Below are positions 1 to 64,000 of a stretch of 64,000 nucleotides of DNA, piece by piece. Below the pieces are notes generated by a model. That model saw only the letters and a program-made list of their open reading frames with translations. It ran no database searches and was not told the origin of the DNA. This DNA comes from Myxococcales bacterium. GTDB taxonomy: Bacteria > Myxococcota_A > Polyangia > Palsa-1104 > SHYY01. The position numbers were made by a program, and so were the translations under genes. Within the stretch, counting starts at the first letter, position 1, and the number at the start of each line of letters is the position of its first letter. The stretch spans positions 19,158 to 83,157 of the forward strand of contig SHYY01000002.1 in NCBI GenBank assembly GCA_009692555.1, given 5' to 3'.

Positions 1-1
1 G

Positions 2-295
2 GTGCCGAAGGGCCGCCAGGTCTTCCGCAAGGTGGGCACGCGCGCCGCGCAGGCGATCTCCAAGGTGGTGATGGCGGCGATCGGCCACCGCACCGCCTGG
101 GGCTCGGTGGCACCGACGGTGGTGCGGGCGCACAAGCTGGAGGCCTACCTCGACGGCGGGGGGCGCGATCTTGCTGCGGCGCAGCAATTGCTCGGCGACG
201 AGATCCACCCGATCGACGATATCCGCTCGACCGCCGCCTACCGCCTCCGCGTCGCCAAGAACCTGCTCGCCGAGGTCATCCCCGCGAACCGGTAG
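2..295 (+). CDS. 3' end of a molybdopterin-dehydrogenase FAD-binding (medium) subunit, CoxM/XdhB-like; 5' end lies outside the window
   Basis: ORF open from the window edge. C-terminal DDIRSTAAYRLRVAKNLL resembles the CO-dehydrogenase flavoprotein C-terminal domain. Stop TAG at 293-295. Confidence 0.6.
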   Translation: MPKGRQVFRKVGTRAAQAISKVVMAAIGHRTAWGSVAPTVVRAHKLEAYLDGGGRDLAAAQQLLGDEIHPIDDIRSTAAYRLRVAKNLLAEVIPANR

Positions 296-488
296 GAGCC
301 TGTTGGGGTAAGGCGCCGTAGCGAGGCTGCCGAGACCGAGGCCAGGCCTGGGCCCCCGCCGCAGGACGGGGAGGCCGCAGGCCGAAAAGCGACGACGACG
401 GACTGCTTTCTGCAATCCGGAGGAGGAGCGACGAAGAATGGCCGAAGGGATCGGCGGCCGCAGTAGGCGCATTACCCCAACAGGCTCC
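295..488. mobile_element. 194-bp MITE-like element (family A) with 17-bp perfect terminal inverted repeats GGAGCCTGTTGGGGTAA
   Basis: 295-311 is the exact reverse complement of 472-488. Flanked by TA on both sides. Sits between convergent genes, and its left end overlaps the TAG stop of the upstream gene. Its internal core resembles the core of the family B element. Confidence 0.7.
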
Positions 489-500
489 TACGCCAGGCGG

Positions 501-989
501 CTACATCCCGGCGACGAACAGCCAGCGGTGACCGTTGTAGGCGAGGTCGAGGCGCTTGTCGTTCTGCTTGCGCTCCCAGCGGTCGCCCATGTCGGTCGCG
601 ACCTGGAAGCTGGCGTCGTAGCGGATCTCGATCTGGGCGCGCGTGCCCTTGACCTCGATGCTGCGGTACTCGACGTTGAAGCGCAGCGAGCGCAGCGACT
701 GGAGCCGGGTGGCGATCACCTTCTTCAGCCCCTCGTAGCCGTAGTCATCGTCGCCCTTCGGGGTGCCGGAGTCCTCGAAGTAGCTCGGATCGGCCATCGC
801 CAGCAGCGTCGGCGCGTCGCGCTCCTCGAGGGCGCGGCGGTACTTCTCGCACACTTGGAGCAGATCGCGGTTGGCCCTCGAGTCGGCGACAGTGGTGCCG
901 GGGATGGTGTGGACTGCCGCGCAGGCCGGGCCGAGCGCCAGCGCCAACGCAAAGGCGAAGTAGAACGGTGCGAGGCGTCGGATCAGCAC
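501..989 (-). CDS. hypothetical secreted protein (N-terminal signal peptide)
   Basis: 162-aa ORF with a hydrophobic N-terminus (FYFAFALALALGPACAAV) and normal amino-acid composition. The overlapping plus-strand 298-aa ORF is low-complexity shadow. Confidence 0.7.
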   Translation of the reverse strand: MLIRRLAPFYFAFALALALGPACAAVHTIPGTTVADSRANRDLLQVCEKYRRALEERDAPTLLAMADPSYFEDSGTPKGDDDYGYEGLKKVIATRLQSLRSLRFNVEYRSIEVKGTRAQIEIRYDASFQVATDMGDRWERKQNDKRLDLAYNGHRWLFVAGM

Positions 990-1090
990 GTTTTCCAGCT
1001 CCTTGAGTCGCGTATCCAGGCCGCGGAACGGACCTTTATTCCCCGCCTCTTACCACGCCCGGCCCCCGGCCGCGAGTTTCAGCCGGGAAC

Positions 1091-1178
1091 AGGATGGGGC
1101 AGGATGAGGACAGGTTGGGGCAGCTTGGGGGCAGCTTGGGGCAGCTTGGAGGGCAGGCTGGGGACAGGGTTGGGGCGG
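1091..1178 (+). repeat. G-rich degenerate tandem array (CAGCTTGGGG / GGTTGGGG units), G-tracts on the plus strand
   Basis: Read directly: caggatgggg caggatgagg acaggttgggg cagcttggggg cagcttgggg cagcttggaggg caggctgggg acagggttgggg. A second short array (CCGGTTGGGG x3) lies at 1364-1400. Confidence 0.8.
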
Positions 1179-1363
1179 GTGCTTAACAGCGGAGGGGGCC
1201 CTCTTGCTCGTCACGTAGTCGTAGTCGTAGTCGTAGTCGTAGTCATGCTCACGCGCATGTGCCGGAGAGGTGATCCCCTGCGCGAGAGTGCCCCTGAATC
1301 GACTACGACTACGACTACGACTACGACTACGTGAGCGGAGGGACCCCCTTCTCCGTTAAGCAC
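1179..1363. mobile_element. 185-bp imperfect palindromic element (family D, copy D1) whose arms end in hexamer arrays (GTAGTC)5 / (GACTAC)5
   Basis: Left arm 1179-1244 (GTGCTTAAC...(GTAGTC)5). Right arm 1301-1363 ((GACTAC)5...GTTAAGCAC). Central 56-nt loop. The right arm matches 49324-49380 at 56 of 57 positions. Confidence 0.8.
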
Positions 1364-1493
1364 CCGGTTGGGGACCGGTTGGGGCCGGTTGGGGCAGATC
1401 GGTTGACGAACGGGTGTCCGGCGGCTAACATTGCGACCCTCCCTGTCTTCCCGCGGGGCCCGCGCAAGCTGCCCTACACGAAGGTGGTGTCCC

Positions 1494-3113
<1,620 letters not shown>

Positions 3114-3127
3114 CGATCGCTCCTCTC

Positions 3128-3811
3128 ATGAACGGGTTTCACGCTGCCGCGGTCCGCCACGCCTGGGACGAGACCGCCGATCTCCGCGGCCTCCGGCTCG
3201 ACGTGGCGCCCGAGGTGCTCGGCTCGCACCGTCGGTCCGGTCAGTATCTCACGCTGCGCGTCGGTGCCCAGGAGGGCTTCTTCGCGCTGGCTTCGGCCCC
3301 GGGGCAGTCCACCGAGCTGCTGGTGAAGCGCGGCAGCGCGATCGGCGATGCGGTGGCGGCGCTCGCGGAGGGAACGGAAGTGGAGACCTCCGAGGTGGAG
3401 GGCAAGGGCTATCCTATCGAGGAGAGCGCGGGAGGCGACCTGCTCCTGTTCGCGGCCGGGTCGGGGATCACGCCGATCCGCGCGGCGATCCGCCAGCTAC
3501 TCGCAACCCGGGAGCGCTTCGGGCGGGTGCTGCTCTTCTACGGCCAGAGGCGGCCGGGCGACTTCGCCTACCGAACCGAGCACGCCGACTGGGCGCAGGC
3601 GGGGATCGAGCTCGTGCCGGTGGTGTCGCGGCCCGACGGTGCGGAGTGGAGCGGCGCCACCGGGCACGTGCAGGACGCCGTGCTGGCGGTTCGCCCGTCG
3701 GTGGAGCGGGCGACGGCGCTCCTGTGCGGGATGAAGGGGATGGTCAGCGGCGTGACCGCGGCGCTCGGCACGCTCGGGCTCCCTCGGGAGCGCGTCTTCC
3801 TGAACTACTGA
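3128..3811 (+). CDS. ferredoxin-NADP reductase-like FAD/NAD(P)-binding oxidoreductase
   Basis: 227 aa. GQYLTL (FAD-binding RxYS-like) and LLLFAAGSGITP (NAD-binding GxGxxP). Terminal LNY. Confidence 0.8.
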   Translation: MNGFHAAAVRHAWDETADLRGLRLDVAPEVLGSHRRSGQYLTLRVGAQEGFFALASAPGQSTELLVKRGSAIGDAVAALAEGTEVETSEVEGKGYPIEESAGGDLLLFAAGSGITPIRAAIRQLLATRERFGRVLLFYGQRRPGDFAYRTEHADWAQAGIELVPVVSRPDGAEWSGATGHVQDAVLAVRPSVERATALLCGMKGMVSGVTAALGTLGLPRERVFLNY

Positions 3812-4293
3812 TGGGTTGCCGCTCGCTGGTCCTGATCGTCGCCGGGCTGCTCGTGACGCGGACGGTGGGCGCCGAAGAGGCCGTGGTGGTGGAGACCCCG
3901 CCTCCCTCGGCGGTGATCGTGGTGCCGGCGCCGCCCTCGCCACCGACGGTGGTATTCGTGCCGCCGCAGATCGACACCGAGGACCTCGAGCGGCGCGGCC
4001 GGCAAAAGAAGCGGATCGGCGGGATCTTGATCGGCACGGGTTCCGCCGCGATGGTGCTCGGGATAGTCGCCACTGCGATCGGTGGCGCGCTCGACTCACC
4101 AGAGCGGAGCTACACGCCGCTGTGGGCGATCGGCGCGGTGACACTCGGGGCCGGCGCAGCAGTGGTGATGACCGGGATCGGCTACTACCTCGTCGGTGGC
4201 GTGCAGATGCAGCAGGCGCGGCGGATCCCGGGCTACCTCTCGCTCGCATCGCTCCCGTCGGGCGCACTCGCCTCCTGGCACCTGACGTTCTAG
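3811..4293 (+). CDS. hypothetical membrane protein (signal peptide, Pro-rich linker, two C-terminal TM segments)
   Basis: ATG 3811 overlaps the TGA of the upstream gene (TGATG). Only the last 160 codons of the 581-aa track ORF look real (MGCRSLVLIVAGLLV...). Confidence 0.65.
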   Translation: MGCRSLVLIVAGLLVTRTVGAEEAVVVETPPPSAVIVVPAPPSPPTVVFVPPQIDTEDLERRGRQKKRIGGILIGTGSAAMVLGIVATAIGGALDSPERSYTPLWAIGAVTLGAGAAVVMTGIGYYLVGGVQMQQARRIPGYLSLASLPSGALASWHLTF

Positions 4294-4479
4294 TGTCCCG
4301 ACACAGAAGTTCGCAGTAGAAAAAGGCCGCGCACTGCCGCGGCCCGGCGGCAAGTGCCACCGTGCGCAGGGGTGGGGACCCAGGCGGCTTTGCCGACGGG
4401 GCGGGGCGGCACGCCCCGTGGGATCATGGCTAGTGTTCTGCTGAGAAATTCTGCAAGAATTTCTCGGACAGGACACTAG
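4290..4479. repeat. 190-bp intergenic palindrome-ended element (family C) with CTAGTGTCC / GGACACTAG ends and a GC-rich core shared with 16462-16535
   Basis: The 9-bp terminal inverted repeats contain the TAG stop codons of both convergent flanking genes. Internal hairpin GAGAAATTC-TGCAA-GAATTTCTC (4443-4465). Core 4362-4425 recurs near 16.5 kb. Confidence 0.65.
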
Positions 4480-5570
4480 CCGAGCGCGCCGCCGAAGAGC
4501 TGGCAGTCGAGGATGCGCTCGATGAACCAGAGGAGCGCGAGCGCCGCGATCAGCGACGAGCCGCCGAGGCGGACCACGCGGTCGTAGCCGAAGCGGCGGC
4601 CAAGGACGAGCGTCAGCGGCGCGCCGACGAAGACCACCCCGGCGAGCGGAATCGGAGAAACGCCAAAACTGCGAAAGAGCAGGAAGGTGGCAATCACGCC
4701 GCCGGCCGCCGCCGCGATCTCCCACGGGCGCACCCGCACCGCCTTGCCGCACAGGGCGAGCAGCGGCAGCACCGCCGCCACCACCGCCAGCTGGCCCGCC
4801 TCCACGCCGACGTTGAACGACACCAGCGAGAGGAGGAGTCCTTTCTCCGGCAGACCGATCTCCTTCAGCACCGACGCGAAGCCGAACCCGTGCACGAGCC
4901 CGAAGCCGAAGGTGAGCAGCCAGCGGTGGCGCGGCGCGCGATGGCGCAGGTTCTCGATGCCCACCCAGGCGATCGAAATCGCGATCGCCGGCTCGACGAC
5001 GCGCGTCGAGAGCGCGATGTAGCCGAGCGCCGAGGCGATCAGGGTGACCGAGTGGGCGAGGGTGAACGCCGTCACCACCACCAGCACGCTGCGGAAGCCG
5101 CGGCGCAGACCCGCCTGCCCGGCGATCACCAGGAGACCGAACAGGAAGGCGATGTGATCGTAGCCGGTGAAGATGTGCTCCACGCCGAGGTGGAGGTAAT
5201 CGCGCACGTGATCCGAGACCCCGAGATCGCGACGGATCTGGAGCGTGCGGGCGGCGGCGCGGAACACCTGCTCGCGCCCCTCGTCGCTGCCGTAGGCGAT
5301 GCGCGCGATGCCCTGGTGGCGCGGGTCGAGGTCGAAGAAGAGATCGTAGCGGATCTCCGCCTCCTCGATCGTGCGCGGGCAGCGATAGGTGAGCTTGGCG
5401 GCGGCGAAGAAGCCGTCGGTCTTGTCGACGAAGGTGAGGTCTTCGGGCTCGCCCGGGCACTCCGCGCCGCGGGAGCGGATGTGAACGTGGGCGCGGACGT
5501 AGTCGAACAGACTGCCGCGGCCGGCGAGCACCTCGTCGCGAGTCACCGGGCGATCCTTCTCGACGCCCAC
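4476..5570 (-). CDS. HupE/UreJ-family membrane protein with a large N-terminal extracytoplasmic domain; true start probably lies upstream (see findings)
   Basis: HSVTLI and GLVHGFGFA motifs, multiple TM segments. The track start is GTG 5570, but the in-frame upstream sequence encodes a signal peptide. Confidence 0.8.
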   Translation of the reverse strand: MGVEKDRPVTRDEVLAGRGSLFDYVRAHVHIRSRGAECPGEPEDLTFVDKTDGFFAAAKLTYRCPRTIEEAEIRYDLFFDLDPRHQGIARIAYGSDEGREQVFRAAARTLQIRRDLGVSDHVRDYLHLGVEHIFTGYDHIAFLFGLLVIAGQAGLRRGFRSVLVVVTAFTLAHSVTLIASALGYIALSTRVVEPAIAISIAWVGIENLRHRAPRHRWLLTFGFGLVHGFGFASVLKEIGLPEKGLLLSLVSFNVGVEAGQLAVVAAVLPLLALCGKAVRVRPWEIAAAAGGVIATFLLFRSFGVSPIPLAGVVFVGAPLTLVLGRRFGYDRVVRLGGSSLIAALALLWFIERILDCQLFGGALG

Positions 5571-5748
5571 CGCCTCGTAGAGGTCCGACGACGCGATCTG
5601 GAGGGTGTACTCGACGTGGCTGCCGGCAACGACGATCTCCGAGTAGGCGACCGACGACTGGTGGGCCCGGGCGGGCGCGGCGAAGGAGAGCGGCAGCGCC
5701 AGCGCGACGAGCCCTGCGAACGCGGGCGCGCGGCGCAGGGAGGCGGCC

Positions 5749-6051
5749 CTAGTTGGCGCCGTAGGAGGCGGCCTGGCGCTGCACGGTCTGGTAGAACGCC
5801 TGCGGGTCGACGTTCAGCTTCAGGCCCAGCACCTGCGTCGAGAGGAAGTAGATCGCGGCGAGCGCGAACATCAGCGCCGCCAGCGCCGCCACGCCAAGCA
5901 GCCCGGCGACGAACAGCGCCGCGACGGTGCCGCCCGCGACGGCGATCCGGACGATCGCGTTCTGCTCCTGGACGATCGGCGGCGAGAAGAGAGCGAGGCC
6001 CGTCTTGCCGCCCGCGAGCACCTGCTTGACCCAATCGAACGGATTTTGCAT
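5749..6051 (-). CDS. small hypothetical membrane protein
   Basis: Start set at ATG 6051 (MQNPFDWVKQ...). Two hydrophobic segments. The upstream 12 codons of the track ORF run toward a repeat element. Confidence 0.6.
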   Translation of the reverse strand: MQNPFDWVKQVLAGGKTGLALFSPPIVQEQNAIVRIAVAGGTVAALFVAGLLGVAALAALMFALAAIYFLSTQVLGLKLNVDPQAFYQTVQRQAASYGAN

Positions 6052-6104
6052 CGACCAGAATCTAGCGGATCGCGGCCGGGAATTCAAACCACCCGCTCAG
6101 ATCA

Positions 6105-6295
6105 GGGCCCGCGAATGGACAACTCAGTCGCCCTCGCGGCCGATCCATCCCGGCAGGCTTCGGGGGGCTTGCCCCCCTTCTGTAGTCTTGGGGGGAAGCT
6201 CCTCCGTCAAATACAGAGAGTATTCTCCGTCGTCGCGCCTCGCCATCCGGGCGCCTCGGCAGCGATCATCGATCGAGTTGTCCATTCGCGGGCCC
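6105..6295. mobile_element. 191-bp MITE-like element (family B, copy 1) with 21-bp perfect terminal inverted repeats GGGCCCGCGAATGGACAACTC
   Basis: 6105-6125 is the reverse complement of 6275-6295. It differs from the inverted copy at 59826-60016 at 3 of 191 positions (manual alignment). It abuts the stop codon of the 6296-6976 gene with no spacer. Confidence 0.9.
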
Positions 6296-6976
6296 TTAGC
6301 GTTCGGGATCGCCCTTGCCGGTGGGAGCGAGCGCGATCGTCGGGCGGTGGCCGATGAGGACCAGCGGCGGCGCGAACTTCTGGGCGAGCAGCGCGGCGAT
6401 GCCCTTCTCGTTCGGCAGGCGCGCGTCGAAGTCCTTCCAGATGCGGCGGTCGCCGCGGCAGGAGTAGGTGCGGCACGCCAGCGGCCGCTCCTCGTAAAGG
6501 CCGCAGAAGTGCGTGGCGCGGTCCTGGTGGACGCATCGTCCGTCGTCGCCGTGGAGGATGAAGTAGGGGCGGCCGAGGTCCCAGCGCACCATGCCCTCCT
6601 CGACGTCCTGGGTCGAGAGCGGCACCTGCATCGAGCAGCACGCGCCGCGGCAGAGCGCGAAGCGAGCACCGCAATCGACCTCCGCGTTGTCGGCGGCGTG
6701 CTTGTCGCCCGTGTCGGTCTGCACCCGGGCCCGGGTGACCCGCGAGGACTCGTCCGCCTCCACCTCGGCGCGCGCGCGCTCGACCCGGGCGCGCACCTCC
6801 GCGCCGTCGAGGAGCCCCTTTTCGACCAGCAGATCGACCAGCGCCAGCACCGTCGCCGCGAGCTCGAGGAGGTTGGCGCGGTTCTCGCCAAGCTCGGTGT
6901 TGGTTCGCAGCAGGCCGCGTTCGATCAGCCGATCGAGCGGCGCCGTCGACGGTGATTTTTCGGATCCCTCCGCCAT
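6296..6976 (-). CDS. YkgJ-like cysteine-cluster (putative Zn/Fe-binding) protein
   Basis: 226 aa. Cys clusters CGARFALCRGACC and later C..C motifs (HFCGLY, ACRTYSC) typical of UPF0153/YkgJ-type proteins. Confidence 0.7.
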   Translation of the reverse strand: MAEGSEKSPSTAPLDRLIERGLLRTNTELGENRANLLELAATVLALVDLLVEKGLLDGAEVRARVERARAEVEADESSRVTRARVQTDTGDKHAADNAEVDCGARFALCRGACCSMQVPLSTQDVEEGMVRWDLGRPYFILHGDDGRCVHQDRATHFCGLYEERPLACRTYSCRGDRRIWKDFDARLPNEKGIAALLAQKFAPPLVLIGHRPTIALAPTGKGDPER

Positions 6977-7007
6977 CGCGTCCTCCTCGCTCGCCGGACC
7001 CCTCGGG

Positions 7008-8303
7008 TCACAGTGGCAGCGTCACGTAGTAGGCGAACTGGCCGCGCCCGACGAGCAGCACGGTGTCCTGATCGGGCGGCAGCTCGCCGAGCGCCTCCTG
7101 GAAGTCGGCGGCGCCGCGGACTTCGCGCGAGCCGAGCTGAAGGATCGCGTCGCCCGGGCGGAGGCCGATCCGGTCGGCGATCGATCCGCGCGCGACCTTG
7201 GCGACCATCGCGGCGCGCCCGCCCCCGTCGCTGACCTCGATCCCGAGGCGCCGCCGGATCCGCGCCGCCTGCTCGCGCGGATCGAGGCCGCCTGCCTTCA
7301 GCTTGAGCGCGCCGCGGGTGGTCTTGAGGAGCACCTCATCGCCGGCGAGGACGTGCGCAGTCCGCTCGAGGTAGCTCTGCAGGTCGGGCGTCGGCGCGTC
7401 ACCCACCCCGACGATCATGTCGCCCGCGCGCAGCCCCGCAGCGTGCGCCGGGCTCCCCTCCTCGACGGCAACCACCACCACGCCGCCGCGCGCCGGTCGC
7501 GCTTCGAGACCGAGCCAGCCGTGGCGCACCCGGCCAAAGCGGAGCAGATCATCGACGATGGCGCGTGCGCGATCGATCGGGATCGCGAAGCCGATCCCCG
7601 GGCCGCCGCGGTGGACCGCGGTGTTGATCCCGATCAGCTCGCCGTCGAGGTTGACCAGCGGCCCGCCGGAGTTCCCGGGGTTGATCGCCGCGTCGGTCTG
7701 GAGGAAGTCCTCGTAGACCCGATGGGGGGTCTTCACCACGCGGTGAAGCGCCGAGACGACGCCGGTGGTGACGGTGTGGGCGAGGCCGAACGGGTTGCCG
7801 ATCGCGATCACCGTCTCGCCGACCATCAGGTCGCGCGCGGTCCCGATCGCCACCGCCGGGAGCGCCTGCCTGGTGATGATCTTGAGCACCGCCAGATCGA
7901 ACGAGGCGTCCGCGCCGACGAGCTGGGCCGGCAGCTCGCGCCCGTCGCTGAGCTGCACCTTGATCCGCGCCGCGCCGGCCACCACGTGCTCGTTGGTGAT
8001 CACGAAGCCGCGCGGATCGACGATCACCCCCGAGCCGAGCGAGGTGCTGCCGGAGCGCGGGCGCCCGGGGAGGTCGAGCTCCTCGGGATCGGGCAGCCCG
8101 AAGCCGCCCTGGAATGGGCTCTGGCGCGGCCGCTCCTCGGTGAACACCGCCACCACCGCCGGGGCCACCTTCTCGACCGCGGTCACCACCGGGGTCCGGC
8201 GGGGCGAGCCGGGGGGCGGCGCGGCGGCGGCCTCTGGGTCGAGCCGGACGAGCGCGACGAGCGCGAGGAGAGCAGGGACAATGCGGACGATTGGGCGAGT
8301 CAT
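7008..8303 (-). CDS. HtrA/DegP-family periplasmic serine protease with two PDZ domains
   Basis: Only the last 431 codons of the 1133-aa track ORF are real. Start ATG 8303 (MTRPIVRIVPALLALVAL signal). Catalytic motifs TNEHVV, DLAVLK, GNSGGPL. Confidence 0.92.
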   Translation of the reverse strand: MTRPIVRIVPALLALVALVRLDPEAAAAPPPGSPRRTPVVTAVEKVAPAVVAVFTEERPRQSPFQGGFGLPDPEELDLPGRPRSGSTSLGSGVIVDPRGFVITNEHVVAGAARIKVQLSDGRELPAQLVGADASFDLAVLKIITRQALPAVAIGTARDLMVGETVIAIGNPFGLAHTVTTGVVSALHRVVKTPHRVYEDFLQTDAAINPGNSGGPLVNLDGELIGINTAVHRGGPGIGFAIPIDRARAIVDDLLRFGRVRHGWLGLEARPARGGVVVVAVEEGSPAHAAGLRAGDMIVGVGDAPTPDLQSYLERTAHVLAGDEVLLKTTRGALKLKAGGLDPREQAARIRRRLGIEVSDGGGRAAMVAKVARGSIADRIGLRPGDAILQLGSREVRGAADFQEALGELPPDQDTVLLVGRGQFAYYVTLPL

Positions 8304-8396
8304 GGGTGCGGGGACTCGACGGGAAGGCTCCGCCAGAGCGCCCGGTGGTGTCAAGCGCCCCTGGGTTGTGACCAGGGATGTGACACGATTCTCCCG

Positions 8397-10355
8397 ATGG
8401 CCAACCAGCAAGAGCACCCGCAAGACACCCTCTCGTCGCTGCCGACCAATCTGCCCCCGCCTTCCGGCGAGGCGCTCGCGCCGTTCGATCCGGTCGCCGC
8501 GGAGTCGGCGCTGGCGGGCGCGCTCGGCGAGGAGGGCTTCAAGCGCTACCAGGACCGCGAACAGATCGGCGAGGGCGGGATGGGCGAGGTGCGCCTGTGC
8601 CTCGACGGGCGCTTCGGACGCGAGGTGGCGATGAAGCTGGTGCGCGCCCCGGAGGTGACCGACCACGGATCGCACGCCGACCGGCAGATGCGCTTCCTCC
8701 GCGAGGCGCGCGTGCAGGGGAGGCTGGAGCATCCGTCGATCGTCCCGGTGTACGATCTCGGCCGCGATCCGGCCGGCGCGCTCTACTTCACGATGAAGCG
8801 CGTGCGCGGCCTCACCGTCGAGGAGATCCTCCTCCAGCTCGCCGCGGGCGACCCTGCTGCGTTGCAGCAATTCTCGCGACGCAAGCTCCTCTCGGCCTTC
8901 ACCAGCGTCTGCCTGGCGGTCGATTTCGCGCACGCCCGCGGTGTGCTCCACCGCGACCTGAAGCCGTCGAACATCATGCTCGGCGACTTCGGCGAGGTGT
9001 ACGTGCTCGACTGGGGGCTGGCCAAGCTGGCCGGGCGCGAGGAGCCGGCGCCGCGCGGGGAGGCCACCACCGTCGATGATCCGGAGCTCGGCGCAGGCCG
9101 CACCGCCCACGGGGCGATGATGGGGACGCCCGGCTACATGGCGCCCGAGCAGGTGCGCGGCGAGGTCGACAAGCTGGATGCCCGCACCGACGTCTATGCG
9201 CTCGGGGCGATCCTGTTCGAGCTGCTCGCCTTGCAGCCGCTCCACGGGCGCAACAGCGCCGCCGAGGTGATCGCCGGAACGCTCACCGGCGCCGATGCGC
9301 GGGCCTCGGTGCGGGCCCCGGATCGCGATGTGCCGCCGGAGCTCGAGGCGGCGTGCATCCGTGCGACCCGCCTCGATCCCGCGGCGCGCCACCCGACGGC
9401 GCGCGAGCTGTGTCAGGCGGTGGAGCGCTTCCTCGACGGGGATCGCGATCTCGGACTGCGGCGTGAGATGGCCGCGTCGCACGCGCAGCGCGCCGAGGAG
9501 GCGGCGACGGTGGCGCTCTCCGCCGAGCCCACCGCCAACGACGAGCGGAGCCGGGCGCTGCGCGAGGTGGGGCGCGCGCTGGCGCTCGACCAGGGCCACA
9601 TCGGGGCGACCCGCACGCTGGTCCGGCTGCTCACCGAGCCGCCGCGCGAGCTGCCGCCCGCCGCCCAGGCCGAATCGGATCGGGTGGCGATGCGCGAGCA
9701 GCGCGCCGCGTCGCGGATCGGCTTCTTCGTCTACCTGAGCTGGTTCCTCTACGCGCCCGCGGTCCTCTGCATGGGCGTGCGCAACTGGACGGTGGTCGGG
9801 ATCTCGGCGGCGCTGTGGGGCGGCGCGGCGCTGTGCTGCCTCGGGATGTACCTGCGGCCGCGGCCGGTCAACACCACCCCCTACCCGCTGTTGATCCTGA
9901 GCTCGCTGGCGGTCGCCTCGAGCTCGCTCCTCTTCGGCGTCTACATCCTCCTGCCGAGCCTCGCCACGGTGAACACCATGTCCTACATGCTCGGCCGCGA
10001 GCGCTCCCACCGCCTGCTGGTGCTGGTGATCGGCTGCCTGACCATCCTCGGCCCGCTCGCCCTGGAGACCTTCGGGCTGATCCCATCGGCCTACGACTTC
10101 CACGACGGCGTGATGACCGTGCTCCCCCGCGTCCTCGATCTGCCGCCGATCCCGACCCAGGCCAGCCTCCTGATCATCCACCTCGCGGTGGTGGTCACGT
10201 CGAGCCTGATCATCGCCCGGATCCGCGACGTGAGCGCGCTCGCCGAGCGACGACTGCAGATGCAGGCGTGGCAGCTCCAGCAGCTCGCTCCCGATCAGGC
10301 GAAGGGCGCCATCGAGCCGGAGATGCCGTCCGATCCGAGGTGCTTCATCTCGTAG
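8397..10355 (+). CDS. Ser/Thr protein kinase with C-terminal multi-TM region
   Basis: Start ATG 8397 within the 1254-aa track ORF. GEGGMGEVRL, VAMKLV, HRDLKPSNIML, DWGLAK, APEQ. Hydrophobic C-terminal third. Confidence 0.9.
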   Translation: MANQQEHPQDTLSSLPTNLPPPSGEALAPFDPVAAESALAGALGEEGFKRYQDREQIGEGGMGEVRLCLDGRFGREVAMKLVRAPEVTDHGSHADRQMRFLREARVQGRLEHPSIVPVYDLGRDPAGALYFTMKRVRGLTVEEILLQLAAGDPAALQQFSRRKLLSAFTSVCLAVDFAHARGVLHRDLKPSNIMLGDFGEVYVLDWGLAKLAGREEPAPRGEATTVDDPELGAGRTAHGAMMGTPGYMAPEQVRGEVDKLDARTDVYALGAILFELLALQPLHGRNSAAEVIAGTLTGADARASVRAPDRDVPPELEAACIRATRLDPAARHPTARELCQAVERFLDGDRDLGLRREMAASHAQRAEEAATVALSAEPTANDERSRALREVGRALALDQGHIGATRTLVRLLTEPPRELPPAAQAESDRVAMREQRAASRIGFFVYLSWFLYAPAVLCMGVRNWTVVGISAALWGGAALCCLGMYLRPRPVNTTPYPLLILSSLAVASSSLLFGVYILLPSLATVNTMSYMLGRERSHRLLVLVIGCLTILGPLALETFGLIPSAYDFHDGVMTVLPRVLDLPPIPTQASLLIIHLAVVVTSSLIIARIRDVSALAERRLQMQAWQLQQLAPDQAKGAIEPEMPSDPRCFIS

Positions 10356-10434
10356 CGATCCGTCCCGCTGGGCCTCAGCCCGCGCACCCAGGGGACGCGG
10401 TGGCGCCACCTGCGGCGGTTCAATTTGGCTCAGC

Positions 10435-11068
10435 TCAGCCAGCGAGCCAGTGTTCCCCGGGCATGATGCGCTTCATGAACTCGTCAAACAGCGGCACCGT
10501 GAACGCCGTGTCACCGTGGTTCGGACTCCAGATCATCCCCTTGCCGATCAGCCCGTTTCGCAGAGGAGCAAGCGCCGTCACCTTGCGGCTCAGCTGCGCG
10601 GCAATGTCCCCGGAGCGGTGCGGCCCCGGTCCGAGTTCTGCCATCGCACGCACGTAGCGCCTCTCCATGGGGTGTGATCGCAAGTAGTCGGTGACCACGG
10701 CCGCACTCGTCGGCGTCGGCGTCGGCGTTTGCGTCGGCGTCGGCGGGTCGAGAGGGCATCGCGCCAACGCCTACGCAAACGCCGACGCCGACGTCCACGT
10801 CGAGCCACCGACTATCGTGGATCACACCCCTCTCCATGGGCGTCAGCCGGTCGAAGCGAACCCGGAAGAAGCTCTCGTCCAGCGCCGCCACGGCTTGCTC
10901 CGACGCGGCCTCGACGTCCTTCTCGGTGATCGGACCTGCCTGAGCCACCTCCCAGGCCCGCTTGCCCCACTCCTGCAGGAAGTAGGGGTAGCCCCTGGTC
11001 TGATTCACGATTCGCTCCACCGCGGCAGAAACCCAGGCGACCTTGAGATCGTGTGCGGGCTTCACCAA
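10435..11068 (-). pseudogene. 5'-truncated remnant of an AAA/ATPase_2-type ATP-binding protein (C-terminal winged-helix part), split by a palindromic element insertion
   Basis: Two ORF frames join as ...GYPYFLQEWG...FRVRFDRLTPMER | RYVRAMAELGPGPHRSGDIAAQL...FTVPLFDEFMKR once 10671-10839 is removed. No N-terminal P-loop domain is present; the fragment starts right after the 3' end of the neighbouring gene. Confidence 0.75.
10671..10828. mobile_element. 158-bp imperfect palindromic element (family D-like, copy D3) with (GTCGGC)n/(GCCGAC)n arms, inserted in a coding sequence with an 11-bp target duplication
   Basis: Ends GGTGTGATC / GATCACACC. Arms carry GTCGGC hexamer runs. The direct repeat CCTCTCCATGG occurs at 10660-10670 and 10829-10839. 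Confidence 0.85.
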
Positions 11069-11134
11069 GGCGTGGCAGGCAGCTGCCTGCGGGAGCGCCC
11101 CCGCAGGTTGGTCAGGGGCATCATTTCGGGCCGA

Positions 11135-14100
11135 TCAGCCCGGCGTCGAGTCCTCGAGGATCTCGCTCGCCGGGGGCGCGGCGAGGTACCTGGAGCGCCA
11201 CTGCTCGTCGCGCAGGCGGGCCGCCTTTTTCCGCACCTCGGCGCGCGCGCGTGCCAGCGAGGCCGCGGCCTCGTCGCTGCGACCGGCGCCGGCGGCCAGC
11301 CGGGCGTGGTGGAAGAGCACCTCCTCGGCCTCGTCGACCCGTCCGGCGTCGCAAAGCGCCACCGCCTCGGCGGAGCGATCGGCGGCCTCCTCGCGGCGCC
11401 CCGAGCGCGCGAGGGCCAGCCCCTCGGCGATCAGCCCGAAGGCCACCCCGTTCGGGATCGCCGCCTCGCGGGCCAGCTTGACCGCCGAGCGCGCGAGATC
11501 GAGCGGCAGGTCCGGCGGCGCACCCGCCGCGAGCTTGCAAAACGCAAGGTAGACCAGCGCGCGGATCTCCTGGTAGCGGCTCCGGGTCGCCTGCGCCAGC
11601 TCGAGGCCGCGCTCGAGGTGCTCCGCCGCCGCCGCGATTTCGCCGCGCCGGAGATCGACCTGGCCGATCGAGATGCTGGCGTCGGTGAGGGCGCTCATGT
11701 CGCGGCTCGCCTCGTCGAGCTCGAGGGCCCGGACGAGGTGGCGGTGCGCGCGATCGTGATCGCCGAGCAGCGCATGAACCTGACCGATGTTGCCGAGGGT
11801 GGCGCCGAGCCCGACCCGGTCGCCGATCTCCTGATCGATCTTCAGCGAGTGCTTGTAGTGAGCGAGCGCCTGCTCGAGGTCGCCCTGGCTGATCGCCACG
11901 TTGCCGAGGTTGTTCAGCGTCGCGGACTCGCGGCGGCGACTGCCGAGGCGGCGGTGGATCGCGAGCGCCTCGCCGTAGGCCCGCGCGGCCTCCTGCCCGC
12001 GCCCCTGATCGCGCTCGATGGTGCCGACGGCGCTTTGCACCTGGGCGCGTTCGAGGAGTCCGGCGCGGTCCTCGGGGTCGCCGAGCGCGGCGAGGGCGTC
12101 GCGGGTGCAGAGGAGCGCCTCCGGATAGCGTCCGATGTGGATCAGCAGCGTTGCGTCGAGGCGCAGCGCCTCCGCCTCGGTGATCCGATCGCCCGCCGCG
12201 CGCGCGGTCTCCCGGGCGCGGGCGCTCTCGCGGCGTGCGGCGGCATGCTTTCCGGTGTCGAGGTAGTAGGAGCTCAAACGAGCCAGCGAGCGCGCCAGGC
12301 GCCCCGCGTCGCCGAGGTCCTCCGCCAGCCGGCGCATGACGGTCACCTCGGCCAGCTCGTCGTCGCGCTGACCGAGGGCGCGCAGGATCTGCTCGCGCTC
12401 GGCGTGAAGATCCCAGCACTCGGCCCGCAGAGCCGGTTGGTCGCCGAAGAGCGCCAGCGCCTGGCCGAAGTGGCGCCAGGCCTCGGCGTTGCCCGAGACA
12501 TCGCGGGCGTGGATCCCGGCGCGGGCGAAGGCGCGACCCGCTTCGATCGGCTCCCCCGCCGCCTGGAGGTGATGGGCGATCCGCGCGTCGTCGGCGCCGC
12601 GATGGTAGGACGGCGATCCGGCGAGGCGCTCGGCGGCGCGGCGGTGGAAGGAGGCGCGCACCTCGGCGGCCAATCCACCGTAGGCGATCTCCTGGGCGAG
12701 CGCGCTGCGGAAGGCGAACTCTCCGCGCGGCTCCGTGGACCTCGCCGCCGCCTGGGGCCCCTCCTCGACCGGCACGAGCAACCCGCGCACGGTGAGGCGC
12801 TCGATCAGCGGCGCGGCGTCGACACTGTCGAGGAGGGCGGCGAGATCGACCGCGCGGAAGATCCGGCCGAGCACCGCCGCGGCGCGCACCGCGGCGCGCT
12901 CCTCGTCGGGGAGGCGGTCGAGACGGGCGCCGATCAGCGCCTCGATCGAGAGCGGCACGGCGACCTCGGTGTCGAGGCGCTTGAGGGCGAAGCCGCCGCT
13001 CTCGCCCACCGCCAGGATCCCGCGCTCGGCCAGCGACTCGAGGATCTCGTTCAGGTAGAACGGGTTGCCGCCTGCCCGGTCGAGGGTGGTGCGGATCAGC
13101 GCCGCCACCGCCTCGTCGTCGGGGCGCTCGAAGCGCGCGCGGAGGAGCCCCTCACGCGCCCGCGGGGAGAGCTCGCCGACGAAGATCGGGCTGACGTTCG
13201 GCTCGCCGAGCAGGATCTCGATCCGCGCGTCCTCGTGCAGCGTCTCGGGCCCCGGGACGCCCGCGCGGGTGGTCCCGGCGATGACGATCTCCACGCCACC
13301 GTCGTCGGTGTCCGCCAGCTCGGGGGGACGCGCCTCGTGGCGCGCGGTGGCGAGGATCAGGACCGGCCGCGGCAGCGGGTCGCGCGCCAGAGCGAGGAGG
13401 AGCTCGAAGGACTGGGTGTCGGCGAAGTGGAGATCCTCGACGATGAGCACCAGGGTGCGCTCGCGCGCCAGGCGGTCCCCGATGGCGCGGATGCCCTGGT
13501 AGAGACGGTGGCGGCGCTCCGCCGGGTCGATCTCGTCAGCGCCGGGCACGTGGAGACCGAGCAGGAGCGCGAGCGCCTCGGTGATCGGCTTCACCCGCTT
13601 CCCACCGTCGCCGCTGAACAGCTCGGCGACCCCTGCCTGGATCATCCGCTTCAGGTCGCGCGGCTCCGCAACGTCTCCCACGCCGAGGAGGTCGCGGGCG
13701 AGGTCGGCGGTGAGCGCGTAGGGGGTGTCGCGGCGGCCCAGGCTGCCGACGGTGCGGAGCACGAGGTGGGTGGCGGGATCGAGCCGCGCCCACAGCCGGG
13801 CGACGAGCGAGCGCTTGCCGACACCGCGATCGCCGACGGCAAGGAGAAATCGCCCCTGGCCGCGGGTCGCCACGTCGCGCGCGGCGTCCTCCAGCGCCTG
13901 CAGCTCCAGCTCGCGTCCCCACAGCGCGCTCCCCGGCGCCGTCATCCGCTCCGCCCGCGGCGTCGCGCCGAGCGTTCGGAACACGCGCACACGCGACGGC
14001 TCGCCCGGCTCCACGGCTTCGGCCGGGGAGGCGCCTTGCGCCGCGAGGCCGATCGCCTCCAGCTCCTCGAACCGCCACTCGCCGCGCGCCGCCCGGAAGA

Positions 14101-15682
14101 CCTCGCCACCGACGAGCACCTCCCCCGGCATCGCCTCCTCGGCGAGGCGGCGCGCTATGCTCCCGACCGGGGCGCACAGCTCGTGCTCGAAGCGCGCGTC
14201 GCCGGTGACCGTGCTCCGCCCGACCAGCGCCGCCCCGGCCTCGACCCCGATCGAGAGGTGCAGCGGCGGGCGGAGATCGCGCACGATCCCGTCGAGTGCG
14301 TCGATCAGCGCCAGCGCGAGCTGGATCGCCCGCGACGGGTCGTCCTCGGCGCCCACCGGCAAGCCGATCAGGTAGGTGAAGCCGCGCTCGTCGAGGCGAT
14401 CGGCATGGGCGTGATGCTTGTATGCGACGTGCTCCGCCACGCGCAGGAAGTCGAGCAGCACGCCGCGCGCGCGCGTTTCGCCGAGCTGCCGACGCAGCGC
14501 CGCGAGCCCGCCGAGCGCCCCCTCGACCACCACCACGTTCTTCCGCTCGCGCGGTCCGGCCACGAGCGGCAGGTGGCCCGCGTCGCCCGAGGTCACCGAC
14601 GCGGTCGGCGTCACCGACGGTCCGGTGGCGAGCTCGTCGTCGTTCGGCTGGGTAGGCGAGGTCTCCTCGGTCGAGGAGGCCACCGCGCGCCGCGCCGCAG
14701 CACGCGCCTCGACTCCGCCGGCCTCCTGCGGCTCTTCCAGCGCGCGGATCCGGTTGCGCTCGGCCTGCGGCACCACCTGCGCGACGAACGCCGCCATCGC
14801 CCCCGACTCGTAGATCTCCCCCTCCTGCGACCCGAGGCTGAAGAAGAACTTGCCGAGCGCCTGCTGGAGATCGCGCGCGGTCTGGAAGCGATCCTCGGCC
14901 CGCCGCGCGAGGGACTTGAGGATGATCCGCTCGAGCTCCTCGGGCAGATCGGGATCGGCGTCGCGCGGGCGCGGCACGAGCGCGCTGCGGATCGCCTCCA
15001 GCGCCTGCCGCTCGCCCATTCGCCCGAACAGCGCGCGCCCGGTGGTGAGCTCGTAGAGGACGATCCCCGCGGCGAAGATGTCCGAGCGCCGGTCGATGGG
15101 GAGGCCCGACGCCTGCTCGGGCGACATGTAGGCGAACTTTCCCTTCACCACCCCTTCGTCGGGCTTCTGCCCGCGCGCCCGCGCGATCCCGAAGTCGACG
15201 ATCTTCACCGCTCCGTCGAAGCTGACCAGGATGTTCTGCGGCGAGACGTCGCGGTGAACGATGTGCAGCGCCTCGCCCGCGTCGTCGGCCTTGCGATGGG
15301 CGTAATCGAGCCCCTTCGCCACCTGCTGCATCACGTAGGCGGCGAGCCCCGGGGGCACCTTGCGGCCGGCGGCGGCGGCGGCGTGGATCAGGCGGAGGAG
15401 ATCGACCCCCTCGACGCGCTCCATCGCCAGGAAGTAGGTGTGCCCGAGCTGCCCGTAGTTGAAGGTCTGGACGATGTTCGGGTGATTCAGGATCACCCCG
15501 ATCTTCGCCTCGTCCTCGAACATCGCGCGGAACTGCGGCGCCTGGGCCAGCCCGGGGTGGATCTTCTTGATCACCAGCACCTTCGAGAGCCCCCCGATGA
15601 GCGGCTCGCGCGCGAGGAACACCTCGGCCATGCCGCCGGCGCCGAGCCGTCGCAAGATCTGGTATTTGCCGAACGGCTCCAC
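11135..15682 (-). CDS. 1515-aa multidomain Ser/Thr kinase: kinase, cyclase-homology-like region, P-loop NTPase (STAND-like), TPR array
   Basis: GAGGMAEVFLA, LVIKKI, HRDVSPQNILV, DFGIAR, SPEQ. Central Walker A GDRGVGKRS. C-terminal repeated A/L-rich TPR-like helices. The 1674-aa plus-strand ORF is its shadow. Confidence 0.93.
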   Translation of the reverse strand: MEPFGKYQILRRLGAGGMAEVFLAREPLIGGLSKVLVIKKIHPGLAQAPQFRAMFEDEAKIGVILNHPNIVQTFNYGQLGHTYFLAMERVEGVDLLRLIHAAAAAGRKVPPGLAAYVMQQVAKGLDYAHRKADDAGEALHIVHRDVSPQNILVSFDGAVKIVDFGIARARGQKPDEGVVKGKFAYMSPEQASGLPIDRRSDIFAAGIVLYELTTGRALFGRMGERQALEAIRSALVPRPRDADPDLPEELERIILKSLARRAEDRFQTARDLQQALGKFFFSLGSQEGEIYESGAMAAFVAQVVPQAERNRIRALEEPQEAGGVEARAAARRAVASSTEETSPTQPNDDELATGPSVTPTASVTSGDAGHLPLVAGPRERKNVVVVEGALGGLAALRRQLGETRARGVLLDFLRVAEHVAYKHHAHADRLDERGFTYLIGLPVGAEDDPSRAIQLALALIDALDGIVRDLRPPLHLSIGVEAGAALVGRSTVTGDARFEHELCAPVGSIARRLAEEAMPGEVLVGGEVFRAARGEWRFEELEAIGLAAQGASPAEAVEPGEPSRVRVFRTLGATPRAERMTAPGSALWGRELELQALEDAARDVATRGQGRFLLAVGDRGVGKRSLVARLWARLDPATHLVLRTVGSLGRRDTPYALTADLARDLLGVGDVAEPRDLKRMIQAGVAELFSGDGGKRVKPITEALALLLGLHVPGADEIDPAERRHRLYQGIRAIGDRLARERTLVLIVEDLHFADTQSFELLLALARDPLPRPVLILATARHEARPPELADTDDGGVEIVIAGTTRAGVPGPETLHEDARIEILLGEPNVSPIFVGELSPRAREGLLRARFERPDDEAVAALIRTTLDRAGGNPFYLNEILESLAERGILAVGESGGFALKRLDTEVAVPLSIEALIGARLDRLPDEERAAVRAAAVLGRIFRAVDLAALLDSVDAAPLIERLTVRGLLVPVEEGPQAAARSTEPRGEFAFRSALAQEIAYGGLAAEVRASFHRRAAERLAGSPSYHRGADDARIAHHLQAAGEPIEAGRAFARAGIHARDVSGNAEAWRHFGQALALFGDQPALRAECWDLHAEREQILRALGQRDDELAEVTVMRRLAEDLGDAGRLARSLARLSSYYLDTGKHAAARRESARARETARAAGDRITEAEALRLDATLLIHIGRYPEALLCTRDALAALGDPEDRAGLLERAQVQSAVGTIERDQGRGQEAARAYGEALAIHRRLGSRRRESATLNNLGNVAISQGDLEQALAHYKHSLKIDQEIGDRVGLGATLGNIGQVHALLGDHDRAHRHLVRALELDEASRDMSALTDASISIGQVDLRRGEIAAAAEHLERGLELAQATRSRYQEIRALVYLAFCKLAAGAPPDLPLDLARSAVKLAREAAIPNGVAFGLIAEGLALARSGRREEAADRSAEAVALCDAGRVDEAEEVLFHHARLAAGAGRSDEAAASLARARAEVRKKAARLRDEQWRSRYLAAPPASEILEDSTPG

Positions 15683-15701
15683 GCCCGCGCGGAGGATAGC
15701 A

Positions 15702-16358
15702 CTACCGCGGAGTGATCTTCAGGTTGTCGAAGTGCAGCTCGGCTTCCCAGTTGTTGATCGCGAAGAAGCGGTGGTTCTCGCCTTCGAGAGGCTGGGCGTC
15801 CTCGAAAGAGAGGAAGGGAGCGCCGTCGACCTGCCAGTCGACCTTCCCTTGGCCGCCGGTGCGCTCGATCCGCCAGTGGTACTTCTGCCCCTTCACCACG
15901 CGCGGCTCGCTGCGCGTGTGGCGGTCGCCGCCGTGCTCGTGCATGCGCGCCAGCGTCGAGGTGGTGTTGCGCCAGCCGCCGAAGATGAAGTTGTAGGCGG
16001 TGGAGGTGTAGGCGGCGGTCTTGTCGCCGGTGGCGAAGGATTTTCCGTCGCCCCACACCTCGACCTTGAGATCGCCCGCGTCGTCGTTCGACCAGCAATC
16101 GAATTCGATCACCGCGTCGCGCGGGATCGGGCGGGTGAGCCACAGGGGGTGGTTGTAGCCGCGCGCCACGACCAGCTCGCCGTTCACGATCTTGTAGGCC
16201 TCAGCGTCGGTGGCGAGCCAGTCGGGGCCGAGCGACGGGCGGTTGAAGTCGTCGCTCCAGGCGGCGGTGATCGCCGGCTTCGCCTCCGGGGCGATCTCGG
16301 TGCAGGTGCAGCCGGGGTTGAGGGCGGCGAGAGCGAACAGTGCGAGGAGGGCGCGCAT
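15702..16358 (-). CDS. lipoprotein, possibly a DUF1080/LamG-like beta-sandwich
   Basis: Lipobox LAALNPGC. 218 aa with balanced composition. The fold assignment is a guess from W/F/G-rich beta-strand patterning. Confidence 0.7.
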   Translation of the reverse strand: MRALLALFALAALNPGCTCTEIAPEAKPAITAAWSDDFNRPSLGPDWLATDAEAYKIVNGELVVARGYNHPLWLTRPIPRDAVIEFDCWSNDDAGDLKVEVWGDGKSFATGDKTAAYTSTAYNFIFGGWRNTTSTLARMHEHGGDRHTRSEPRVVKGQKYHWRIERTGGQGKVDWQVDGAPFLSFEDAQPLEGENHRFFAINNWEAELHFDNLKITPR

Positions 16359-16388
16359 GGGTTCTCCATTCTCAGGTTGGCTGATCTA

Positions 16389-16775
16389 CTAGTTCCGAGA
16401 ATCGTCGCGGCGCGCGAAGATTCTCGAGCGGCCAGAGGCCGCGTCGGCGCGCAGTCGCGCCGTGGGCAGGGGTGGGGACCCCGACGGCTCTGCCAGGCTC
16501 TGCCGGCGGGGCGGGGCGGCCCGCCCCGTGGGATCGTTCAGCGCGGCCCACGGGCTGCGCTTTTGGTTGCGGCCTGTGGGCCGCGCTGAGAGCCTGTGAG
16601 TGAATCCCGGACCGTTGCTTTCCGAGCCTGCTGCACGCCGGCGATTGCCGGCGAGCCCCGCGAGCGAGACGCAAGCAGCGCGAGGCGCGACGAGGAAACC
16701 TACTCTCTGTAGAGTGACGAGGAGCAACGAAGCGATGCGCCGCGGATCGCTCGCGAGGCGGCGGGAGGGATTTGC
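16389..16775. repeat. composite intergenic repeat region holding copies of the family C GC-rich core and the family B-like core
   Basis: 16462-16535 matches 4362-4425 (GGGGTGGGGACC...GGGGCGGGGCGGC.CGCCCCGTGGGATC). 16675-16775 resembles the centre of family B (GAGGCGCGACGA...TACTCTCTGTA...GACGAGGAGC). Hairpin GAGAATC/GATTCTC at 16397-16425. Confidence 0.6.
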
Positions 16776-18371
16776 TCACGGGCTCTGAGAGCTGGCCATC
16801 GATCGGTCGAGCAGCCAGCGCAGCGCCGCGAGCCGCTCCCGGACCTCGCGCGCCGTCGGGCGGGCCGCAGGATCGCGCGACAGCAACCGATCGACCAGCT
16901 CGCGCACATCGCGGGTGATGACGTGGCCGAGCGACGTGATCACCGAGTCGGGGAGCGCGGCGAGCAGCGTCTCGCCACGCACCAGGGCCGCGCGATCGAA
17001 CGGCGCCGCGCCGGCCAGCATCTCGTGGAGGATCACCCCGACGGCATAGAGGTCCGATGCCGTGGTCGCCTCACCACGCCTCTGCTCGGGCGCCATGTAA
17101 CCGAGGGTGCCGGTGGCCTCGGTGGGCGCGGCGTCGACAAGGTGGGCGAGACCAAAGTCACCCAGGACGAGGTCGCCCTCGGCGAGCGCGGCCAGCGACG
17201 ACGGGAGCGGCCGGAAGAGCAGGTTCCCGGGCTTGATGTCGCGGTGGACGATCCCCGCGCGGTGGACCGCCTCGAGGGTGGTGCACAGCTCCACGCCGCG
17301 CCGAAGCGCCGCCGCCGGGGCCAGCCGCCCGCGCTGGAGGAGATCGCGCAGCGTCCCGCCCGCGCACAGCTCCATCGCCACCAGATTGCGCTCCTCGTCG
17401 AGGTCGTAGATCGCCACCACGCCCGGGTGGCGGAGCGCGGCGGCGATCCGCGCCTCGTTGAACGAGCGCACTCGCGCCTCGGCCCGCGCCCGCGCCGAGG
17501 CGTTCGGGTGGAGCAGCTTGAGCGCCACGTCGCGCTCGAGCTCGAGGTCGCGCGCGAGGTAGACCGCCCCCGCGGCGCCGCGCCCGAGCTCGCGCTTCAG
17601 GCGGTAGCGCGCGCTCACTTCCGGTCCGAGCCCGCCCACGCCGGCGATGGTCTCCGCGGCGGCGGCGGTGTGGGAGGACTCCTGGCGCGGCCGGAGGCGA
17701 TCGGCTCGGCCGCGCGCCTTCGGGTAGTCGATGTCGACGGCGATCACCCGCTCGTAGTCGCGCCGCGCCGCGGCGAGATCGCCCGCCCGCTCGTGGGCCT
17801 CCGCGAGCAGGAAGCGGGCGCGCAGCGCATGCTGCGGCGCAGCAAGAAGGCGCTCCAGGTGCGGGATCGCCGTCTCGTGCTCCAGGCGATCGCAGAGCAG
17901 CTCGACGAGCCGCGCCGCGAGGTCGAGGTCGTCGGGGCGCGCGGCGGCAAAGCGGGCGAGGAGCTCGATCGCGGTGCGCTCGCGGTGGGTGGCGAGGAGG
18001 CGCTCGATCGCCGACCAGAACTCACGACCCCCGAGGACGATCGCGCTCGGAGGCGCCGGCGGGACGGGCGATCCGGCGAGCGGGCTCTGCTCCGGCGCGG
18101 GCCCCACGCGGGCGAGCAGCTGGCGCAGGAAGGCCTCCTCGGCGGGCATCGGCGGCGCCTCCGCGTCGGGAGGACGCGCGGGGGGCGCCTGTGGCCTGCG
18201 CGGCGACGGCGGCTCGGGCGGCCGGAAGGCGCCCTTCACCCGGCTCCAGAACGACTGAGCCTCATCGACCCGCCGAAGGCGGCTCCACAGCGTCCCCTGG
18301 GTCTTCGGGGACGGAGCCTCATCGACCCGCCGAAGGCGGCTCCACAGCGTCCCCTGGGTCTTCGGGGACAT
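16776..18371 (-). CDS. Ser/Thr protein kinase with N-terminal duplicated peptide, Pro-rich linker and TPR-like region; kinase domain is C-terminal
   Basis: Start ATG 18371-18369 overlaps the TGA of the upstream FHA gene by 1 nt. GRGAAGAVYLA, VALKLL, HRDIKPGNLLF, DFGLAH, APEQ. Confidence 0.9.
   Translation of the reverse strand: MSPKTQGTLWSRLRRVDEAPSPKTQGTLWSRLRRVDEAQSFWSRVKGAFRPPEPPSPRRPQAPPARPPDAEAPPMPAEEAFLRQLLARVGPAPEQSPLAGSPVPPAPPSAIVLGGREFWSAIERLLATHRERTAIELLARFAAARPDDLDLAARLVELLCDRLEHETAIPHLERLLAAPQHALRARFLLAEAHERAGDLAAARRDYERVIAVDIDYPKARGRADRLRPRQESSHTAAAAETIAGVGGLGPEVSARYRLKRELGRGAAGAVYLARDLELERDVALKLLHPNASARARAEARVRSFNEARIAAALRHPGVVAIYDLDEERNLVAMELCAGGTLRDLLQRGRLAPAAALRRGVELCTTLEAVHRAGIVHRDIKPGNLLFRPLPSSLAALAEGDLVLGDFGLAHLVDAAPTEATGTLGYMAPEQRRGEATTASDLYAVGVILHEMLAGAAPFDRAALVRGETLLAALPDSVITSLGHVITRDVRELVDRLLSRDPAARPTAREVRERLAALRWLLDRSMASSQSP
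18257..18370. repeat. near-perfect 57-bp tandem duplication (2 copies) at the extreme 5' end of the kinase gene
   Basis: Copies at 18257-18313 and 18314-18370 encode SPKTQGTLWSRLRRVDEA(P/Q) twice, directly after the start codon. Confidence 0.9.
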
Positions 18372-19549
18372 CAGGCCTCCACCTCGACCCGCGCTGGCGC
18401 CTGCTTTGGCTCGCCCACCTCGACGACGTCGCCGCGCAGGAGCTGGATGCGCGCTCCGGCGCGTGCGCCGTTGAGCTGGAGCGGGTGCCCGCCGATCGCA
18501 GAGAGGCAGGGCCGCCCGTCGCTGAAGCGGAGCTCGAAGGCGCCGCCCGCGAGGAGAAAGGGCGTTGCTGCGGCGATCACCTTCAAGCCGCGATCGAGCC
18601 CGCGCGCGACCGTCAGCGTCAGCACGCCGCTCTCGACGCGGAAGCGGATCCCGCACAGCTCCCCCAGGCCAAGCTCGCCCTCCTGGTCCAACGGCAGCTC
18701 GCCACCGACGGCGCAGCCGGCGAGGAAGGTGCCGTTCTTCGACGCGCAGTCGCGCACCCGGAAGCGCCCGCCGGCCTCGAGGATCTCGGCGTGGCGGCGC
18801 GAGATCCCGCCGTCGCGGAGCGCCACCTCGCACGATCCCTCGCGCCCGAGCCCGAGGGGAAACGCGCCGACGTAGGTGGCCCGCTCGGCGCCGATCCGGA
18901 GCGTCACCCGCGACGCGGTGAGCCGCCGCGCCTCGAGCGACTCGATCAGGCGCGCGTACTCACCGACGGGAGATACCTCCATGCAGCCCCGGAGCGCGGC
19001 GAGGGCGCGGTCGCGCTCCCCGGCGGCGAGCCAGCGCTGGTAGTCCTCGAACCCCTCGGAGAGGAGGGTGTCCTTCCGGCGCCGCTTCTCGTCGCGCGCG
19101 AGCACCGCCTCGAGCCGATCCACCTCGCCCGCGCGCTGGTAGCTGTCGGCGGCCTCGCGCTCGTCGCCGGCCAGCTCGTGGCACTCGCCCGCGCCCGCCA
19201 GGTCATCGGCCGCGGTGAAGAGCGCCGCCGCCTCGCGCAGCACCGCGCGATCGGACTCGGAGATCACGCCGCTGGCGCGCACCAGGAGGAGCATCGCGCG
19301 GGCGACGCGCCGCCGGACGTCGCGGTCCACGTCCTGCCCGCCGTCGCTCCAGCGCACCGCGGCGCGCAGCTCGGCGAGGCGCGCTTCGTGTCCTCCTGCG
19401 CGCTCCGCCGCGAGGAGGTGCATCTCGCCCACCTTGTGCCGCTCGCCCGAAAGCGCGTAGGCGCGGGCCGCGTCGCCATAGTCGCCCGCTGCCTCGGCCG
19501 CGAGGGCGCGCCGGAAGTCGGCCGAGAAGACGCGCTTGAAGAACGCCAC
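18371..19549 (-). CDS. FHA domain-containing protein with N-terminal TPR-like helices
   Basis: 392 aa, GTG start 19549. FHA signature GREGSCEVALRDGGISRRHAEI...RVRDCASKNGTFL. Translationally coupled to the downstream kinase. Confidence 0.88.
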   Translation of the reverse strand: MAFFKRVFSADFRRALAAEAAGDYGDAARAYALSGERHKVGEMHLLAAERAGGHEARLAELRAAVRWSDGGQDVDRDVRRRVARAMLLLVRASGVISESDRAVLREAAALFTAADDLAGAGECHELAGDEREAADSYQRAGEVDRLEAVLARDEKRRRKDTLLSEGFEDYQRWLAAGERDRALAALRGCMEVSPVGEYARLIESLEARRLTASRVTLRIGAERATYVGAFPLGLGREGSCEVALRDGGISRRHAEILEAGGRFRVRDCASKNGTFLAGCAVGGELPLDQEGELGLGELCGIRFRVESGVLTLTVARGLDRGLKVIAAATPFLLAGGAFELRFSDGRPCLSAIGGHPLQLNGARAGARIQLLRGDVVEVGEPKQAPARVEVEA

Positions 19550-19552
19550 GGG
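19520..19552. repeat. 33-bp perfect direct repeat, copy 1 (contains the FHA gene start and first 10 codons)
   Basis: GGCCGAGAAGACGCGCTTGAAGAACGCCACGGG is identical to 20177-20209. Confidence 0.95.
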
Positions 19553-19555
19553 TGA

Positions 19556-20137
19556 TCACTGCGCCGAGTCGAGCAGCTCCACCTTGTCGTAGATCTCCGC
19601 GAGCGAGAGGTCGACGCCCAGCGAGGAAAGTGTCACCGCCCCTTCGCCCACTCGCTCCGTGAAGAGCCACTCGGGGTGCTCGATCCGGCGGTAAAGCTCC
19701 ACTCGCCGCTCGGCCTGCGCGACCAGCAGGATCTCCTGCAGCGACGGGAGCCTCCGGTAGTGGGCGAACTTGGCGCCGCGATCATAGAGTTCCGTGGAGT
19801 CGGAGAGCACTTCGACCAGCAGGAGCGGGTTGGTCAGCGACAGCGGGTCCCGCGAGTGGTACTTCGCCGGGCCGCAGACGACCGTGACGTCGGGGTAGGT
19901 GTAGAGGCGGGTCTCCGCGATGTGGACGCGCTGATCGCTCCCGAGCGCAAGACAGGGCTTGCCGCGCAGGAGGCCGCGCAGCGCTCCCTGGATATTGCCA
20001 GCGATGAGCGTGTGGCGCGTTGATGCGCCGGCCATCGCGACGATGCGTCCGTTGACGTACTCGTGCTTGTCCTCGCTGCCCCGCTCTCGAGCGAGATACT
20101 CGTCCTCGGTGGCGAGTTCCTGGTGCGCGGCGTCCAT
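19556..20137 (-). CDS. Uma2-family (DUF820, PD-(D/E)XK-like) endonuclease
   Basis: ATG 20137 (MDAAHQELATEDEY...). Family-typical YEL-like N-terminus HEYVNGRIVAM, then PDVTVV and LLVEVLSDST core. Stop lies 6 nt upstream of the FHA start. Confidence 0.85.
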   Translation of the reverse strand: MDAAHQELATEDEYLARERGSEDKHEYVNGRIVAMAGASTRHTLIAGNIQGALRGLLRGKPCLALGSDQRVHIAETRLYTYPDVTVVCGPAKYHSRDPLSLTNPLLLVEVLSDSTELYDRGAKFAHYRRLPSLQEILLVAQAERRVELYRRIEHPEWLFTERVGEGAVTLSSLGVDLSLAEIYDKVELLDSAQ

Positions 20138-20176
20138 TCGCAAAGTCTACCACCGCTGACGGCGACGGCGACGGCA

Positions 20177-20209
20177 GGCCGAGAAGACGCGCTTGAAGAA
20201 CGCCACGGG
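20177..20209. repeat. 33-bp perfect direct repeat, copy 2 (orphaned copy of the FHA start region)
   Basis: Identical to 19520-19552. On the minus strand it opens an 18-codon ORF (MAFFKRVFSACRRRRQRW) that ends 12 nt before the Uma2 ATG. Confidence 0.95.
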
Positions 20210-20238
20210 CGGAAGTGTATATCGTATGCTGCGCGCTG

Positions 20239-21819
20239 ATGCTCGAGCACGTCGCCCTCCACCAGACGCGCTTCAACGCTCCCGGCGTCGCCCCCGATTC
20301 GCGCGGCATCCTCCTCGGCAAGCAGGGCGCGGTGCTGTTCGCGTCGATCGACAAGCTGGTCGGCTTCTTCCGCATCCTCTCCGAGGAGGCGCCGCTCGAC
20401 GACCTCCTCCCGACGCTGAAGCTGCTCCAGGTGAGGACCCCGCTCCAGAGCCGCGAGTTCCTGATCCTGTTCCACGCCGCCTCCTCCTACCTCGTCGACC
20501 GCGCCGCCCGCATCACCACGCTCCTCGGCGGCCTCACCTTCACCGGCTCGGGCAAGCACTACGTGAAGTACCGCGACGAGGGCTCACCGCTCGGCTACGA
20601 CGTGAGCGAGCTGTTCGCCGAGGCGGAGGCCGGCAGCGCCGACTACCTCCTCTACGCCGAGGCCTTCACCCAGGGCTACTCGCGGGTGAAGGAGATCCCG
20701 TTTTCGCAGCTCGTCTTCCGCCTCTCACCGCGCGCCATCCCCGGCGAGGGTCCGCGATCGCGGAGGCGCGGCGCGGCGGTGAAACGGTCCGCGGCGCCGG
20801 ACCGGGCCGCCTCCGGCGAGGCGCTGTGGCTGGTGGTCCGCCCGGGCCTCGGTTCGAGCGTGCTCACCTACCTGTGGCGCAATCGCGTCGAGAGCCACGC
20901 GGCGCTGGTCGAGCGCGAGGGCGCGGGCGGGGCCTTCGGCGGGCGTGAGAAGTATCTGCTCATCCGCGCGCAGAACTTGCCCGGGCGGATGCTCGATCTG
21001 TTCACCGACGTGCCGGGGATCGAGATTCACCGCGCGGTGGGAGAGAACTTCGTCGTCGAGCTGGGCTACCGCCACCCGCTGCGCCTCGAGTCGTGTCAGA
21101 GCGTGTTCGATCGCGAGAAGTTCTACGTCTTCTCCGGACAGCGCGACGCGGTCGACGTGATCGCCGCGGCGGGCGGCCTGCCGCTCACCGCCTCGGAGAA
21201 GCTGATCACGGCCGGCTTCGACCTCGGCGAGCGGAAGGAGCCCACGGCGAACGTGGCCAGCAAGGCGGCCGAGGTGGCGGTGATGCTGCGCCTCGTGCCG
21301 TCGTCGACCCCCCCGCGCAGGGTGAGCGCGACGCTCGTTTCATGGACGCACCTCGACTGGCTGAAGAAGCTGGTCTTCGCCGTTCCACCGCCGGTGCTCA
21401 CCGGCTACCGCGTGGCGCCGGTCGACGACGGGCTCCTGATCACCGGGGCGCGAGGGGTCGACGGTCTGCCGATCGGCGAGCTGTTCCAGGAGGCCGCGCC
21501 CTCGATCTACATCCCGGTCGGCTTCGAGTTCCTGCCGCGGATCTCCGAGTCGGTGCTGACCGATCACGTCGGCGGCGTGGGCGGGCGCGTGGTGCTGTTC
21601 CGGCGCGGCTCGGCGGCACCCTTCGCGGTCGCGGAGTCCGACTTCGAGCCCCTCGGTCGCCGCATGCTCGGCCGCCTCGAGATCGAGACCCGCCCGCGCA
21701 GCACACGAGCCGCCGTTCCCCGCCCTCCCGCCGACACGCTGGTCCAGAACGAGCCGCTCGGCGCGCTGCCACTGTGGGGTTTCCAGGGCGGCGAGATCCC
21801 CGAAGCGGGCGACGAGTAG
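20239..21819 (+). CDS. hypothetical protein (about 527 aa), no family recognised
   Basis: Long ORF with balanced, non-shadow composition (K, F, Y, I present). Start uncertain (GTG 20215 or ATG 20239). No catalytic motif seen. Confidence 0.7.
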   Translation: MLEHVALHQTRFNAPGVAPDSRGILLGKQGAVLFASIDKLVGFFRILSEEAPLDDLLPTLKLLQVRTPLQSREFLILFHAASSYLVDRAARITTLLGGLTFTGSGKHYVKYRDEGSPLGYDVSELFAEAEAGSADYLLYAEAFTQGYSRVKEIPFSQLVFRLSPRAIPGEGPRSRRRGAAVKRSAAPDRAASGEALWLVVRPGLGSSVLTYLWRNRVESHAALVEREGAGGAFGGREKYLLIRAQNLPGRMLDLFTDVPGIEIHRAVGENFVVELGYRHPLRLESCQSVFDREKFYVFSGQRDAVDVIAAAGGLPLTASEKLITAGFDLGERKEPTANVASKAAEVAVMLRLVPSSTPPRRVSATLVSWTHLDWLKKLVFAVPPPVLTGYRVAPVDDGLLITGARGVDGLPIGELFQEAAPSIYIPVGFEFLPRISESVLTDHVGGVGGRVVLFRRGSAAPFAVAESDFEPLGRRMLGRLEIETRPRSTRAAVPRPPADTLVQNEPLGALPLWGFQGGEIPEAGDE

Positions 21820-21824
21820 GGCGC

Positions 21825-22949
21825 GTGAGCCGCGGCGGTTTCGTCGAGTCGTTCCTCCTCCCGCTCGTCGCCGGAGGGGTGGCCCACGTCGGTGCGCCGC
21901 TCGGACTGGCCGGGCTCGCACGGCTGCGCGCGCTGAAGGTCGATCCGGGCCTCGCCGCCGAGGTGTTCGCGGCACGCTCGGCGGTCGCGAGCGAGCTGCT
22001 CTACGATCCGATCCCACCGCAGCTCGATCTCCCGTCGCTGCGCCTCGCGATCGCGGTGCACGATCTGCTGTTCCTGTTCCATCCTGGCGCGGCCGGACTG
22101 GCGGTGCGCGGCAAGAGGATCGCCGAGGTGGCGCGCTTCGCCGCGGCGCTGGCCGCTCTCCCCGCCACCACCGATGACGACATGCTGGTCGCGCGCCACA
22201 CCATCCTCCATCTGGTTCCCGGCCTCGGACGGACGGATGTGCGCGTGTCGTTCTGGGCGGGTAGGCGCGAGTTCCATGGCGAGGAGCCGCCCCGCCGCCT
22301 CACCGCCTGGCCGAACATGCGGCGGGTGCACGAGGAGCGCTGGCGGGTCGGCTGCTTCGCCGAGGCGGCCTCGCACGCGCAGGGCGGCGAGGTGGTGCGC
22401 GCCCTCCTCGACGCCAGCCCGCTCACCGATCTCCTGAACCCGGTGCGGATCGAGCCGCGCCTCGTTCTCGGCAGTCGCCGCGCTGTGCTCGCGAGGCCCG
22501 CGCTCTGCCGCCTGGTCATCTACGCCTGGCTCGACGGTGGAATCGACCGGGTCGGGGGCGCGCTGGCGACCGCGGCGATCGCCGAGCTCGACGGGCGGGA
22601 GCCGGAGGTGGGCCGCTTCGTGTGCGCCCTGATCGCCCATCTGCACCTCTGCACAATCCTCGCGCCGACGGCGCAAGTGCCGACCCGCGAGCGCCGCCCG
22701 GCGCCGCGGATCCTGGTGGGGACCGACCTCGCCCTGCGCGACTTCTACGGCCTCTTTGCCGCGCTCCACCGCGCGATCCCCAGGCTGGCTGCGCCGGCGG
22801 ATGTGCATCGGGATCCACGCCTCGGGCCGAGGGTGGCCGAGCACGCAGCGGCCTGCGCCCTGGCCTGCGGCGAGCTGCGCGTCGGTGAGCTCGCGGCGCT
22901 GGTGGCGCGAACCGGGGGCCCGATCGCCCTCTCGAACGCCCTCCCTTGA
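21825..22949 (+). CDS. hypothetical protein (374 aa), mostly helical, no family recognised
   Basis: GTG 21825 lies 5 nt after the stop of the upstream gene. Only the last 374 codons of the 618-aa track ORF look coding. Confidence 0.6.
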   Translation: MSRGGFVESFLLPLVAGGVAHVGAPLGLAGLARLRALKVDPGLAAEVFAARSAVASELLYDPIPPQLDLPSLRLAIAVHDLLFLFHPGAAGLAVRGKRIAEVARFAAALAALPATTDDDMLVARHTILHLVPGLGRTDVRVSFWAGRREFHGEEPPRRLTAWPNMRRVHEERWRVGCFAEAASHAQGGEVVRALLDASPLTDLLNPVRIEPRLVLGSRRAVLARPALCRLVIYAWLDGGIDRVGGALATAAIAELDGREPEVGRFVCALIAHLHLCTILAPTAQVPTRERRPAPRILVGTDLALRDFYGLFAALHRAIPRLAAPADVHRDPRLGPRVAEHAAACALACGELRVGELAALVARTGGPIALSNALP

Positions 22950-23059
22950 TGGCAAGTAACGTATTGTCACATAAGTCAAAATGATGGAAAGGCGGTTACG
23001 TACAATCTCTGTGATTGATATTATACATCTTGCAAATTGATGAAAAGAGCATATCGGCC
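22950..23059 (+). promoter_or_regulatory. AT-rich island upstream of the Fic gene (candidate promoter or foreign-DNA junction)
   Basis: gtaacgtattgtcacataagtcaaaatgatgg...gattgatattatacatcttgcaaattgatgaaaag is far more AT-rich than any other stretch of comparable length I noticed in the window. No confident -35/-10 assignment. Confidence 0.35.
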
Positions 23060-24187
23060 ATGATTTTCCAGGTGCCCAGGCTCGACGCCAGAGAGCTCGA
23101 GATCAGCGACCGGATCGAGGAGCTGAAGCAGCGCCTCGGCTATGCCACCCGGGCGCCCGCGCGACGCTGGCAAGGTCTGCTCCGCCGCAACTCGTTCGCG
23201 AACGCGATCCGCGGCTCGAACAGCATCGAGGGCTACAACGTCTCGGTCGACGATGCGGTGGCGGCCGCCGAGGGCGCGGAGCCCCGCGATGCCTCCGCTG
23301 ACACCTGGGCCGCGATCACCGGTTATCGAGCAGCGATGACCTATGTCCTGGAGCTGGCTGACGATCCGCATTTCTCGTTCTCGACCGATCTGCTGAGATC
23401 GCTGCATTTCATGATGATCCAGGCCGATCTCACCAGGCACCCGGGGCGATGGCGGCCAGGACCCATTTTCGTTCACGACGATCAGACCGACAGGACCCTC
23501 TACGAGGGGCCGCCCGCCGAGGACGTGCCGGCGATGGCGGCCGAGCTTGCCCTGGCGCTCAACCGGAAATCCGAGGAGCCGGTGACGGTGCGGGCGGCGA
23601 TGGCGCACTTGAACCTGGTGATGATCCACCCGTTCTCCGACGGCAACGGACGGATGGCGCGGTGCCTCCAGACGCTGGTCCTGGCGCGGGCCGGGACGCT
23701 CGCGCCGATGTTCTGCAGCATCGAGGAGTACCTCGGCAAGAACACGCAGAGCTACTACGACGTGCTTGGTGAGGTCGGCGGCGGCGCATGGCACCCGGAG
23801 CGCGATGCGAGGCCGTGGGTCCGATTCTGCCTCGCGGCTCACTTCCGCCAGGCGAGCACGCTGCTCCGTCGCTCGCGCGAGATGAGCCGGTTGTGGGAGG
23901 TGGCGGATCGCGAGCTCCGGAAGCGCGGCCTGCCGGAGCGAATGGTCGTGGCGTTCGTCGATGCGGCCATGGGCTTCCAGGTCCGCAACGCCACCTACCG
24001 CTGCGCAGCGGAGGTCTCCGATCAGGTCGCCGGGCGCGACCTCCGGCAGCTTGCGGTGGAGGGCTTTCTCGAGGCCGTCGGCGAGCGGCGCGGGCGCTAC
24101 TACAAGGCGTCGAGGCGCCTCGCGCAGCTGTTTGCCGGCCTTCGTGAGCCAAAGCAGACCGAAGATCCGTTCGCCGATCGTCTGTGA
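23060..24187 (+). CDS. Fic-family protein (AMPylase-type) with intrinsic inhibitory helix and C-terminal wHTH-like region
   Basis: Active-site HPFSDGNGRMAR. N-terminal SNSIEG fits the [ST]xxxE[GN] inhibitory motif. Start ATG 23060 (MIFQVPRLD). Confidence 0.9.
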   Translation: MIFQVPRLDARELEISDRIEELKQRLGYATRAPARRWQGLLRRNSFANAIRGSNSIEGYNVSVDDAVAAAEGAEPRDASADTWAAITGYRAAMTYVLELADDPHFSFSTDLLRSLHFMMIQADLTRHPGRWRPGPIFVHDDQTDRTLYEGPPAEDVPAMAAELALALNRKSEEPVTVRAAMAHLNLVMIHPFSDGNGRMARCLQTLVLARAGTLAPMFCSIEEYLGKNTQSYYDVLGEVGGGAWHPERDARPWVRFCLAAHFRQASTLLRRSREMSRLWEVADRELRKRGLPERMVVAFVDAAMGFQVRNATYRCAAEVSDQVAGRDLRQLAVEGFLEAVGERRGRYYKASRRLAQLFAGLREPKQTEDPFADRL

Positions 24188-24355
24188 GGTCCGGAGGCGC
24201 CGTCTGCGTGTCCTCGGTGCAAGCCGCTTGCGAGCACACGAGGAGACACCCGATGCGCCACCTGCTGATCGCCTTGACCGCTCCTCGAACGCAGGTAGCC
24301 ACCGCAGGGCAATCGAGTTCCCGTGGCGAGGTTCTGCGGTACACTGCCGCGCGCC

Positions 24356-25645
24356 ATGGAGAAGCCGCCTCCCGTCCCCGTGCCGCTGACCCCCGCCGTC
24401 CGCACCGATCCTGCGCCAGCGACGCCGGCAATAGCCGGCGTGCAGCAAGCTCGGAGCGCAACGGCGCGCCCTCCCGCCACCTCCTCGCCCGCGATCGCCG
24501 TGCGCCTCCAGGAGGCGGCGCGGGTGATGGAGCAGCACTTCCTCGACAAGCAGGAGATCATCCGCCTCCTGCTCATCTCCACCGTCGCTGGCGAGCACAT
24601 GGTCCTGGTGGGGCCGCCCGGCACCGCCAAGAGCGCGCTGGTGCGCCTGTTCGCCCGGCTCGTCGACGCGAAGTACTTCGAGTACCTCCTCACCCGCTTC
24701 ACCGAGCCGAACGAGCTGTTCGGGCCGGTCGATATCCGTGCCTTCCGGGAGGGGGTCTACACCCGCCGCACCGAGACCATGCTCCCCGAGGCGGAGATCG
24801 TCTTCCTCGACGAGATCTTCAAGTCGAACTCGGCGATCCTGAACTCGCTGCTGACGATCGTCAACGAGCGCACCTTCTCCAACGGGTCGAAGGTGATGAA
24901 GGTGCCGCTGCTCTCGATGTTCGGCGCCTCGAACGAGGTCCCGAACGACGAGAACCTCGCGGCGATCTTCGACCGCTTCCTGATCCGCGTCGCGTCCGAC
25001 AACCTCGACGGCTACCACTTCCACAACCTCGTCTCGCGCGGCCTCGCGACGGAGACGGCGAAGATCACCGGGCGCGAGGATCAGATCAAGCCGCTCCTCT
25101 CGGCGCGCGATCTCCACGAGCTGCACCGCCGCTTCGATCAGCACCTCCAGTTCAGCGAGGACTTCCTCTCGAAGTACAAGGGGATGATCTTCCAGATCCG
25201 ATCGGAGGGGATCTCGGTCTCCGATCGGCGGGTGGTGAAGCTGCTCAAGCTCTTCGCCGCGTCGGCGGTGGTCGACGGACGCCAGCAGGCGAACGACTCC
25301 GACTTCTTCATCCTCCGGCACATCTGGAACAACCTCGACCAGACCGAGATCCTCGACGAGATCGTGAAGCCGGTGGTCGATCGCTACTTCCGAGATCATC
25401 CGGATGCGCGCCGCTTCACCGCCGGCGGCGCAGGCCTCGACGAGATCCTCGCCGAGCTGAAGATCATCCGCGAGGTGCTGACCTCGGGCGAGCAGCTCTC
25501 CGACATCCAGCTCTTCTCGCAGCTGAAGAACCTGAACGAGATCAAGGCGGCGCTCCAGGCGGTCGACTCCGAGACCGCGCGCCGGATGATCGGCGAGATC
25601 GACGCGCTGCTCGAGAACCTCTTCGCGTCGTCGAAGTTCGGCTAG
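24356..25645 (+). CDS. RavA/MoxR-type AAA+ ATPase with Pro/Ala-rich N-terminal extension
   Basis: Walker A GPPGTAKS, Walker B IVFLDEIFK, and FEYLLTRFTEPNELFGP plus LNSLLTIVNERTFSNG, which closely parallel my recollection of E. coli RavA. Start ATG 24356 (alternative GTG 24323). Confidence 0.88.
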   Translation: MEKPPPVPVPLTPAVRTDPAPATPAIAGVQQARSATARPPATSSPAIAVRLQEAARVMEQHFLDKQEIIRLLLISTVAGEHMVLVGPPGTAKSALVRLFARLVDAKYFEYLLTRFTEPNELFGPVDIRAFREGVYTRRTETMLPEAEIVFLDEIFKSNSAILNSLLTIVNERTFSNGSKVMKVPLLSMFGASNEVPNDENLAAIFDRFLIRVASDNLDGYHFHNLVSRGLATETAKITGREDQIKPLLSARDLHELHRRFDQHLQFSEDFLSKYKGMIFQIRSEGISVSDRRVVKLLKLFAASAVVDGRQQANDSDFFILRHIWNNLDQTEILDEIVKPVVDRYFRDHPDARRFTAGGAGLDEILAELKIIREVLTSGEQLSDIQLFSQLKNLNEIKAALQAVDSETARRMIGEIDALLENLFASSKFG

Positions 25646-25657
25646 GTCGCCCGCCCG

Positions 25658-26613
25658 ATGATCGATCAGGCCCGCCTCGACCGCATCCACCTCCATCCGC
25701 GGCCGTGGGGACAGCGCCTGCTCGGCTGGCTCTTCCTGCGGCCGAACTTCCGCATCTTCCGTCGCACCCGCATCCTCCTCGAAGGGCGCGAGCACCTCCC
25801 GCGCGGCGGCGGGGCGATCCTGGTCATGAACCACACCGACCGCTACAATATACTGGCCCCTCCAGTACCAGCTGTGGCGCGAGAACCTCGGCTTCACGGC
25901 AACCTGGGTAAAGGGGAAATACTACGAAAACGCGGCGCTGGCCTGGTTCATGGACGCCTGCAACAACATCCCGGTGCCGTCCCCGGGGCTACCTCCTCAC
26001 CAAGGACTTCCAGCGCGCGCTCGGCCGGGTGCCGAGCGACCTGGAGTACGGCTTCCTGAAGCGCCTCTGCGACGGGGCGATCGACGAGCAGGCCGCCCGG
26101 AAGGACGGTGGCGAGGGAATCGCGGCGCTGCTCGGGAGCGGCTTCACCGCGGCGGCGCTCGAGGCGCGTTTCAAGGCGATGATGCGGCGGGTGGTGGCGA
26201 TCAATCGCGAGGGGCTGGCGATGGGGCTCAACCTCCTCATCTTTCCGCAGGGCACCCGCTCGATCCGCCTCACCCGCGGCCACACCGGCGCCGCGCAGGT
26301 GGCGCTCCATACCGGCGCGCCGGTGATCCCGATCGGCTGCAACGGCTCCGACCAGCTCTACCCGGGCAACTCGCCGTGGAGCCGGAGCGGCACCGTCCGC
26401 TACCGGATCGGCGAGCCGCTCACCGTCGACAATGCGCTCCGTCCGTTCGCGATCGACCAGCCCTTCACGCCCTTCACCCGCGACGCCGAGCGCCACGAGC
26501 CGACGTTCCGCAAGCTCACCGATCTGCTGATGGATCGCATCGACGCGCTGCTCGATCCGCCCTACCGCTACGGCGACGTCACCGAGGGCAAGGGAGCCAG
26601 CCGCTTCGTCTGA
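25658..26613 (+). pseudogene. PlsC-family lysophospholipid acyltransferase interrupted by two +1 frameshifts
   Basis: Frame 1 gives ...ILVMNHTDRYN. Frame 2 gives YWPLQYQLWRENLGFTATWVKGKYYENAALAWFMDACNNIPVPS. Frame 3 gives RGYLLTKDFQ...LLIFPQGTRS...PVIPIG. Shifts lie near 25850 (AATATAC) and 25981-25988 (CCCCGGGG). Confidence 0.8.
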
Positions 26614-26633
26614 CGCCGTGCTAGCCTTCGGCC

Positions 26634-27197
26634 ATGCGGCACATCGCCGTCGCGCTCGGGTTCCTCGCCGCCCTCACCGGCTGCAAGGTCGACAAGCTCT
26701 CTTCGCGGGGAAAGACGCCGCCCGCGCCGGCGAACGGCTCGTCGCTGACGCAGCGTTTCGGATCGCCGAACAAGCGGATCACCGCCCGCTACCCGGCCGA
26801 CTTCGCGGCGAGCGTCCCGCCGAACACCAACGCGGTCATCCTCGCCCGCAACCTCCCGGGCGGCAGCGACGAGGCGGTCTCGCTCCTGCCGATCGAGAAC
26901 CCGGTGTCGCACGCGCTCGAGGAGTTCGCGCGGATCGTCCACAACGCCTCGACGGGCACGCTCCACAAGTGGCAGCAGACCTCGATCCGCCGCACCCCCT
27001 GCAACGGAATGCCAGGCGTCGAGATCACCGGGACCTGGGTCGACGAGAAGTCGGGCGGCGTCCTGTTTCGCCGCGCCTGCGCGTTCGTGCGCAACCGCCA
27101 CGGCTACTGCTTCGGCTACTCGGCGCCGCAGGGCGTGGCTCTCGAGCACATGCCGCTCCTGCAGGCGATCGTGGAGGCCACCGAGTTCGGGGACTGA
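26634..27197 (+). CDS. hypothetical lipoprotein
   Basis: Lipobox LAALTGC, 187 aa. Confidence 0.75.
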   Translation: MRHIAVALGFLAALTGCKVDKLSSRGKTPPAPANGSSLTQRFGSPNKRITARYPADFAASVPPNTNAVILARNLPGGSDEAVSLLPIENPVSHALEEFARIVHNASTGTLHKWQQTSIRRTPCNGMPGVEITGTWVDEKSGGVLFRRACAFVRNRHGYCFGYSAPQGVALEHMPLLQAIVEATEFGD

Positions 27198-27268
27198 ACT
27201 GGGTCTTCGGGGACTGGGCTTGCGGGAACTTGGCGCGCTGGCCGCCGTTGGCTATCCTCCTCTGGCGA

Positions 27269-28519
27269 ATGGGCCTGTCGCCGAGAGTGCTGGTGGTTGG
27301 GATGCTCCTCCTCGGCGCTTCTGCGCCCGTTTTGGCAAAGCCCGCCGGGACGGCGAAGGACGGAGGTCCCCTGGCGCAGGCCAAGGCCCATTTCCTGAAG
27401 GGGCGCGAGGCCTACGAGGCCGGCGACTACATCGCGGCGATCCGCGAGTTCCAGGCGGCGCAGGCGCTCTCGCCGTCGCCGCTGCTCGACTACAACATCG
27501 GGCTCGCGCAGGAGCAGTTCGGCGACCGGAAACAGGCGGTGGCGCACTACCGCGCCTACCTCGAGGCGAAGCCCGACGCGACCAACCGCCCCGACGTCGA
27601 GCAGCGCATCGCGGCGCTCGATCCGGCCCCGCCACCGACGGTCGATCCGGTGCCCGAGCCGCCCCCGGTGAGGCGGCCCGATCAACCGCAAAGGCCCCGG
27701 CCCGAGATCCAGTGTCCCGCCGGACAGACGGTCACCGAGGACACCGCCGACCACTGCTGCTGGGGCGGGCAGGTGTGGTCGAAGCGACGCGCGGCTTGCG
27801 CCGGGATCCCGCAGTGCCCGGCCGGGCTCCAGGTGAGCGGCGAGACCTGCATCAAGGCGGTGGCGCCGCTCCCGCCGCTCGACATGGATCCGTGGGCGAT
27901 CACGCCCACTCCGCGGGCCGGCCCGCCGCCGCCGACCTACGCGCCTCGCCCGGTGGGAGCGCCCGGGACGGTGCAGGTGACCTTCACGCCGAAGCGCCGC
28001 GAGTTCATCTACGTGATCACCGCGGGCAAGCAGTCCTGCGCCACGCCCTGCTCGCTCTTCCTCAAGCCGGGCTCGGCGAAGATCGGGATCACCGGGGCCG
28101 GGGAGTTCAGCGCTCGCTTCACCGTCCCGACCACAGCGACGGTGGTGGAGGTGCAGCACCGCCGGATCGGATCGCTCGTCGCCGGGTCGATCCTGGTGTT
28201 CTTCGGCACCGTGGCGGCGATCTCGGGAACCGTGCTCGTCGCGCCCGGCCCGAGCAAGAGCTGCAGCGATCCGCCGGACTGCAGCACCGAGGTCAACAAC
28301 CCGAACTTCGCCTACGGGGTGGTGGCGTTCCTCGCATCGGCGGTGCTGCTCCCGATCGGGATCCCGACGATGTCGAAGATGGACGCGAACGAGATCTCGC
28401 TCCACAGCGGCACCACGGCCCGTGCGCCCGATCCGGGCCCGGGCAACGTTCGTCTCATCGGTGCGGGGCTCGGCGCCTGGCAGGGCGGCGCGGGCGCAAG
28501 CCTCCGCTTCGCCTTCTAG
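27269..28519 (+). CDS. secreted TPR-containing protein with Cys-rich middle, PEGA-like segment and C-terminal TM segments
   Basis: Start ATG 27269 (MGLSPRVLVVGMLLLGASAPVLA). TPR-like YEAGDYIAAIREFQAAQAL...AVAHYRAYL. Confidence 0.75.
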   Translation: MGLSPRVLVVGMLLLGASAPVLAKPAGTAKDGGPLAQAKAHFLKGREAYEAGDYIAAIREFQAAQALSPSPLLDYNIGLAQEQFGDRKQAVAHYRAYLEAKPDATNRPDVEQRIAALDPAPPPTVDPVPEPPPVRRPDQPQRPRPEIQCPAGQTVTEDTADHCCWGGQVWSKRRAACAGIPQCPAGLQVSGETCIKAVAPLPPLDMDPWAITPTPRAGPPPPTYAPRPVGAPGTVQVTFTPKRREFIYVITAGKQSCATPCSLFLKPGSAKIGITGAGEFSARFTVPTTATVVEVQHRRIGSLVAGSILVFFGTVAAISGTVLVAPGPSKSCSDPPDCSTEVNNPNFAYGVVAFLASAVLLPIGIPTMSKMDANEISLHSGTTARAPDPGPGNVRLIGAGLGAWQGGAGASLRFAF

Positions 28520-28550
28520 AAAGGAACTCGCTGCGCTCATCCCTTTCTAG
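28516..28550 (+). terminator. stem-loop CTAGAAAGG-N17-CCTTTCTAG overlapping the stop codon of the upstream gene
   Basis: Perfect 9-bp stem. No U-tract, so intrinsic-terminator function is uncertain. It has CTAG ends like the family C element. Confidence 0.35.
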
Positions 28551-28638
28551 CCATCTACAGAGGGCGTCCCGCCCTCCCCCATCGGCGGAGCCGCTGGGGT
28601 CCCCCTCCCGGCCCACGGCCGGACTTCCGGCCGGGGCG

Positions 28639-28747
28639 CCCGTGGCGCCCTGAAAGAGACCAGGTTCCATGCGCACGGCGATGGTCGGCGACCCCGACGG
28701 GCGCCCATCCCCCGTGGCGCCCTGAAAGAGACCAGGCTCCATCCGCA
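28639..28747. repeat. direct repeat of a 37-nt unit with 72-bp period (CCCGTGGCGCCCTGAAAGAGACCAGGyTCCATsCGCA)
   Basis: Copies at 28639-28675 and 28711-28747 differ at 2 positions. Intergenic, between convergent genes. Confidence 0.8.
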
Positions 28748-28787
28748 GCGGGTCGGCCGCAGGCCGGTGAGTAACTGATTCTGAGCC

Positions 28788-29327
28788 TCAGTCCTCGGAG
28801 ACTTCGATCGGCTCGTCGTCGAGCTCCTTGCCGATCGGCTCCTCGTCGTCGGCGACGCCGCCGCCACGCGGCTCGTCGTCGTCGCGCGGGGCGGGGCGGC
28901 GGCCACCGATGGGGTGCGGAGGCCGCTCGGTAGGCGCGGGCGCGACCTCGCGCACCGGGGCGACAAAGGTCTCCCACTTCGCCACCGCGCGGAGGGCGTC
29001 CTGGAGGCTGACACCCTTGGCGAGCATCGCGTTCAGCTGCGCTTTCGCCTCGGGGGTCAGGCGACGGGCGGGGACCACCGCGGGAGCCTCGGGATCGGCG
29101 GCCCCGCCAGCCTTCTTCGTCGGGGCTGCGGCGGGCTTCGCCTTTTGGGCAGGCGCGGGCGCGGGCGCCTCGTCGCCCTCCGGCTCCTCGGCCTCGGCGT
29201 CATCGCGCTCCTCGGGGGGCAGAGGCGGCGCAGCGGCCGATTTCTTCCTGGTCTTGCTCGCCTTGGCGACAGCTGGGCGCTCTGCGGTCGGGGCGGGCTT
29301 CTTCGGGGGACGCTTGGTGGTGGGCAT
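28788..29327 (-). CDS. hypothetical Lys/Pro/Ala-rich protein with acidic C-terminus
   Basis: 179-aa ORF with a basic AKP-rich N-terminus and a small globular segment (LTPEAKAQLNAMLAKGVSLQDALRAVAKWE). Low complexity lowers confidence. Confidence 0.5.
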   Translation of the reverse strand: MPTTKRPPKKPAPTAERPAVAKASKTRKKSAAAPPLPPEERDDAEAEEPEGDEAPAPAPAQKAKPAAAPTKKAGGAADPEAPAVVPARRLTPEAKAQLNAMLAKGVSLQDALRAVAKWETFVAPVREVAPAPTERPPHPIGGRRPAPRDDDEPRGGGVADDEEPIGKELDDEPIEVSED

Positions 29328-29393
29328 TCTGAGGATCTTCTAAGCAAGGTTGGCGCCGGGACGCAAGAGCGAAAATTCGGCTAGTCTTCCGGG

Positions 29394-29744
29394 ATGCCGC
29401 CGCCCTACCCGACCGACACCCGGGCGCTCCAGCGCGACACCGACGTGGAGACGTTCACCGCCGGGGGTCCGGGAGGGCAGCACCGCAACAAGACCGCCAA
29501 CGCGGTGCGCCTCCACCACCGCCCGAGCGGCCTCCGCGTGACGGGGACCGAGCGGCGCTCGCTGGTGGCGAACCTGCGCGCGGCCTTCGAGCGGCTGGAG
29601 CGCGCCCTGGCGAAGGCCAACCATGTTCCCGAGCCGCGCCGCGCCACCCGCGTCCCGCCGCGCGAGAAGCGCCACCGCACCGACGAGAAAACGCGCACCG
29701 GGGAGCGCAAACGCACGCGCACGCGGGTGGGGATGGAGGAGTGA
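29394..29744 (+). CDS. arfB: ArfB-like GGQ-domain peptidyl-tRNA hydrolase (alternative ribosome-rescue factor type)
   Basis: 116 aa. GGPGGQHRNKTANAVRL GGQ motif followed by a basic C-terminal tail (REKRHRTDEKTRTGERKRTRTR). Confidence 0.8.
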   Translation: MPPPYPTDTRALQRDTDVETFTAGGPGGQHRNKTANAVRLHHRPSGLRVTGTERRSLVANLRAAFERLERALAKANHVPEPRRATRVPPREKRHRTDEKTRTGERKRTRTRVGMEE

Positions 29745-29746
29745 CT

Positions 29747-30277
29747 CTAGAGCTTCCTCGCCCGGGCTTCGAGGAAGCGCGCGACGCCCTTCGCGGTCTC
29801 GGTCAGGTTCGGCCGGATCATCGCGCCCAGGAACTTCTCGACGGCGGGGGCGATCGTGCCGGCGAGGAAGCGCGGGATGGGCAGCTTCTTGCCGTCGATC
29901 TCGAGGTCGCCGAGGACCGCCAGCGTGCAGCCACCGTCGGCGACACGGAACTCGTTCCTGCCCTGGGCGTGCACCGCCTCCTTGAACGAGTGCGCCTCCA
30001 TCCGCCAGGCGCAAACCCAGGCCCCCTCGTCCCAGGTCGCGTTGTCGGTCCAGGTGAGCATCTTCTCCGACAGGACCGCGCGTGCCACCTTGGGGATATC
30101 GCCCCCGCCCTGCCACACGTTGACGATGTGCGCCACCAGGCCGTCGTCGCGCCGCGACTTCTCCTCGATGCCGCGGATGTTCGGCAGGAAGGGCACCAGC
30201 TCGACCAGGCGATCGCGGCAGGTGCGAAACACCACCTCCCGGGGAAAGGGCAGGAACGAATCGACATTCAGCTTCAC
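29747..30277 (-). CDS. hypothetical protein, possibly SRPBCC-fold
   Basis: 176 aa. The start overlaps the hisS stop (ATGA). The fold call is a guess. Confidence 0.6.
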   Translation of the reverse strand: MKLNVDSFLPFPREVVFRTCRDRLVELVPFLPNIRGIEEKSRRDDGLVAHIVNVWQGGGDIPKVARAVLSEKMLTWTDNATWDEGAWVCAWRMEAHSFKEAVHAQGRNEFRVADGGCTLAVLGDLEIDGKKLPIPRFLAGTIAPAVEKFLGAMIRPNLTETAKGVARFLEARARKL

Positions 30278-31596
30278 GACTTCACCTCCGTGGATACCGA
30301 CCTGGCGACCGCCTGCTTCACCGCGGCGGCGAGATCCGACAGCAGCACCTCGCGCTCCTCGGAGCGGGCGAGATCGCGTAGCTTCACCGCGCCGCGGGCG
30401 AGCTCGTCCGGCCCGGCGATCACCGCGCAGCGCACGCCCTCCCGCGCCGCTTTCTCGAGCTGCTTGCCGAGCTTCTTCGGCTCGAGCGGCGTCACCACGC
30501 GCAGGCCCGCCCGTCGGAGATCGTGGGCGATCTGCTTCACCGGGCCGCGCGCCGCGGGGTCGGGGGAGATCACCTGCACATCGGCCCCCACGCGCGCTGC
30601 GGGGGCAATCTGGTGGGTGTGCAGGAAGTCGATCAGCGTCACATCGCCCATCCCGAAGCCGATCCCGGGGATGCGCTGCTTGCCGAACAGACCGACCAGG
30701 TTGTCGTAGCGCCCGCCCCCGGCGATCGAGCGGCGGTTCTCGGGATCGGTGTCGAAGATCTCGAACACCGACGAGGTGTAGTAGGTGAAGCCGCGGATGA
30801 TCAGCGGATCGAACTTGAGCTGCACCGGCTGCGACGTGACGAGTCCCTCGCGGATCACCCGGGCGACGTTCGATCGCAGGGCGACCTCCGTCGGTGCGAG
30901 CTTGAGGAACTCGTCCTCTGGCGCGGTGATCGTCGCCACCACCCGCTCCGCGTCGAGGCCGAGCGCGGTGATGATCTTCTTCGACTCCTCGACCGGCAGC
31001 TTCTCGAACTGATCGAGCGCGCCGAACAGCGCGTCCAGCTTCTCCTCGGGCACGCCGCCGTTTGCGGTCAGCGCACCGCGGACCAGCGCGCGATCGGAGA
31101 CGCGAAGAACGAAGTCGGACGTCTTCGCACCGACGGAGAACATCATCTCGGCGAGGATCTCGAAGATCTCCGCCTCGGCCTCCCAGGACTCCGTGCCGAA
31201 GAGATCGACATTGACCTGCCAGTGCTCACGGTAGCGCCCGCGCTGCTTGCGCTCGTAGCGCCACAGGTTGGGGTGCGAGTACCAGCGCGCGGGGAGCTGG
31301 AGCTTGCCTGCGCACGCGGCGATCATCCGCGCCACCGACGGGGTCATCTCCGGGCGCATCACCAGATCGCGCCCCCCGCGATCGGTCATCCGGTAGGTCT
31401 GCTGGGCGACGATCTCCTCGCTCGACTTGGACGCGTAGAGCTCGAACGGCTCGAGCATCGGCGCGTCGTAGCGCAGGTAGCCATACGACTCGACGACCTC
31501 GTACAGGTGCGCGAACACCAGCTGGCGGACCGACATCTCCTCGGGAAAAAAATCGCGCGTGCCGGGGAGGGGACCGGTGGGAAGAAATTGGGTCAT
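30274..31596 (-). CDS. hisS: histidine--tRNA ligase
   Basis: Start ATG 31596 (MTQFLPTGPLPGTRDF). MRPEMT, WRYERKQRGRYREHWQ, AGGGRYDNL. Overlaps the serS stop by 4 nt. Confidence 0.95.
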   Translation of the reverse strand: MTQFLPTGPLPGTRDFFPEEMSVRQLVFAHLYEVVESYGYLRYDAPMLEPFELYASKSSEEIVAQQTYRMTDRGGRDLVMRPEMTPSVARMIAACAGKLQLPARWYSHPNLWRYERKQRGRYREHWQVNVDLFGTESWEAEAEIFEILAEMMFSVGAKTSDFVLRVSDRALVRGALTANGGVPEEKLDALFGALDQFEKLPVEESKKIITALGLDAERVVATITAPEDEFLKLAPTEVALRSNVARVIREGLVTSQPVQLKFDPLIIRGFTYYTSSVFEIFDTDPENRRSIAGGGRYDNLVGLFGKQRIPGIGFGMGDVTLIDFLHTHQIAPAARVGADVQVISPDPAARGPVKQIAHDLRRAGLRVVTPLEPKKLGKQLEKAAREGVRCAVIAGPDELARGAVKLRDLARSEEREVLLSDLAAAVKQAVARSVSTEVKS

Positions 31597-32867
31597 TTTT
31601 TTGGGACGAGCCGATCGCGGCCGCCCATCCAGTAGCGGAGCGGCTCCGGGATCACCACCGAGCCGTCGGCTTCCTGGAAATTCTCCAGGATCGGGATCAG
31701 GATTCGCGGCGAGGCGATCGCGGTGTTGTTGAGGGTGTGGCAGTAGCGGACCTTCTCGTGCGCGTCGCGCCAGCGGATCATCGAGCGGCGGGCCTGGAAC
31801 TCGTGCAGCGTCGAGCAGGAGTGCGTCTCGCAGTACTTTCCGCGGCTCGGCATCCACGACTCGATCTCGTGCTTCAGCACCTGCCCCTGCCCCATCTCGC
31901 CGGTGCAGGCGAGCGCCACCCGGTGCGGGATATTGAGCGCGCGCAAGATCTCCTCGGCGTTCCCGAGGAGCCCGAGGTGCTCGCGCGCCGACACCGCCGG
32001 ATCGCTGGCGCACACCACCACCTGCTCGATCTTCTGGAACTGGTAGACCCGGTACAGGCCGCGCGTGTCCTTGCCCGCCGCGCCCGCCTCGCGCCGGAAG
32101 CAGGGCGAGATGCCGACGTAGCGCTTCGGGAGGTCCTTCTCGTCGAGGATCTGCTCGCGGTGCAGCGACACCAGGCCGACCTCGCTGGTGCCGACGAGGT
32201 AGAGAGAGTCCTGCTCGATCGCGAAGGTGTCCTCGCGCCCGAGCGGGAAGAAGCCGGTGCCGAGCATGGCCTGCTCGCGCACCATCACCGGCGGCGCGAC
32301 GGCGGTGAAGCCCTTCGACACGACGTGGTTCAGGGCAAAGTTCAGCACCGCCATCTCGAGCAGCACGCCGTCGCCGGTGAGCGCGTAGCTGCGGCTGCCG
32401 GCGAACTTGCGCGGCCCCTCGAAGTCGACCAGGCCGAGGGCGAGCGCCAGCTCGACGTGATCTTTCGCAGTGAAATCGAACGTGCGGGGCTCGCCGAAGC
32501 GCCGGACCTCCCGGTTGTCATCGTCGGTGACGCCGTCGGGCACCTCTTGGGAGGGCACGCTCGGCACGAGCAGCATCAGGCGATCGAACTCGGCCTGGCT
32601 CTCGGCGAGCCTGGCTTCGAGCGCCGCGATCGTGTCCCGCAGGCCCTTGGCTTCCGCCACCGCCGGTGCCTTCTCGGCGGGCGGCAGCTTGGGGATCGCG
32701 GCCGACAGCTCGTTCCGACGCTGGCGAGCGCCGTCGGTGTCCCGGATCGCGGCGCGGCGATCGGCGTCCACCGCGAGCAGGCGGTCGATGTCCACGTCGA
32801 GCCGCTTGCGCAGGACGGCGCTCTTGACCTCCGCGGCGTGCGTGCGGATGAACTCGATATCGAGCAT
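31593..32867 (-). CDS. serS: serine--tRNA ligase
   Basis: Start ATG 32867 (MLDIEFIR). CFRREAGAAGKDTRGLYRVYQFQKIE and TLNNTAIASPR class-II motifs. Confidence 0.95.
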   Translation of the reverse strand: MLDIEFIRTHAAEVKSAVLRKRLDVDIDRLLAVDADRRAAIRDTDGARQRRNELSAAIPKLPPAEKAPAVAEAKGLRDTIAALEARLAESQAEFDRLMLLVPSVPSQEVPDGVTDDDNREVRRFGEPRTFDFTAKDHVELALALGLVDFEGPRKFAGSRSYALTGDGVLLEMAVLNFALNHVVSKGFTAVAPPVMVREQAMLGTGFFPLGREDTFAIEQDSLYLVGTSEVGLVSLHREQILDEKDLPKRYVGISPCFRREAGAAGKDTRGLYRVYQFQKIEQVVVCASDPAVSAREHLGLLGNAEEILRALNIPHRVALACTGEMGQGQVLKHEIESWMPSRGKYCETHSCSTLHEFQARRSMIRWRDAHEKVRYCHTLNNTAIASPRILIPILENFQEADGSVVIPEPLRYWMGGRDRLVPKK

Positions 32868-32917
32868 GAAGGGGCTCCCGGGAGAGTGGCGAGTGGCTGA
32901 TGATCGCAAAGCGATCG

Positions 32918-33367
32918 TCAGGGCGTGGTGGCGCAGTTCGCCGCGACGTCGCAGCTGCTGGCGCAGGTCTTGGCGCCGTTGCACTTCAGGCCGCAGCCCT
33001 TGGTGCAGCCGGTGACCTTGCAGACCGGGGTGGTGGCGCAGGTCAGCCCGCAGCTGTTCCCCGGGCAGTCGATGGTGCAGGAGGCCGCGCCGTTGCAGAC
33101 CGAGGCGCAGTTGCCGCCGCCGCAGGTCAAGGTGCAGGTGGCGCCGCCCGAGCAGGAGAGCGCGCAGCTGCCGCCGGGGCAGGAGAAGGAGCAGGTGCCG
33201 GAGGTACAGGCGAAGCTGCAGCTCGCGCCGTCGCCGCCGCACACCAGGTCGCAGCTCCCGGCGGCGCAGGCGCACGAGGAGCCGACGCACGTTCCGCTGC
33301 TGCCGCCGCAGCCGGCGACGACGAGGCCGGCCGAGAAGAGCGCGAGGATAAACGTGAACCTGTGCAT
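32918..33367 (-). CDS. Cys/Gly/Ser-rich repeat lipoprotein (about 12 tandem xGGxxCxxxC units)
   Basis: Start ATG 33367 (MHRFTFILALFSAGLVVAGC lipobox). Then GSCDLVC GGDGASCSFAC TSGTCSFSC PGGSCALSC SGGATCTLTC GGGNCASVC ... Confidence 0.75.
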   Translation of the reverse strand: MHRFTFILALFSAGLVVAGCGGSSGTCVGSSCACAAGSCDLVCGGDGASCSFACTSGTCSFSCPGGSCALSCSGGATCTLTCGGGNCASVCNGAASCTIDCPGNSCGLTCATTPVCKVTGCTKGCGLKCNGAKTCASSCDVAANCATTP

Positions 33368-33503
33368 CGCTGCCTCCATGGGATTGCCCTGAGCCCGTCG
33401 CAGGGCGCAGGGCGCAGGCGATTGTGCGGCAGGCGGAGCGATTTGTAAAAAGCTTCTCACCCCGAGGGCGGCGCGGTCCGGGCTCCCCCGGCGGCGATCG
33501 GCC

Positions 33504-34421
33504 TTACTTCTCCGGGCAGCCCACCGACGAGCTGTGGCGGCTGCCCCACCCGTTCTTGTCCTCGCGGCTCTGGCGCGCCCGATCGGGGCCGATCGCGCCG
33601 CCGAGATCCCGCTCGAACCCGTCGCCCATGCCGGTGAGGAAGCGCATCAACCGCTCGACCGGCGAGCGCGGGTCGATCTGCACCGGGACCAGGCCGGCGC
33701 GCTCCTGGGAGAGCCGCTGGAACACCAGCTTCACCTCCTTCTCGGGCGACTTGTCGAGGATCTCCTCCTGCAGCACACGCGGGTTCAAGGTCTCGGCGCC
33801 CGCCGCGTCGCCCGTGACGTCGACGTAGATCTTCTTCAGCTCGGCGACGGCACGCGCGTTCCACTCGCTGCTCACGCGGTTGAACTCCCCGCGTTCGCCC
33901 TCGGCGAGCCCGAGCTCGGCGGCACGCTCCGGCGCGAGCGTCCAGGGGTTCGCCCCGATCCCCGGCATGTCCCACTTCAGCTCGCAGTTCTTCGCCATCG
34001 CTCCCAGCTCCTCCTTCGTGGGCGCGAAGAAGGGGGAGTCGCCCGGCTTCCGCGTCTCGCCAGGACGCTTCGCCCCGTCGCTGCTGTGCTCCACTTCGAT
34101 GCGCTCCAGGCGGGTCCTGAGCGCCGCCAGCTCCGCGCGCTGGACGCGATCGCGGCCGAGCAGCTCCTCGCGCGTCGCCTCCGGGGCCGGCACCTCGGCC
34201 CATGACGGCGAATGCGACGCCTCCGCGACCGAGGGGCGCCGCGCTGCGCTCGCCGCCTCCGGAGCGAAGCCGGCCCGCGCCCGCGCCTGCTCCCCCGCCG
34301 CGATCGCGGTACGCCCGCGCTCGTTGGCGAGCAGCACCCTGCCCTCCGACACCGTGACGAGCACCGTCGCTGCCAGCGCCGCTCCGACCGCGGCGCCGAT
34401 GATTCCCTGCTGGTTGATCAT
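33504..34421 (-). CDS. hypothetical membrane-anchored protein with FecR-like N-terminal strand motifs
   Basis: ATG 34421 has a GGAGGT 9 nt upstream. The ORF is open to GTG 34529, and that extension encodes VEVTGTCFRVEV, so the start is uncertain. Confidence 0.6.
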   Translation of the reverse strand: MINQQGIIGAAVGAALAATVLVTVSEGRVLLANERGRTAIAAGEQARARAGFAPEAASAARRPSVAEASHSPSWAEVPAPEATREELLGRDRVQRAELAALRTRLERIEVEHSSDGAKRPGETRKPGDSPFFAPTKEELGAMAKNCELKWDMPGIGANPWTLAPERAAELGLAEGERGEFNRVSSEWNARAVAELKKIYVDVTGDAAGAETLNPRVLQEEILDKSPEKEVKLVFQRLSQERAGLVPVQIDPRSPVERLMRFLTGMGDGFERDLGGAIGPDRARQSREDKNGWGSRHSSSVGCPEK

Positions 34422-34645
34422 GGACACTACCTCCACGCGAAAACAGGTCCCGGTCACCTCCACGTCGCCCTGATCCAGCTCGCTCGGGGGCATGCGGGGC
34501 CTCGGCTCCATGGCGACAGCTACACTCACAGAGCGTTACACGGGAGGGCGGGCAAAACGTTCCCGAAAAAACGACGGGGCGAGCGGGACCTCACTCGCCG
34601 CGCCTGCGTGGCCAGGCGGTGCGGTCGCTACTCGGAGCGGGATGC

Positions 34646-36319
<1,674 letters not shown>

Positions 36320-36533
36320 GGGGGAGGGTGTTTAGCACGCGGCGCGGCGCTTGGGATCGATGGCGGTGGCGACGATCGCGGGGTCGACCGGGGCCGGCGC
36401 GCGGGCTTCGCGTCGGCCGGGGACTGATCGGCAGCTTGAATTTCCTGCGAGCACAAGATCGGGTACACCATCCTGCGCCATGCCGCGTTCGACTAGCGCT
36501 AGCTCTTCCTGCTCGCTCCGGCTGCGAACGCCC

Positions 36534-36776
36534 TCAACGCCGTCGCAAGGCCTGGAGCCGGCGCCCGTTGCGCAGGCGGCGTGCGTAGGCGATGCGGCTG
36601 GCCGGGGTGGGATAGCGCCGTGTGAACCAGGCGATGAGCGACAGCTTCTCCGCCCGCGCCTCGTCGCTGAGCTCGTCGGCGACGCGGGCCTGGAACTCCT
36701 CCGCGGTGAGCGCGCGCTCGTAGATCGCGCGGGCCGCCTCGCGAAGCCGCTCGGCCTCCACCCTCTTGTCGCTCAC
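36534..36776 (-). CDS. small helical hypothetical protein (80 aa), partner of the upstream nucleotidyltransferase-fold gene
   Basis: GTG 36776 overlaps the upstream TGA (GTGA). Only the last 80 codons of the 113-aa track ORF are used. Confidence 0.5.
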   Translation of the reverse strand: MSDKRVEAERLREAARAIYERALTAEEFQARVADELSDEARAEKLSLIAWFTRRYPTPASRIAYARRLRNGRRLQALRRR

Positions 36777-37249
36777 GGCTTCGGCCGGTCGCGCAGCAGC
36801 GTGAGGTAGGCGACGTCTTCGGCGTCCTTGGCGCGCGCCGCGAACATCTTCGTGGCGATCAGATCGTCGATGCACGGCAGCGCGACGAAGATGCCCGCCC
36901 CGACGTCGACCAGCACCCGCCGGACCCAGACGTCATCGAAGGCGATCCTCCGCCCATCGATCGTCGGCACCACCCGCGCGACCAGCACGTCGACGCGCAG
37001 GTCGTTCTCGAGCACATAGCGCCCGGTCTTTCGCGCCTCCTCGGGCGAGCGGTTGGGAAAGAGGCCGATCGGCTCGAGGGCGCGGTTCAACGCCGCGGCG
37101 TCGTCGATGTGGATCCAGAAGTCGTAATCGAAGCTGAAGACCGGCGAGCCGAGGAGGATCACCGCCTGACGACCGATGAGAACCGCCCGCGCGCCGGACT
37201 GCGCGACGGCGCGGAACATCTCCTCCTCTTCGGCGGGCGATCCCTGCAT
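36773..37249 (-). CDS. pol-beta-superfamily nucleotidyltransferase-fold protein
   Basis: 158 aa. GRQAVILLG...FSFDYDFWI fits the G-x-A...[ST]xDxD pattern of minimal NTases. Confidence 0.6.
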   Translation of the reverse strand: MQGSPAEEEEMFRAVAQSGARAVLIGRQAVILLGSPVFSFDYDFWIHIDDAAALNRALEPIGLFPNRSPEEARKTGRYVLENDLRVDVLVARVVPTIDGRRIAFDDVWVRRVLVDVGAGIFVALPCIDDLIATKMFAARAKDAEDVAYLTLLRDRPKP

Positions 37250-37641
37250 CGCAGCGCGAGATTAGGCCGGTCAGGACATCACTGGCAAGGCTCGCCGACC
37301 TCCGTCGGTGATCCTCAAGCTGAACCTGCCGATCCCACCCGGATGTCCTGCGGATGGCGCTGCTCTGGCGGCGCCCAGCTCGCCCCTTCGCCACCGACGG
37401 TGCCTGCGGGAGCTGCGGGAGCCGCTTCGGCGTCACTGCAATTCCAGCACATGCCCGTAGTCGGGGGGTCCGTGGCTTCGACAGGAGCCTCTCCATCACT
37501 CCTCCACCCCGGGGAGTGCAGCGCGTGGAATAACGTTCCATGACGAACCGGGGCCCGGCTCCACGGGCGTCCGACCGGCCGCCGGATTGAGCGCCACCGT
37601 CGACGGGACGCTCGGGCTGGTCCGCCGTCGCTGATTCCGGA

Positions 37642-38808
37642 TCAGAAGAGGGGCAGGCCGGTGAGGGCGCGTCCGACGAATTCGAGGAGGTGGTCGGCGG
37701 TGGGGGCCATCACCCACCCGGCGCGGGCGTCGCGGAAGGTGCGCTCGACGCCGAGCTGTCGCGAAAAGGCGGCGCCGCCGCAGGCCTTCATCGCGCCGTC
37801 GGTCACGTCCACCGCCGCCTCGAGCGAAGCGAAGCGCGACTGGAGCACGAAGAGCGGCGTCGTCTCCGACGGGTGCTCCATCTCGGCGACGGTGTAGCCG
37901 AGCAGCGCCCGGGCCTGCTCGGTGCGCGCGCTCATCCTTGCGAGACGTGCGCGCAGGGTCGGGAGATCGCGCAGCTGGGTGCCGGTGTGCTCGAAGCCGG
38001 TGCCGGCGAGGTGCTTCGCGGTGGCGGCGACGGCGGCGCGGCACAGCCCGTTCGCCATCGCCGCGGTCCCGACGGAGAACCACGGCAGGATCACCTCCAG
38101 CTTGGTCGTGGCGCCGGCGCCGAGATCGCTGATCAGATCGCCCTTGGCGACCGCGAGCCCCTCGATCTCCACAGCGGTGGAGTCGTTGCCGCGCAGGCCG
38201 AGGCCGTCGAACGAGGCGGCGACCCGGACCCCGGCGCTGCCGCGGCGGATGAGGTAGATGGTCGATTCAAGGGGCGAGGCGGCACCCGGGCGCTGCGCCG
38301 TCGAGACATACGAGTCGGCGTGGTTCGCCGAGGTCACCCAGGACTTGTGGGCGTGGGTGGTGTAGCCGGTCCCCTGCTCGACCAGCTTCGAGACCGGCGC
38401 CCAGAACTGCGACCGGGAGCCGCGTTCGGAGAGGGCGAGGGTGGTGAGGTGCTTGCCCGCGGCGATCTGGCGGAGCAGGTCGTCGCGCCCGGCGAGCGTG
38501 GTCGCGGAGGCGATCGCCTGGGCGGCGGTGACGTGCATGACGTAGATCATCGCGGTCGACGCGCAGACCTGCCCGAGCTCTTCCGCGACCGCGGCGAAGG
38601 TACGCGGCGCCTGGCCCGCGCCGCCCACCGACGGGGAGAGGCACAGCCCGAACAAGCCGGCCTCGGCGAGCGCGGCGACGCTCTCTTTCGGAAAGCGACC
38701 TTTTCGGTCGACGTCTTCCGCGTGGCGGGCGGCCACCTCGGCGGCGATGGAGGCCGCCGTTTGCGCAAGCCTGGTGCCGGCTGCGTCGAGACCATACAGA
38801 TGGGCCAT
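37642..38808 (-). CDS. acyl-CoA dehydrogenase-fold flavoprotein
   Basis: 388 aa with family-typical layout (N-terminal helices, central beta domain WVTSANHADSY, C-terminal helices ending RDARAG...). Substrate unknown. Confidence 0.8.
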   Translation of the reverse strand: MAHLYGLDAAGTRLAQTAASIAAEVAARHAEDVDRKGRFPKESVAALAEAGLFGLCLSPSVGGAGQAPRTFAAVAEELGQVCASTAMIYVMHVTAAQAIASATTLAGRDDLLRQIAAGKHLTTLALSERGSRSQFWAPVSKLVEQGTGYTTHAHKSWVTSANHADSYVSTAQRPGAASPLESTIYLIRRGSAGVRVAASFDGLGLRGNDSTAVEIEGLAVAKGDLISDLGAGATTKLEVILPWFSVGTAAMANGLCRAAVAATAKHLAGTGFEHTGTQLRDLPTLRARLARMSARTEQARALLGYTVAEMEHPSETTPLFVLQSRFASLEAAVDVTDGAMKACGGAAFSRQLGVERTFRDARAGWVMAPTADHLLEFVGRALTGLPLF

Positions 38809-38909
38809 GGGACCTCCTCGCCGTCGGTGGCGTTCGCGCGTTGTTACGCGGCACCCGCCCCGACCGTCCAGCGAATAATATCGATACCGCTGATGTTCTA
38901 CATCGAGTC

Positions 38910-38923
38910 ATTCGATTTCTAGA
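38910..38923. promoter_or_regulatory. AT-rich motif ATTCGATTTCTAGA in the divergent promoter region; near-identical copy at 40930-40943
   Basis: ATTCGATtTcTAGA versus ATTCGATaTaTAGA (12 of 14). Both lie in rare AT-rich patches bracketing the two-gene operon next to a LysR regulator. Confidence 0.3.
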
Positions 38924-38963
38924 TCCGGCTTGACCACGCCCTGGACGGCGCGTAGAGAGGGAC

Positions 38964-39761
38964 ATGCTCACCATCGCCGCCGTCGCCTATGACCCGCGCG
39001 TCGTCACTGTCTGGGAGGGGATCTGCGACTACCTCACCGGCGCAGGCGTGCCGGCCGACTATGTCCTCTATCGCAGCTACGAGGCCCAGGTGAACGCGCT
39101 GTTCGCCCGCCACGTCGACGTCGCCTGGAACACCAACCTCGCCTACGTCCGCTCGCAGGATCGCGCCGGGGGGCAGTGCCGCGCGCTGGCGATGCGCGAC
39201 ACCGACCTCGATTGGACCACCAAGATCATCGTTCGCCCAGGCGCCGCGTCGTCGCTGGCAGACCTCCGCGGCAAGACGCTCGCGCTCGGCAGCCGCGACT
39301 CCGGCCACGCGGCGATCCTCCCCGTGCACTTCCTGCGCGCCGAGGGGCTCGAGCCGGAGCGCGACTACCGTCCGCTGCGCTTCGACCTCGATGTCGGCAA
39401 GCACGGCGACACCGGCGCCAGCGAGATCGAGGTGCTGAGGGCGGTGCTGGACGGGCGCGCCGACGCGGGCGCGGTCGGGGCGCCGTTCTGGGCACGGGCG
39501 ATCGAGACCGGCCAGGTGCCGCGCGGTTCGGCCGAGGCGATCTGGACCTCGCCTCCCTATCACCACTGCATGTTCACCGCGCTGCCCGACTTCGACCCGG
39601 CGCGCGCGGACCAGTTCACGCGCGCGCTGTTCGCGATGTCGTACGACGATCCCGCGCACCGCCCGGTCCTCGACGCGGAGGGGCTGAAGCAGTGGCTGCC
39701 GCCTCACACGGATGGCTACGGCTCGCTCACCACGGCGGCGCGGGCGGCTGGCCTGCTGTGA
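38964..39761 (+). CDS. PhnD/SsuA-like periplasmic-binding-protein-fold protein without a signal peptide
   Basis: 265 aa. LRGKTLALGSRDSGHAAILPVHFL and GRADAGAVG segments are typical of phosphonate/sulfonate-binding-type folds. The N-terminus is not hydrophobic. Confidence 0.7.
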   Translation: MLTIAAVAYDPRVVTVWEGICDYLTGAGVPADYVLYRSYEAQVNALFARHVDVAWNTNLAYVRSQDRAGGQCRALAMRDTDLDWTTKIIVRPGAASSLADLRGKTLALGSRDSGHAAILPVHFLRAEGLEPERDYRPLRFDLDVGKHGDTGASEIEVLRAVLDGRADAGAVGAPFWARAIETGQVPRGSAEAIWTSPPYHHCMFTALPDFDPARADQFTRALFAMSYDDPAHRPVLDAEGLKQWLPPHTDGYGSLTTAARAAGLL

Positions 39762-40927
39762 CCACCCTCCTCGATGGGGGTCGGCTCGACGGCCCTGGCG
39801 GCCTCGCCCTGCTCCTGCGGCGCGGGCTGGCGCGGCTCGACCCCGGCGATGTCCTCGAGCTCACCACGCGCCACCCGGCGGCGCTGCACGACGTGCCGGC
39901 GCTGGTGCGCGGCGGTGGCCACCACCTCGAAGGGCGGCGCGACGAGGAGGGGGTGGCGCGGTTCCGCATCGTGCGCGGATCCCTCTCCGCCCTCGCTCGT
40001 GCCGAGCCTGAACATCCTCTGCACGCCCCTTCCGACTCCGGCTTCGCGCTGCGCGAGACGGTGCACGAGGGGGGCGCACCGCATGTGCCCTTTGCGCTCG
40101 ACAGCCGCGAGGAGGTGTGGGTGGACGAGGCGCGCGCGCTCCACGAGAAGGCGGTCGCCCAGCAGTGGTCGGTGGCGCGGGATCTCGACTGGAGCGAGGG
40201 ACCGCCGCTCGGCCCCGACCTCGACTGGGCGATCGCCCAGATCATGTCCTTCCTCGCCGAGAACGAGGTCTCAGCGCTGCTCGTTCCGGCGCGCTTCCTC
40301 CACCGGATCCACCCGCACTTCGTCGACGTCTCGCTCTTCCTGGCCGGCCGGATCGCCGACGAGGCGCGCCACATCGACGCCTTCCGCGCCCGCGCCGCGC
40401 GCGCCGGCGCCGGCCCGGTCTACTCCACCCGCTCCACCCGCGCGTCGCTGCTGACGCTGATCGAGGAGCCGGACTTCACGACGGCCGAGTTCCTCCTCGG
40501 GGTGCTGGGCGAGGGCACGTTCCTTGAACTGCTCCACTTCATCGAGACCCACGCCCCCGATCCGCTGACCGCCGAGATCTGCCGTCGCGCACGGCTCGAC
40601 GAATCACGTCACGTTCACTTCGCGATGGCGCACGTCCGCCATCGCATCGCCGCCGACGCTGCCGTCGCCCCGCGCCTCGCCCGCGCCGCCCGCGCCCGAT
40701 CCGAGCGGCTCGCCGCGGTGGGCGCGCTGAACCCGTTCTTCGACGACGCGCTGGTGGTGCTCGCCGCCGGGGGGCTCGATCCTGCCGGTCTCGCCGCCGG
40801 CCTCGACGCGCGCGCCGCGCTCGACCGCGAGATGGCCGCAACGCGGGTCCGCAGGCTCCTCTCGATCGGGTTCTCGGCCGAGGAGGCGCAGGAGCTCTCG
40901 GCGAGCCACACCCAGAACATCATGTAG
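39758..40927 (+). CDS. fusion of a TusA-like domain (lacking the conserved Cys) with a ferritin-like di-iron (AurF-like) domain
   Basis: GTG 39758 overlaps the upstream stop (GTGA). Two ExxH motifs (DEARHIDAF, DESRHVHFA) in helical context. Confidence 0.7.
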   Translation: MTTLLDGGRLDGPGGLALLLRRGLARLDPGDVLELTTRHPAALHDVPALVRGGGHHLEGRRDEEGVARFRIVRGSLSALARAEPEHPLHAPSDSGFALRETVHEGGAPHVPFALDSREEVWVDEARALHEKAVAQQWSVARDLDWSEGPPLGPDLDWAIAQIMSFLAENEVSALLVPARFLHRIHPHFVDVSLFLAGRIADEARHIDAFRARAARAGAGPVYSTRSTRASLLTLIEEPDFTTAEFLLGVLGEGTFLELLHFIETHAPDPLTAEICRRARLDESRHVHFAMAHVRHRIAADAAVAPRLARAARARSERLAAVGALNPFFDDALVVLAAGGLDPAGLAAGLDARAALDREMAATRVRRLLSIGFSAEEAQELSASHTQNIM

Positions 40928-40929
40928 TT

Positions 40930-40943
40930 ATTCGATATATAGA
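40930..40943. promoter_or_regulatory. second copy of the ATTCGAT-N-T-N-TAGA motif
   Basis: See 38910-38923. It lies between the operon stop (40927) and the 3' end of the LysR gene (40993). Confidence 0.25.
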
Positions 40944-40992
40944 GCATCGGTCCGGGTAAACTGGTCGTCGCTCCAGTATCGACCAGGTCGAT

Positions 40993-41877
40993 TCATCCGG
41001 GGGCGCGATCGATGACCAGCTTGAGGAACGCGCGCGCGGCCGCCGATGCCGTGACGCCGCGTAGACTGCCCATGTAGAAGGTGCGCTTCAGCGGTGTGCC
41101 TCTGAGCTTGACGAGGCGAACTCGCCCGGCGGCGAGATCCTCCTTCACCGCGGTGCGCGAGATGAAGGTCAGGCCTAGCCCCTCGAGGACGCAGCGCCGC
41201 GCCGCCTCCGTGCTCCCCGCCTCGATGTGGCCCTCCCGTTCGGCGAGACCGGCCGGCAGGAGCTTCGCCACCGCCTCGCGGGTGCCGGACCCCGGCTCGC
41301 GCAGGATGATCGGCAGATCGCCGAGCCCGAGGCGCGATGTCTCGCTCGTCGCGTAGGGCCCGCTCGCCGGCGCGACGAGGACGATCTCGTCGTGGGAGAA
41401 GCGGACGCAGGCGACCCGCCGATCGCGGATCGGCGAGCCGACGCAGGCCAGGTCGCAGTCCTCGCCGAGCAGCGCCGCCGTCGCCTGCCGCGAGTCGGAG
41501 ACCTTCAGGATCAGGGTGACCTCGGGGTGGGCGCGCTGGAACTCGCCGAGGAGCGGCGGCAGGAGATACTCCGCCGGGATGGTCGAGGCGGCGATCGTCA
41601 CCCGGCCGCGCTGGCCGGTCTCCTCGGCGCGCAGCCGGTGGAGCGCCTCGTCGCGCAGCGCGATCATTCGCCTGGCGAAGCCGAGCAGCACCCGGCCTGT
41701 CGGGGTCACGCGCACCGAACGCCCGCGCCGATCGATGAGCCGCGCGCCCACCGCGGTCTCGAGGGCCTTGACCTGGAAGCTGACCGTCGACTGGCTGACG
41801 TGCAGCACCTCGGAGGCGCGCGAGAAGCTGCCCAGCTCGATGACCGTCCGGAAGGTGCGGAGCTGGTCGATGTTCAT
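40993..41877 (-). CDS. LysR-family transcriptional regulator
   Basis: N-terminal HTH FRTVIELGSFSRASEVLHVSQSTVSFQVKALE. 294 aa. Confidence 0.92.
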   Translation of the reverse strand: MNIDQLRTFRTVIELGSFSRASEVLHVSQSTVSFQVKALETAVGARLIDRRGRSVRVTPTGRVLLGFARRMIALRDEALHRLRAEETGQRGRVTIAASTIPAEYLLPPLLGEFQRAHPEVTLILKVSDSRQATAALLGEDCDLACVGSPIRDRRVACVRFSHDEIVLVAPASGPYATSETSRLGLGDLPIILREPGSGTREAVAKLLPAGLAEREGHIEAGSTEAARRCVLEGLGLTFISRTAVKEDLAAGRVRLVKLRGTPLKRTFYMGSLRGVTASAAARAFLKLVIDRAPG

Positions 41878-41970
41878 GGGTATTTCACACCGCGCAGGTC
41901 ACGGGCACTTGGCCACGCCGACGCTGATCTCGCGCAGGCGACCGGCGCCGGTGCCATGACGAGACTCTAG

Positions 41971-42207
41971 CACCGGGCGAGCACGATCCTGTTCTGGTTC
42001 CCGCCCGAGACGCTCTGCCCGATCACGCTGTATGAGCTGGGCGCCTGGTCGATGACCGCGAAGCCGATCTTCGTGGGCGTGCATCCCGACTATCGGCGCG
42101 CCCTCGACGTGGCGATCCAGACCCGGCTCGCGCGTCCGGAGGTGATCATCGCGCCGTCGCTGGTGGCGCTGGCGGACCAGGTGCGTGCTGCGCTCTCGAC
42201 CCGCTGA
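41971..42207 (+). pseudogene. start-less 79-codon remnant of a nucleoside 2-deoxyribosyltransferase-like protein (C-terminal part)
   Basis: Open frame bounded by TAG 41968-41970 and TGA 42205-42207. It encodes ILFWFPPETLCPITLYELGAWSMTAKPIFVGVHPDY.... It has no usable start codon and is absent from the ORF track. Confidence 0.5.
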
Positions 42208-42272
42208 ACCTTCACCGGGAGCCCCGGTTCCTGCCAGGGCACCACCCGGTCAGCCACCGCCGACCTCCGGGG

Positions 42273-44471
42273 TCAGCCTCGGTCGATGAGGACCAGCAGG
42301 TCGGCGCCCGAAGTGGACCAGTCCTGCAGCAGGTGGTGCGCGCCCGCCGCGATCAGCGGGAGGCTGCGATGCTCCCAGTCGGCGCCCTCGCCCTGCGGCA
42401 CGCCGATGGCGATTCCTCCGAGCGCGCGCGTGGTGGCGACTCCGTCGGCGGCGTCGTTGAAGAACAGCAACTGCGCACCCGGGTGGGAAGCGACGAGGCG
42501 GCGGAGGCTCGCGTCGCGGAACGCCTCGGCGGTGGTCGCCTCCGGCACGAGATCGGCGGTGACGACCAGCCGCTCGTCGACCAGCTCGCCAAGGCCGCAC
42601 TCGCCGAGCTGGCCGAGCGTGCGCGCCCGGGGCGTGTGGGCGAAGGTCGCGACCGCGCGAGGGATGCCGCGCTCGCGCAACGCGGCGACGAACTCGGCGG
42701 CCGCCGCTGCGCCTTCGAGCGGCACGTCGCGCCCGACCGAAAGCCGCGCTTCGCGGAACAGGCGGGTCACGTCGGCGGCGCTGGTGCCGGGGCGCTGCGC
42801 GGCCACGCGATCGAGCACTTCGCCGTCGCTGGCGCCGTAGCTCGCGCGCTCGATCCACGCCAGCGCCCGCGCCTCGTCGAGGTCGCCGCGGAGCCGCTGG
42901 ACCACGCGCGCCATCGCGAGCTTCCAGTTGGGCCTGGCGAGCGTTCCATGGAGATCGAACACCGCGAGATACGGGCCGCGAAACGCCGGCAGATCATCGG
43001 CGACCGCGAGCAGCCTTCCCGGACGGGCCGCGCGGGCCTCGTCGAGGGGCTGACTCCCCGCCACCAGTGCACGGCCCCGCTCGTCGCTGCGCACGTAGGA
43101 GGCGCGGAAATTTTCCGGAAGGATCGAGTAGACGTCCTGTGCCCCGCCGCGCGCGAGGACGCTGCCGGCCGGGGCGTAGGCCCACGCGCCCCAGGGCGAG
43201 CGGTAGCGGATCGGCGAGGTGATCTCGGCCATCCGGCTCGGCGCCCCGCGCGGCAGGTAGAAGCCCGGGCCCTCTCGGCCCTCGGTGAAATAGCGCAACC
43301 GGAAGGTCGCGTCGGTGAGGAAGTAGCGATCGCCCTGGCTGGTCTGGATCTTCCAGTCACCCGCCTGCGCGATGTTGAAGGTCGAGCGGAAGGTGCCCTG
43401 CCCACCGACGGTCTCGAGGGTCTCGTCGGCGACCGCGGGCTCGGCGCACACGCCCTCCACCTTGCGCGCGAAGAAGAAGCGTCCGCCGGTCCACGGAGCG
43501 CCGGGCGCGTCGGCGGTGAAGTCGATCTCGGATCCGGGATCGACCAGGCGGAACTGGTGGCGGTCGGAGCGGTCCCAGCCGAGGATCGAGTTGCGGTTGT
43601 TGCGTCGCTTCGGATCGCGCGCCACCCAGGTCCAGCCGTCGTAGCTCAGCACCGGCCGCCCGACAGGGCCGACCACCCGGTTCCGCTCGTTGCCCATCAT
43701 GTTGAGCCGGTCGCGGCTGAACTGGATCTTCACGAAGGTGCGCTCGATCGTCTCCGACGTGGTGTTGAGGTCGGGGGTGTGGACGTCGTAGGGGGTCATC
43801 CGGAGCAGGGTGTAGGGCGGATAGCGCAGCGGCTCTCTTCCCTCGGCGAGCGCGTCGAAGCGCCGCAGGACGGCGACGAAATCGGTGGAGTCGATCCCGC
43901 GCAGCGAGAACGGGCCCGGGAGGAAGAGCGTCGAGAGCGCGTCGAAGACCACGTAGGTGTTGTCGACAACCGTCGGCGGCCGGTCGTCACCCTCGAGGCG
44001 GGTGGTCTCCGGCGAGACGAAGGCGTCGCCGTGCCAGCCGACGCGGCGCTGTGCCTTGCCGGGCTCCACCAGCTTCTGGTCGACGGTGAAGTAGGCGTAG
44101 TAGAGCGAGTCGAAGTCGGGGTTGATGGCGCGCTCGTGCTCCACGGCAAGGCGCAGCGCCTCCCCGAACTGCGCGAACGCCTCGGGGATGGCCCAGGCAG
44201 TGCCCGGCATGCGGATCGCGAGGTCGAGGACGCGCAGGCCGCGCTGGCGGCTGAACGCTCCCCGATCGCGGAGCTCGCCCACCACCGACGGCAGGTGCGG
44301 GCGCTCGTACTCCTCGACGTCCCACCTCATCATGTGGTGGAGCTTCTGGAGGTCGCACCCGGCGTTGCGGTCGGAGGCGGCGCGGAGGAGCTGCTCGCGC
44401 TCGGGCGCGGACAGCCTCCGCCCGAATGGCTCCGCGGGAAGTTGGGCGCGGAGCGGGTCGGGCAGCGTCAT
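42273..44471 (-). CDS. large three-module hypothetical protein: N-terminal HxD...H (cupin/2OG-oxygenase-like?) domain, central beta-rich domain, C-terminal HAD-like hydrolase
   Basis: WHGDAF...DVHTPD in the N-terminal third. C-terminus has AVFDLHGTLARP (HAD motif I-like with His in place of the second Asp) and FFNDAADG (motif IV-like). Start ATG 44471 or TTG 44510. Confidence 0.75.
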   Translation of the reverse strand: MTLPDPLRAQLPAEPFGRRLSAPEREQLLRAASDRNAGCDLQKLHHMMRWDVEEYERPHLPSVVGELRDRGAFSRQRGLRVLDLAIRMPGTAWAIPEAFAQFGEALRLAVEHERAINPDFDSLYYAYFTVDQKLVEPGKAQRRVGWHGDAFVSPETTRLEGDDRPPTVVDNTYVVFDALSTLFLPGPFSLRGIDSTDFVAVLRRFDALAEGREPLRYPPYTLLRMTPYDVHTPDLNTTSETIERTFVKIQFSRDRLNMMGNERNRVVGPVGRPVLSYDGWTWVARDPKRRNNRNSILGWDRSDRHQFRLVDPGSEIDFTADAPGAPWTGGRFFFARKVEGVCAEPAVADETLETVGGQGTFRSTFNIAQAGDWKIQTSQGDRYFLTDATFRLRYFTEGREGPGFYLPRGAPSRMAEITSPIRYRSPWGAWAYAPAGSVLARGGAQDVYSILPENFRASYVRSDERGRALVAGSQPLDEARAARPGRLLAVADDLPAFRGPYLAVFDLHGTLARPNWKLAMARVVQRLRGDLDEARALAWIERASYGASDGEVLDRVAAQRPGTSAADVTRLFREARLSVGRDVPLEGAAAAAEFVAALRERGIPRAVATFAHTPRARTLGQLGECGLGELVDERLVVTADLVPEATTAEAFRDASLRRLVASHPGAQLLFFNDAADGVATTRALGGIAIGVPQGEGADWEHRSLPLIAAGAHHLLQDWSTSGADLLVLIDRG

Positions 44472-44540
44472 CCTGGCGGCGAGAATCCACCGCGTCGGCG
44501 GCGGTGTCAAACCGAGGGAAGACGTCCCAGTTGGCGATGG

Positions 44541-45374
44541 CTAGCGGCCGAAGCCGCCGAGCGCCGCCTGGCCGAAACCCGCCGCGCCCTGGCTCGCACG
44601 GAGCGCCGACTGGGAGAACACCTGGAAGGCTCGCCGGATCTCCTGCGCGCTGTTGCCGGGAGTGAGGATCCAGCGGTCGTCGATCCCCATCTCGCGGAAC
44701 ACCCGACGGAAGTCGGTGTTGCCGTCGTCGATCCCCATCGCCGCGACGATGTGCTCCTCGGTGGCTGCGAGGTCGGAGACCAGCGCCGCCACATCGCCGG
44801 CCTGCGCGCGCACCGAGTGCTGGTCGCCGCCGTCGGTGATGAGGAGGGTGATGCTCCGCGCGGGCACTCCGCTCTCGGCGAACTCGCGCGTCTTGGCGAT
44901 CACCGTTCCGAGCAGCACCACCGACTGGTCGAACAGCGGCGTGCCGAGCGCGGCCCGGTAATTCGCCCCGTCCATCCGCGGCGCGCCGGCGATCGGCCGG
45001 TAGGGAAAGAGCACCGTGCCGTTCAGGTAGCGCGTGTGGGCCAGGATCGCCCCGCCGCTCTTCGACGACGCGAGCGCCTCGATCACCAGGTTGTGCCCGT
45101 CCCGCACCGCGCCTTCGTTGCCAGCGACGGCGATCGAGCCCGAATCGTCCGGCATGATCGTCAGCAGGAGCACTTCGCTGGCCGGCACATCGTCGACGTG
45201 CATGCCCAGCCCGGCCTGGATCCGCGCGCCGAGATCTTCGATGGTGAGCGCGTTCAGCGCCGCTCGCGAGAGCATCCCCTCGGCGTGCGCGGCCTCGATC
45301 AGCGCCTGCACATGCGGGTTTCCGTTTCCGTTTCCGTTTCCGTTTCCGTTTCCGTTTCCGTTTCCGTTTCCCAT
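44541..45374 (-). CDS. von Willebrand factor A domain protein with intact MIDAS and an N-terminal (Gly-Asn)9 repeat
   Basis: MIDAS residues DDSGS ... GTPLFD ... LLITDGGD. The start ATG 45374 is followed directly by nine GGAAAC units. Confidence 0.85.
   Translation of the reverse strand: MGNGNGNGNGNGNGNGNGNPHVQALIEAAHAEGMLSRAALNALTIEDLGARIQAGLGMHVDDVPASEVLLLTIMPDDSGSIAVAGNEGAVRDGHNLVIEALASSKSGGAILAHTRYLNGTVLFPYRPIAGAPRMDGANYRAALGTPLFDQSVVLLGTVIAKTREFAESGVPARSITLLITDGGDQHSVRAQAGDVAALVSDLAATEEHIVAAMGIDDGNTDFRRVFREMGIDDRWILTPGNSAQEIRRAFQVFSQSALRASQGAAGFGQAALGGFGR
45318..45371. repeat. perfect hexanucleotide microsatellite (GTTTCC)9 = (GGAAAC)9 on the coding strand
   Basis: 54 nt with no mismatches, directly after the start codon of the vWA gene. 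Confidence 0.97.
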
Positions 45375-45450
45375 GTCTGCCTCGTTTCTCCTGTGAGCCG
45401 TTTCAGTCCCCGCACCGAGGGGACGCGTGGAGCCGCCTTTCGGTGGTTGA

Positions 45451-46512
45451 TCAGCCGAGCGAGAGGCCCGGCCACGCCGCGATCGGATCGGTCGACCGCA
45501 CGAGGTGCATCCCCGCCGCCTCGAAGCGCCGCAGCGCCTCCTCCGCCTGCGGAGTGAAATCCGCCACGAAGCCGCCCTTGCCGTCGGGGACCGTCACCGA
45601 CGACATGCAGTCGGTGAGCACGTAGACCTTCCGCGCCAGCGCCGGATCTTTGACCGCGATCTCCGAGAGCAGGTCGTCGATCGAGCTCTTCACGCAGTGG
45701 CGCGCCGCCTGCCCGGCGATGATCACCGCGTCGGCGGTGAGGAGCGTGGAGAGGAACTGCGTGTTGCGCTGCGCCAGCGGCTGCCCGTCGTGGCGGCTCA
45801 GCACCTCGGGGCGCATCACCGAGTAGTTCTCGGTGAACGGGTTGCCTCCCTTCACCTCGGCCCACGACTGCGCGCACCGCACGAACGAGTGGAACAGGCG
45901 CGCCTCGTGGATCGTCCCGGCCAGCGCGTGCCCGTCGCTGCCGAGCAGGCAGTGCGGCGGCCAGAGGTAGAGCTTGTACTTGCCGGCGCGGGCCAGCTCG
46001 TCGCAGTAGTGCTTCACCTGCTGGAGCAGCCAGGGGTAGCTCCCGTTGCACAGCCACTTCGCCATCGCCGGGTTCGGGCGCACCTCGCCGCGGGCGATAT
46101 CGTCGCTGCCGATCTCGCGGTGCGGGGCGAGCGGGCGGTCGTCGCGATCCACCCAGAACGACGGGAAGAAGATCTGGTAGGCGAAGTGGGTGTCGAGGGT
46201 GGTGGTGATGTTGGTGATCGCGCCGAGGTTCCGGTAGATGAACGCGGCGGTGCGCAGGTTGTCCCCGAGCGCGCCCCGCCCATCGCGACCGCCCACGTAG
46301 AGCGAGCCCCTCGGGAAGCAGAAGTCCCTCTGCACGTCGATCAGCAGCAGGTGGATGTTGGTGCCGTCGGTGGCGGCGGGGGCGATGGCGTGGCGGTGGC
46401 GCCACTCGCCGGCCTCCTCGTAGAGGCGCTGCGGGTCGGGGCTGTACTCCCAGCGCTCGGCGTTCTTCGGGTCGTGGAACGAAGGCAACGGCAACGGGTT
46501 GGCGCGTTTCAT
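45451..46512 (-). CDS. pncA: long-form nicotinamidase / isochorismatase-family hydrolase
   Basis: LLLIDVQRDFCFP, LWPPHCLLGSDGHAL, catalytic Cys in IIAGQAARHCV. GGAGGTG lies 5 nt upstream of ATG 46512. Confidence 0.8.
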   Translation of the reverse strand: MKRANPLPLPSFHDPKNAERWEYSPDPQRLYEEAGEWRHRHAIAPAATDGTNIHLLLIDVQRDFCFPRGSLYVGGRDGRGALGDNLRTAAFIYRNLGAITNITTTLDTHFAYQIFFPSFWVDRDDRPLAPHREIGSDDIARGEVRPNPAMAKWLCNGSYPWLLQQVKHYCDELARAGKYKLYLWPPHCLLGSDGHALAGTIHEARLFHSFVRCAQSWAEVKGGNPFTENYSVMRPEVLSRHDGQPLAQRNTQFLSTLLTADAVIIAGQAARHCVKSSIDDLLSEIAVKDPALARKVYVLTDCMSSVTVPDGKGGFVADFTPQAEEALRRFEAAGMHLVRSTDPIAAWPGLSLG

Positions 46513-46560
46513 GGCTCACCTCCGGCCCTCGCGGGCCACTCGGGTTGGTGCGCTGCGGAA

Positions 46561-47670
46561 TCAGGCCATCCGCAGCGCGGTGATCGTCCGTCCGCCCACC
46601 ACCAGGATTCCGGCGCGCTCCACCAGCAATCGCGAGCGCGCGTCGACGAAGGACTCGGTGTCGGGAAAAGTGCGCACCGCCTCGATCCGCCCGCCGCGGA
46701 CCTCCACGCGCACGATCCCCGCGTCGGTGGGCGCGAGCAGGAAGGCTCCGGCCGCCGCCGCGCCGCCGAGGACGCCAAGCCACGAGTCGTCGCCCGCGGT
46801 GGCTTCGGCCTCGCCCAGGGTCGCGCCGTCTGCCCGCAGCGCCACGCAGCGGTGGGTGGTGCGACCGGCCTCCTGGGTCGCGAGAGAGAGCCAGGCGCGC
46901 TCCCCGTCGAAGGTACAGGCTGCCTCGACGAGCTGGCCAGAGAGCCGCGGGAATGCGGCCAGCTCCTTCACTCCCGGGCGCTCGGCGTCGAAGACGAAGC
47001 CCACCGTGATCCGACCGGCGCGGTAGAAGCCGACCCCGAAGCGCTCCCCGACGAAGAGCCGGGTCTGGCCCGCCAGCGTCGTGCCGATCGTCTCGGGCCC
47101 GAAGCGGCCGTCGCGGAGCAGCAGGCCACCCTGGGCCCAGTAGGCGTGGTGCGCGTTTGCATCGAACGCCGGCTCGCCACCAACGACATCCACCGAGAGC
47201 CGCTCGGGCCTGCATCCGGGCGAGAAGATCGCGAGGTCGCCGCCGCGAGCGATCAGGGTCGCCGCCCCGCGCAGCCGCACCTTCGCAGAGGGATCGAGGC
47301 GCGCGCCCTCGTCGATGACACCGCCGTCTTCCCGCCTCAAGATCTCGCCCTCCTGGGAGAGCCACGTGGGGGACCCATCCGCCCCGATCGCGGCGAACAC
47401 GATCCGGCCGCTGGTCTCGCACCGACGGGTCGCCGTCACGTCGCCGCGCACGGTCACCACCACCTCGCCGTGCGTGGCGCCGGGCGCGCAACCGGGGCAC
47501 GCCTCGCGCGCGTGCTCGATGCCGCAGCGTTCGCAGCGACGGAAGCAGAGCGTCTCCAGGAGCCGCGCCGGAAAGGCCTCGCGGAGGTCCTTCTCGAAAA
47601 CGAGGTGAAGCTGATGGAGCAGCTCGTCGGGCAGCGCCCGCCAGGGAGTGGCCGGCTTCGGGTAGACCAC
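46561..47670 (-). CDS. hypothetical protein: N-terminal Zn-ribbon (CxxC-x11-CxxC) followed by a long beta-rich region
   Basis: CFRRCERCGIEHAREACPGCAP, then about 300 aa of G/V/R/A-rich strand-like sequence. The part of the 581-aa track ORF above 47787 overlaps pncB and is rejected. Start uncertain (GTG 47670 chosen, no clear RBS). Confidence 0.6.
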   Translation of the reverse strand: MVYPKPATPWRALPDELLHQLHLVFEKDLREAFPARLLETLCFRRCERCGIEHAREACPGCAPGATHGEVVVTVRGDVTATRRCETSGRIVFAAIGADGSPTWLSQEGEILRREDGGVIDEGARLDPSAKVRLRGAATLIARGGDLAIFSPGCRPERLSVDVVGGEPAFDANAHHAYWAQGGLLLRDGRFGPETIGTTLAGQTRLFVGERFGVGFYRAGRITVGFVFDAERPGVKELAAFPRLSGQLVEAACTFDGERAWLSLATQEAGRTTHRCVALRADGATLGEAEATAGDDSWLGVLGGAAAAGAFLLAPTDAGIVRVEVRGGRIEAVRTFPDTESFVDARSRLLVERAGILVVGGRTITALRMA

Positions 47671-47786
47671 CTCGGGGTCGAAGACGGTGACGCGGCGGAG
47701 CGGGCGCGCACCCGGCAGAGACCTTCGCGCCGGATCCTTCGGGCGGTAGACGCCTCCGTAGGGCCCGACGACGGGCCGCGCTTCGT

Positions 47787-49277
47787 TCAGGGCGGGCGGC
47801 TCTGCTCCCGCGCCGCGAGGATCATGCGCGTCTTCAGCGCGTGGAGGCCGCGCTCGAGGCCAACCGGGTACTGGTGCGGGTGCTTGAAGCGGCGGATCCC
47901 CGGGTGCAGGCGGGCGATCTCGGCGCGCGCGCGCTCGCGGATCGCGGCGATGGTGGGCGACTCCCCCACCCGGCGACCGCCGCGAACCACCGGGACCAGC
48001 AGGTCTTCGTGGGCGGCGTGCTCGGCGAACTCCTTGCTGCGGGTCGGGTCCAGCGGATCGATGATCACCCGGCTCGCCGGGCCGAGCTCCTCGTCGTAGA
48101 TGAGGTCGCCGAGGAGGGTCGCGCCATCCGGCCCGAGGTAGCGCCGCACCTGGAGCACCCCCGGCGTCGAGACCTTGGCGGCCTGCTCCGAGAGCTTGAT
48201 CCGCGGGCGCCATGCGCCACCCGGCACACGTACCGCCGAGAGCTTGTAGACGCCGCCGAGCGCGGCCTCCTCGAACGCGGTGATCAGCCGGGTGCCCACC
48301 CCCCACATCGTGATCGCCGCACCCTGCTCCCGCAGGCTGCCAATCACGTGCTCGTCGAGATCGTTGCTGGCGATGATCGCGACGCCCGGGAATCCGGCCT
48401 CGTCGAGGAGGCGGCGCGCCGCGATGCTGAGGTAGGCGAGATCGCCCGAATCGAGGCGGATGCCGGCCAGCTCATGGCCCCGCTCGCGCAGCGCGTGGCC
48501 GGCCTCGATCGCGTTCTGGACGCCGCGGAGGGTGTCGTAGGTGTCGACGAGGAATACGCAGTTGCCGGGCTGCGCCTCGGCGTAGGCGCGGAAGGCGGCG
48601 GGCTCGTCGTCGAAGAGCATCACCCAGCTATGGGCGTGCGTCCCTCGCACCGGGATATCGAGGAGGCGACCCGCGAGCACGTTGGAGGTGGCTGCGCACC
48701 CGCCGATGTGGGCGGCGCGACTGGCTGCGAGCGCTCCGTCGATGCCCTGCGCGCGCCGGAGGCCGAACTCGAGCACCGGCGCGCCGCGGGCCGCCTCGCA
48801 GATCCGCGCGGCCTTGGTGGCGATCAGCGTCTGGAAGTTGATGATGTTGAGCAGCGCCGACTCCAGCAGCACGCAGGCGATGAAGGGACCCTGCACGCGC
48901 ATCAGCGGCTCGTTCGGGAACACCACCCGGCCCTCGGGGATGGCGTCGACGTCGCAGAGCAGGGCGAGCCCACCGAGGTAGTCGAGGAAGGCGGGCTCGA
49001 AGAGCGGACCGCCCCCGCCGTCGCGGAGGCCCTGGAGGTAGGCGAGATCCTCGGGGTCGAAGCGGTGGCTGGTGATGTAGTCGACGGCATGCGCGAGGCC
49101 GCAGGCGACGGCGTAGCCGCTGCCAAACGGGGTCCGCCGGAAGTAGAGGTGGAAGGTGCCTTCGCGCTCGGCGGCGCCGGACCGCCACGCCGCGCTGGCC
49201 ATCGTCAACTCGTAGAGGTCGGTGAGGAGGCCGAGCGCCGGGCGATAGAGGCTGGAGGGGAGGCTCACGCCGAGCAC
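47787..49277 (-). CDS. pncB: nicotinate phosphoribosyltransferase
   Basis: [12 protein letters not shown]-terminal signature, [22 protein letters not shown] motifs. 496 aa, GTG start. Confidence 0.9.
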
Positions 49278-49323
49278 CGGACCACGCTCGCGCGATGCCA
49301 GTCAAGGGGCCCCCCGGCGGCGG

Positions 49324-49380
49324 GTGCTTAACGGAGAAGGGGGTCCCTCCGCTCACGTAGTGGTAGTCGTAGTCGTAGTC
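49324..49380. repeat. solo arm of the family D palindromic element (copy D2)
   Basis: GTGCTTAACGGAGAAGGGGGTCCCTCCGCTCACGTAGTGGTAGTCGTAGTCGTAGTC matches the reverse complement of 1307-1363 at 56 of 57 positions. It ends 22 nt before the kinase start codon. Confidence 0.85.
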
Positions 49381-49402
49381 GGCCTTTGAAACGGAGGAGC
49401 CC

Positions 49403-51403
49403 GTGGCAGATTCCCACGATCAGATCAAGCTGGCCTCGGGTGAGCAGGTGGCGCCCACGGCGGGGCCGAGGCGGAGAGCTGCGGGTGACGCGTTGACCCG
49501 CACGATCGATCCGCGCCGCCTCGCGCTCGAGGGAACGCTGGCCGCGCCGGCTCCGCGCAAGGCCGCCCCCGCCCCGTCGCTGCCGGTGATCTCGATCGGC
49601 GGTCCCGACGGCGCGGGCGCGCACGGGGAGGAGCTGGCGGTGACGCGCACCCTCGGCGAGGGCGGGATGGCGCGGGTCGATGAGGCGTGGCAGCGGTCGC
49701 TGGAGCGCCGGGTGGCGATCAAGCGGGTGCGTCCCGATCGTTGGAGCGAGGCCGCCGACCAGGATCTGCTCCACGAGGCGCGGATCGTGGGCGCGCTCGA
49801 GCACCCGAACATCATCCCGGTCCACGCGTTCGGCGTCGATCGGGGCGGGCAATCGGTGCTGGTGATGAAGTGCGTCGAGGGGGTTTCGTGGCGCGCGCTG
49901 ATGGAGCAACCGGAGCACCCGGTGTGGCAGGGGCGTACCGACGAGCCGCTGGGGCGCCACCTGGAGATCCTCCAGCAGGTGTGCAACGCGGTGCAGTTCG
50001 CCCACGGCCAGGGGGTGATCCATCGCGATCTCAAGACCGATAACGTGATGATCGGGGCGTGCGGCGAAGTCTACGTGGTCGACTGGGGGATCGCGGTCAA
50101 GCTCGACGAGCGTGGGCAGGCACCCGCGCCCGACCTCGCCGGGACGCCCGCCTTCATGGCGCCCGAGATGGTGCGTCCGGGCCATTGCCTCACGGTCCGC
50201 ACCGACGTGTACCTGCTTGGCGGGATCCTGCACGAGATCCTGACCGGCGGTTCCCGCCACGACGGCGTGACCCTCGAGGAGGTGCTCCAGCAGGCGCGCG
50301 AATCGCGGCCTTGTGAGCACGACCCGTCGGTGCCCGAGGAGCTGGCGGCGATCTGCCGGCGCGCGACCCAGGTCGATCCGGCGGCCCGGTATCCCGATGT
50401 GCCGGCCTTTCGCGAAGCGATCGCGGGCTTCCTGCGCCACCGGGGATCGACGCTTCTCGGCGAGGAGGGCGCGCGGCGTCTCGTGGAGCTGCGGGCGCTT
50501 CTGGACGCTCCCCCGGGGGCGGCGCCGGGCGCGGCCGTCGACCCGCGGAACCTGGTGGTCCGCCGGCTGGCCGCGGAGTGTCGCTTCGCTTGCGATCAGG
50601 CGCTGCGGGCGTGGCGCGACAACGTGGCGGCAGCTCGCACGGCGCGGGACTGCGGACGGGCGATGATCGATTTCGAGCTGTCGGCGGGCAACGTCGCGGC
50701 GGCCGAGTCGCTGCTCTCCGAGCTGGCCGCTCCGGAGCCCGTCCTCGTCGAGCAGGTGCGGGTCGCGCGCGCCCGGAGCGACGCGGATCGGGGCGGGGCC
50801 GGCCGGCTCGCGGTGCTCCTCCAGGATGCGGACCTCCAGGCGGAGGAGGCGATGCGCCTCCGCACCTACCTGATCGGCTCGGTGGTCATGACCCTCACCG
50901 TCGCGGTGATCCTGTTTCTCGGCCGCACCGGGCGAATGGAGGTCCAGGCGCTCCACGTGATCGCGGTGATCGGACTGCCGATGGTCCCCCTCACGATCGT
51001 CGCCCTGCGGAGCTGGCGCACGCTGCGTGACCGGCGCGTGAACCGGAAGCTGGTGTTCGCCTGGTTGGCCCTCATCGTCGCCGAGCTGGTCGAGGCGATC
51101 GTCTGCGCGCGCCTGCACGTCCCGGTGGGCGCGCTGCTCGCCACCATCGCGCTGATCTCCGGGCTCGGAGCGGTGCTCTTCGGGCTGTTCCTCGACACGC
51201 GGCGGCTCTTGCCCGTGGTTGCGGCGATCGCGCTGGTGCCTCTGGGTGCCCTGGTGTGGCCGGATCGCGTGCTGGAGGGGATGACGTTCGCGATGGTGGT
51301 GGCGACGGCGGCCTACCTCCGCGCGTGGCGGCGCGCTGTCGGTGAGCTGGCGAGCCGGGAGTCGGTCAGGCGCTCACGATCGTCGCCGAAGATCGAGACG
51401 TAG
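49403..51403 (+). CDS. Ser/Thr protein kinase with C-terminal multi-TM region
   Basis: GEGGMARVDEA, VAIKRV, HRDLKTDNVMI, DWGIAV, APEM. GTG start preceded by GGAGGAG. Hydrophobic C-terminus. Confidence 0.88.
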   Translation: MADSHDQIKLASGEQVAPTAGPRRRAAGDALTRTIDPRRLALEGTLAAPAPRKAAPAPSLPVISIGGPDGAGAHGEELAVTRTLGEGGMARVDEAWQRSLERRVAIKRVRPDRWSEAADQDLLHEARIVGALEHPNIIPVHAFGVDRGGQSVLVMKCVEGVSWRALMEQPEHPVWQGRTDEPLGRHLEILQQVCNAVQFAHGQGVIHRDLKTDNVMIGACGEVYVVDWGIAVKLDERGQAPAPDLAGTPAFMAPEMVRPGHCLTVRTDVYLLGGILHEILTGGSRHDGVTLEEVLQQARESRPCEHDPSVPEELAAICRRATQVDPAARYPDVPAFREAIAGFLRHRGSTLLGEEGARRLVELRALLDAPPGAAPGAAVDPRNLVVRRLAAECRFACDQALRAWRDNVAAARTARDCGRAMIDFELSAGNVAAAESLLSELAAPEPVLVEQVRVARARSDADRGGAGRLAVLLQDADLQAEEAMRLRTYLIGSVVMTLTVAVILFLGRTGRMEVQALHVIAVIGLPMVPLTIVALRSWRTLRDRRVNRKLVFAWLALIVAELVEAIVCARLHVPVGALLATIALISGLGAVLFGLFLDTRRLLPVVAAIALVPLGALVWPDRVLEGMTFAMVVATAAYLRAWRRAVGELASRESVRRSRSSPKIET

Positions 51404-51409
51404 AAGGCT

Positions 51410-53572
51410 TCACTTCGGGCAGACCGGACCGCTGCAGAGCATGCGGCGCGGGACCTTTCCCTCGGGGGTGGCGGCGTTGTAGCGCGAGGGGAGGTTGCCG
51501 CCGTTCTTCATCGACTCGCCGCGGATGTACTCGGCGAGCGCCTCGAAGTCCTTCACCTCGCTCTTCTCGGCGTCCTTGCGGTGGACGATGGTGTCAGGCA
51601 GCGGGACGAATTTGCCGTTCTTGTTCTTGAGCGTCACACCGACGCTGTCGGCGAAGCTGGCGATGTACATGTTGGTCGACACGCCGTAGAGGGTCATCGC
51701 GTCGCGCACGGTGTTCGGCGGCGTCCACGGGAGCGCGCGATTCATGTCGAACAGCACGGTATCGAAGGCGCCCTCGTAGCCCTTCGAGTGATCGGAGATC
51801 CACTCGATCTTGGTCACCCGCCCGTTGGTGGGCACGAAGTTTCCTTTCGCCGAATCGAAGGGCGCGCGCGTGGTGTCGTAGGTGACGCGCATCCCGCTCG
51901 GGACGAGGAAGAGCGAGTTGGTGCCCTCCTGCAGGCCGTAGTTGGCGGCGATCTCGAAGGCGATCTTGATCTCCACGAACAGCAGGTAGACATGCACCAG
52001 CGGGTAGCCGATCGAGCCGTCGGCGGGGCTGATCCCGAGCGGCAGGATGCGGAACAGGTCGGCGAAGGCGAGGTTGCCGGTCTTGCCCTTCGGGAGGTCG
52101 CCGCGGATCACGCCCGCCGAGTGGATCGCGAGGTCGGTGGTCTCGCCGCTGCCCATCGGGCTGGCGTACTTGTCGGCCGCGGCGAAGAGCGCGTCGGAGG
52201 CGAGATTGAGCAACTCGGTCTCCTGCGACGGGAGAAGGCCCACCACGTCGAACGGCGCCTTGCCGAGGGTGCGGAAGTAGAGGTCGCCCTCCTTGGCCGC
52301 GTCGTCCTTCACCGGCGTGCCCTCGATCCGGCCGAGGGCTCCCTCGAGGAACGACTTGCCGGTCATCCCGAACGGCTTGGTCTCGAGCTCGCGCACCGCC
52401 GCGCTCTGCGCCATCACCATCGCCGGGTCGGGCAGGATCTTGTCGTCGACCGGGACCAGCTTCGAGCCGGCCGCGTCGAAGCTGACGCTGCCGTCGGTGG
52501 CGACGGTCAGGTCGAGCCGCCCGACGTAGGCCCCGTAGGAGCCGGCCTGCACCACGAACACCTTCTTCTTGGTGCTCGTGTTCACGACGACGATCGGCGC
52601 GGTGACGACGGTGTGGGTGTGGCCGCTGACGATCACGTCGATCCCCGGGACGTTCTGCGCGATCCGGTAGTCCTCGCCCTGCTCGGGCTTCACGAGGTCG
52701 ACGCCCGAGTGGCTGAGCGCGATCACCAGATCCACCTTCTCGACGGTGCGCAGGCGATCCACCGTCGGCTGGATATCGGCGTAGAGCGCCTTCAGCACCT
52801 CGTCGGTGGCGGTCTCCTTCTTCGACGCGCCGAGCGAGAAGGTCACCGGCGCCTTGGGGGTCTCGACGTAGGCCGCGTTGGCGCCGACGATCCCGAGCAG
52901 GCCGACCTTGAGCCCGTTGGAGGTGGTGAGCACATGGTATTTCTGCACCAGCTTCGAGGGGTCGGGTAGCTCGGCGTAGGCGGCGGCGAGCGTGTCATCG
53001 CGCGCGTCCATCGCATCGAAGTGGATGTTGGTCGACAGCGTCGGGATGAGGCCGCTGCCCGACTGCGCCGCCTTGAGCGCGGTGGCGAGCGCGGCGGGAC
53101 CGAAATCGAACTCGTGGTTGCCGAGGCAGGTGGCGTCGTAGCCGAGCGTCTTCATGAGCGTGAAGTCGGGCGCGGTGGTGGTGAAGCCGACCTGTGGGAG
53201 CGTCCCCATCACGTTGTCCCCGGCGCTGAGCGTGAGCGTCGCCGCGCCCGCCGTCTTCGCCGCGTCGCGCTCCTGCTTGAGCACCGTCATCCGCCGCGCC
53301 ACCCCGCCCTTCAGCGTGCCGGTGCCCGGCGTGTTCGCAGTCGGGAAATCGTCGAGCTCCGGCGCGAAGGCGAAGAGGTGCGAGTGCTCGTCGTTGGTGT
53401 GGAGCAGAATCAGGCGGCGCGGACCGGCTTGCGCGAGGTCCGGCGGCCCGGCGTCCAGGGTCGCCTGGGCGTCCGATCCACCGTCGGTGGCGTCGGTGGG
53501 GGTGGGGGTGGTGCCGCAGCCCGAGGCCGCGAGGAGAAGGAGAGGTGCCAGTCGATTCATGGAACGATTCAT
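51410..53572 (-). CDS. UshA-like bifunctional metallophosphatase/5'-nucleotidase lipoprotein
   Basis: Start ATG 53572 (GGAGGA upstream). Lipobox LLAASGC. HTNDEHSH, SAGDNVMG, LGNHEFDFG metallophosphatase motifs. C-terminal nucleotidase domain. Confidence 0.88.
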   Translation of the reverse strand: MNRSMNRLAPLLLLAASGCGTTPTPTDATDGGSDAQATLDAGPPDLAQAGPRRLILLHTNDEHSHLFAFAPELDDFPTANTPGTGTLKGGVARRMTVLKQERDAAKTAGAATLTLSAGDNVMGTLPQVGFTTTAPDFTLMKTLGYDATCLGNHEFDFGPAALATALKAAQSGSGLIPTLSTNIHFDAMDARDDTLAAAYAELPDPSKLVQKYHVLTTSNGLKVGLLGIVGANAAYVETPKAPVTFSLGASKKETATDEVLKALYADIQPTVDRLRTVEKVDLVIALSHSGVDLVKPEQGEDYRIAQNVPGIDVIVSGHTHTVVTAPIVVVNTSTKKKVFVVQAGSYGAYVGRLDLTVATDGSVSFDAAGSKLVPVDDKILPDPAMVMAQSAAVRELETKPFGMTGKSFLEGALGRIEGTPVKDDAAKEGDLYFRTLGKAPFDVVGLLPSQETELLNLASDALFAAADKYASPMGSGETTDLAIHSAGVIRGDLPKGKTGNLAFADLFRILPLGISPADGSIGYPLVHVYLLFVEIKIAFEIAANYGLQEGTNSLFLVPSGMRVTYDTTRAPFDSAKGNFVPTNGRVTKIEWISDHSKGYEGAFDTVLFDMNRALPWTPPNTVRDAMTLYGVSTNMYIASFADSVGVTLKNKNGKFVPLPDTIVHRKDAEKSEVKDFEALAEYIRGESMKNGGNLPSRYNAATPEGKVPRRMLCSGPVCPK

Positions 53573-53631
53573 GGGTCCTCCGTGGCGGCGATCTTCCGCT
53601 GCATGGTATCGTCCGCGCACGGAGGTTCGCT

Positions 53632-53871
53632 ATGAAAAGGCAGATCGGAATCGCTCTCGGCGGACTCGCGGCAGGGCTTGTTCTCGGACTGGCACCGACG
53701 GTGCTGGCGCATCCCACCGGCCACGAGTCGCACACCGCGGCGGACTGCGAGAAGCTCCCCTCGCCGGAGCGCCAGCAGTGCCTGAAGTGCGTCACCCGCC
53801 CGATCAAGCACCACTACCACCCCGACTATCCCGCCGGCACCCGCTGCCGCCCCGACGACGGCAAACCGTAG
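53632..53871 (+). CDS. small secreted His/Cys-rich protein (79 aa)
   Basis: ATG 53632 preceded by GGAGG. Signal peptide MKRQIGIALGGLAAGLVLGLAPTVLA. The mature part is rich in H and C (HPTGHESH, HHYHPDYP). Confidence 0.65.
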   Translation: MKRQIGIALGGLAAGLVLGLAPTVLAHPTGHESHTAADCEKLPSPERQQCLKCVTRPIKHHYHPDYPAGTRCRPDDGKP

Positions 53872-53879
53872 GCGCACGC

Positions 53880-54497
53880 ATGGAATCGGAAGCCCCGCTC
53901 GGACCGCGGCTGCCGCTCCCGCCCGATCGCGATCAGGTGGTGATCCTGAACCGCATCCCGTGGGCGCAGTACGACGCGCTCTGCCGGGCGCGGGAGGACT
54001 CCGCCGGGCCACGCATGGCCTACCTCGACGGGAGACTGGAGTTCATCAGCCCTTCGCGCCGTCACGAGTACGAGAAGAAGCTGATCGCGCGTCTCATCGA
54101 GACCTACGCCGAGGAGACCGGGCTGTCGCTGAACGGCTTTGGCTCCGAGACCTACCGGCGCAAGGTCAAGGAGGCCGGCGTCGAGCCCGACGAGTGCTAC
54201 TGTGTCGGTCCCGCGAAGCTGGTTCCCGATTTCGCGATCGCGGTGGAGTACACCAGCGGGGGGATCGACAAGCTCGAGATCTACCGTCGCCTGCGGGTCG
54301 CCGAGGTGTGGATCTGGGCACGCGGTCGCTTCTGGATCTACCGCCTCGCCGCTCGCCGCTACGAGGAGCGGGAGGGTAGCGAAGTCCTGCCGCGCCTCGA
54401 CCTCGCCGAGATCGCTCGGATCGTCGCCTCCACCGACGAGTCGCACCAGACCGAGGCCGTGCGCGCCTACCGTCGCGCGCTGCGGCGGCGCGGCTGA
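53880..54497 (+). CDS. Uma2-family (DUF820) endonuclease
   Basis: ATG 53880 within the 447-aa track ORF. MAYLDGRLEFISP, PDFAIAVEYTSGG core. 8-nt and 6-nt gaps to its neighbours. Confidence 0.85.
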   Translation: MESEAPLGPRLPLPPDRDQVVILNRIPWAQYDALCRAREDSAGPRMAYLDGRLEFISPSRRHEYEKKLIARLIETYAEETGLSLNGFGSETYRRKVKEAGVEPDECYCVGPAKLVPDFAIAVEYTSGGIDKLEIYRRLRVAEVWIWARGRFWIYRLAARRYEEREGSEVLPRLDLAEIARIVASTDESHQTEAVRAYRRALRRRG

Positions 54498-54503
54498 AGC
54501 GGA

Positions 54504-54821
54504 ATGCGACGCCTCGGTTCATACGCCCTCCTCCTGTTGGCGTTGCTGGTCGCAGCGACGGTGGCGGGCTGCCACAAGAGCCCCACCGATGTGTGCAACA
54601 AGCTGTGCGAGAAGACCATCGCGTGCACCGGCGGCACCACCCAGGCGATCGCGCAGTGCAAGGTGCTCTTCAACTGCGCCAACTCCGACAGCAACCCGAA
54701 CCGCTGCACCGACGAGAGCCTGAACAACAGCGTCGACTGCCTCGACAGCTGCGCGAACGATAGCAACTGCAACACGATCGCGATGTGCACGGGCGGCTGC
54801 CCGAAGTGCGTGACGAAGTAG
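54504..54821 (+). CDS. small Cys-rich lipoprotein
   Basis: Lipobox TVAGC. 105 aa with 14 Cys. Confidence 0.7.
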   Translation: MRRLGSYALLLLALLVAATVAGCHKSPTDVCNKLCEKTIACTGGTTQAIAQCKVLFNCANSDSNPNRCTDESLNNSVDCLDSCANDSNCNTIAMCTGGCPKCVTK

Positions 54822-54834
54822 CCGCGGCGGCACG

Positions 54835-56748
54835 ATGAGGCTCCTCAAGATCGCCATCGCCAACGTCAACTCCACCGTCGGTGCGGTGCGCTCGAACGTC
54901 AACCGTGCGCTCGCGCTGGCGCACGCCGCGGCGGCCGACGGGGCGACGCTGATCGCACTGCCCGAGCAGTGCATCTCCGGATATCCGCCGGAAGATCTGG
55001 TGCAGTGGCGGGCGTTCGTCGACGCCCAGTGGGACGAGCTGCACCGCTTCGCCCGCGAGACCGCCAGCCTCGGCGCGGCGCTCGCGATCGGCGTCACCTG
55101 TGCCCGCGGGCCCCTGATCTACAACTGCGCCGCGCTCGTCCACCGCGGCCGGGTGCGCGGCCTGGTCCCGAAGGAGAAGCTCCCGACCTACAACGTCTTC
55201 TACGAGGGGCGCACTTTCACCCGCGGCGTCCCAGGCCTTTGGGACGAGCTCTCCGGCATCCCCTTCGGCGACCTGGTCTTCGACCTCGACTTCGGCACCA
55301 TCGCGCTCGAGGTGTGCGAGGACATCTGGTCGCCCGACGGACCGATGCGTCGTCGCTGCTACGCCGGCGCCGAGGTGGTGCTGAACCTCTCCGCCTCGCC
55401 CTTCCGGCTCGGCATCTCGGCCACCCGCCGCGAGATGATCGCCACCCGCGCCGCCGACAATCAGGCGGTGGTGGTGTACGCGGCGCTGGTCGGTGCCAAC
55501 GATGGCCTGATCTTCGACGGGGGGGGCTACATCTACCAGAACGGCCGTCTTTGCCACGATGCGCCGCGCTTTCGCGAGGGCTTCTCCGCCGCCACCGTCG
55601 ATCTCGATCGCACCCGCCGCCTGCGCGCCGAGAACACCACCTGGCGCACCGATCACGAGACCTTCGCCCCGCTCGCAGCGTCGGTGAAGCACATCCCCAT
55701 CGACGAGCCGACGGAAGGCCGCGATCGGTTGACCTACCCCGTGCCGGCCCACGGGAGCTTTTTCCTTCCGCCGCCCGAGGCTCACCGCCCGGCGCGGAGC
55801 GAGTTTTGCGAGGAGCTGCTCGATGCCCTCACCCTTGGCGTCGGCGACTACTTCGAGAAGATCGGCTGCTTTCGCACGATCGGCGTGGCGCTCTCGGGCG
55901 GGCGCGACAGCCTGCTCTGCCTGATCATCGCCCGTCGCTACGTCGACCGTCGCTTTGCCGCGCTCGACGAGGCCGGGCGGCGCGAGAAGGCCGGCGAGCA
56001 TTGCCGCGCGTTCTTCATGCCCTCGCCCTACTCGTCGCCCGAAACCACCCGCGCCGCCGCGGTCGCCGCCGCCGAGCTGGGCGTTCCGTTGGCGATCGTT
56101 TCCGTTGATGAAGCGTTCGAGCGCGAGCTTCTTGCCGTCGCTGCCATGCTCCAGCCCGGCGAAGCGCTCACCGCCGCCGCCCGCCAGAATGCCCAGGCCC
56201 GCGTGCGCGCGGCGCGGATGTGGACCTGGTCGAACTGCGCCGCCGGCCTGTTCCTCCAGACCAGCAACATGAGCGAGAAGGCGGTCGGCTATTCCACCAT
56301 CGGCGGCGACGGCGAGGGCGCCCTCGCGGTGATCGCCAACCTCCCGAAGACCGTCGTCAATTACCTGCTCGATTACCTCCTCGAGACCACCGGCTCGGAG
56401 GCCATCCGCCTGACCCTCTTGAAGCCCGCCACCGCCGAGCTGGCCGAGGGCATGGAGGACGAGAAGGACCTCATGCCCTTCCCGGTGCTCGACGCCTGCT
56501 TCGCCCTCTTCGCCGGCGAGAAGATGGCCCCTGGCGAGGTCGAAGAGGTGCTCCGCGCCCTGTTCCCCGACGAGGACGCCGCCCGCCTGGCAGCCTGGAC
56601 CGAGAAGTTCGCGCGGCTCTTCACCCAATCGATCTACAAGTGGGTGCAGGCCCCGATCTCGCTCCACGTCGGCAACCTCGACCTCGATCGCGAGCGCGCC
56701 CTGCAGCTCCCGGTGGTCGAGCGCGGCGAATGGTGGCGCCGCGGGTGA
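54835..56748 (+). CDS. nadE: glutamine-dependent NAD+ synthetase (CN-hydrolase domain plus PP-loop synthetase domain)
   Basis: N-terminal nitrilase-like LPEQ...K...CEDIW. SGGRDS PP-loop. 637 aa. Confidence 0.93.
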   Translation: MRLLKIAIANVNSTVGAVRSNVNRALALAHAAAADGATLIALPEQCISGYPPEDLVQWRAFVDAQWDELHRFARETASLGAALAIGVTCARGPLIYNCAALVHRGRVRGLVPKEKLPTYNVFYEGRTFTRGVPGLWDELSGIPFGDLVFDLDFGTIALEVCEDIWSPDGPMRRRCYAGAEVVLNLSASPFRLGISATRREMIATRAADNQAVVVYAALVGANDGLIFDGGGYIYQNGRLCHDAPRFREGFSAATVDLDRTRRLRAENTTWRTDHETFAPLAASVKHIPIDEPTEGRDRLTYPVPAHGSFFLPPPEAHRPARSEFCEELLDALTLGVGDYFEKIGCFRTIGVALSGGRDSLLCLIIARRYVDRRFAALDEAGRREKAGEHCRAFFMPSPYSSPETTRAAAVAAAELGVPLAIVSVDEAFERELLAVAAMLQPGEALTAAARQNAQARVRAARMWTWSNCAAGLFLQTSNMSEKAVGYSTIGGDGEGALAVIANLPKTVVNYLLDYLLETTGSEAIRLTLLKPATAELAEGMEDEKDLMPFPVLDACFALFAGEKMAPGEVEEVLRALFPDEDAARLAAWTEKFARLFTQSIYKWVQAPISLHVGNLDLDRERALQLPVVERGEWWRRG

Positions 56749-56749
56749 T

Positions 56750-58366
56750 TCAATTGCAGGGGCAGGGAATGCACGCGCTGGAAGGCATCTTGGGATTGCG
56801 GCAGAGGTCGAGGTTGGCCAGCGGCACGCATTGGCTCGGCGGCTGGTCGAAGTCCTCCCGCGCGCAGCACTTTTTCGGGCAAAAGATGAGGCAGCTGCTG
56901 AGCATCGGGTGGCAGTCACACTGGGTGCCTCGCCCGCCGTCCTCGAGCCGTTGGAAGTTGAGGTACATCGCGCCGCAGCTCGCGGAGGAGCCGCAGGATC
57001 CGCACGATCGCCCATCGCACAGGCAGACGCCATTCTTGCAGTAGGATCCTGCGGCGCAACCGCACTTCGAGGGAGCGCAGACATGATTGGCGCAGCTCCC
57101 GCTCATGCAGTCATCGGCCGCGCGTTGCACTTCTGGCCCTCGCCGCAGCGGTCGCACGACGGGCCGCCGCAATCGACGTCGGTCTCGTTGCCATTTGTCT
57201 TCGCGTCCAGACAGAGCGGGCGGGCGCCGCATCGGCCCGACTCGCAGCTCCCGCTCAGGCAGTCGCCGTCGCTCTTGCATCTCTTTCCGAGAACGCACTT
57301 CGGGCACGATCCGCCGCAGTCGATGTCGCTCTCGTCCCCGTCGAAGAGAATGTCGCCGCAGCTGCTGCAGATGCCGCCCTGACAGAACGGCGGCGCACAG
57401 TCGCAGCGGCTCTTGCAGGCGCGTCCATGGCCGCAGGGCAGACAGGCGCGGCCACCGCAATCGAGGTCGCTCTCGTCCCCGTCCTTCAGCTTGTTGGCAC
57501 ACGCGGCCGCCGTCGAGCAGATTCCATTGGCGCAGGTGCCGCTCGCGCAATCTTTGGCCTGCTGGCAATTCTTTGCGACGCGACAGGTCGGGCACAGCTT
57601 CCCGCCGCAATCGACGTCGCTCTCGTCGTCATTCTGGATGCCGTCGAGGTGGAGACATCCGGCGCACAGCCCAAAACTGCACAGGCCGCCGACGCAATCG
57701 GATGCGTCGAGGCACGACTTCCCGCCAGCGCACGTCTTGCAGACTTTCCCGCCGCAATCGACGTCGGTCTCGTCCTGGTTCTTCTTTCCATCGATGCAAC
57801 CGATGCACCGGCCGCCCTGGCAGATGCCGCTCATGCAATCCGGGCCCTGCTTGCAGATCTGCCCATCGGCGCAGCCCGGGCAGGCGGTACCGCCACAATC
57901 GATGTCCGTTTCGTCCAGATTCTTCACTCCGTCGCCGCAGCCGTTGCAACGACCTCCCTTGCAGACTCCGCTCTCGCAATCCATGGCCACGTGACACTGC
58001 TTGCCGCCGCCGCACGGGTCGCAATTCATGCCACCGCAGTCGATATCGGACTCGTCCGCATCCTGCGTTCCGTCGCCGCACGATTTGCATCGGCCGCCGC
58101 TGCAATGACCATTGAGACAATCGAAGTGGTCCTTGCACCGCCGGCCAGCGGCGCACCGCTTACAGTGCGTGCCGCCGCAATCAATGTCGGTCTCCTCGCC
58201 GTTCCAGTACCCATCCGCGCAGTAGTCCGTCTGGCATCCGGCCTCTCCGCACGCGGGCGCCGCGCGATCGACGGCGACGCTGTCGGGCGGCCACCAGCCG
58301 TCGTCGACCTGGCGACCGCGCCTGGCAGGACATCAGCGCCAGGGCCGAAATGAGCAGCGCGCGCAT
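56750..58366 (-). pseudogene. Cys-rich repeat lipoprotein (about 45-aa DGxxNxDETDxDCGGxxCxxC...DCxSGxC units) carrying two compensating frameshifts
   Basis: The signal/lipobox MRALLISALALMSC (ATG 58366) and the C-terminal DDCMSGSCANHVCAPSK... share one frame. The whole repeat region (about 58320 to 57120, including the 308-aa ORF) is in another frame and has no start codon of its own. Confidence 0.7.
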
Positions 58367-58547
58367 GGCGGTAGGGTGAGCCCTCCGCCGAGTCCTCTCA
58401 AGAGGGCGCCCCGCGATTGGCCTGGACCGCCCGGGGCAGGCTGTCCCCATCAAGGGCCCGAAACCGGGTCAACTGACCCCACCCGCGGCCCGATCGGCGC
58501 ACGGAATGGGCACTTTCGGTGGCACAACCGGTGCTAAGCTGGCCGCC

Positions 58548-59825
58548 ATGCGTGGACTACGCCTCCTGGCCCTGGCTACCCTGGTGAGCGGTTGCAACCC
58601 CGATCTGATCCCCGGCGGTGTGCTGCCCGACGGCGCCACCAAGGGGCCCCTCCCCGGCCCCGGCGGCGACCACGATCTCGCCGGCCTGCCGAACCCGGGC
58701 AGCGACGGCGGCGGCATGATGGCGAACCCCTGCCCCGAGGGCCAGCACCTGGAGGCGATGAAGTGCCTCCCCGACGAGTTCACCTGCGCCGAAGAGTTCC
58801 CCTGCCCCGGTGGCTTCGTGTGCAAGGGCGGCCACTGCATCCAGCTTCCCGGCCCGTGCGGCAACAACGACGACTGCCCGGTCGGCCACCTGTGCATCAA
58901 CGGCAACTGCGTCCCCCAGTGCCCGAACCCGAACCCGCAGTGCATGAAGGACGCGGACTGCAAGGCGGCCGAGGTGTGCATCGGCTGCGCGTGCGTGCCG
59001 ATCGACATGTGCAAGAAGCCCACCCCCGACCTCTCGGGCGCGCCCTGGCAGGCCCACCAGATCCTGCACCTCGACGAGGCGCTCTCCGGCTTCGGCGGGA
59101 TCATGGTCGGCATCCTGAAGAAGCTGCGCGACGGCATCCTCGGCTGCCCGAAGGGCTCGGCCGCCGACTGCTTCCTCTACGAGATCATCGCCCAGTTCCT
59201 GCCGCAGTGGTCGAAGACGCTGATCGTCGCGCTCGGCAACTTCGGCGACTTGATCGACAACCACAACTTCCTCGTCGACTCGGAGATGACCTTCAAGAAG
59301 AACGGCAAGCCGCAGGGCTACTCCACCGTCGACCACTGGCAGTGGCTGACCTTCAGCTACCAGAACATGATCATCCACAAGAAGCCGGAGGACATCGCGC
59401 AGATCGGCAAGCCGGTGTTCGTGAACTTCGAGTCCTCGGCGATCTGCGGGATCCTCTACGTCGAGAAGCACAAGATCGAGGGCGTGCTCTCGGGGATCCT
59501 GAAGTGGATCGTCGACACCTTCGTCGAGATCCAGACCAAGGGGCAGTACAAGACGCTCGGTGAGGCGATCGACGGCGCGATCGACTGCTCGAAGGTGCAG
59601 GACCTCGCGGCGAAGGCGGCCTGCTTCGGCTTCACCAAGGGCTTGAAGCAGCAGATCGACGACGCGCTCAACAAGTGGCTGCTCTCCTACTCGCTGATGA
59701 CGCTGAAGGGCACCGCCACGGTCGCCTCGGGCACCTCGATCATCGACGGGAAGTGGGACGGCACGCTCGGCAGCCTCGGTGGGCTGTTCAAGAACTTCAC
59801 CGGCGAGTGGACCGCAAAACGATAA
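58548..59825 (+). CDS. lipoprotein with N-terminal Cys-rich module and C-terminal globular domain of unknown function
   Basis: Start ATG 58548 (MRGLRLLALATLVSGC). K/I/F/W-containing, non-shadow composition. Confidence 0.75.
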   Translation: MRGLRLLALATLVSGCNPDLIPGGVLPDGATKGPLPGPGGDHDLAGLPNPGSDGGGMMANPCPEGQHLEAMKCLPDEFTCAEEFPCPGGFVCKGGHCIQLPGPCGNNDDCPVGHLCINGNCVPQCPNPNPQCMKDADCKAAEVCIGCACVPIDMCKKPTPDLSGAPWQAHQILHLDEALSGFGGIMVGILKKLRDGILGCPKGSAADCFLYEIIAQFLPQWSKTLIVALGNFGDLIDNHNFLVDSEMTFKKNGKPQGYSTVDHWQWLTFSYQNMIIHKKPEDIAQIGKPVFVNFESSAICGILYVEKHKIEGVLSGILKWIVDTFVEIQTKGQYKTLGEAIDGAIDCSKVQDLAAKAACFGFTKGLKQQIDDALNKWLLSYSLMTLKGTATVASGTSIIDGKWDGTLGSLGGLFKNFTGEWTAKR

Positions 59826-60016
59826 GGGCCCGCGAATGGACAACTCGATCGATGATCGCGGCCGAGGCGCCCGGATGGCGAGGCGCGACGACGGAGAATA
59901 CTCTCTGTATTTGACGGAGGAGCTTCCCCTCAAGACTACAGAAGGGGGGCAAGCCCCCTGAAGCCTGCCGGGATGGATCGGCCGCGAGGGCGACTGAGTT
60001 GTCCATTCGCGGGCCC
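59826..60016. mobile_element. 191-bp MITE-like element (family B, copy 2), inverted relative to copy 1
   Basis: Terminal inverted repeats at 59826-59846 and 59996-60016. Flanked by TAA on both sides. Begins directly after the TAA stop of the upstream gene. Confidence 0.9.
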
Positions 60017-60044
60017 TAAGGGCCGGGAATGAACAGGTCGGGAG

Positions 60045-60061
60045 TGTTTCGGCGCGCCTGA
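60045..60061. repeat. 17-nt exact copy of the tRNA-Arg 3' end plus its downstream flank (TGTTTCGGCGCGCCTGA)
   Basis: Identical to 62843-62859, which spans the last 9 nt of tRNA-Arg and the 8 nt beyond it. Confidence 0.8.
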
Positions 60062-60106
60062 AGGGAATCGCAGCGATTCGAGGAGCGGTGCGGTAGTATT
60101 CGCCCC

Positions 60107-62733
60107 ATGGACGTGCCGGGGTTGGCGGTCGGGCGCTGCTTCGGCGGTCGCTACCGTTCGGAGCGGCTGCTCAAGACCGGACAGGGCATCGAGACGCACC
60201 TCGGGACCGAGGTGACCACCGGCGATCCGGTGGTCATCAAGGTTACCGACGCCGCGACCTATTCCAGCGGCGCCGCGATGCGCCTCGAGCACGAGGCCGA
60301 GGTGCTGCGTCACCTGCAGACGCCGCTGGTCGCGCCGCTCCTTTTCTTCGGCCGGGATGCGGGCTCGCTCTATCTGGTCATGCCGTTCGTACCCGGCGTC
60401 ACCCTCGCGGAGCGCCTCCACGGGGAGCGGCTCGGGGTGGCGGGCGCGCTCGCGCTCGGGCGCGCGCTCCTGGGCGCCCTCGCGGAGGCCCACGAACACG
60501 GCGTCCTCCACCGCGACGTGAAGCCCGCGAACCTGATCGTCGACGAGCGGGGGCGATCGCGCGCGCCGTCCTGATCGACTTCGGCCTCGCAAGGAGCGCC
60601 CGCCTGGACGCCGCCATCCGCGACCAGCTGGTCGGCACCGCCCGTTACATCTCGCCCGAGCAGGCCGGCCTGGTCGACGAGGACGTCGACGCGCGCTCGG
60701 ACCTCTACTCGGCCGGAGTCGTGCTGTACGAGTGCCTCGCGGGGCACCCCCCGTTCGGCGGAGACAGCATCGGCGAGGTGCTGCGGATGCACCTGTCGGC
60801 CCGCCCGGCCGGGCTGCGCACCCTCGACCCGGAGGTGCCGCGCGCGCTCGACGAGGTCGTGCAGCGGCTGCTCCGGAAGGATCCGCGCGATCGCTGCCAG
60901 ACCGCGCGCGCCGCGCTGTTTGATCTCGAAGCGATCGCCTCGGCCGTTGCGGGCGGCGACCGTGATCCCGCGATCGCCGTGGGCGCGCACGACTGGCGAC
61001 GCACGCTGACCGAGCCCGCCTTCGTGGGGCGCCAGGGCGAGCTCGTGGCGCTGGCAGCGCAGCTCGCGCGCGCGCGCCTCGGCCGGAGCGGACTGGCGCT
61101 CGTCGAAGCGCAGTCGGGCGGTGGCAAGACCCGGCTGCTGGGCGAGTTCGCCCTCCAGGCCCTGCGCGCGGGCGCGCTGGTGCTGCGCGGTCAGGGCGTC
61201 GATCATGCGGCACGGCGGCCGTTCCAGCTCCTCGTCGGCGTGGCCGCCGATCTCGCACGCGCAGCGACGGGCGAACCCGGCCTGGCCGCGCACCTCCGCG
61301 TGCAGCTCGGGGAGAGCGCGAACGCCGCCGCCGCGGCGCTCCCGGAGCTCCGCGCGCTGCCCGCGCCCACGCCCGGCGAGCCGGTTGGCCCCGAGACCTT
61401 CGCCGAGGCCCGCACGATCCGCGCGCTCTGTGCCCTCCTCGACGCGCTGGGCACACCGGAACGCCCGGCCCTCGTGCTGCTCGACGACGGCCAGTGGGCC
61501 GACGGCCTCACCCTCAAGCTGCTCGCCGAATGGAGCCGGCGCGGCGCCGACCGGCGCCACTCGGTGCTGGTCGTGGTCGCTTTCCGCTCGGAGGAGGCGC
61601 CCGCCAACCACCTGTTGCGCAAGCTGAATCCGTCGCTGGCGCTCGAGCTGCCGCCGCTGCCCCAGGAGGACCTCCGGCAGCTCGCAGCGTCGATGGCCGG
61701 CCCGCTCCCCGGCGAGATCCATGACCTCGTCGCCGGGCTCGCGGAGGGCAGCCCCTTCATGGTCTCCGCGGTCCTGCGGGGCCTGTCCGAGTCCGGTGCG
61801 CTCGTCGCCGAGGTGCAGGGCTGGCGCGTCGAGCCGCTGGCGCTCGAGGACGTCCGCTCCTCGCGGCACGCCGCGGCATTCCTCGCGCGGCGCATCGAGC
61901 TCCTGCCGCCGGACGCGCTGGCGATCCTCGAGGTGGGGGCGGTGCTGGGCAAGGAGTTCGACGTCGCGCTCGCCGCCTCGCTGGCGGAGCAGAGTTCGCC
62001 CCGGGCGATCGCGGCCATCGACGAGGCGCGAAGGCGGCACATCCTCTGGATGCGAGACCTCGGCGCGCGGTGCGCGTTCGTCCACGACCGTCTCCGCGAG
62101 GCCTTGCTCGCACGCATCTCGCCCGAGCGGCTGCGCGCGCTCCACCTCGCGGCGGCGCAGCGCCTGGAGGTGTCGTCCCGAGATCGGGTGTTCGAGCTCG
62201 CCTACCACTTCGACGCCGCGGGCGACGCCACGCGCGCTCTCCCGTATGCGCTCGCCGCCGCCGCCGACGCCCGCGCCCGCCACGCGCTGACCGTCGCCGA
62301 GGACCAATACCGGATCGCCGCGCGCGGGGCGGCGGCGTCCGAGGCGGCGGTGCGCCGGACGATCCACGAGGGGCTGGGCGACGTGCTCATGCTCCGCGGC
62401 CGCTACGAGGCGGCGGCGGGCGCGTTCGAGGCCGCGCGCGAGCTGTGCGCCGGCGCGGTCGCGCGCGCCGAGGTGGAGGTCACGAGCGACGCCATCACCG
62501 CGCGCCTGTGCGTGCGCGACCACGGCATCGGAATCGCCCCCGAGGATCAGGCGAGGATCTTCGAGCGCTTCGAGCGCGCGGTGTCGCTGCGCAGCTACGG
62601 CGGCCTCGGCCTCGGGCTGTGGATCACCCGCGAGATCGTCGCCGCGATGGGCGGGCAGATCCGCGTCGAGAGCCGCCCGGGCGAAGGTTCGGCCTTCCAC
62701 CTCGAGCTGCCGCGCGCGCAGCCCCTCACGTGA
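60107..62733 (+). pseudogene. Ser/Thr kinase / P-loop NTPase / TPR-like / truncated histidine-kinase ATPase fusion, frameshifted in the kinase domain
   Basis: HRDVKPANLIVDERG ends in a premature stop at 60572-60574. The next frame continues RAVLIDFGLARS...SPEQ...YECLAGHPPF. The shift maps to a G5 run at 60549-60553. The C-terminus keeps only DHGIGI and GGLGLGL boxes, with no HisKA. Confidence 0.8.
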
Positions 62734-62759
62734 CGGCCTGCGCGGTGCGGACTTGCGAG

Positions 62760-62836
62760 TGGGGTGGATGACGGGGTTCGAACCCGCGACGACCGGCTCC
62801 ACAGGCCGGTGCTCTACCAGCTGAGCTACACCCACC
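62760..62836 (-). tRNA. tRNA-His (anticodon GTG) with genome-encoded G-1 and CCA
   Basis: Reverse complement reads G-GTGGGTG-TA-GCTC...CCGGC-CTGTGGA-GCCGG...GGGTTCGAACCCC...CATCCAC-C-CCA. The cloverleaf stems pair. Confidence 0.93.
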
Positions 62837-62850
62837 AGAAACTGTTTCGG

Positions 62851-62924
62851 CGCGCCTGAGAGGACTCGAACCTCCGACCAACGGCTTAGAAGGCCGCTGC
62901 TCTATCCACCTGAGCTACAGGCGC
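62851..62924 (-). tRNA. tRNA-Arg (anticodon TCT), CCA not encoded
   Basis: Reverse complement reads GCGCCTG-TA-GCTC-AGGTGGATA-GAGC-A-GCGGC-CTTCTAA-GCCGT-TGGTC-GGAGG-TTCGAGT-CCTCT-CAGGCGC-G. Confidence 0.93.
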
Positions 62925-62992
62925 AGGCGATGTTCGGTTCGCGACGTGACCGCGAAGGTATGCCGCAGGTGGGCGCGGCGCGTCAAGGTGAA

Positions 62993-63595
62993 TCATTGAG
63001 TTTGTTGACCCGCCGGCGCGGGCTGCTCTGCAGAGCCGGCGGGCGCAGGGTAGGCGAGATCACCGCAGGTCGCGCCCAGGCTGCCGACCGCGTCGTTGTA
63101 GTAGTTCATCGCATCGACGGCGTGACCGTTGGCGCGGTTGCGGTGCAGGCGCCCGAGCCCGGCAAAGAGCGCGCCGACCAGCAGCGATCCCACCCCGGCG
63201 CCGAGCCACGGAAGCAGGCTGGACGCGCGCGCCTCGGTCTCCGGTGGGCGCACCCCGTACTCCACGATCGCGCCGGTCGCACCGACGGCGATTCCCGCCC
63301 CCGCGAACAGCGCGCCGATCACCGAGAGAGCGATCGCGCTGCGCCCGGAGTGGCTCGCCTCGCGCGCCTGCAGGGCGGCCTCGGGGACGCAGCGGACGTG
63401 CTCTGCGAGGCCGCGCCAGGGCAGTGAGCGCGCCACCGTGCGCCCGCCCGCCACCATCTCGTAGCCGCCGTCGTAGCGCAGGGTCAGCTCGCCGCGCGCC
63501 ACCACTTGCGGCGTGTAGTAGGTGCTGCCGACGCAACCGGAGGTGCCAGCGGCGACCCCCGCAGCGACGAGCAGCGCACAGAGGCGACCGCTCAC
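62993..63595 (-). CDS. hypothetical lipoprotein with C-terminal TM segments
   Basis: GTG 63595 preceded by GGGAGG. Lipobox AGTSGC. The first 37 codons of the track ORF are rejected. Confidence 0.65.
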   Translation of the reverse strand: MSGRLCALLVAAGVAAGTSGCVGSTYYTPQVVARGELTLRYDGGYEMVAGGRTVARSLPWRGLAEHVRCVPEAALQAREASHSGRSAIALSVIGALFAGAGIAVGATGAIVEYGVRPPETEARASSLLPWLGAGVGSLLVGALFAGLGRLHRNRANGHAVDAMNYYNDAVGSLGATCGDLAYPAPAGSAEQPAPAGQQTQ

Positions 63596-63596
63596 C

Positions 63597-63998
63597 TCAA
63601 CCTCCCTGGCCCGGCCAGGCGCACGGCGAGCCGGGCGTGCGCGCGAGGTCGTTGTAGACGTTCGTCCAGTCGATCGCCTCGGGGGACTTGTCGGTCTCGG
63701 GGTCATCGAGCGCCATCCAGAAGTCGATCGCCACCAGGGTGACCATCGCCGCCACCACGAAGATCACCAGGAGGATCGCCGCGCCCTCCTTGTTCCCGCC
63801 CAGGTCCAGCGACGGCAGGGAGCTCCCCGGCGAACCGCCCGACCCGCCGCCGAGGCGCGCGCCATGAAGCGTCGGCACGAACAGCGGTGGGTGGGGCAGA
63901 CGCGGGGCGAGCCCGGGCGTGACGACGACGATCGGCGGCCCGTAGTAGCGCGGTGCCCACACCCGCCTCTGCACCGGGTAGCTCGGCGAGAGCTGCAC
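63597..63998 (-). CDS. hypothetical membrane protein (may extend beyond the window edge)
   Basis: ORF reaches the window end. One clear TM segment (AAILLVIFVVAAMVTLVAIDFW). Its stop lies 1 nt from the start of the downstream gene. Confidence 0.5.
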   Translation of the reverse strand: MQLSPSYPVQRRVWAPRYYGPPIVVVTPGLAPRLPHPPLFVPTLHGARLGGGSGGSPGSSLPSLDLGGNKEGAAILLVIFVVAAMVTLVAIDFWMALDDPETDKSPEAIDWTNVYNDLARTPGSPCAWPGQGG

Positions 63999-64000
63999 CG

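Follow-up and report, generated by a model that had tools for sequence, protein, structure and literature searches.

We report a 160-nt MITE (10670-10829) in the genome of an uncultured freshwater myxobacterium and conclude that the family to which it belongs very probably descends from ISKra4-family (Mutator-like) insertion sequences (ISs), the copy described here being a deletion derivative. The window, by which we mean the whole 64,000-nt stretch of DNA that was analysed, is C229:19158-83157 of the source assembly (MAG; 6.1 Mb, 283 contigs, 70% GC, 80% complete).

The element begins with GGGTGTGATC and ends with GATCACACCC. It carries no transposase ORF, the only ORFs over it being the interrupted host-gene frames or spurious frames, which agrees with its earlier description as non-autonomous and MITE-like. 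The left terminal inverted repeat (10670-10694, plus strand, GGGTGTGATCGCAAGTAGTCGGTGA) is G-type and IRR-like, and the right one (10805-10829, minus strand, reading inward GGGTGTGATCCACGATAGTCGGTGG) is C-type and IRL-like; compared as GGGGTGTGATCGCAAGTAGTCGGTG and CACCGACTATCGTGGATCACACCCC, the two are 80% complementary over 25 nt. Between them lie a left hairpin arm of (GTCGGC)n hexamers (10708-10745), a central loop (10746-10761), and a right hairpin arm of (GCCGAC)n-type hexamers (10762-10799), with 89% complementarity between these 38-nt arms of GTCGGC/GCCGAC runs. As single-stranded DNA, the element folds into one long hairpin (-69.6 kcal/mol, versus -39.6 +/- 3.0 for dinucleotide shuffles; z = -10). 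The imperfect palindrome with hexamer arms that a sequence-only reading of the window had described was therefore found as stated, but the length given there (158 bp) was not, since comparison across the family sets it at 160 nt. In metagenome run X1, a Logan unitig ended exactly at 10670 and 10829 (depth of 17.4, about twice the 7.3 and 8.5 of the flanks), so that an independent assembly graph places the repeat boundaries at those same bases. An Rfam scan of 9500-12000 gave a sole match, to a microRNA precursor, which was sub-threshold (30.7 bits; gathering threshold, 56) and reflects hairpin shape alone.

Two minus-strand ORFs in different frames adjoin the element. Together they make up the remnant of an AAA_16-family "ATP-binding protein" gene, of which the 3' part, stop codon included, lies at 10435-10669 (minus strand; ...RYVRAMAELGPGPHRSGD...HWLAG, stop) and the 5' part at 10830-11134 (minus strand; homology from DAPDQPAGALPQ...FDRLTPMER). 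Removal of 10671-10839 fuses both ORFs into ...FDRLTPMERRYVRAMAELGPGPHRSGD..., which reads ...ESFFRVRFDRLTPMERRYVRAMAELGPGPHRSGDIAAQL...HWLAG and the stop. The rejoined frame (175 residues) had 3985 homologues (E values down to 3e-84, identity up to 81%), several of which carry PF13191 (AAA_16) and one of which is named "ATP-binding protein". In an alignment with seven homologues there was no gap at the junction, where the homologues read FDRLTPMEKRYLRAMAELG, and the inserted 160 nt was missing from all host-gene homologues at the protein level. Excision of the element with one repeat copy thus restores a continuous ORF, as had been proposed, and since the homologues run uninterrupted through the junction, the 160 nt were not part of the ancestral gene. 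In the same alignment the host lacked the N-terminal ~230 residues of the family, the AAA_16 ATPase domain included, and is therefore a 5'-truncated remnant, which bears out the earlier identification of a remnant ATPase gene. Homology starts a few codons past the stop of a serine/threonine kinase gene (11135-15682), and the frame opens directly there. The remnant is single copy in the source genome. A DNA-level empty site was sought at the orthologous locus in the three closest genomes, from which the locus is absent, and the empty-site joint was sought in metagenome contigs, with none seen.

The source genome contains 13 exact GGTGTGATC...GATCACACC pairs, 52-201 nt apart. With an nhmmer profile of the 30-nt ends, 34 ends were recovered (E <= 0.05), corresponding to 14 intact copies and ~10 solo or truncated ends. 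The 14 intact copies occupy separate loci, and the duplication that flanks them differs from locus to locus (a locus-specific 9-bp target-site duplication [TSD] in at least 13). In every MITE the two ends are of different types, one G-type (GGGTGTGATCG...) and the other C-type (GGGTGTGATCCA...). A twin of the window copy, at C280:19589-19748, is identical to it at 159/160 positions (99.4%) and has a different flanking duplication. The finding of these 14 intact copies, with their own TSDs and the C280 twin, answers the proviso in the sequence-only reading that other copies should exist in the genome and upholds its claim that the element transposes, or did so, and duplicates its target. The terminal-repeat pattern occurred 14 times in the source genome and 0 times in 400 other genomes of the class; a scan of all GTDB species genomes gave none outside the source genome, and one of 40 relatives gave a single match, in G002. 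Judged from these genomes, the MITE expansion is evidently lineage specific. An IS-sized pair of MITE ends was sought in the source genome, and none was found. Three contig ends beside solo ends were set aside: those of C191 and C216 lead into an unrelated four-helix-bundle cassette repeat rather than a parent IS, and that of C280 belongs to a truncated half copy.

Public metagenome contigs scanned with the terminal-repeat pattern yielded 13 matches, most of them in one conserved coding locus. A solo 25-nt match beside toxin-antitoxin-like genes, without a partner end, led to the rejection of L023, L029, and L031. On contig L026 (48% GC), GGGGTGTGATCGGAAGTAGTCGGTGAGC reads inward 30 nt past the stop codon of a transposase gene; this end, the IRR of the IS, matches the left end of the window copy at 25/27 positions and the C280 copy at 26/27, and the C-terminal 167 residues of the transposase, a fragment, match NCBIfam NF033572 "ISKra4 family transposase" (E value, 7e-26). 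An IS4 transposase on the same contig is part of a separate neighbouring element. The L026 IS is also present on L039 (Gloeobacterales MAG), with a matching IRL (GGGTGTGATCGGAAGTATGCGGTGAGC) directly before the transposase start. This IS, which shares 25-26/27 nt with the MITE ends, is located in other organisms and not in the source genome, and the closest terminal-repeat match is an IS in cyanobacteria-like DNA (48-53% GC), not in myxobacterial DNA.

A complete IS of 1774 bp with GGGTGTGAT termini was found in an uncultured Polyangiales MAG (L040; CAYNOM010001225.1, 2043 bp). Its ends are GGGTGTGATTCAGGATGAGGGGG and GGGTGTGATCGAAGATCTGGGG, and it is flanked by a perfect 9-bp duplication (GGACCCTGG). 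The best family for its 522-aa transposase is ISKra4 (E value, 1.5e-48; 166 bits, under the NCBIfam cut-off of 205), and the enzyme has ~100 relatives of ~515 aa (P0121-P0227), mostly on 1.7- to 2.5-kb contigs. L047, a member of the L040 clade among the sampled copies, has a 9/9 duplication (CCCAACCTC). The G-type end of the MITE corresponds to the IRR of the L040 clade and the C-type end to its IRL, as expected of an internal-deletion derivative. In prokaryotic Mutator-like families, according to Guerillot et al. 2014 (PMC3942029), the IRs measure 18-39 bp and have a terminal C that is conserved, and the DRs are 8 or 9 bp long; the MITE begins GGGTGTG... and ends ...CACACCC in 14/15 copies, in agreement with that terminal C, and its 9-bp TSD fits that DR range. 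Three independent features, namely, end sequence, TSD length, and oriented insertion register, all common to autonomous ISKra4 elements, tie the MITE family to the L040/L026 ISKra4-family clade. An autonomous parent, the search for which had been suggested from the sequence, was not found in the source genome but was found elsewhere, in ISKra4-family ISs with the same ends.

The source genome also has ISKra4-family genes of its own, with five matches, of which one is intact (C276:18874-20217, 330 bits) and four (C187, C123, C26, and C169) stand at contig ends. Resident transposases, either of the C276 type or of the contig-end type (C26/C169/C123), could in principle drive the MITE family: the intact gene is at hand, the placement of several of these genes at contig ends implies that they are multi-copy, and the resident IS ends also start GGGTGC. 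We regard this as unlikely, however, because the resident terminal repeats (GGGTGCAGATCC.../GGGTGCGGCTCC...) part from those of the MITE after the first 5-6 bases, the resident transposases share no more than 25-29% identity with those of L040 and L026, which belong to the ISs with matching ends, and the C276 copy has, by eye, no in-register promoter on its IRR side. No transposase with MITE-type ends was found in the 80%-complete source genome, no L040-like IS or transposase gene in 40 relatives, and no L040-like DNA (>= 80% nucleotide identity) in the three freshwater source metagenomes that hold the locus. The driver transposase would therefore lie in the unassembled 20% of the genome, have been lost, or be one of the distant resident relatives.

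Flanks were read outward from 18 independent G-type ends and 19 C-type ends. On the G-type side, TAnnnT stood at offset 40 in 7/18 ends, at offset 39 in 1, and at offset 41 in 2 (total, 10/18), with 0.0007 per position expected from the genome as a whole (P of 7 or more in 18, 4e-18), and -35-like hexamers, e.g., TTGACA (twice), TTGTCG, and TTGATC, stood at offset 17. Nothing comparable was seen in the way of promoter-box enrichment at the 19 C-type ends. Counted outward from the end, the -35 box occupies 17-22 and the -10 box 40-45, separated by a 17-nt spacer, with transcription leading away from the MITE; the -35 box thus lies 16 bp downstream of the G-type end. A plausible outward gene (by composition) was present at 12/18 G-type ends, ~40-110 nt away in 10 and ~275 nt away in 2. 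On the IRR side of L040, L047, L041, and L048, positions 17-22 read TTGTGA/TTGCAG/TTGACG/TTGCGA and positions 40-45 read TAAACA/TATGCA/TATATC/TAACCT; L026 has TTGTGA at 17-22 on its IRR side. Promoter predictions for p-MULT 3 elements peak 16 bp from IR-right, and several ISKra4-group members have the same promoter specificity (PMC3942029).

The window copy departs from this arrangement. Its G-type end is the left end (10670), the expected -35 and -10 positions hold GTGCGT and ACCGGG, i.e., promoter boxes are absent, and beyond that end no outward gene start was found. With no boxes in register and no outward gene start, the window copy is, on the evidence of its flanks, apparently an off-target insertion in a 5'-truncated gene remnant. 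The insertion would instead have been on target if a cryptic or non-consensus promoter in the remnant drew the transposase; 8/18 G-type ends have no recognisable in-register TAnnnT, so that consensus boxes may be dispensable, and the G-type end of the window copy faces the direction of the gene's transcription. What the expected positions actually contain, the missing gene start, and a site within conserved coding sequence all speak against such a promoter, and we consider it quite unlikely. Off-target insertion is thus the reading we retain. The window copy is the only intact copy with a real protein frame shown across its junction; when other intragenic copies were sought through stop-free frames across rejoined junctions, the long frames proved to be artefacts of 70% GC composition. 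It is plausible that insertions in live genes are purged by selection and that this one was tolerated because the ATPase domain had already been lost. The perfect duplication and the 99.4% identical twin indicate a recent insertion.

The TSD of the window copy is CTCTCCATG (9 bp; 10661-10669 on the left and 10830-10838 on the right), although the exact direct repeat round the element is 12 nt long (CCTCTCCATGGG; 10660-10671 and 10829-10840). The sequence-only reading had located CCTCTCCATGG on both sides (10660-10670 and 10829-10839), correctly, and had taken it for an 11-bp TSD; the target duplication stands, but its length is 9 bp, on the strength of flank pairing in 15 copies and of the autonomous relatives. 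For that pairing, left-flank positions were set against right-flank positions in the same 11-bp register. The inner nine pairs were identical in 12-14/15 copies (80-93%) and the two outer pairs in just 8/15 and 10/15 (53-67%). Immediately outside the GGTGTGATC core, 14/15 copies have G at left position -1 and 14/15 have C at right position +1, and this conservation marks the extra C and G as terminal bases of the element itself. The 12-nt identity in the window is accordingly the 9-bp duplication plus one terminal C and two terminal Gs that match target neighbours. Autonomous relatives L040 and L047, which have the same termini, show 9/9 duplications, with the outer positions unmatched. Matching at the outer positions does exceed the expectation from composition only (~30% by chance), and a slight preference for C-N9-G targets, or a duplication that is now and then longer, may lie behind it.

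Under an alternative account, the true TSD would be 11 bp and the element a 158-nt GGTGTGATC...GATCACACC core, moved by an IS4/IS231-like enzyme (10- to 12-bp TSDs; cf. MIC231). The exact 12-nt repeat of the window copy and the above-chance matching of the outer pairs would both suit it, but the -1 G and +1 C are nearly invariant while agreement with their partners is much rarer than among the inner nine, the outer positions are mismatched beside the clean 9-bp TSDs of relatives with the same termini, the ends resemble those of ISKra4-family ISs and not IS4, and the break points of the assembly graph are 10670 and 10829; we judge it very improbable. IS4/IS231 parentage, which had been prompted by the 11-bp TSD, was dropped when the TSD measured 9 bp.

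A hairpin over the whole length is found only in some subfamilies (the window/C280 type, the C233/C118 type, C250, and C125), in which 65-76% of the half-length is paired across the centre, with z scores from -6 to -10 except in C125 (z = -3.5). The largest subfamily (C36, C49, C95, C139, C113, C231, C230, and C45b) is not a hairpin and has a one-sided (GGCAAC/GGCGAC)n array of copy-variable length, a variation that accounts for element lengths of 148-203 nt. The hexamer itself differs by subfamily (GTCGGC, GAGCCC, GTGAAC/GTGGCC, CGTGCG, or GTTTCC), and this lack of conservation makes it unlikely that the hexamers serve the transposase as binding sites; the simplest explanation would be putative slippage in GC-rich DNA, with symmetry kept where a hairpin exists. 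A REP/BIME-like or IS200/IS605-derived palindrome, mobilised in single-stranded form through a RAYT/TnpA-type enzyme, or a non-transpositional insertion, is barely credible despite the short, strong single hairpin of the window element and its GTAG/CTAC motifs, since such elements have neither a target duplication nor terminal inverted repeats of the MITE kind, at least 13 MITE copies have a locus-specific 9-bp TSD, the sequences of these repeats differ between loci and so do not form a conserved target motif, and the main subfamily forms no hairpin.

The sequence-only reading had also spoken of the palindromic family, which is not a single entity: the main subfamily is non-palindromic, and a further hexamer-armed hairpin in the window, at 1177-1365, is of another family. 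That hairpin has GGGTGCTTAACAGCGGAGGG ends, (GTAGTC)5 arms, and flanks GGTTGGGGC and GGTTGGGGA, and it belongs to the four-helix-bundle cassette family, which is different from the MITE family and, with several hundred ends, far more abundant. Genome-wide, 9-bp duplications were present in 3/4 assembled pairs of the cassette. Of 240 cassette ends, 47 had TTGnnn at outward offset 17, a count that did not exceed 8 for any other offset, and 37 had TAnnnT at offsets 40-41. These duplications and this register suggest that the transposase class behind the MITE also carries the cassette family to promoters.

The window element has every attribute of a MITE, namely, no transposase ORF, terminal inverted repeats, a TSD, dispersed copies, a protein-level empty site, and shared ends. 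Correia elements, RUP, MIC231, and Nezha are likewise short, non-coding MITEs with terminal repeats and a TSD, present in multiple copies and moved in trans; classical MITEs have other parents and TSD lengths (Correia, TA; MIC231, 10-12 bp), and to our knowledge none in bacteria is aimed at promoters with a single-base register. REP/BIME sequences resemble the window element as short, GC-rich hairpins scattered between genes, but they lack such terminal inverted repeats and a TSD and are linked to RAYT enzymes. Insertion of TnGBS/ISLre2-type elements is likewise oriented, their right IR coming to lie ~16 bp before the -35 box, and their TSDs, at 8-9 bp, also resemble those of the MITE; these elements differ in their transposase clade and are large conjugative elements or full ISs of Firmicutes.

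The ISKra4 group (p-MULT 4, PMC3942029) has, like the MITE, ~25-nt repeats ending in C (5' G), a 9-bp TSD, and fixed-distance insertion upstream of sigma-A promoters, and the L026/L039 and L040 clade shares the GGGTGTGAT termini. Unlike that group, the MITE has no transposase gene, is just 160 nt long, and has a hexamer-repeat hairpin for its interior. MITE derivatives are unmentioned in Guerillot et al. 2014 (PMC3942029). The L040-clade IS is like the MITE in its termini (GGGTGTGAT followed by T or C), in its C-type (IRL) and G-type (IRR) ends, in its 9-bp TSD, in the promoter 16 bp from the IRR, and in its occurrence in the same bacterial order-level group. It is unlike the MITE in being 1774 bp long, autonomous, and absent from the source genome, and positions 12-25 of the repeat differ (..GATGAGGGGG versus ..GTRSTCGGTGG in the MITE).

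In the literature searched, neither myxobacterial MITEs nor an 11-bp duplication made by a MITE was the subject of any paper, a search of titles and abstracts for ISKra4 and MITEs gave none that contained either term, and a search on the IS256 family found nothing. MITEs as a class and the promoter targeting of autonomous relatives are already known. New, with the caution that absence from the literature searched is not proof, are a MITE family from ISKra4 transposases and its confinement to one uncultured lineage. Also new is that non-autonomous copies retain the single-base promoter register.

In the mechanism that we propose, 10670-10829 would be a non-autonomous deletion derivative of an ISKra4-group IS (p-MULT 4, prokaryotic Mutator-like DDE transposases) bounded by GGGTGTGATCC.../GGGTGTGATCG... 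ends. A transposase acting in trans would bind the two ~25-nt terminal repeats ending in G and C and integrate the element over a 9-bp staggered cut, repair of which would leave the CTCTCCATG duplication. Normally, the cognate transposase would put the IRR-like (G-type) end 16 bp upstream of a sigma-70-type -35 box. The window copy would have missed such a target and fallen in the 3' remnant of the ATP-binding-protein gene, whose 5' 60% was presumably already gone, and the insertion, being cost-free in a dead remnant, would have been kept. We infer the mobilisation in trans, the identity of the driving transposase, and the truncation of the gene before the insertion; the boundaries of the element, its TSD, its copy number, the empty site in homologues, and the ends, TSD length, and insertion register that it has in common with autonomous ISKra4-family elements are matters of observation.

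The sequence shows directly that transposition has taken place recently in this uncultured lineage of freshwater myxobacteria, and the data link a MITE family to ISKra4 (Mutator-like) transposases, a link not met in the literature searched. The window copy would be an example of failed targeting, a coding-sequence insertion that survived apparently because the gene was already dead. A broader scheme, which we offer tentatively and think rather improbable, is that at least two transposase-less families are delivered by Mutator-like enzymes 16 bp upstream of promoters, where their hairpins act as insulators, terminators, or promoter modulators that rewire or shield many promoters. If true, the 25-26/27 identity between the MITE ends and those of the cyanobacterial IS would suggest that the driver passed recently between cyanobacteria of fresh water and the myxobacterium. 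The family sets down hairpin DNA where upstream promoter elements act, and, through inherited single-base promoter targeting, its insertions flag real sigma-70-type promoters (TTGnnn, 17-nt spacer, TAnnnT) in an unculturable organism.

In the main MITE subfamily (copies on contigs C36, C49, C95, C113, C139, C231, C230, and C273 of the source assembly), the hexamers form a (GGCAAC/GGCGAC)n microsatellite whose repeat number varies from copy to copy. Other MITE subfamilies are built on the units GAGCCC, GTGAAC/GTGGCC, CGTGCG, and GTTTCC. A sub-threshold match of the copy in the window to a microRNA precursor (Rfam mir-242_2, positions 10718 to 10789; 30.7 bits, gathering score 56) was rejected as an artefact of the hairpin shape.

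Elements were also found in tandem in the source assembly (C45:21320-21600 and C125:16779-16951), one example having the order GCGACCGGG, MITE, GCGACCGAG, MITE, GCGACTGAG. The same arrangement adjoins an autonomous insertion sequence (IS) on a metagenome contig (L041:117-160). Exactly one 9-bp copy of the common target duplication lies between the tandem elements, which implies that the same 9-mer was hit repeatedly, next to the end of an element already present.

The ATPase remnant interrupted by the MITE opens (window positions 10830 to 11137) in the reading frame of the upstream serine/threonine kinase gene (11135 to 15682, minus strand), divided from it by one stop codon alone. The ATPase domain was lost through a deletion whose endpoint lies at the 3′ end of the kinase gene.

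An intact ISKra4-family IS (547-amino-acid open frame, 330 bits) was located in the source assembly at C276:18640-20460 (extracted as locus L033), with ends GGGTGCAGATCC... and GGGTGCGGCTCC... and an imperfect direct repeat of approximately 150 bp on either side. This repeat resembles a reiterated Cys-rich coding module belonging to the host gene, not a target duplication. Three lake metagenome contigs (approximately 60% GC; L023:1507, L029:3692, and L031:117) carried exact 25-nt matches to the left terminal repeat of the MITE in the window (GGGTGTGATCGCAAGTAGTCGGTGA), adjoining ribbon-helix-helix/PIN-like toxin-antitoxin genes. No partner end was found on these three contigs, and the solo matches are probably decayed relatives in a different organism.

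A second hexamer-armed hairpin (window positions 1177 to 1365; ends GGGTGCTTAACAGCGGAGGG and ...CCGTTAAGCACCC), with fully complementary (100%) arms of (GTAGTC)5 and (GACTAC)5 and flanks GGTTGGGGC and GGTTGGGGA, is a member, itself without a gene, of the four-helix-bundle cassette family. This family is very abundant in the source assembly (e.g., C16:6522-6728 and C45:22335-22934) and occurs at many contig ends. Its ends there were collected as 240 matches to GGGTGCTTGACAGCGGAGG, with up to 3 mismatches allowed; TTGnnn lay 17 bases outwards from the element end in 47 of the 240 (at every other offset, in 8 at most), and TAnnnT lay at outward offsets 40/41 in 37. Target duplications of 9 bp flanked three of four assembled pairs. 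Both these duplications and the TTGnnn/TAnnnT register are shared with the MITE, and a Mutator-like (TnGBS/ISLre2/ISKra4-type) transposase looks to have mobilised the cassette family, with promoters as the destination.

Follow-up and report, generated by a model that had tools for sequence, protein, structure and literature searches.

A Uma2-family gene inserted between perfect 33-bp duplications of the start of an FHA-domain gene

How can a gene enter the first codons of a resident coding sequence and leave the resident gene intact? This question is raised by a locus in a 64-kb window (the whole stretch of DNA analyzed, 64,000 nucleotides from a Myxococcales bacterium), where a single gene of the Uma2/DUF820 family lies between two identical copies of the start of an FHA-domain gene. 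The relevant features are as follows, with coordinates given for the window.

16776-18369, minus strand: Ser/Thr protein kinase gene, whose start overlaps the FHA stop (TGATG)
18371-19549, minus strand: FHA-domain gene (PF00498), the recipient of the insertion; 392 aa, intact
19520-19552, minus strand: repeat copy 1, in which CCC precedes the first 10 codons (GTG included) of the functional FHA gene; runs into ancestral downstream sequence
19553-20176, minus strand: inserted segment of 624 bp, beginning with TG and ending with CA on the Uma2 sense strand, without terminal inverted repeats
19556-20137, minus strand: Uma2/DUF820 nuclease gene (PD-(D/E)XK fold, putative nuclease); 193 aa, intact
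20144-20155, minus strand: Uma2 upstream motif GGTGGTAGACTT, also found in the closest homologue, L016 (as GGTGGTAGGCTT); contains the TAG of the leader ORF
20147-20206, minus strand: orphan leader ORF read from the duplicated FHA GTG; 19 codons plus TAG
20158-20175, no strand assigned: (GACGGC)x3 hexamer run, immediately next to copy 2 at the insert's left junction
20177-20209, minus strand: repeat copy 2, the orphaned FHA start; runs into the ancestral spacer upstream, which carries the conserved TACACT motif
20210-20238, no strand assigned: ancestral divergent spacer between fvmX7 and FHA, carrying TACACT (minus strand, 20219-20214)
20239-21819, plus strand: fvmX7-domain gene, divergent, at the head of a MoxR-type ternary system

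A 33-bp target duplication and its empty sites

A scan of the window recovered the 33-mer GGCCGAGAAGACGCGCTTGAAGAACGCCACGGG in two direct copies, at 19520-19552 and 20177-20209, with 0 mismatches, in agreement with the 33 of 33 identities reported in a preliminary description of this DNA. The mean number of copies expected by chance is 0.00 (100 dinucleotide shuffles), and the window contains no third copy even when 3 mismatches are allowed. Identity ends abruptly on both sides, where the flanking base before and after the repeat differs between the copies. The repeat lacks dyad symmetry and is simply part of the host gene's coding sequence. In copy 1 the FHA GTG occupies 19549-19547 and is preceded by CCC, such that the duplicated target spans -3 to +30 relative to this codon; the sequence can indeed be read, as it was previously, as the start codon and first 10 codons of the FHA gene.

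Between the repeats, the Uma2 frame from its ATG (20137-20135) to its TGA (19558-19556) is the only credible gene within 19553-20176, consistent with the earlier claim that the two copies bracket exactly one gene. The Uma2 stop is separated from copy 1 by only 3 nt and from the FHA start by the 6 nt originally described (19550-19555). On the other side, the orphaned start in copy 2 opens a leader ORF (MAFFKRVFSACRRRRRQRW) as proposed, with 19 sense codons rather than the 18 first counted. Its TAG (20149-20147) lies 9 nt from the Uma2 ATG, and the 12 nt given before is correct if the stop codon is included.

The preliminary description proposed a search of relatives for the empty site. Six orthologous FHA loci without Uma2 were found (L008/L009, L013-L015, L017, L099, L005-L007 and the P0002 locus), all in relatives with 58-74% protein identity. 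The nearest empty sites are at this distance, with none found at the strain level, and a search of the genome contigs with the FHA protein returned distant FHA-domain matches only and no orthologous locus. In the alignment, the orthologs agree upstream of the repeat with the sequence around copy 2 (CGATATACACT...) and downstream of it with the sequence around copy 1 (GACTTCCGGCGC...). Because they join the copy 2 left flank to the copy 1 right flank through a single repeat, the breakpoints fall exactly at the repeat ends. Deleting one repeat plus the 624 bp therefore gives back the ancestral FHA 5' end, as had been predicted, and the six orthologs match the sequence so restored. In orthologs of 71-74% identity, 3-6 of the 33 repeat positions differ. 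By this comparison, the 657-bp unit (624 bp plus one 33-bp repeat) is a discrete insertion specific to this lineage that duplicated 33 bp of its target, and the entry of Uma2 into the FHA gene is best explained as a single, recent event.

An assembly artefact, in which a strain mixture or a short repeat was collapsed or expanded by the assembler, would fit with a contig that is metagenome-assembled, a repeat length (33) that is a common assembler k-mer, and public contigs that break at the repeat. However, all four repeat junctions (those of the repeat with the FHA body, the Uma2 3' end, the Uma2 5' flank and the spacer) are present at similar depth in k=31 contigs of 4 independent freshwater-metagenome runs from two studies; this evidence is at the contig level, and k=31 contigs do not phase the two 33-bp copies. 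In run X1 the junctions have a depth of 7-10x and the 33-mer a depth of 23.7x, more than twice as much, and therefore at least two repeat copies exist. A chimeric join would hold the k-mer once rather than twice, and ordinary assemblers resolve a 33-bp repeat because it is far shorter than a read. We find an artefact hardly credible.

The Uma2 gene and the operon it entered

The encoded protein matches the PF05685 profile (COG4636) with an E-value of 6.1e-32 and 110.9 bits against a cut-off of 27, over profile positions 2-164 of 172, and it also matches the PADLOC candidate family PDC-S03 (E 6e-22). Its AlphaFold2 model (pLDDT 91.6, pTM 0.88) finds its best PDB matches in 3OT2, 6OKH, 9Y1L and 1WDJ (probability 1.00, TM up to 0.83), and phmmer relates the protein to 9Y1L directly (E 2e-7). 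Each of the 25 columns that are invariant across 31 homologues is kept (25/25), including D83, E109, S112 and K123, as are the putative active-site acidic/lysine motifs (YPD..., EVLS..., GAKF). Profile, predicted fold and conserved residues all fit the assignment of the gene at 19556-20137 to the Uma2/DUF820 putative nucleases. Sequence databases hold millions of such proteins, and the literature searched offered no biochemical characterization of the family.

The unit has a G+C content of ~0.67 versus 0.75-0.78 in its neighbours, and a GC3 of 0.88 versus a typical 0.92-0.95. The closest Uma2 protein among 5.8 billion sequences is 73% identical, and in that homologue (L016) the gene is followed by unrelated sequence rather than by an FHA start; the next-closest homologues, L010 and L011, lie in other genomic contexts, and the window contains no second Uma2 copy. 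Despite the different context, L016 and the gene described here have in common the upstream motif GGTGGTAG(A/G)CTT. Within the 20144-20155 motif is a TANNNT -10-like hexamer, 6 nt upstream of the Uma2 ATG, and this TAGACT element may act as Uma2's own promoter. Because the unit has lower G+C and GC3, and because its upstream motif is shared with L016, it appears to be foreign DNA that arrived with its own 5' region. Uma2 thus did not simply take over the FHA initiation region, as had been suggested: the gene has its own ATG and its own upstream motif shared with L016, and the duplicated orphan start opens merely a short upstream ORF before it.

The TACACT element at 20219-20214 lies 7 nt upstream of the orphan GTG, and its counterpart lies 6-10 nt upstream of the FHA GTG in all orthologs, none of which has a Shine-Dalgarno sequence before this codon. 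These two features together suggest that the FHA mRNA is probably leaderless. A simple scan of 19300-20400 gave no full sigma-70 match and no terminators, and no RNA runs covering the region were found. Downstream, the TGATG overlap of the FHA stop and the kinase start suggests translational coupling. Codons 2-39 of the kinase are a 57-bp tandem duplication (18253-18366, 98% identical), which the orthologous kinases do not have.

The fvmX7-FHA spacer is an insertion hot spot. In relatives the same spacer is occupied by other genes, one of 396 aa (L005) and one of 178 aa (the P0005 locus, JGI 3300047160), and a 94% identical relative from run X6, represented by a 588-nt contig, has another break after FHA codon 4. 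The neighbouring operon has received a SoFic-like gene; no flanking repeat was found around the nearby Fic insertion.

Candidate routes to the duplication

As the preliminary description stated, no transposase or integrase gene is present, either in the unit or among ~24 scanned window ORFs. We also found no terminal inverted repeats pairing the ends of the unit, no attC or palindrome after the Uma2 ORF, and no intI integrase among the same ORFs. An insertion sequence or transposon fits poorly, given that the unit lacks a transposase, inverted repeats and near-identical copies; only the direct target duplication, with a single copy as the ancestral state, fits. Since the window has a single copy and the best protein match among 5.8 billion sequences is 73% identical, the unit does not act as a multi-copy transposon. 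An integron gene cassette was likewise rejected on the lack of attC, palindrome and integrase (the latter among the scanned window ORFs), attC being excluded because only 3 nt follow the Uma2 stop before the repeat. A duplication of 33 bp is far above the usual transposon range of 2-14 bp, and the claim that it is too long for a transposase mostly stands, although not absolutely: IS1634/IS1549-type elements produce long, variable target duplications. As a separate observation, the insert ends 5'-TG...CA-3' resemble those of DDE transposons, a match with a chance of ~1 in 256.

The 33-bp copies could instead be the attL and attR sites of a small cassette, wherein a 657-bp circle with one repeat copy was integrated into the chromosomal copy by a single crossover, through a recombinase encoded elsewhere or through homologous recombination, and can excise again. 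Identical direct repeats around a single-gene unit would be expected from such an event, the k=31 contig graphs fit an empty site plus a circle equally well, and the depth of the repeat unitig (23.7x) is somewhat more than twice that of its flanks. However, neither the unit nor the scanned neighbours (~24 window ORFs) encode an integrase or other recombinase, and the repeat is host coding sequence without dyad symmetry. Moreover, a foreign circle would have to carry 33 nt identical to this FHA start, at which orthologs differ in 3-6 positions. Because the circle needs the exact 33 nt of this lineage, the model merely shifts the origin one step back, and we judge it very unlikely.

Replicative template switching, of the microhomology-mediated, fork-stalling type, would also yield repeat, insert and repeat with sharp ends and without a recombinase. 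In this scheme the nascent strand would have left the FHA start at +30, copied 624 nt from another Uma2 locus, and returned 33 nt back; the nearby 57-bp tandem duplication could likewise come from slippage or switching. Such copying needs a donor in the same cell, but none is present in the window and the identical protein is on no other contig. The lower G+C of the unit also argues for foreign DNA. For these reasons, template switching seems distinctly improbable to us.

We next consider whether the process might be specific to Uma2 genes. A survey of flanking duplications, as the preliminary description had called for, covered ~77 Uma2 loci, with 125 non-Uma2 ORFs from the same sequences as controls. 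At locus L089, the RBS and first 19 codons of the downstream DUF4041/T5orf172 gene are duplicated over 95 bp at 80% identity. At the second locus, L022/L025, the duplicated part is the 3' terminus of the upstream gene (its last 23 codons; 70 bp, 89% identical). L026 is ambiguous as a case: its 135-nt flanking repeat contains an inverted repeat and occurs in three copies, of which copies 1 and 3 are the same and copy 2 differs. No comparable duplication surrounds any of the 125 control ORFs. When the window is excluded, 2-3 of 76 Uma2 loci stand against 0 of 125 controls (one-sided p ~0.05-0.14). The survey therefore answers in part, in that L089 and L022 show the pattern and the enrichment is suggestive, yet not significant once the window is set aside.

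Several other flanking repeats were rejected as cases. The perfect 35-bp repeat at L055 reflects a tandem pair of Uma2 paralogues that have their promoter and 5' coding sequence in common, and those at L018 and L088 are remnants of tandem paralogues. The repeat at L094 belongs to a REP-associated tyrosine transposase with REP sequences, that at L045 to low-complexity heptamer repeats, and that at L079 to internal protein repeats. A search for an empty site of L089 through its host gene led only to a nearest homologue in Polyangium aurulentum (68%), in an unrelated context rich in integrase and IS21 genes. The plasmid of the Roseomonas relative H44, considered as an empty site, carries the gene too, and a 1689-bp Uma2 block in Planktothrix plasmids (98% identical between plasmids) has ends that cut the neighbouring gene, as a fragment of a larger rearrangement.

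These data bear on the view that Uma2 is a selfish gene resembling those of homing endonucleases, whose own nuclease would break target DNA close to the ends of genes, with repair then installing the gene and leaving a long duplication of variable length that rebuilds the start or end of the host gene. Insertion would be tolerated because the duplication regenerates that start or end. The gene here is intact and keeps the family-invariant residues, and the imperfect terminus duplications at L089 and L022/L025, perhaps with the 135-nt repeat at L026, bracket Uma2 genes when none of the 125 controls is so bracketed; L089 also has three Uma2 genes in a row. Elsewhere, Uma2 genes are reported to be wedged in conserved hox (PMC4963859) and type III CRISPR (PMC11855584) operons and form large paralogue families (PMC1274311, PMC9403480), and fungal mitochondria offer an analogue with partial duplications of atp6 and cob (PMC6279837). 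Presence and absence at one homologous site, as is typical of homing endonuclease genes, is observed in the six distant loci without the unit.

However, the same gene was not found at the same site elsewhere (L016, L010 and L011 lie in other contexts, the closest homologue not at an FHA site), and near-identical copies at different places are lacking. The other duplications are 70-135 bp long with no common end motifs, their inserts have long untranslated flanks, and the L026 repeat has the look of dispersed REP or MITE sequences. The viral contigs and phage genomes searched contained no Uma2 of this subfamily, and the one-sided p of ~0.05-0.14 applies without the window. In addition, the control ORFs are mostly core genes, and any recently acquired gene might therefore show the same pattern. 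If Uma2/DUF820 genes were a class of selfish cassettes entering first or last codons with a duplication of 33 to ~100 bp, this locus would be the most recent case known, with L089 and L022 as older ones, and further events in the same operon would have left the 57-bp kinase duplication and the orphan FHA start of the X6 relative. We consider this view unlikely. The preliminary description saw in the locus a footprint of how Uma2 genes spread, while correctly noting that their mobility is not established (no paper establishing it appears in the literature searched). There is no evidence of recent Uma2 copies, because the nearest protein is only 73% identical; with only 2-3 other loci showing duplications, we treat general spread by this route as a hypothesis.

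The reading that we prefer, and to which we give roughly even credence, is that a double-strand break with offset ends took up foreign DNA and had both of its 33-nt overhangs filled in. The inserted DNA would be a horizontally acquired 624-bp piece with an intact Uma2 gene and its own short upstream region, and the insertion point lies between codons 10 and 11 of FHA, the first gene of the FHA-kinase operon in this freshwater Myxococcota-like genome. Each strand of the target would have been broken at a different point, with an offset of 33 nt that spans -3 to +30 relative to the FHA GTG; filling in of both overhangs, with the foreign fragment joined between them, would yield the perfect 33-bp direct duplication. 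Joining would be the work of host end-joining repair, without a transposase or integrase, and Uma2 would be passive, with no active part in its own insertion. The (GACGGC)x3 run may be filler sequence at the insert junction.

Insertion into a coding region was survivable because the duplication includes the FHA start: the downstream repeat copy, holding the start codon of a probably leaderless gene, would regenerate an intact FHA. The old FHA promoter would now fire from the orphan start, and ribosomes would pass from the 19-codon leader to Uma2 and then to FHA, whose GTG lies 6 nt past the Uma2 stop, presumably by coupling. The alignments and scans above directly show the insertion with its duplication and exact breakpoints, intact Uma2 and FHA genes, and a lack of recombinase genes and terminal repeats. 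In favor of capture are, besides these and the lower G+C and GC3 of the unit, the spacer hot spot, the FHA break in the X6 relative, the SoFic-like insertion and the possible (GACGGC)x3 filler, and the 57-bp kinase tandem duplication fits the same offset break and fill-in with nothing captured. Against passive capture, the duplications at L089, L022/L025 and possibly L026 hint at a Uma2-specific process, and the transposon-like TG...CA ends of the insert also count against it.

The locus provides an unusually clean view, before and after, of one acquisition, with exact breakpoints, a perfect duplication and a rescued start. If the pattern is general, it would constitute a new insertion signature searchable genome-wide, and the empty-site sequence would be a concrete substrate for Uma2 nuclease activity. 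If host repair merely captured stray DNA, the locus is a clear natural case of a gene gained in a coding region with the resident kept. Were the selfish-gene view true, it would explain the abundance of Uma2 genes and their positions inside operons.

Comparison with known systems

Elements of the IS1634/IS1549 group (IS4 family) resemble the unit in making a direct target duplication of tens of bases rather than 2-14; they differ in having a DDE transposase, terminal inverted repeats and many copies, all three of which the unit lacks. The seg and mob genes of T-even phages are free-standing homing endonucleases (intron-less homing), and homing leaves no target duplication. Like Uma2 here, they are small nuclease genes lodged between genes of the host with hardly any non-coding DNA around them; some relatives have them and others do not, and they are expressed by read-through from host promoters, as Uma2 may be. 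The differences are the target duplication and the lack of Uma2 in the phage collections searched.

In cyanobacteria, Uma2/DUF820 genes lie inside operons, as in hoxEF-sll1222-hoxUY (PMC4963859) and Cmr4-Uma2-Cmr5 (PMC11855584), and families of at least 15 paralogues occur in Thermus and cyanobacteria (PMC1274311, PMC9403480). Planktothrix plasmids have the gene order DUF1156-...-Uma2-...-DUF499. The likeness is that of the same family lodged in another transcription unit near defence or conflict genes; no duplication or junction analysis is reported for those operons, unlike the locus described here. In fungal mitochondria, free-standing GIY-YIG or LAGLIDADG endonuclease ORFs lie between atp6 or cob and partial C-terminal duplications of these genes (PMC6279837). 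There, too, a stand-alone nuclease gene sits between an intact host gene and a duplicated terminus with no transposase. However, the fungal genes belong to proven homing families and the 3' end is duplicated, whereas the gene here encodes a putative nuclease and the duplication is of the 5' end, in identical copies.

Both paired-nickase genome editing and Ku/LigD repair are known to produce duplications by fill-in of offset nicks. To our knowledge, this process has not been described as a way for Myxococcota to acquire genes. Its products, after end joining, resemble the locus in a duplication length equal to the offset, in sharp ends without a recombinase, in optional filler, and in plain tandem duplications without capture, to which that at 18253-18366 may be compared.

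The duplicated FHA start and its reading frames

The 64-kb window contains exactly two copies of the 33-mer GGCCGAGAAGACGCGCTTGAAGAACGCCACGGG, at positions 19520-19552 (copy 1, at the functional FHA start) and 20177-20209 (copy 2). The copies are identical, and identity breaks off sharply at either end of both. There is no third copy in the window even when three mismatches are permitted, and none is expected from dinucleotide shuffles. Thus, the perfect direct duplication around the Uma2 gene reported in the preliminary description is confirmed. The leader ORF said to be opened by copy 2 is also present, but is one codon longer than had been counted. All genes concerned (FHA, Uma2 and the orphan ORF) lie on the minus strand.

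Features of the duplicated region
20177-20209, minus: copy 2, start region of the orphan ORF (MAFFKRVFSACRRRRRQRW-stop, 19 codons)
ATG 20137 to TGA 19556-19558, minus: Uma2 gene, 193 aa (PF05685, E 6e-32)
19520-19552, minus: copy 1, comprising CCC, the GTG start (19549-19547) and codons 2-10 of the FHA gene
GTG 19549-19547, minus: start of the FHA-domain gene, 392 aa (PF00498)

The Uma2 ATG is located 39 nt downstream of copy 2 and 9 nt from the TAG of the orphan ORF, and the Uma2 TGA is six nucleotides upstream of the FHA GTG. The unit, including one repeat, is 657 bp long, with a G+C content of ~0.67 versus 0.75-0.78 for its neighbors and a GC3 of 0.88 versus 0.92-0.95.

The region is present in four freshwater-metagenome runs from two studies. 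The k=31 contigs from these runs end at the repeat, as a 33-bp repeat would lead one to expect. Jointly, the contigs cover each of the four junctions at comparable depth (7-10x in run X1), and the 33-mer forms a separate unitig at 23.7x in the same run, depths that fit two repeat copies per genome. An assembly artifact would also explain the structure but fits less well, as it is contradicted by the recovery of every junction at similar depth in contigs from independent runs. The same contigs could be produced by an empty site and a 657-bp circle at equal abundance, which we consider implausible for a molecule unable to replicate.

In all FHA orthologs, a TANNNT hexamer (TACACT, TACAAT or TAGACT) is found 6-10 nt before the GTG and a Shine-Dalgarno sequence is absent there, from which we infer that the FHA mRNA is leaderless. 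If so, the duplicated segment (-3 to +30) would begin roughly at the transcription start. Since the insertion, the orphan start would be driven by the former FHA promoter, and the FHA GTG would be internal, at a distance from the Uma2 stop that is typical of translational re-initiation. Because TAGACT lies 6 nt before the Uma2 ATG, this gene may also have a promoter of its own; a simple sigma-70 scan of the region gave no match. The ATG of the kinase gene overlaps the FHA stop (TGATG).

Empty sites and the FHA-fvmX7 spacer

Our search yielded 114 FHA homologs, the closest at 74% identity. At the FHA locus, Uma2 is absent from all eight homologs examined as DNA or gene maps.

FHA loci of relatives (L- and P-numbers are loci fetched for comparison)
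L008/L009: FHA 58%; divergent fvmX7-FHA gap of 57 nt; no Uma2
L013-L015: FHA 73%; fvmX7-FHA gap of 170 nt; no Uma2
L017, L099: FHA 74%, 73%; different gene upstream; no Uma2
L005-L007: FHA 71%; upstream of the FHA promoter motif, a gene of 396 aa that has no Pfam hit (in L005, at 3784-4974 in the fvmX7-FHA spacer); no Uma2
P0002: TonB-receptor gene upstream of FHA; no Uma2
P0005: 178-aa ORF in the fvmX7-FHA gap, starting 11 nt from the fvmX7 start, where the FHA start is expected; no Uma2

The decisive evidence for the ancestral arrangement is an alignment of the FHA 5′ region with orthologous loci. Upstream of copy 2, the window sequence CGATATACACTTCCG is homologous to the sequence 5′ of the orthologs' FHA GTG, and downstream of copy 1, GACTTCCGGCGC is homologous to their codons 11 onward. 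Accordingly, the ancestral site had a single 33-mer, and 624 bp and a second copy were added exactly at its ends. With this alignment and the eight loci without Uma2, the earlier reading of the locus as an insertion is sound. The perfect identity of the copies, even though one has been freed from coding, argues for a recent event.

The FHA-fvmX7 spacer is a hot spot beside conflict-system genes, and a different gene occupies it in each of three relatives. The divergent operon encodes a MoxR-type ternary system (fvmX7, bpMoxR). A Fic-domain gene (23015-24187; PADLOC SoFic, E 3e-46; GC3 0.85) lies between the fvmX7 partner gene and bpMoxR (24323-25645). These two genes are adjacent in L005 and L008, making Fic a second lineage-specific insertion in the neighboring operon; no flanking repeat surrounds it in the window. 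A groundwater-metagenome contig (run X6) matches the spacer and the 5′ end of fvmX7 at 94% identity (window 20195-20480). Of the FHA start it retains only CCCGTGGCGTTCTTC, the initial 15 nt of the repeat, and continues with GCGCGCTACCAGATGCGGTTCACGCCGTAG..., a sequence related to neither FHA nor the Uma2 insert that ends in a stop codon. This close relative thus has a rearrangement of its own after FHA codon 4, with the break 18 nt from that in the window, and here too an orphan start is left.

Origin of the duplication

The unit carries no transposase, integrase or terminal inverted repeats, leaves no space for attC in the 3 nt after the Uma2 stop, and has no second copy in the window, where no recombinase was found among ~24 scanned ORFs. 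The insert begins with TG and ends with CA (19553-19554, 20175-20176) when read in the Uma2 sense; such TG...CA termini are common at DDE transposon ends.

A perfect, sharp-ended duplication without recombinase or terminal repeats points to repair of an offset break. The two strands would have been broken at an offset, both overhangs filled in and a foreign fragment ligated between them; the (GACGGC)x3 run adjoining copy 2 (20158-20175) could be filler at one junction. Such passive capture of foreign DNA via end-joining repair is the explanation we favor, giving it about an even chance.

Passive capture is supported by another trace of this kind of process. In the kinase gene 1.15 kb away (16776-18369, minus), a 57-bp tandem duplication, 98% identical, spans codons 2-39 (18253-18366); the window has no other large tandem repeat that is near-perfect. 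The protein begins M-[SPKTQGTLWSRLRRVDEAP]-[SPKTQGTLWSRLRRVDEAQ]-SFWSRVKG..., with codons 2-20 doubled and nothing between the copies; in orthologous kinases, which lack the duplication, (M/V)SFWKR... is the very N terminus. Exactly such a structure would be left by offset breaks whose repair captured no DNA. This is the second start-proximal duplication in the FHA-kinase operon.

Replicative template switching would require the same cell to contain a donor, and no donor copy is known. If a circle integrated through the 33-bp repeat as an att-like core, it would have to be foreign and yet carry this lineage's FHA start beforehand; 3-6 of the 33 positions already differ in orthologs with 71-74% identity. 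Both explain the structure, as does an assembly artifact, but all three rank below passive capture because they fit the data less well.

Elsewhere in the window are a perfect (GTTTCC)x9 microsatellite (45318-45371), 141-150-nt repeats within a cysteine-rich ORF on the minus strand (57091-58203) and, near 1.1-1.4 kb (1089-1395), a number of short tandem arrays rich in G. Four Ser/Thr kinase genes lie within 18 kb (1431-3113, 6591-10355, 11135-15682 and 16776-18369), one of which encodes a 1515-aa protein containing AAA_16 and TPR domains; such clusters are typical of Myxococcota.

The Uma2 protein and other Uma2 loci

The AlphaFold2 model of the window Uma2 (pLDDT 91.6) matches only DUF820 structural-genomics entries (3OT2, 6OKH, 9Y1L, 1WDJ). 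The protein keeps 25 of 25 residues invariant across 31 homologs and matches the PADLOC candidate defense family PDC-S03. Its closest relative among 5.8 billion sequences has 73% identity. The locus of the closest homolog (L016) shares the motif GGTGGTAG(A/G)CTT just 5′ of the ATG, indicating that the insert came with its own 5′ region. The L016 contig is unrelated 3′ of the stop, and so no second case of the gene at the FHA site was found; the next homologs (L010, L011) lie in yet other contexts.

The preliminary description took the locus as a likely footprint of Uma2 spread and proposed a survey of other loci. Eighty metagenome Uma2 loci were screened for direct repeats bracketing the gene, one copy per side; scores in a reversed-sequence control never exceeded 12. 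Four candidates emerged besides the window. One (L055) was rejected as a target duplication, being two tandem paralogs. L089, a Polyangiales-like contig, has three different Uma2 genes (474-1058, plus; 1192-1785, minus; 2004-2567, plus) in a row ahead of a DUF4041/T5orf172 gene. Of these, the third lies between 95-bp repeats (80% identical, 1-nt indel) made up of this host gene's ribosome-binding site and its first 19 codons, with the orphan start upstream of Uma2 and the real start downstream. This is a striking parallel, apparently the same arrangement at an older stage. In L022/L025, the upstream gene is aspartyl-protease-like, and its last 23 codons recur beyond Uma2 as a 70-bp, 89% identical copy. 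L026 has three copies of an 85-135-nt repeat (1-85, 996-1138 and 2220-2362; locus 1-2362) around an unknown 262-aa gene and Uma2. Copy 3 is identical to copy 1, copy 2 shows a 10% difference, and the repeat, which has an internal inverted repeat, may be a dispersed element.

With the window counted, 3-4 of 77 Uma2 loci have a flanking duplication versus 0 of 125 ORFs other than Uma2 within these sequences, the controls being mostly core genes rather than recent arrivals. Repeats flanking control ORFs were only REP sequences by a REP-associated transposase and low-complexity DNA, and were rejected. Without the window, which prompted the search, the count is 2-3 of 76 (one-sided p ~0.05-0.14). 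Thus, the survey produced two to three further loci with duplications but did not establish a general Uma2 pattern, which is suggestive on three or four loci only. In L102 (Planktothrix agardhii plasmid NZ_LR882937.1, 2334-4159; see also L103), DUF1156 and DUF499 genes flank three small genes, namely a restriction endonuclease-like (type I) gene, Uma2 and a hypothetical gene. A 1689-bp Uma2-containing block recurs at 98% identity in two other plasmids, beside a recombinase and a Tn3 transposase.

Insertion of a nuclease gene with terminal duplication of its host gene is confirmed at this well-defined locus, which is of note because the Uma2 family is very large and unexplained. Uma2/DUF820 is an expanded family of unknown function (PMC1274311; PMC9403480), and DUF820 is a predicted nuclease whose gamma-proteobacterial context involves mobile elements (PMC3424549). 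Uma2 genes are interspersed in a hox operon (PMC4963859) and a Cmr operon (PMC11855584), and a putative Uma2 restriction gene varies in coverage by strain (PMC9716671). Our literature search on Uma2/DUF820 found no paper showing how these genes move. The nearest described analog of the anatomy comes from fungal mitochondria, where atp6 or cob is separated from its partial C-terminal duplication by free-standing homing-endonuclease ORFs (PMC6279837).

Follow-up and report, generated by a model that had tools for sequence, protein, structure and literature searches.

A composite locus in a Myxococcales genome: probably a conserved A-B-MoxR trio with an unrelated Fic insertion

Genes and features of the locus

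The window, as used here, is the whole 64-kb stretch of Myxococcales DNA that was analysed. In a first-pass annotation, its block 20215-25645 was described as four co-directional plus-strand genes, bounded upstream by a Uma2 gene and followed by a decayed acyltransferase. GC3 frame analysis confirms the four genes and their common direction, a Pfam match places the Uma2 gene on the minus strand at 19556-20143, and the acyltransferase is indeed broken up over three reading frames. The features are, in order of position:

Stop at 16776, true start probably near 18370, minus strand: Ser/Thr kinase with TPR (Pfam Pkinase, 1.5e-41)
18371-19549, minus strand: FHA-domain protein (Pfam FHA, 4.5e-13)
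19556-20143, minus strand: Uma2, putative restriction endonuclease fold (Pfam Uma2, 6.1e-32)
20239-21819, plus strand: gene A, distant fvmX7/bpX2_N member by Pfam, 526 aa, alpha+beta, first of the trio
21825-22949, plus strand: gene B, undescribed family, 374 aa, mostly helical, second of the trio
22950-23059, plus strand: AT-rich putative promoter/leader of Fic, GC 0.37, with a candidate extended -10-like element
23060-24187, plus strand: solitary class II (SoFic-like) Fic AMP-transferase (Pfam Fic, PADLOC SoFic)
24188-24330, plus strand: right-hand end of the inserted DNA, featureless, unalignable to the spacers of relatives
24340-24345, plus strand: -10-like box TACACT (part of GGTAnACT), 10 nt ahead of the MoxR ATG
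24356-25645, plus strand: bpMoxR-type AAA+ ATPase, third of the trio (Pfam bpMoxR, AAA_5, AAA_lid_8)
25658-26613, plus strand: frameshifted PlsC-type acyltransferase pseudogene, motifs in three frames
26634-27197, plus strand: lipoprotein with lipobox LTGC, following the acyltransferase pseudogene
27269-28519, plus strand: TPR protein, probably membrane-anchored (TPR profile matches)

The longest open reading frame of gene A begins at 20215, and the ATG at 20239 agrees with the 'MLE.VAL.QTRF' start of its homologues. Neither A nor B had been credited with an assignable motif, which holds for B and not for A, as A scores 36.5 bits against the Pfam family fvmX7 (3.9e-9, cut-off 24 bits), next to a match to bpX2 (0.0012) that lies under the bpX2 cut-off. 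I found 241 homologues of A, all from Polyangia/Myxococcales wherever the source gives an organism, and 155 relatives among the GTDB species genomes. The AlphaFold model (pLDDT 82.7) consists of beta-alpha-beta-beta-alpha-beta modules in series, for which Foldseek returned nothing at E<=1e-3; the weak top matches are ferredoxin-, ACT- and ABM-like, with no vWA fold among them. Together with a probability of 0.2% from hhalign against a vWA profile, this rules out gene A as a cryptic vWA.

Gene B starts 5 bp past the end of A and has no match in Pfam, NCBIfam or PADLOC, nor in a sequence search of the PDB. Across 37 members of its family, no Pfam E-value falls below 0.02 and no Pfam family is matched by more than two members, and its AlphaFold model (pLDDT 91.7, pTM 0.88) gave no Foldseek match at E<=1e-3 against PDB and BFVD. 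The family amounts to 593 clusters at 50% identity, and as the best 150 of these are 129-453 aa long, there are no fusions to larger proteins among them. Invariant residues are H86, P87, R124, H125, R136, D138 and W144. For B, too, a cryptic vWA is rejected by structure and profile comparison. The profile and structure searches proposed earlier for the two proteins accordingly place A as a distant fvmX7 protein and leave B without a relative in Pfam or the PDB.

The longest open reading frame of the ATPase begins at 24323, the called start being 24356. It had been taken for a RavA/MoxR-type enzyme, of which the MoxR class stands and the RavA label does not: bpMoxR fits better (1.4e-77, with AAA_5 at 1.5e-28 and AAA_lid_8 at 5.7e-12), whereas NCBIfam RavA gives 195 bits over RavA residues 6-301, the cut-off of 681 bits being far above. 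Both the P-loop GPPGTAKS and the Walker B motif VFLDEIF are kept, and the former fits GXXXTAKS, a variant that Kaur et al. 2020 (PMC7159879) note in ternary systems with FtsH or a beta-propeller. It was from the NTP-dependent conflict systems of that paper, of the MoxR-vWA 'ternary' type, that the families bpMoxR and fvmX7/bpX2 were defined. Among the systems catalogued there, the FtsH and beta-propeller types are relatives of the cassette, which itself has no FtsH and no beta-propeller component. The earlier suggestion of an NTP-dependent conflict module can be kept for A, B and MoxR through these Pfam families, and not for the Fic gene.

The A-B-MoxR trio and its missing partners

For comparison I used 83 independent A-bearing loci from Myxococcota, restricting each count to loci that are long enough. 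Gene B follows A in 74 of 75 such loci and MoxR follows A-B in 53 of 54; gene calls and Pfam give the order fvmX7 - unknown - bpMoxR in L001, L003, L006, L007, L098 and the P0129 locus. Relatives have in common an upstream flank (STK-AAA16-TPR, a methyltransferase-like gene, kinase, FHA) as well as a downstream flank (RF-1-domain gene, HisRS, SerRS), which argues for vertical inheritance. The trio thus appears to open a chromosomal cassette that Polyangia-type Myxococcota have inherited vertically, and conserved synteny with housekeeping genes gives this cassette little resemblance to a mobile defence island.

The kinase and FHA genes run divergently to gene A. Of 66 related loci in which 3 kb or more lies upstream of A, 18 have this pair as its immediate upstream neighbours, and all 18 come from the Polyangia-like subset nearest to the window. 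Uma2 is found at the FHA/A junction of no other related locus; A adjoins the FHA gene directly in L003, L007, L008 and others, and L074 is the sole locus with a Uma2 gene after MoxR. With a GC content of 0.65-0.68, versus 0.72-0.77 for the FHA and kinase genes, Uma2 seems to be a lineage-specific addition. On the other side of the trio, the acyltransferase is spread over frame 0 (VMNHTDRYN), frame 1 (its middle) and frame 2 (FPQGTR...PVIPIG), and the Pfam match covers profile positions 81-131 of 132 only. As judged from L098, which lacks it and has the lipoprotein gene directly after MoxR, this pseudogene is apparently another insertion, placed downstream of MoxR and ahead of the next conserved gene.

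The full cassette in relatives reads A - B - MoxR - (receiver domain) - divergent vWA - TPR/HEAT. Neighbour clustering detects a protein of ~500 aa after MoxR in 45 of the 55 loci with enough downstream sequence, and a TPR/HEAT protein of ~600 aa in 42 of the 55. The former has an invariant DxSxS motif, THG instead of TDG, weak Pfam matches (ivWA in 22 of 32 members, VWA_2 in 23 of 32) and the TRAP vWA domain as top PDB match, features which point to a divergent vWA. That the ATPase lacks a vWA partner, as the first-pass annotation had it, is correct for the 64-kb window; given the 45 relatives, however, the absence appears to be a derived loss in the sub-lineage of the window rather than a family trait. 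Neither the vWA nor the TPR/HEAT gene has a match or a remnant in the window, which extends 38 kb downstream of MoxR, in L001 (21.5 kb) or in L098 (10.8 kb), and both are absent from the P0129 locus; these three loci are the closest relatives of the window, and 'vWA-less' is meant here at the level of the locus. The two genes directly after MoxR in L098 share 49% and 48% identity with the lipoprotein and the TPR protein of the window, which in this sub-lineage seem to stand where relatives have vWA and TPR/HEAT. The lipoprotein was itself discarded as a vWA candidate (hhalign probability 0.1%).

The vWA and TPR/HEAT genes could instead have been relocated elsewhere in the genome, with the system working as in relatives. 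I consider this possible, if somewhat doubtful: the constraint on the trio equals that in vWA-bearing relatives, several Kofleriaceae loci have the vWA 3-7 kb from MoxR with unrelated genes in between, and the search covered 64 kb of the genome, but the searches of the window, L001 and L098 came out empty and the position after MoxR is taken by two other conserved genes.

Between the window and L001, A and B have dN/dS values of 0.40 and 0.42, and MoxR, whose orthologues are 84-87% identical, has 0.15-0.20; vWA-bearing pairs at equal divergence show similar values. The trio thus appears to be still under purifying selection. The insertions of Uma2 and Fic, the frameshifted acyltransferase and the missing vWA and TPR/HEAT genes might give the impression of a decaying, non-functional remnant, left after the loss of these partners and three insertions. 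I hold this to be very unlikely, as all three open reading frames are intact, every family-invariant residue is kept in A, B and MoxR, the Walker A and B motifs are present in MoxR, the dN/dS range of 0.15-0.42 is that of vWA-bearing pairs, and the trio is kept in four vWA-less loci (window, L001, L098, P0129) despite 59-75% identity in A or B.

The Fic gene and its probable insertion site

The Fic protein matches Pfam Fic (6.9e-16) and PADLOC SoFic (3.4e-46, covering 33-358 of the 361 profile positions), and the closest solved structure is 8uqu (1.1e-21), with SoFic 3eqx/3zcn at about 6e-10. The two motifs reported for it earlier are both present in the sequence, the active site as IHPFSDGNGRMAR / HPFSDGNGRMAR and the inhibitory motif as GSNSIEG (SNSIEG). 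Its best non-identical homologues share at most 68% identity, the named ones coming from Gemmatimonadota and Thermoanaerobaculia; homologues in other phyla are solitary and sit in unrelated contexts, in L088 for example within the rplS-trmD-rimM-rpsP operon. The Fic gene is absent at all 83 related cassette loci. The proposed comparison of synteny across Myxococcota therefore keeps A, B and MoxR together as neighbours and removes Fic from the four-gene module. Fic has a coding GC of 0.68 and a GC3 of 0.85, a slight drop from the host genes (GC3 of 0.93-0.94 in A and MoxR), so composition alone is no proof of recent transfer. By its distribution, Fic appears to be a horizontally acquired, self-contained insertion in the B/MoxR spacer of this lineage only.

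The AT-rich stretch noticed before at 22950-23059 is substantiated by windowed GC: of all 110-nt windows in the 64 kb, 22958-23067 has the lowest GC with 0.35, the next lowest value is 0.52, and the mean is 0.706 (sd 0.051). It has no Rfam match and its RNA fold is not better than that of shuffles (z = +0.92). A two-hexamer promoter scan left it unflagged; an extended -10-like element, TGATATTAT, can be read by eye at 23016-23024. At loci of Fic homologues the upstream GC is under the locus average in 10 out of 10, several having TTGACA/TATAAT-like boxes, and the stretch probably belongs to the Fic gene as its own promoter/leader.

At the other border, 24188-24330 is not alignable with the B-MoxR spacers of L098, L001 and L003, alignment picking up again some 25 nt ahead of the MoxR start codon, and no direct or inverted repeats flank the insertion. 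The spacer measures 37-73 nt in these three loci versus 1406 nt in the window, and exceeds 400 nt in 20 of 65 other loci. Spacer genes elsewhere (sigma factor, DegV, NUDIX, LysR, MAPEG, ADH, lysyl oxidase, LTD) are unrelated and mostly on the opposite strand. A GTAnAnT-type element occurs 8-13 nt before the start codon in L001, L003, L010-L014, L024, L098 and the window, and the conserved box at 24340-24345 is likely a promoter of MoxR's own; promoter calls at this locus are made at the consensus level, the two-hexamer scan having flagged none there. A promoter of its own, as seems to lie just upstream of the MoxR start codon, would explain why the Fic insertion is tolerated.

The four genes share one direction, and no plus-strand terminator-like site separates them; the systems from which the MoxR family was defined are said to recruit diverse effectors; this lineage is without the vWA and TPR/HEAT genes; and SoFic-like proteins are a family with reported anti-phage activity. 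From this one could argue for a single module with Fic as the effector under MoxR, A and B, or, as a variant, for Fic as a substitute for the vWA and TPR/HEAT arm after its loss. However, Fic is found in 0 of 83 related loci, the loss of vWA is older than and independent of the gain of Fic (L001, L098 and the P0129 locus are without both), the homologues of other phyla stand alone, each with its own AT-rich upstream region, and plainly unrelated genes fill the same spacer in other lineages, all of which makes a single module highly improbable. That the Fic junctions are an assembly chimera, as might be suspected for a window that derives from a MAG and has no detectable insertion scars, can practically be dismissed, because the B-Fic junction recurs in the Logan contig L004 and the full order B-Fic-MoxR-acyltransferase in a 9.6-kb ENA contig from a different pipeline.

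Proposed working of the cassette

I thus read the block 20215-25645, with a probability of roughly 0.8, as composite, a conserved A-B-MoxR trio plus an unrelated Fic insertion, and the adjacency of Fic and MoxR as coincidental. For the cassette I would propose remodelling of an A/B complex by MoxR, a mechanism drawn from general knowledge of MoxR-vWA systems (PMC7159879). A MoxR hexamer would spend ATP on a complex containing A and B; in relatives this would go via the vWA adaptor and a TPR/HEAT scaffold, and in the window MoxR would either draw on a vWA from another part of the genome or do without one. The complex would probably act near the cell envelope, and the neighbouring Ser/Thr kinase and FHA proteins may control it. 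Fic, expressed from its own promoter, would be an independently acting toxin or defence protein that AMPylates and is autoinhibited. Ternary MoxR-vWA systems are described as acquiring varied effectors (Kaur et al. 2020, PMC7159879), so that by sequence a secondary functional link with Fic may still exist. The locus as a whole is a reduced variant of a catalogued MoxR system, combined with ordinary horizontal gene transfer.

The flagged block and its Fic gene

The first-pass annotation of 20215-25645 described four plus-strand genes, an AT-rich gap before the third of them, and the motifs of a Fic protein and an ATPase, all of which are present. The gene calls below take third-position GC into account.

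Features of the flagged block
20239-21819, plus strand: gene A
21825-22949, plus strand: gene B
23060-24187, plus strand: Fic gene
24340-24345, plus strand: putative -10-like box of the MoxR gene, GGTAnACT type, common to Polyangia-type loci
24356-25645, plus strand: AAA+ ATPase gene (MoxR)

The GC content of the window is about 71%, and numerous long overlapping open reading frames on both strands were rejected as genes, being high-GC artefacts. At 6591-10409, each strand has one very long open reading frame (1254 aa and 1133 aa), and both contain real domains: a kinase on the plus strand (about 8547-9282) and a trypsin-PDZ protease on the minus strand (about 7307-8033). These are two divergent genes with frames over-extended through high GC, not overlapping genes. 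The 110-bp gap preceding the Fic gene has a GC fraction of 0.37, and the lowest 110-nt value of the entire 64 kb lies in it (0.35; mean 0.706, standard deviation 0.051, next lowest 0.52).

The Fic protein carries the catalytic motif HPFSDGNGRMAR, which fits HxFx(D/E)GNGRxxR (Pfam Fic, 6.9e-16), and an inhibitory SNSIEG motif of the (S/T)xxxE(G/N) type, N-terminal to the core and separated from the catalytic His by some 125 residues. As an inhibitory motif N-terminal to the Fic core defines class II (PMC12249575), the protein is an ordinary new member of that family. It resembles SoFic, a class II Fic that forms a single-gene anti-phage system (PMC12249575), in both motifs and in being encoded by a solitary gene, and its C-terminal domain aligns through to the end of 8uqu. 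Two SoFic models give diverging scores: the PADLOC model is matched over its full length (3.4e-46, profile positions 33-358 of 361), the NCBIfam equivalog with 45.5 bits (cut-off 550). The protein is only distantly related to the Shewanella SoFic (E about 6e-10). Unlike the E. coli case with the small downstream antitoxin AS1, no AS1-like open reading frame was seen after the Fic gene, and inspection of 24188-24355 by eye showed no closed small open reading frame.

I show that the Fic gene is an insertion of foreign origin between B and the MoxR gene. It is found in none of the 83 related loci, and the spacer between B and MoxR, 37-73 nt in the related Myxococcota loci L001 (assembly GCA_037025245.1), L003 and L098, measures 1406 nt in the window. 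After B, similarity between the window and L098 does not resume until some 25 nt ahead of the MoxR ATG; GTACACTGCCGCGCGCCATGG is identical in both. More than 7800 Fic homologues exist, the best non-identical ones reaching at most 68% identity, and the named ones among the best come from Gemmatimonadota and Thermoanaerobaculia. In three long contigs the homologues are solitary in unrelated surroundings with no MoxR gene nearby, and one homologue lies near Uma2 and PhdYeFM genes. Neither target-site duplications nor terminal inverted repeats turned up next to the insert, where the short repeats are at chance level only. An assembly chimera is ruled out, as two other assembly pipelines produced contigs with the same arrangement.

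In one of the three long contigs with Fic homologues (L088, 4185-7711), a 66% identical homologue with an AT-rich upstream region of 435 bp lies antisense between rplS and trmD, the insertion point being the conserved ribosomal rpsP-rimM-trmD-rplS operon.

The regions upstream of Fic homologues have a GC content below that of their own locus in all ten loci compared (the metagenome scan for Fic relatives yielded seven loci), and I therefore read the AT-rich stretch as the promoter and leader of the Fic gene itself. These upstream regions often have clear TTGACA/TATAAT-like boxes. In the window, an extended -10-like TGATATTAT at 23016-23024 was read by eye only, and a sigma-70 two-hexamer scan did not flag the stretch. 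A structured RNA was rejected, since the stretch has no Rfam match and folds no better than shuffled sequences.

Among 65 other loci, 20 have a B-MoxR spacer of more than 400 nt, holding unrelated and mostly antisense genes (a sigma-70 factor, DegV, NUDIX, LysR, MAPEG, alcohol dehydrogenase, lysyl oxidase, LTD proteins). The idea that this spacer is a slot for variable effectors was rejected, as the genes found in it elsewhere are ordinary and mostly antisense. At the junction between the FHA gene and A, the window has a Uma2 gene (PF05685, 6.1e-32, profile positions 2-164 of 172), and none of the relatives has one there. A PlsC-type acyltransferase (25658-26613, plus strand) begins 13 bp past the end of the MoxR gene, and its parts are spread over three frames, NHTDRYN in one, the middle segment in another and FPQGTR...PVIPIG in the remaining one. 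Either two frameshifts have made it a pseudogene or its sequence contains two assembly errors, and it is absent from the MoxR-lipoprotein junction of L098. Both Uma2 and the acyltransferase were gained by the window lineage at neighbouring junctions. In a further close relative (the P0129 locus, JGI 3300047160), four genes, for a TonB-dependent receptor Plug, XusB, an unknown protein and an MFS transporter, separate the FHA gene from A, and B is separated from MoxR by two small genes. The FHA-A and B-MoxR junctions are recurrent insertion points.

The conserved genes A, B and MoxR

The ATPase is of the bpMoxR type (Pfam PF20030, 1.4e-77, 259.9 bits with a cut-off of 27), with the P-loop GPPGTAKS, a GXXXTAKS variant, and the Walker B motif VFLDEIF. 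It had been likened to E. coli RavA, and its AAA+ core and lid indeed align to RavA residues 6-301 (2.7e-57), but it falls outside the RavA-ViaA system by its score (195 bits against NCBIfam PRK13531, equivalog cut-off 681), by its C-terminal region, as the match ends ahead of RavA residues 302-498 of 498, and by its gene context, which differs and has no adjacent ViaA-type vWA gene. A GGTAnACT element, -10-like and located 8-13 nt 5' of the MoxR start, occurs in the window and in L001, L003, L010-L014, L024 and L098, which suggests a putative promoter of MoxR's own that would give a nearly leaderless mRNA. Such a promoter may be why insertions between B and MoxR are tolerated.

Protein A matches Pfam fvmX7 (PF20005, 'FtsH ternary system domain X7') with 3.9e-9 and 36.5 bits (cut-off 24) over profile positions 93-387 of 421, and many of its homologues carry a precomputed fvmX7 match; a match to bpX2 / bpX2_N (Pfam) is weak. 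Its AlphaFold model (pLDDT 82.7) is a string of beta-alpha-beta-beta-alpha-beta modules, for which the best Foldseek matches, all weak, are ferredoxin-, ACT- and ABM-like folds. For B, nothing matched in Pfam, NCBIfam, PADLOC or PDB. Its AlphaFold model (pLDDT 91.7, pTM 0.88) is mostly helical with one small sheet and has no Foldseek match at E<=1e-3 in PDB or BFVD. The B family, with invariant His, His, Asp and Arg residues, comprises 593 clusters at 50% identity, and the best 150 of these 593 have lengths of 129-453 aa and include no fusion to a larger protein. A confident predicted fold, at least 593 clusters and no PDB match make B a worthwhile target for structure determination. PADLOC returned no match for A, B or MoxR. 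That A or B could be a cryptic vWA was ruled out by Foldseek against PDB, by the order of secondary structures and by hhalign against the vWA profile of the relatives (probability 0.2% each).

Homologue searches returned 241 sequences for A and 40 for B, often on the same contigs, and those with a named source carry Polyangia, Myxococcales or other Myxococcota labels. Searching the GTDB species genomes with a profile of A gave 155 relatives, of which 80 were retrieved; nearly all have Myxococcota or older delta-/Proteobacteria names, with Polyangia, Kofleriaceae, Haliangiales and Nannocystineae among the labels. I annotated 83 independent A-bearing loci with six-frame HMM searches and took each count over the loci that were long enough. 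B follows A in 74 of 75 loci, MoxR is present in 53 of 54, and an FHA protein and a Ser/Thr kinase are encoded divergently from A, as in the window, in 18 of 66; these counts agree with gene tables bearing precomputed Pfam labels.

The window and its nearest relatives share their flanks, with a 1500-aa kinase-AAA16-TPR protein and a methyltransferase-like gene upstream, and an RF-1-domain gene, HisRS and SerRS downstream. I therefore regard the cassette as a vertically inherited chromosomal neighbourhood and not as a mobile island. In the window the kinase-AAA_16-TPR (MalT-like) protein is a 1515-aa Ser/Thr kinase at 11135-15682 (minus strand), and it has the same relative position in L003, L007, L010, L011, L014, L016 and L024. 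In the Kofleriaceae loci (L028-L082), another conserved set upstream of A replaces the FHA and kinase pair, namely a co-directional OmpA-like protein of 190 aa right before A, a divergent TPR-like protein of 510 aa and a histidine-phosphatase-family gene.

The vWA and TPR/HEAT arm

Clustering of neighbouring genes revealed two further conserved genes after MoxR in the relatives. Among 55 more distant loci whose downstream sequence extends to 3 kb or more, a protein of about 500 aa is found in 45 and a TPR/HEAT protein of about 600 aa in 42. The former has a helical N-terminal region, an invariant DxSxS and, in the L008-L087 loci, THG for TDG with an invariant His instead of the second MIDAS Asp. 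Its Pfam matches are weak (ivWA in 22 and VWA_2 in 23 of 32 members), and its best PDB match is the vWA domain of TRAP, aligned over both motifs. It is a very divergent vWA that Pfam misses at normal thresholds. With these two proteins following MoxR, the cassette of the family reads A - B - MoxR - (receiver) - vWA - TPR/HEAT, and a Haliangium ochraceum MAG (L072) carries it in full.

The window lacks this arm. Neither vWA and TPR/HEAT genes nor remnants of them were found in the whole 64 kb, in L001 or in L098, and both genes are absent from the P0129 locus as well, so that the earlier description of the ATPase as partner-less holds for the window locus. This absence reflects a derived loss in one sub-lineage. 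In the window and L098, MoxR is followed by genes for a lipoprotein and then a TPR protein that is probably membrane-anchored, and these may substitute for the vWA and TPR/HEAT arm. The lipoprotein (26634-27197, plus strand, lipobox LTGC) is 49% identical to its L098 counterpart. The TPR protein (27269-28519, plus strand), which is rich in Cys in its middle part and has a C-terminal hydrophobic segment resembling a membrane anchor, is 48% identical to its own; both counterparts lie at 3216-4888 of L098, directly after MoxR. The lipoprotein was also considered as a stand-alone vWA remnant, and this was rejected.

Between the window and L001, A and B have dN/dS values of 0.40 and 0.42 and MoxR one of 0.15-0.20, ratios that are comparative only, as dS is compressed by extreme GC3. 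Pairs of vWA-bearing loci at equal divergence give similar values; relaxed selection following the loss of the vWA is not seen in this comparison, and the trio is not decaying.

Relation to ternary systems and possible function

Kaur, Burroughs, Iyer and Aravind (eLife 2020, PMC7159879) predicted from sequence a set of MoxR-vWA 'ternary' conflict systems, and the Pfam families bpMoxR, fvmX7 and bpX2 stem from that work, although the names bpX2 and fvmX7 are absent from its text. My literature search on the family names found only that paper, and no experimental study of MoxR-vWA ternary systems was found. The GXXXTAKS P-loop is common to the FtsH and beta-propeller subtypes (PMC7159879).

The simple type of FtsH ternary system consists of MoxR, an 'ivWA' with a helical N-terminus and a vWA domain, and a double-AAA+ FtsH (PMC7159879). 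The locus resembles it in the GXXXTAKS P-loop of MoxR, in a gene A that scores above the fvmX7 cut-off, in the vWA of the relatives, whose N-terminal region is long and helical, whose divergent MIDAS is one aspartate short and whose matches to Pfam ivWA and ivWA-helical_N are weak, and in its occurrence in social, multicellular deltaproteobacteria. In contrast to the FtsH type, neither the window nor any of about 80 related loci carries a gene for an FtsH-type AAA+ protein, the cassette is not adjoined by a NEFF1 or radical-SAM/peptide effector, the window locus is without even the vWA, and the cassette lies in conserved chromosomal synteny and is not sporadic. Specifically, no FtsH-type AAA+ was found among the Pfam-scanned window genes within about 10 kb on each side, in four fully listed loci or in the scanned representatives of neighbour clusters, and the Walker A pattern G[PA]PG[TCS]GK[TS] occurs in no called gene of 84 loci.

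Likeness to the beta-propeller ternary systems (PMC7159879, subsystem 4) lies in bpMoxR being the best Pfam match of the ATPase and in the weak bpX2_N match of A, in accessory proteins (alpha-helical and alpha+beta) whose folds are unknown, in the lack of a conventional effector, and in hints of a membrane or envelope association (the lipoprotein and TPR protein of the window, the OmpA-like gene of the Kofleriaceae). However, the defining fusion of vWA and C-terminal beta-propeller is absent from the window, which has no vWA, and no propeller family was detected in the vWA of the relatives. The third component of that type is a TPR and beta-propeller protein with a variable N-terminus and a TM segment, and the window has a probably membrane-anchored TPR protein. 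No propeller was found in the scanned cluster representatives of the relatives, where the third protein is TPR and HEAT, and none was detected in the window TPR protein or in the TPR and HEAT protein of the relatives. The cassette lacks the hallmark of each described class, the FtsH component and the vWA-beta-propeller, and shares the MoxR type and an accessory domain with them. I regard it as a variant of a kind described by computation alone, vertically inherited beside housekeeping genes across one myxobacterial class.

The first-pass annotation tentatively read the four genes as an NTP-dependent conflict or regulatory module. The family affinity of A, B and MoxR to bpMoxR and fvmX7 speaks for this idea as far as the trio is concerned; the Fic gene, found in none of the related loci, has to be taken out of it, and the class-wide vertical inheritance of the cassette sits uneasily with a role in defence. 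In a GC-rich genome, genes that follow one another on the same strand need not form an operon, and the Fic finding is itself ordinary. Most likely the Fic protein acts alone, as an autoinhibited AMPylating toxin or defence protein of the kind reported for SoFic.

From what is generally known of MoxR-vWA pairs, the MoxR hexamer would remodel a complex containing A and B, normally by way of the vWA adaptor and a TPR/HEAT scaffold. The envelope-associated neighbours suggest a site of action near the envelope, and the kinase and FHA protein encoded next to the cassette hint at phospho-regulation. How MoxR would work in the window lineage can be read in two ways. A vWA encoded elsewhere in the genome could serve it, which I consider a real possibility, at somewhat worse than even odds. 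Alternatively, the trio could operate autonomously, with no vWA adaptor at all, and the whole Polyangia-wide cassette could be a vertically inherited, envelope-near remodelling system gated by kinase and FHA protein, not a conflict system; I put the chance of this at roughly one in four. The role of the adaptor would then fall to A, with its multiple ferredoxin/ACT-like modules, or to the helical B.

If the vWA-independent reading is true, no MoxR-class ATPase before this one would have been shown to do without a vWA, and calling the FtsH and beta-propeller ternary families 'conflict' systems would come into question. The trio, on which selection has continued since the locus lost its vWA, provides a natural test of MoxR function without a vWA adaptor, and the same sub-lineage also tests whether ternary systems really serve defence.
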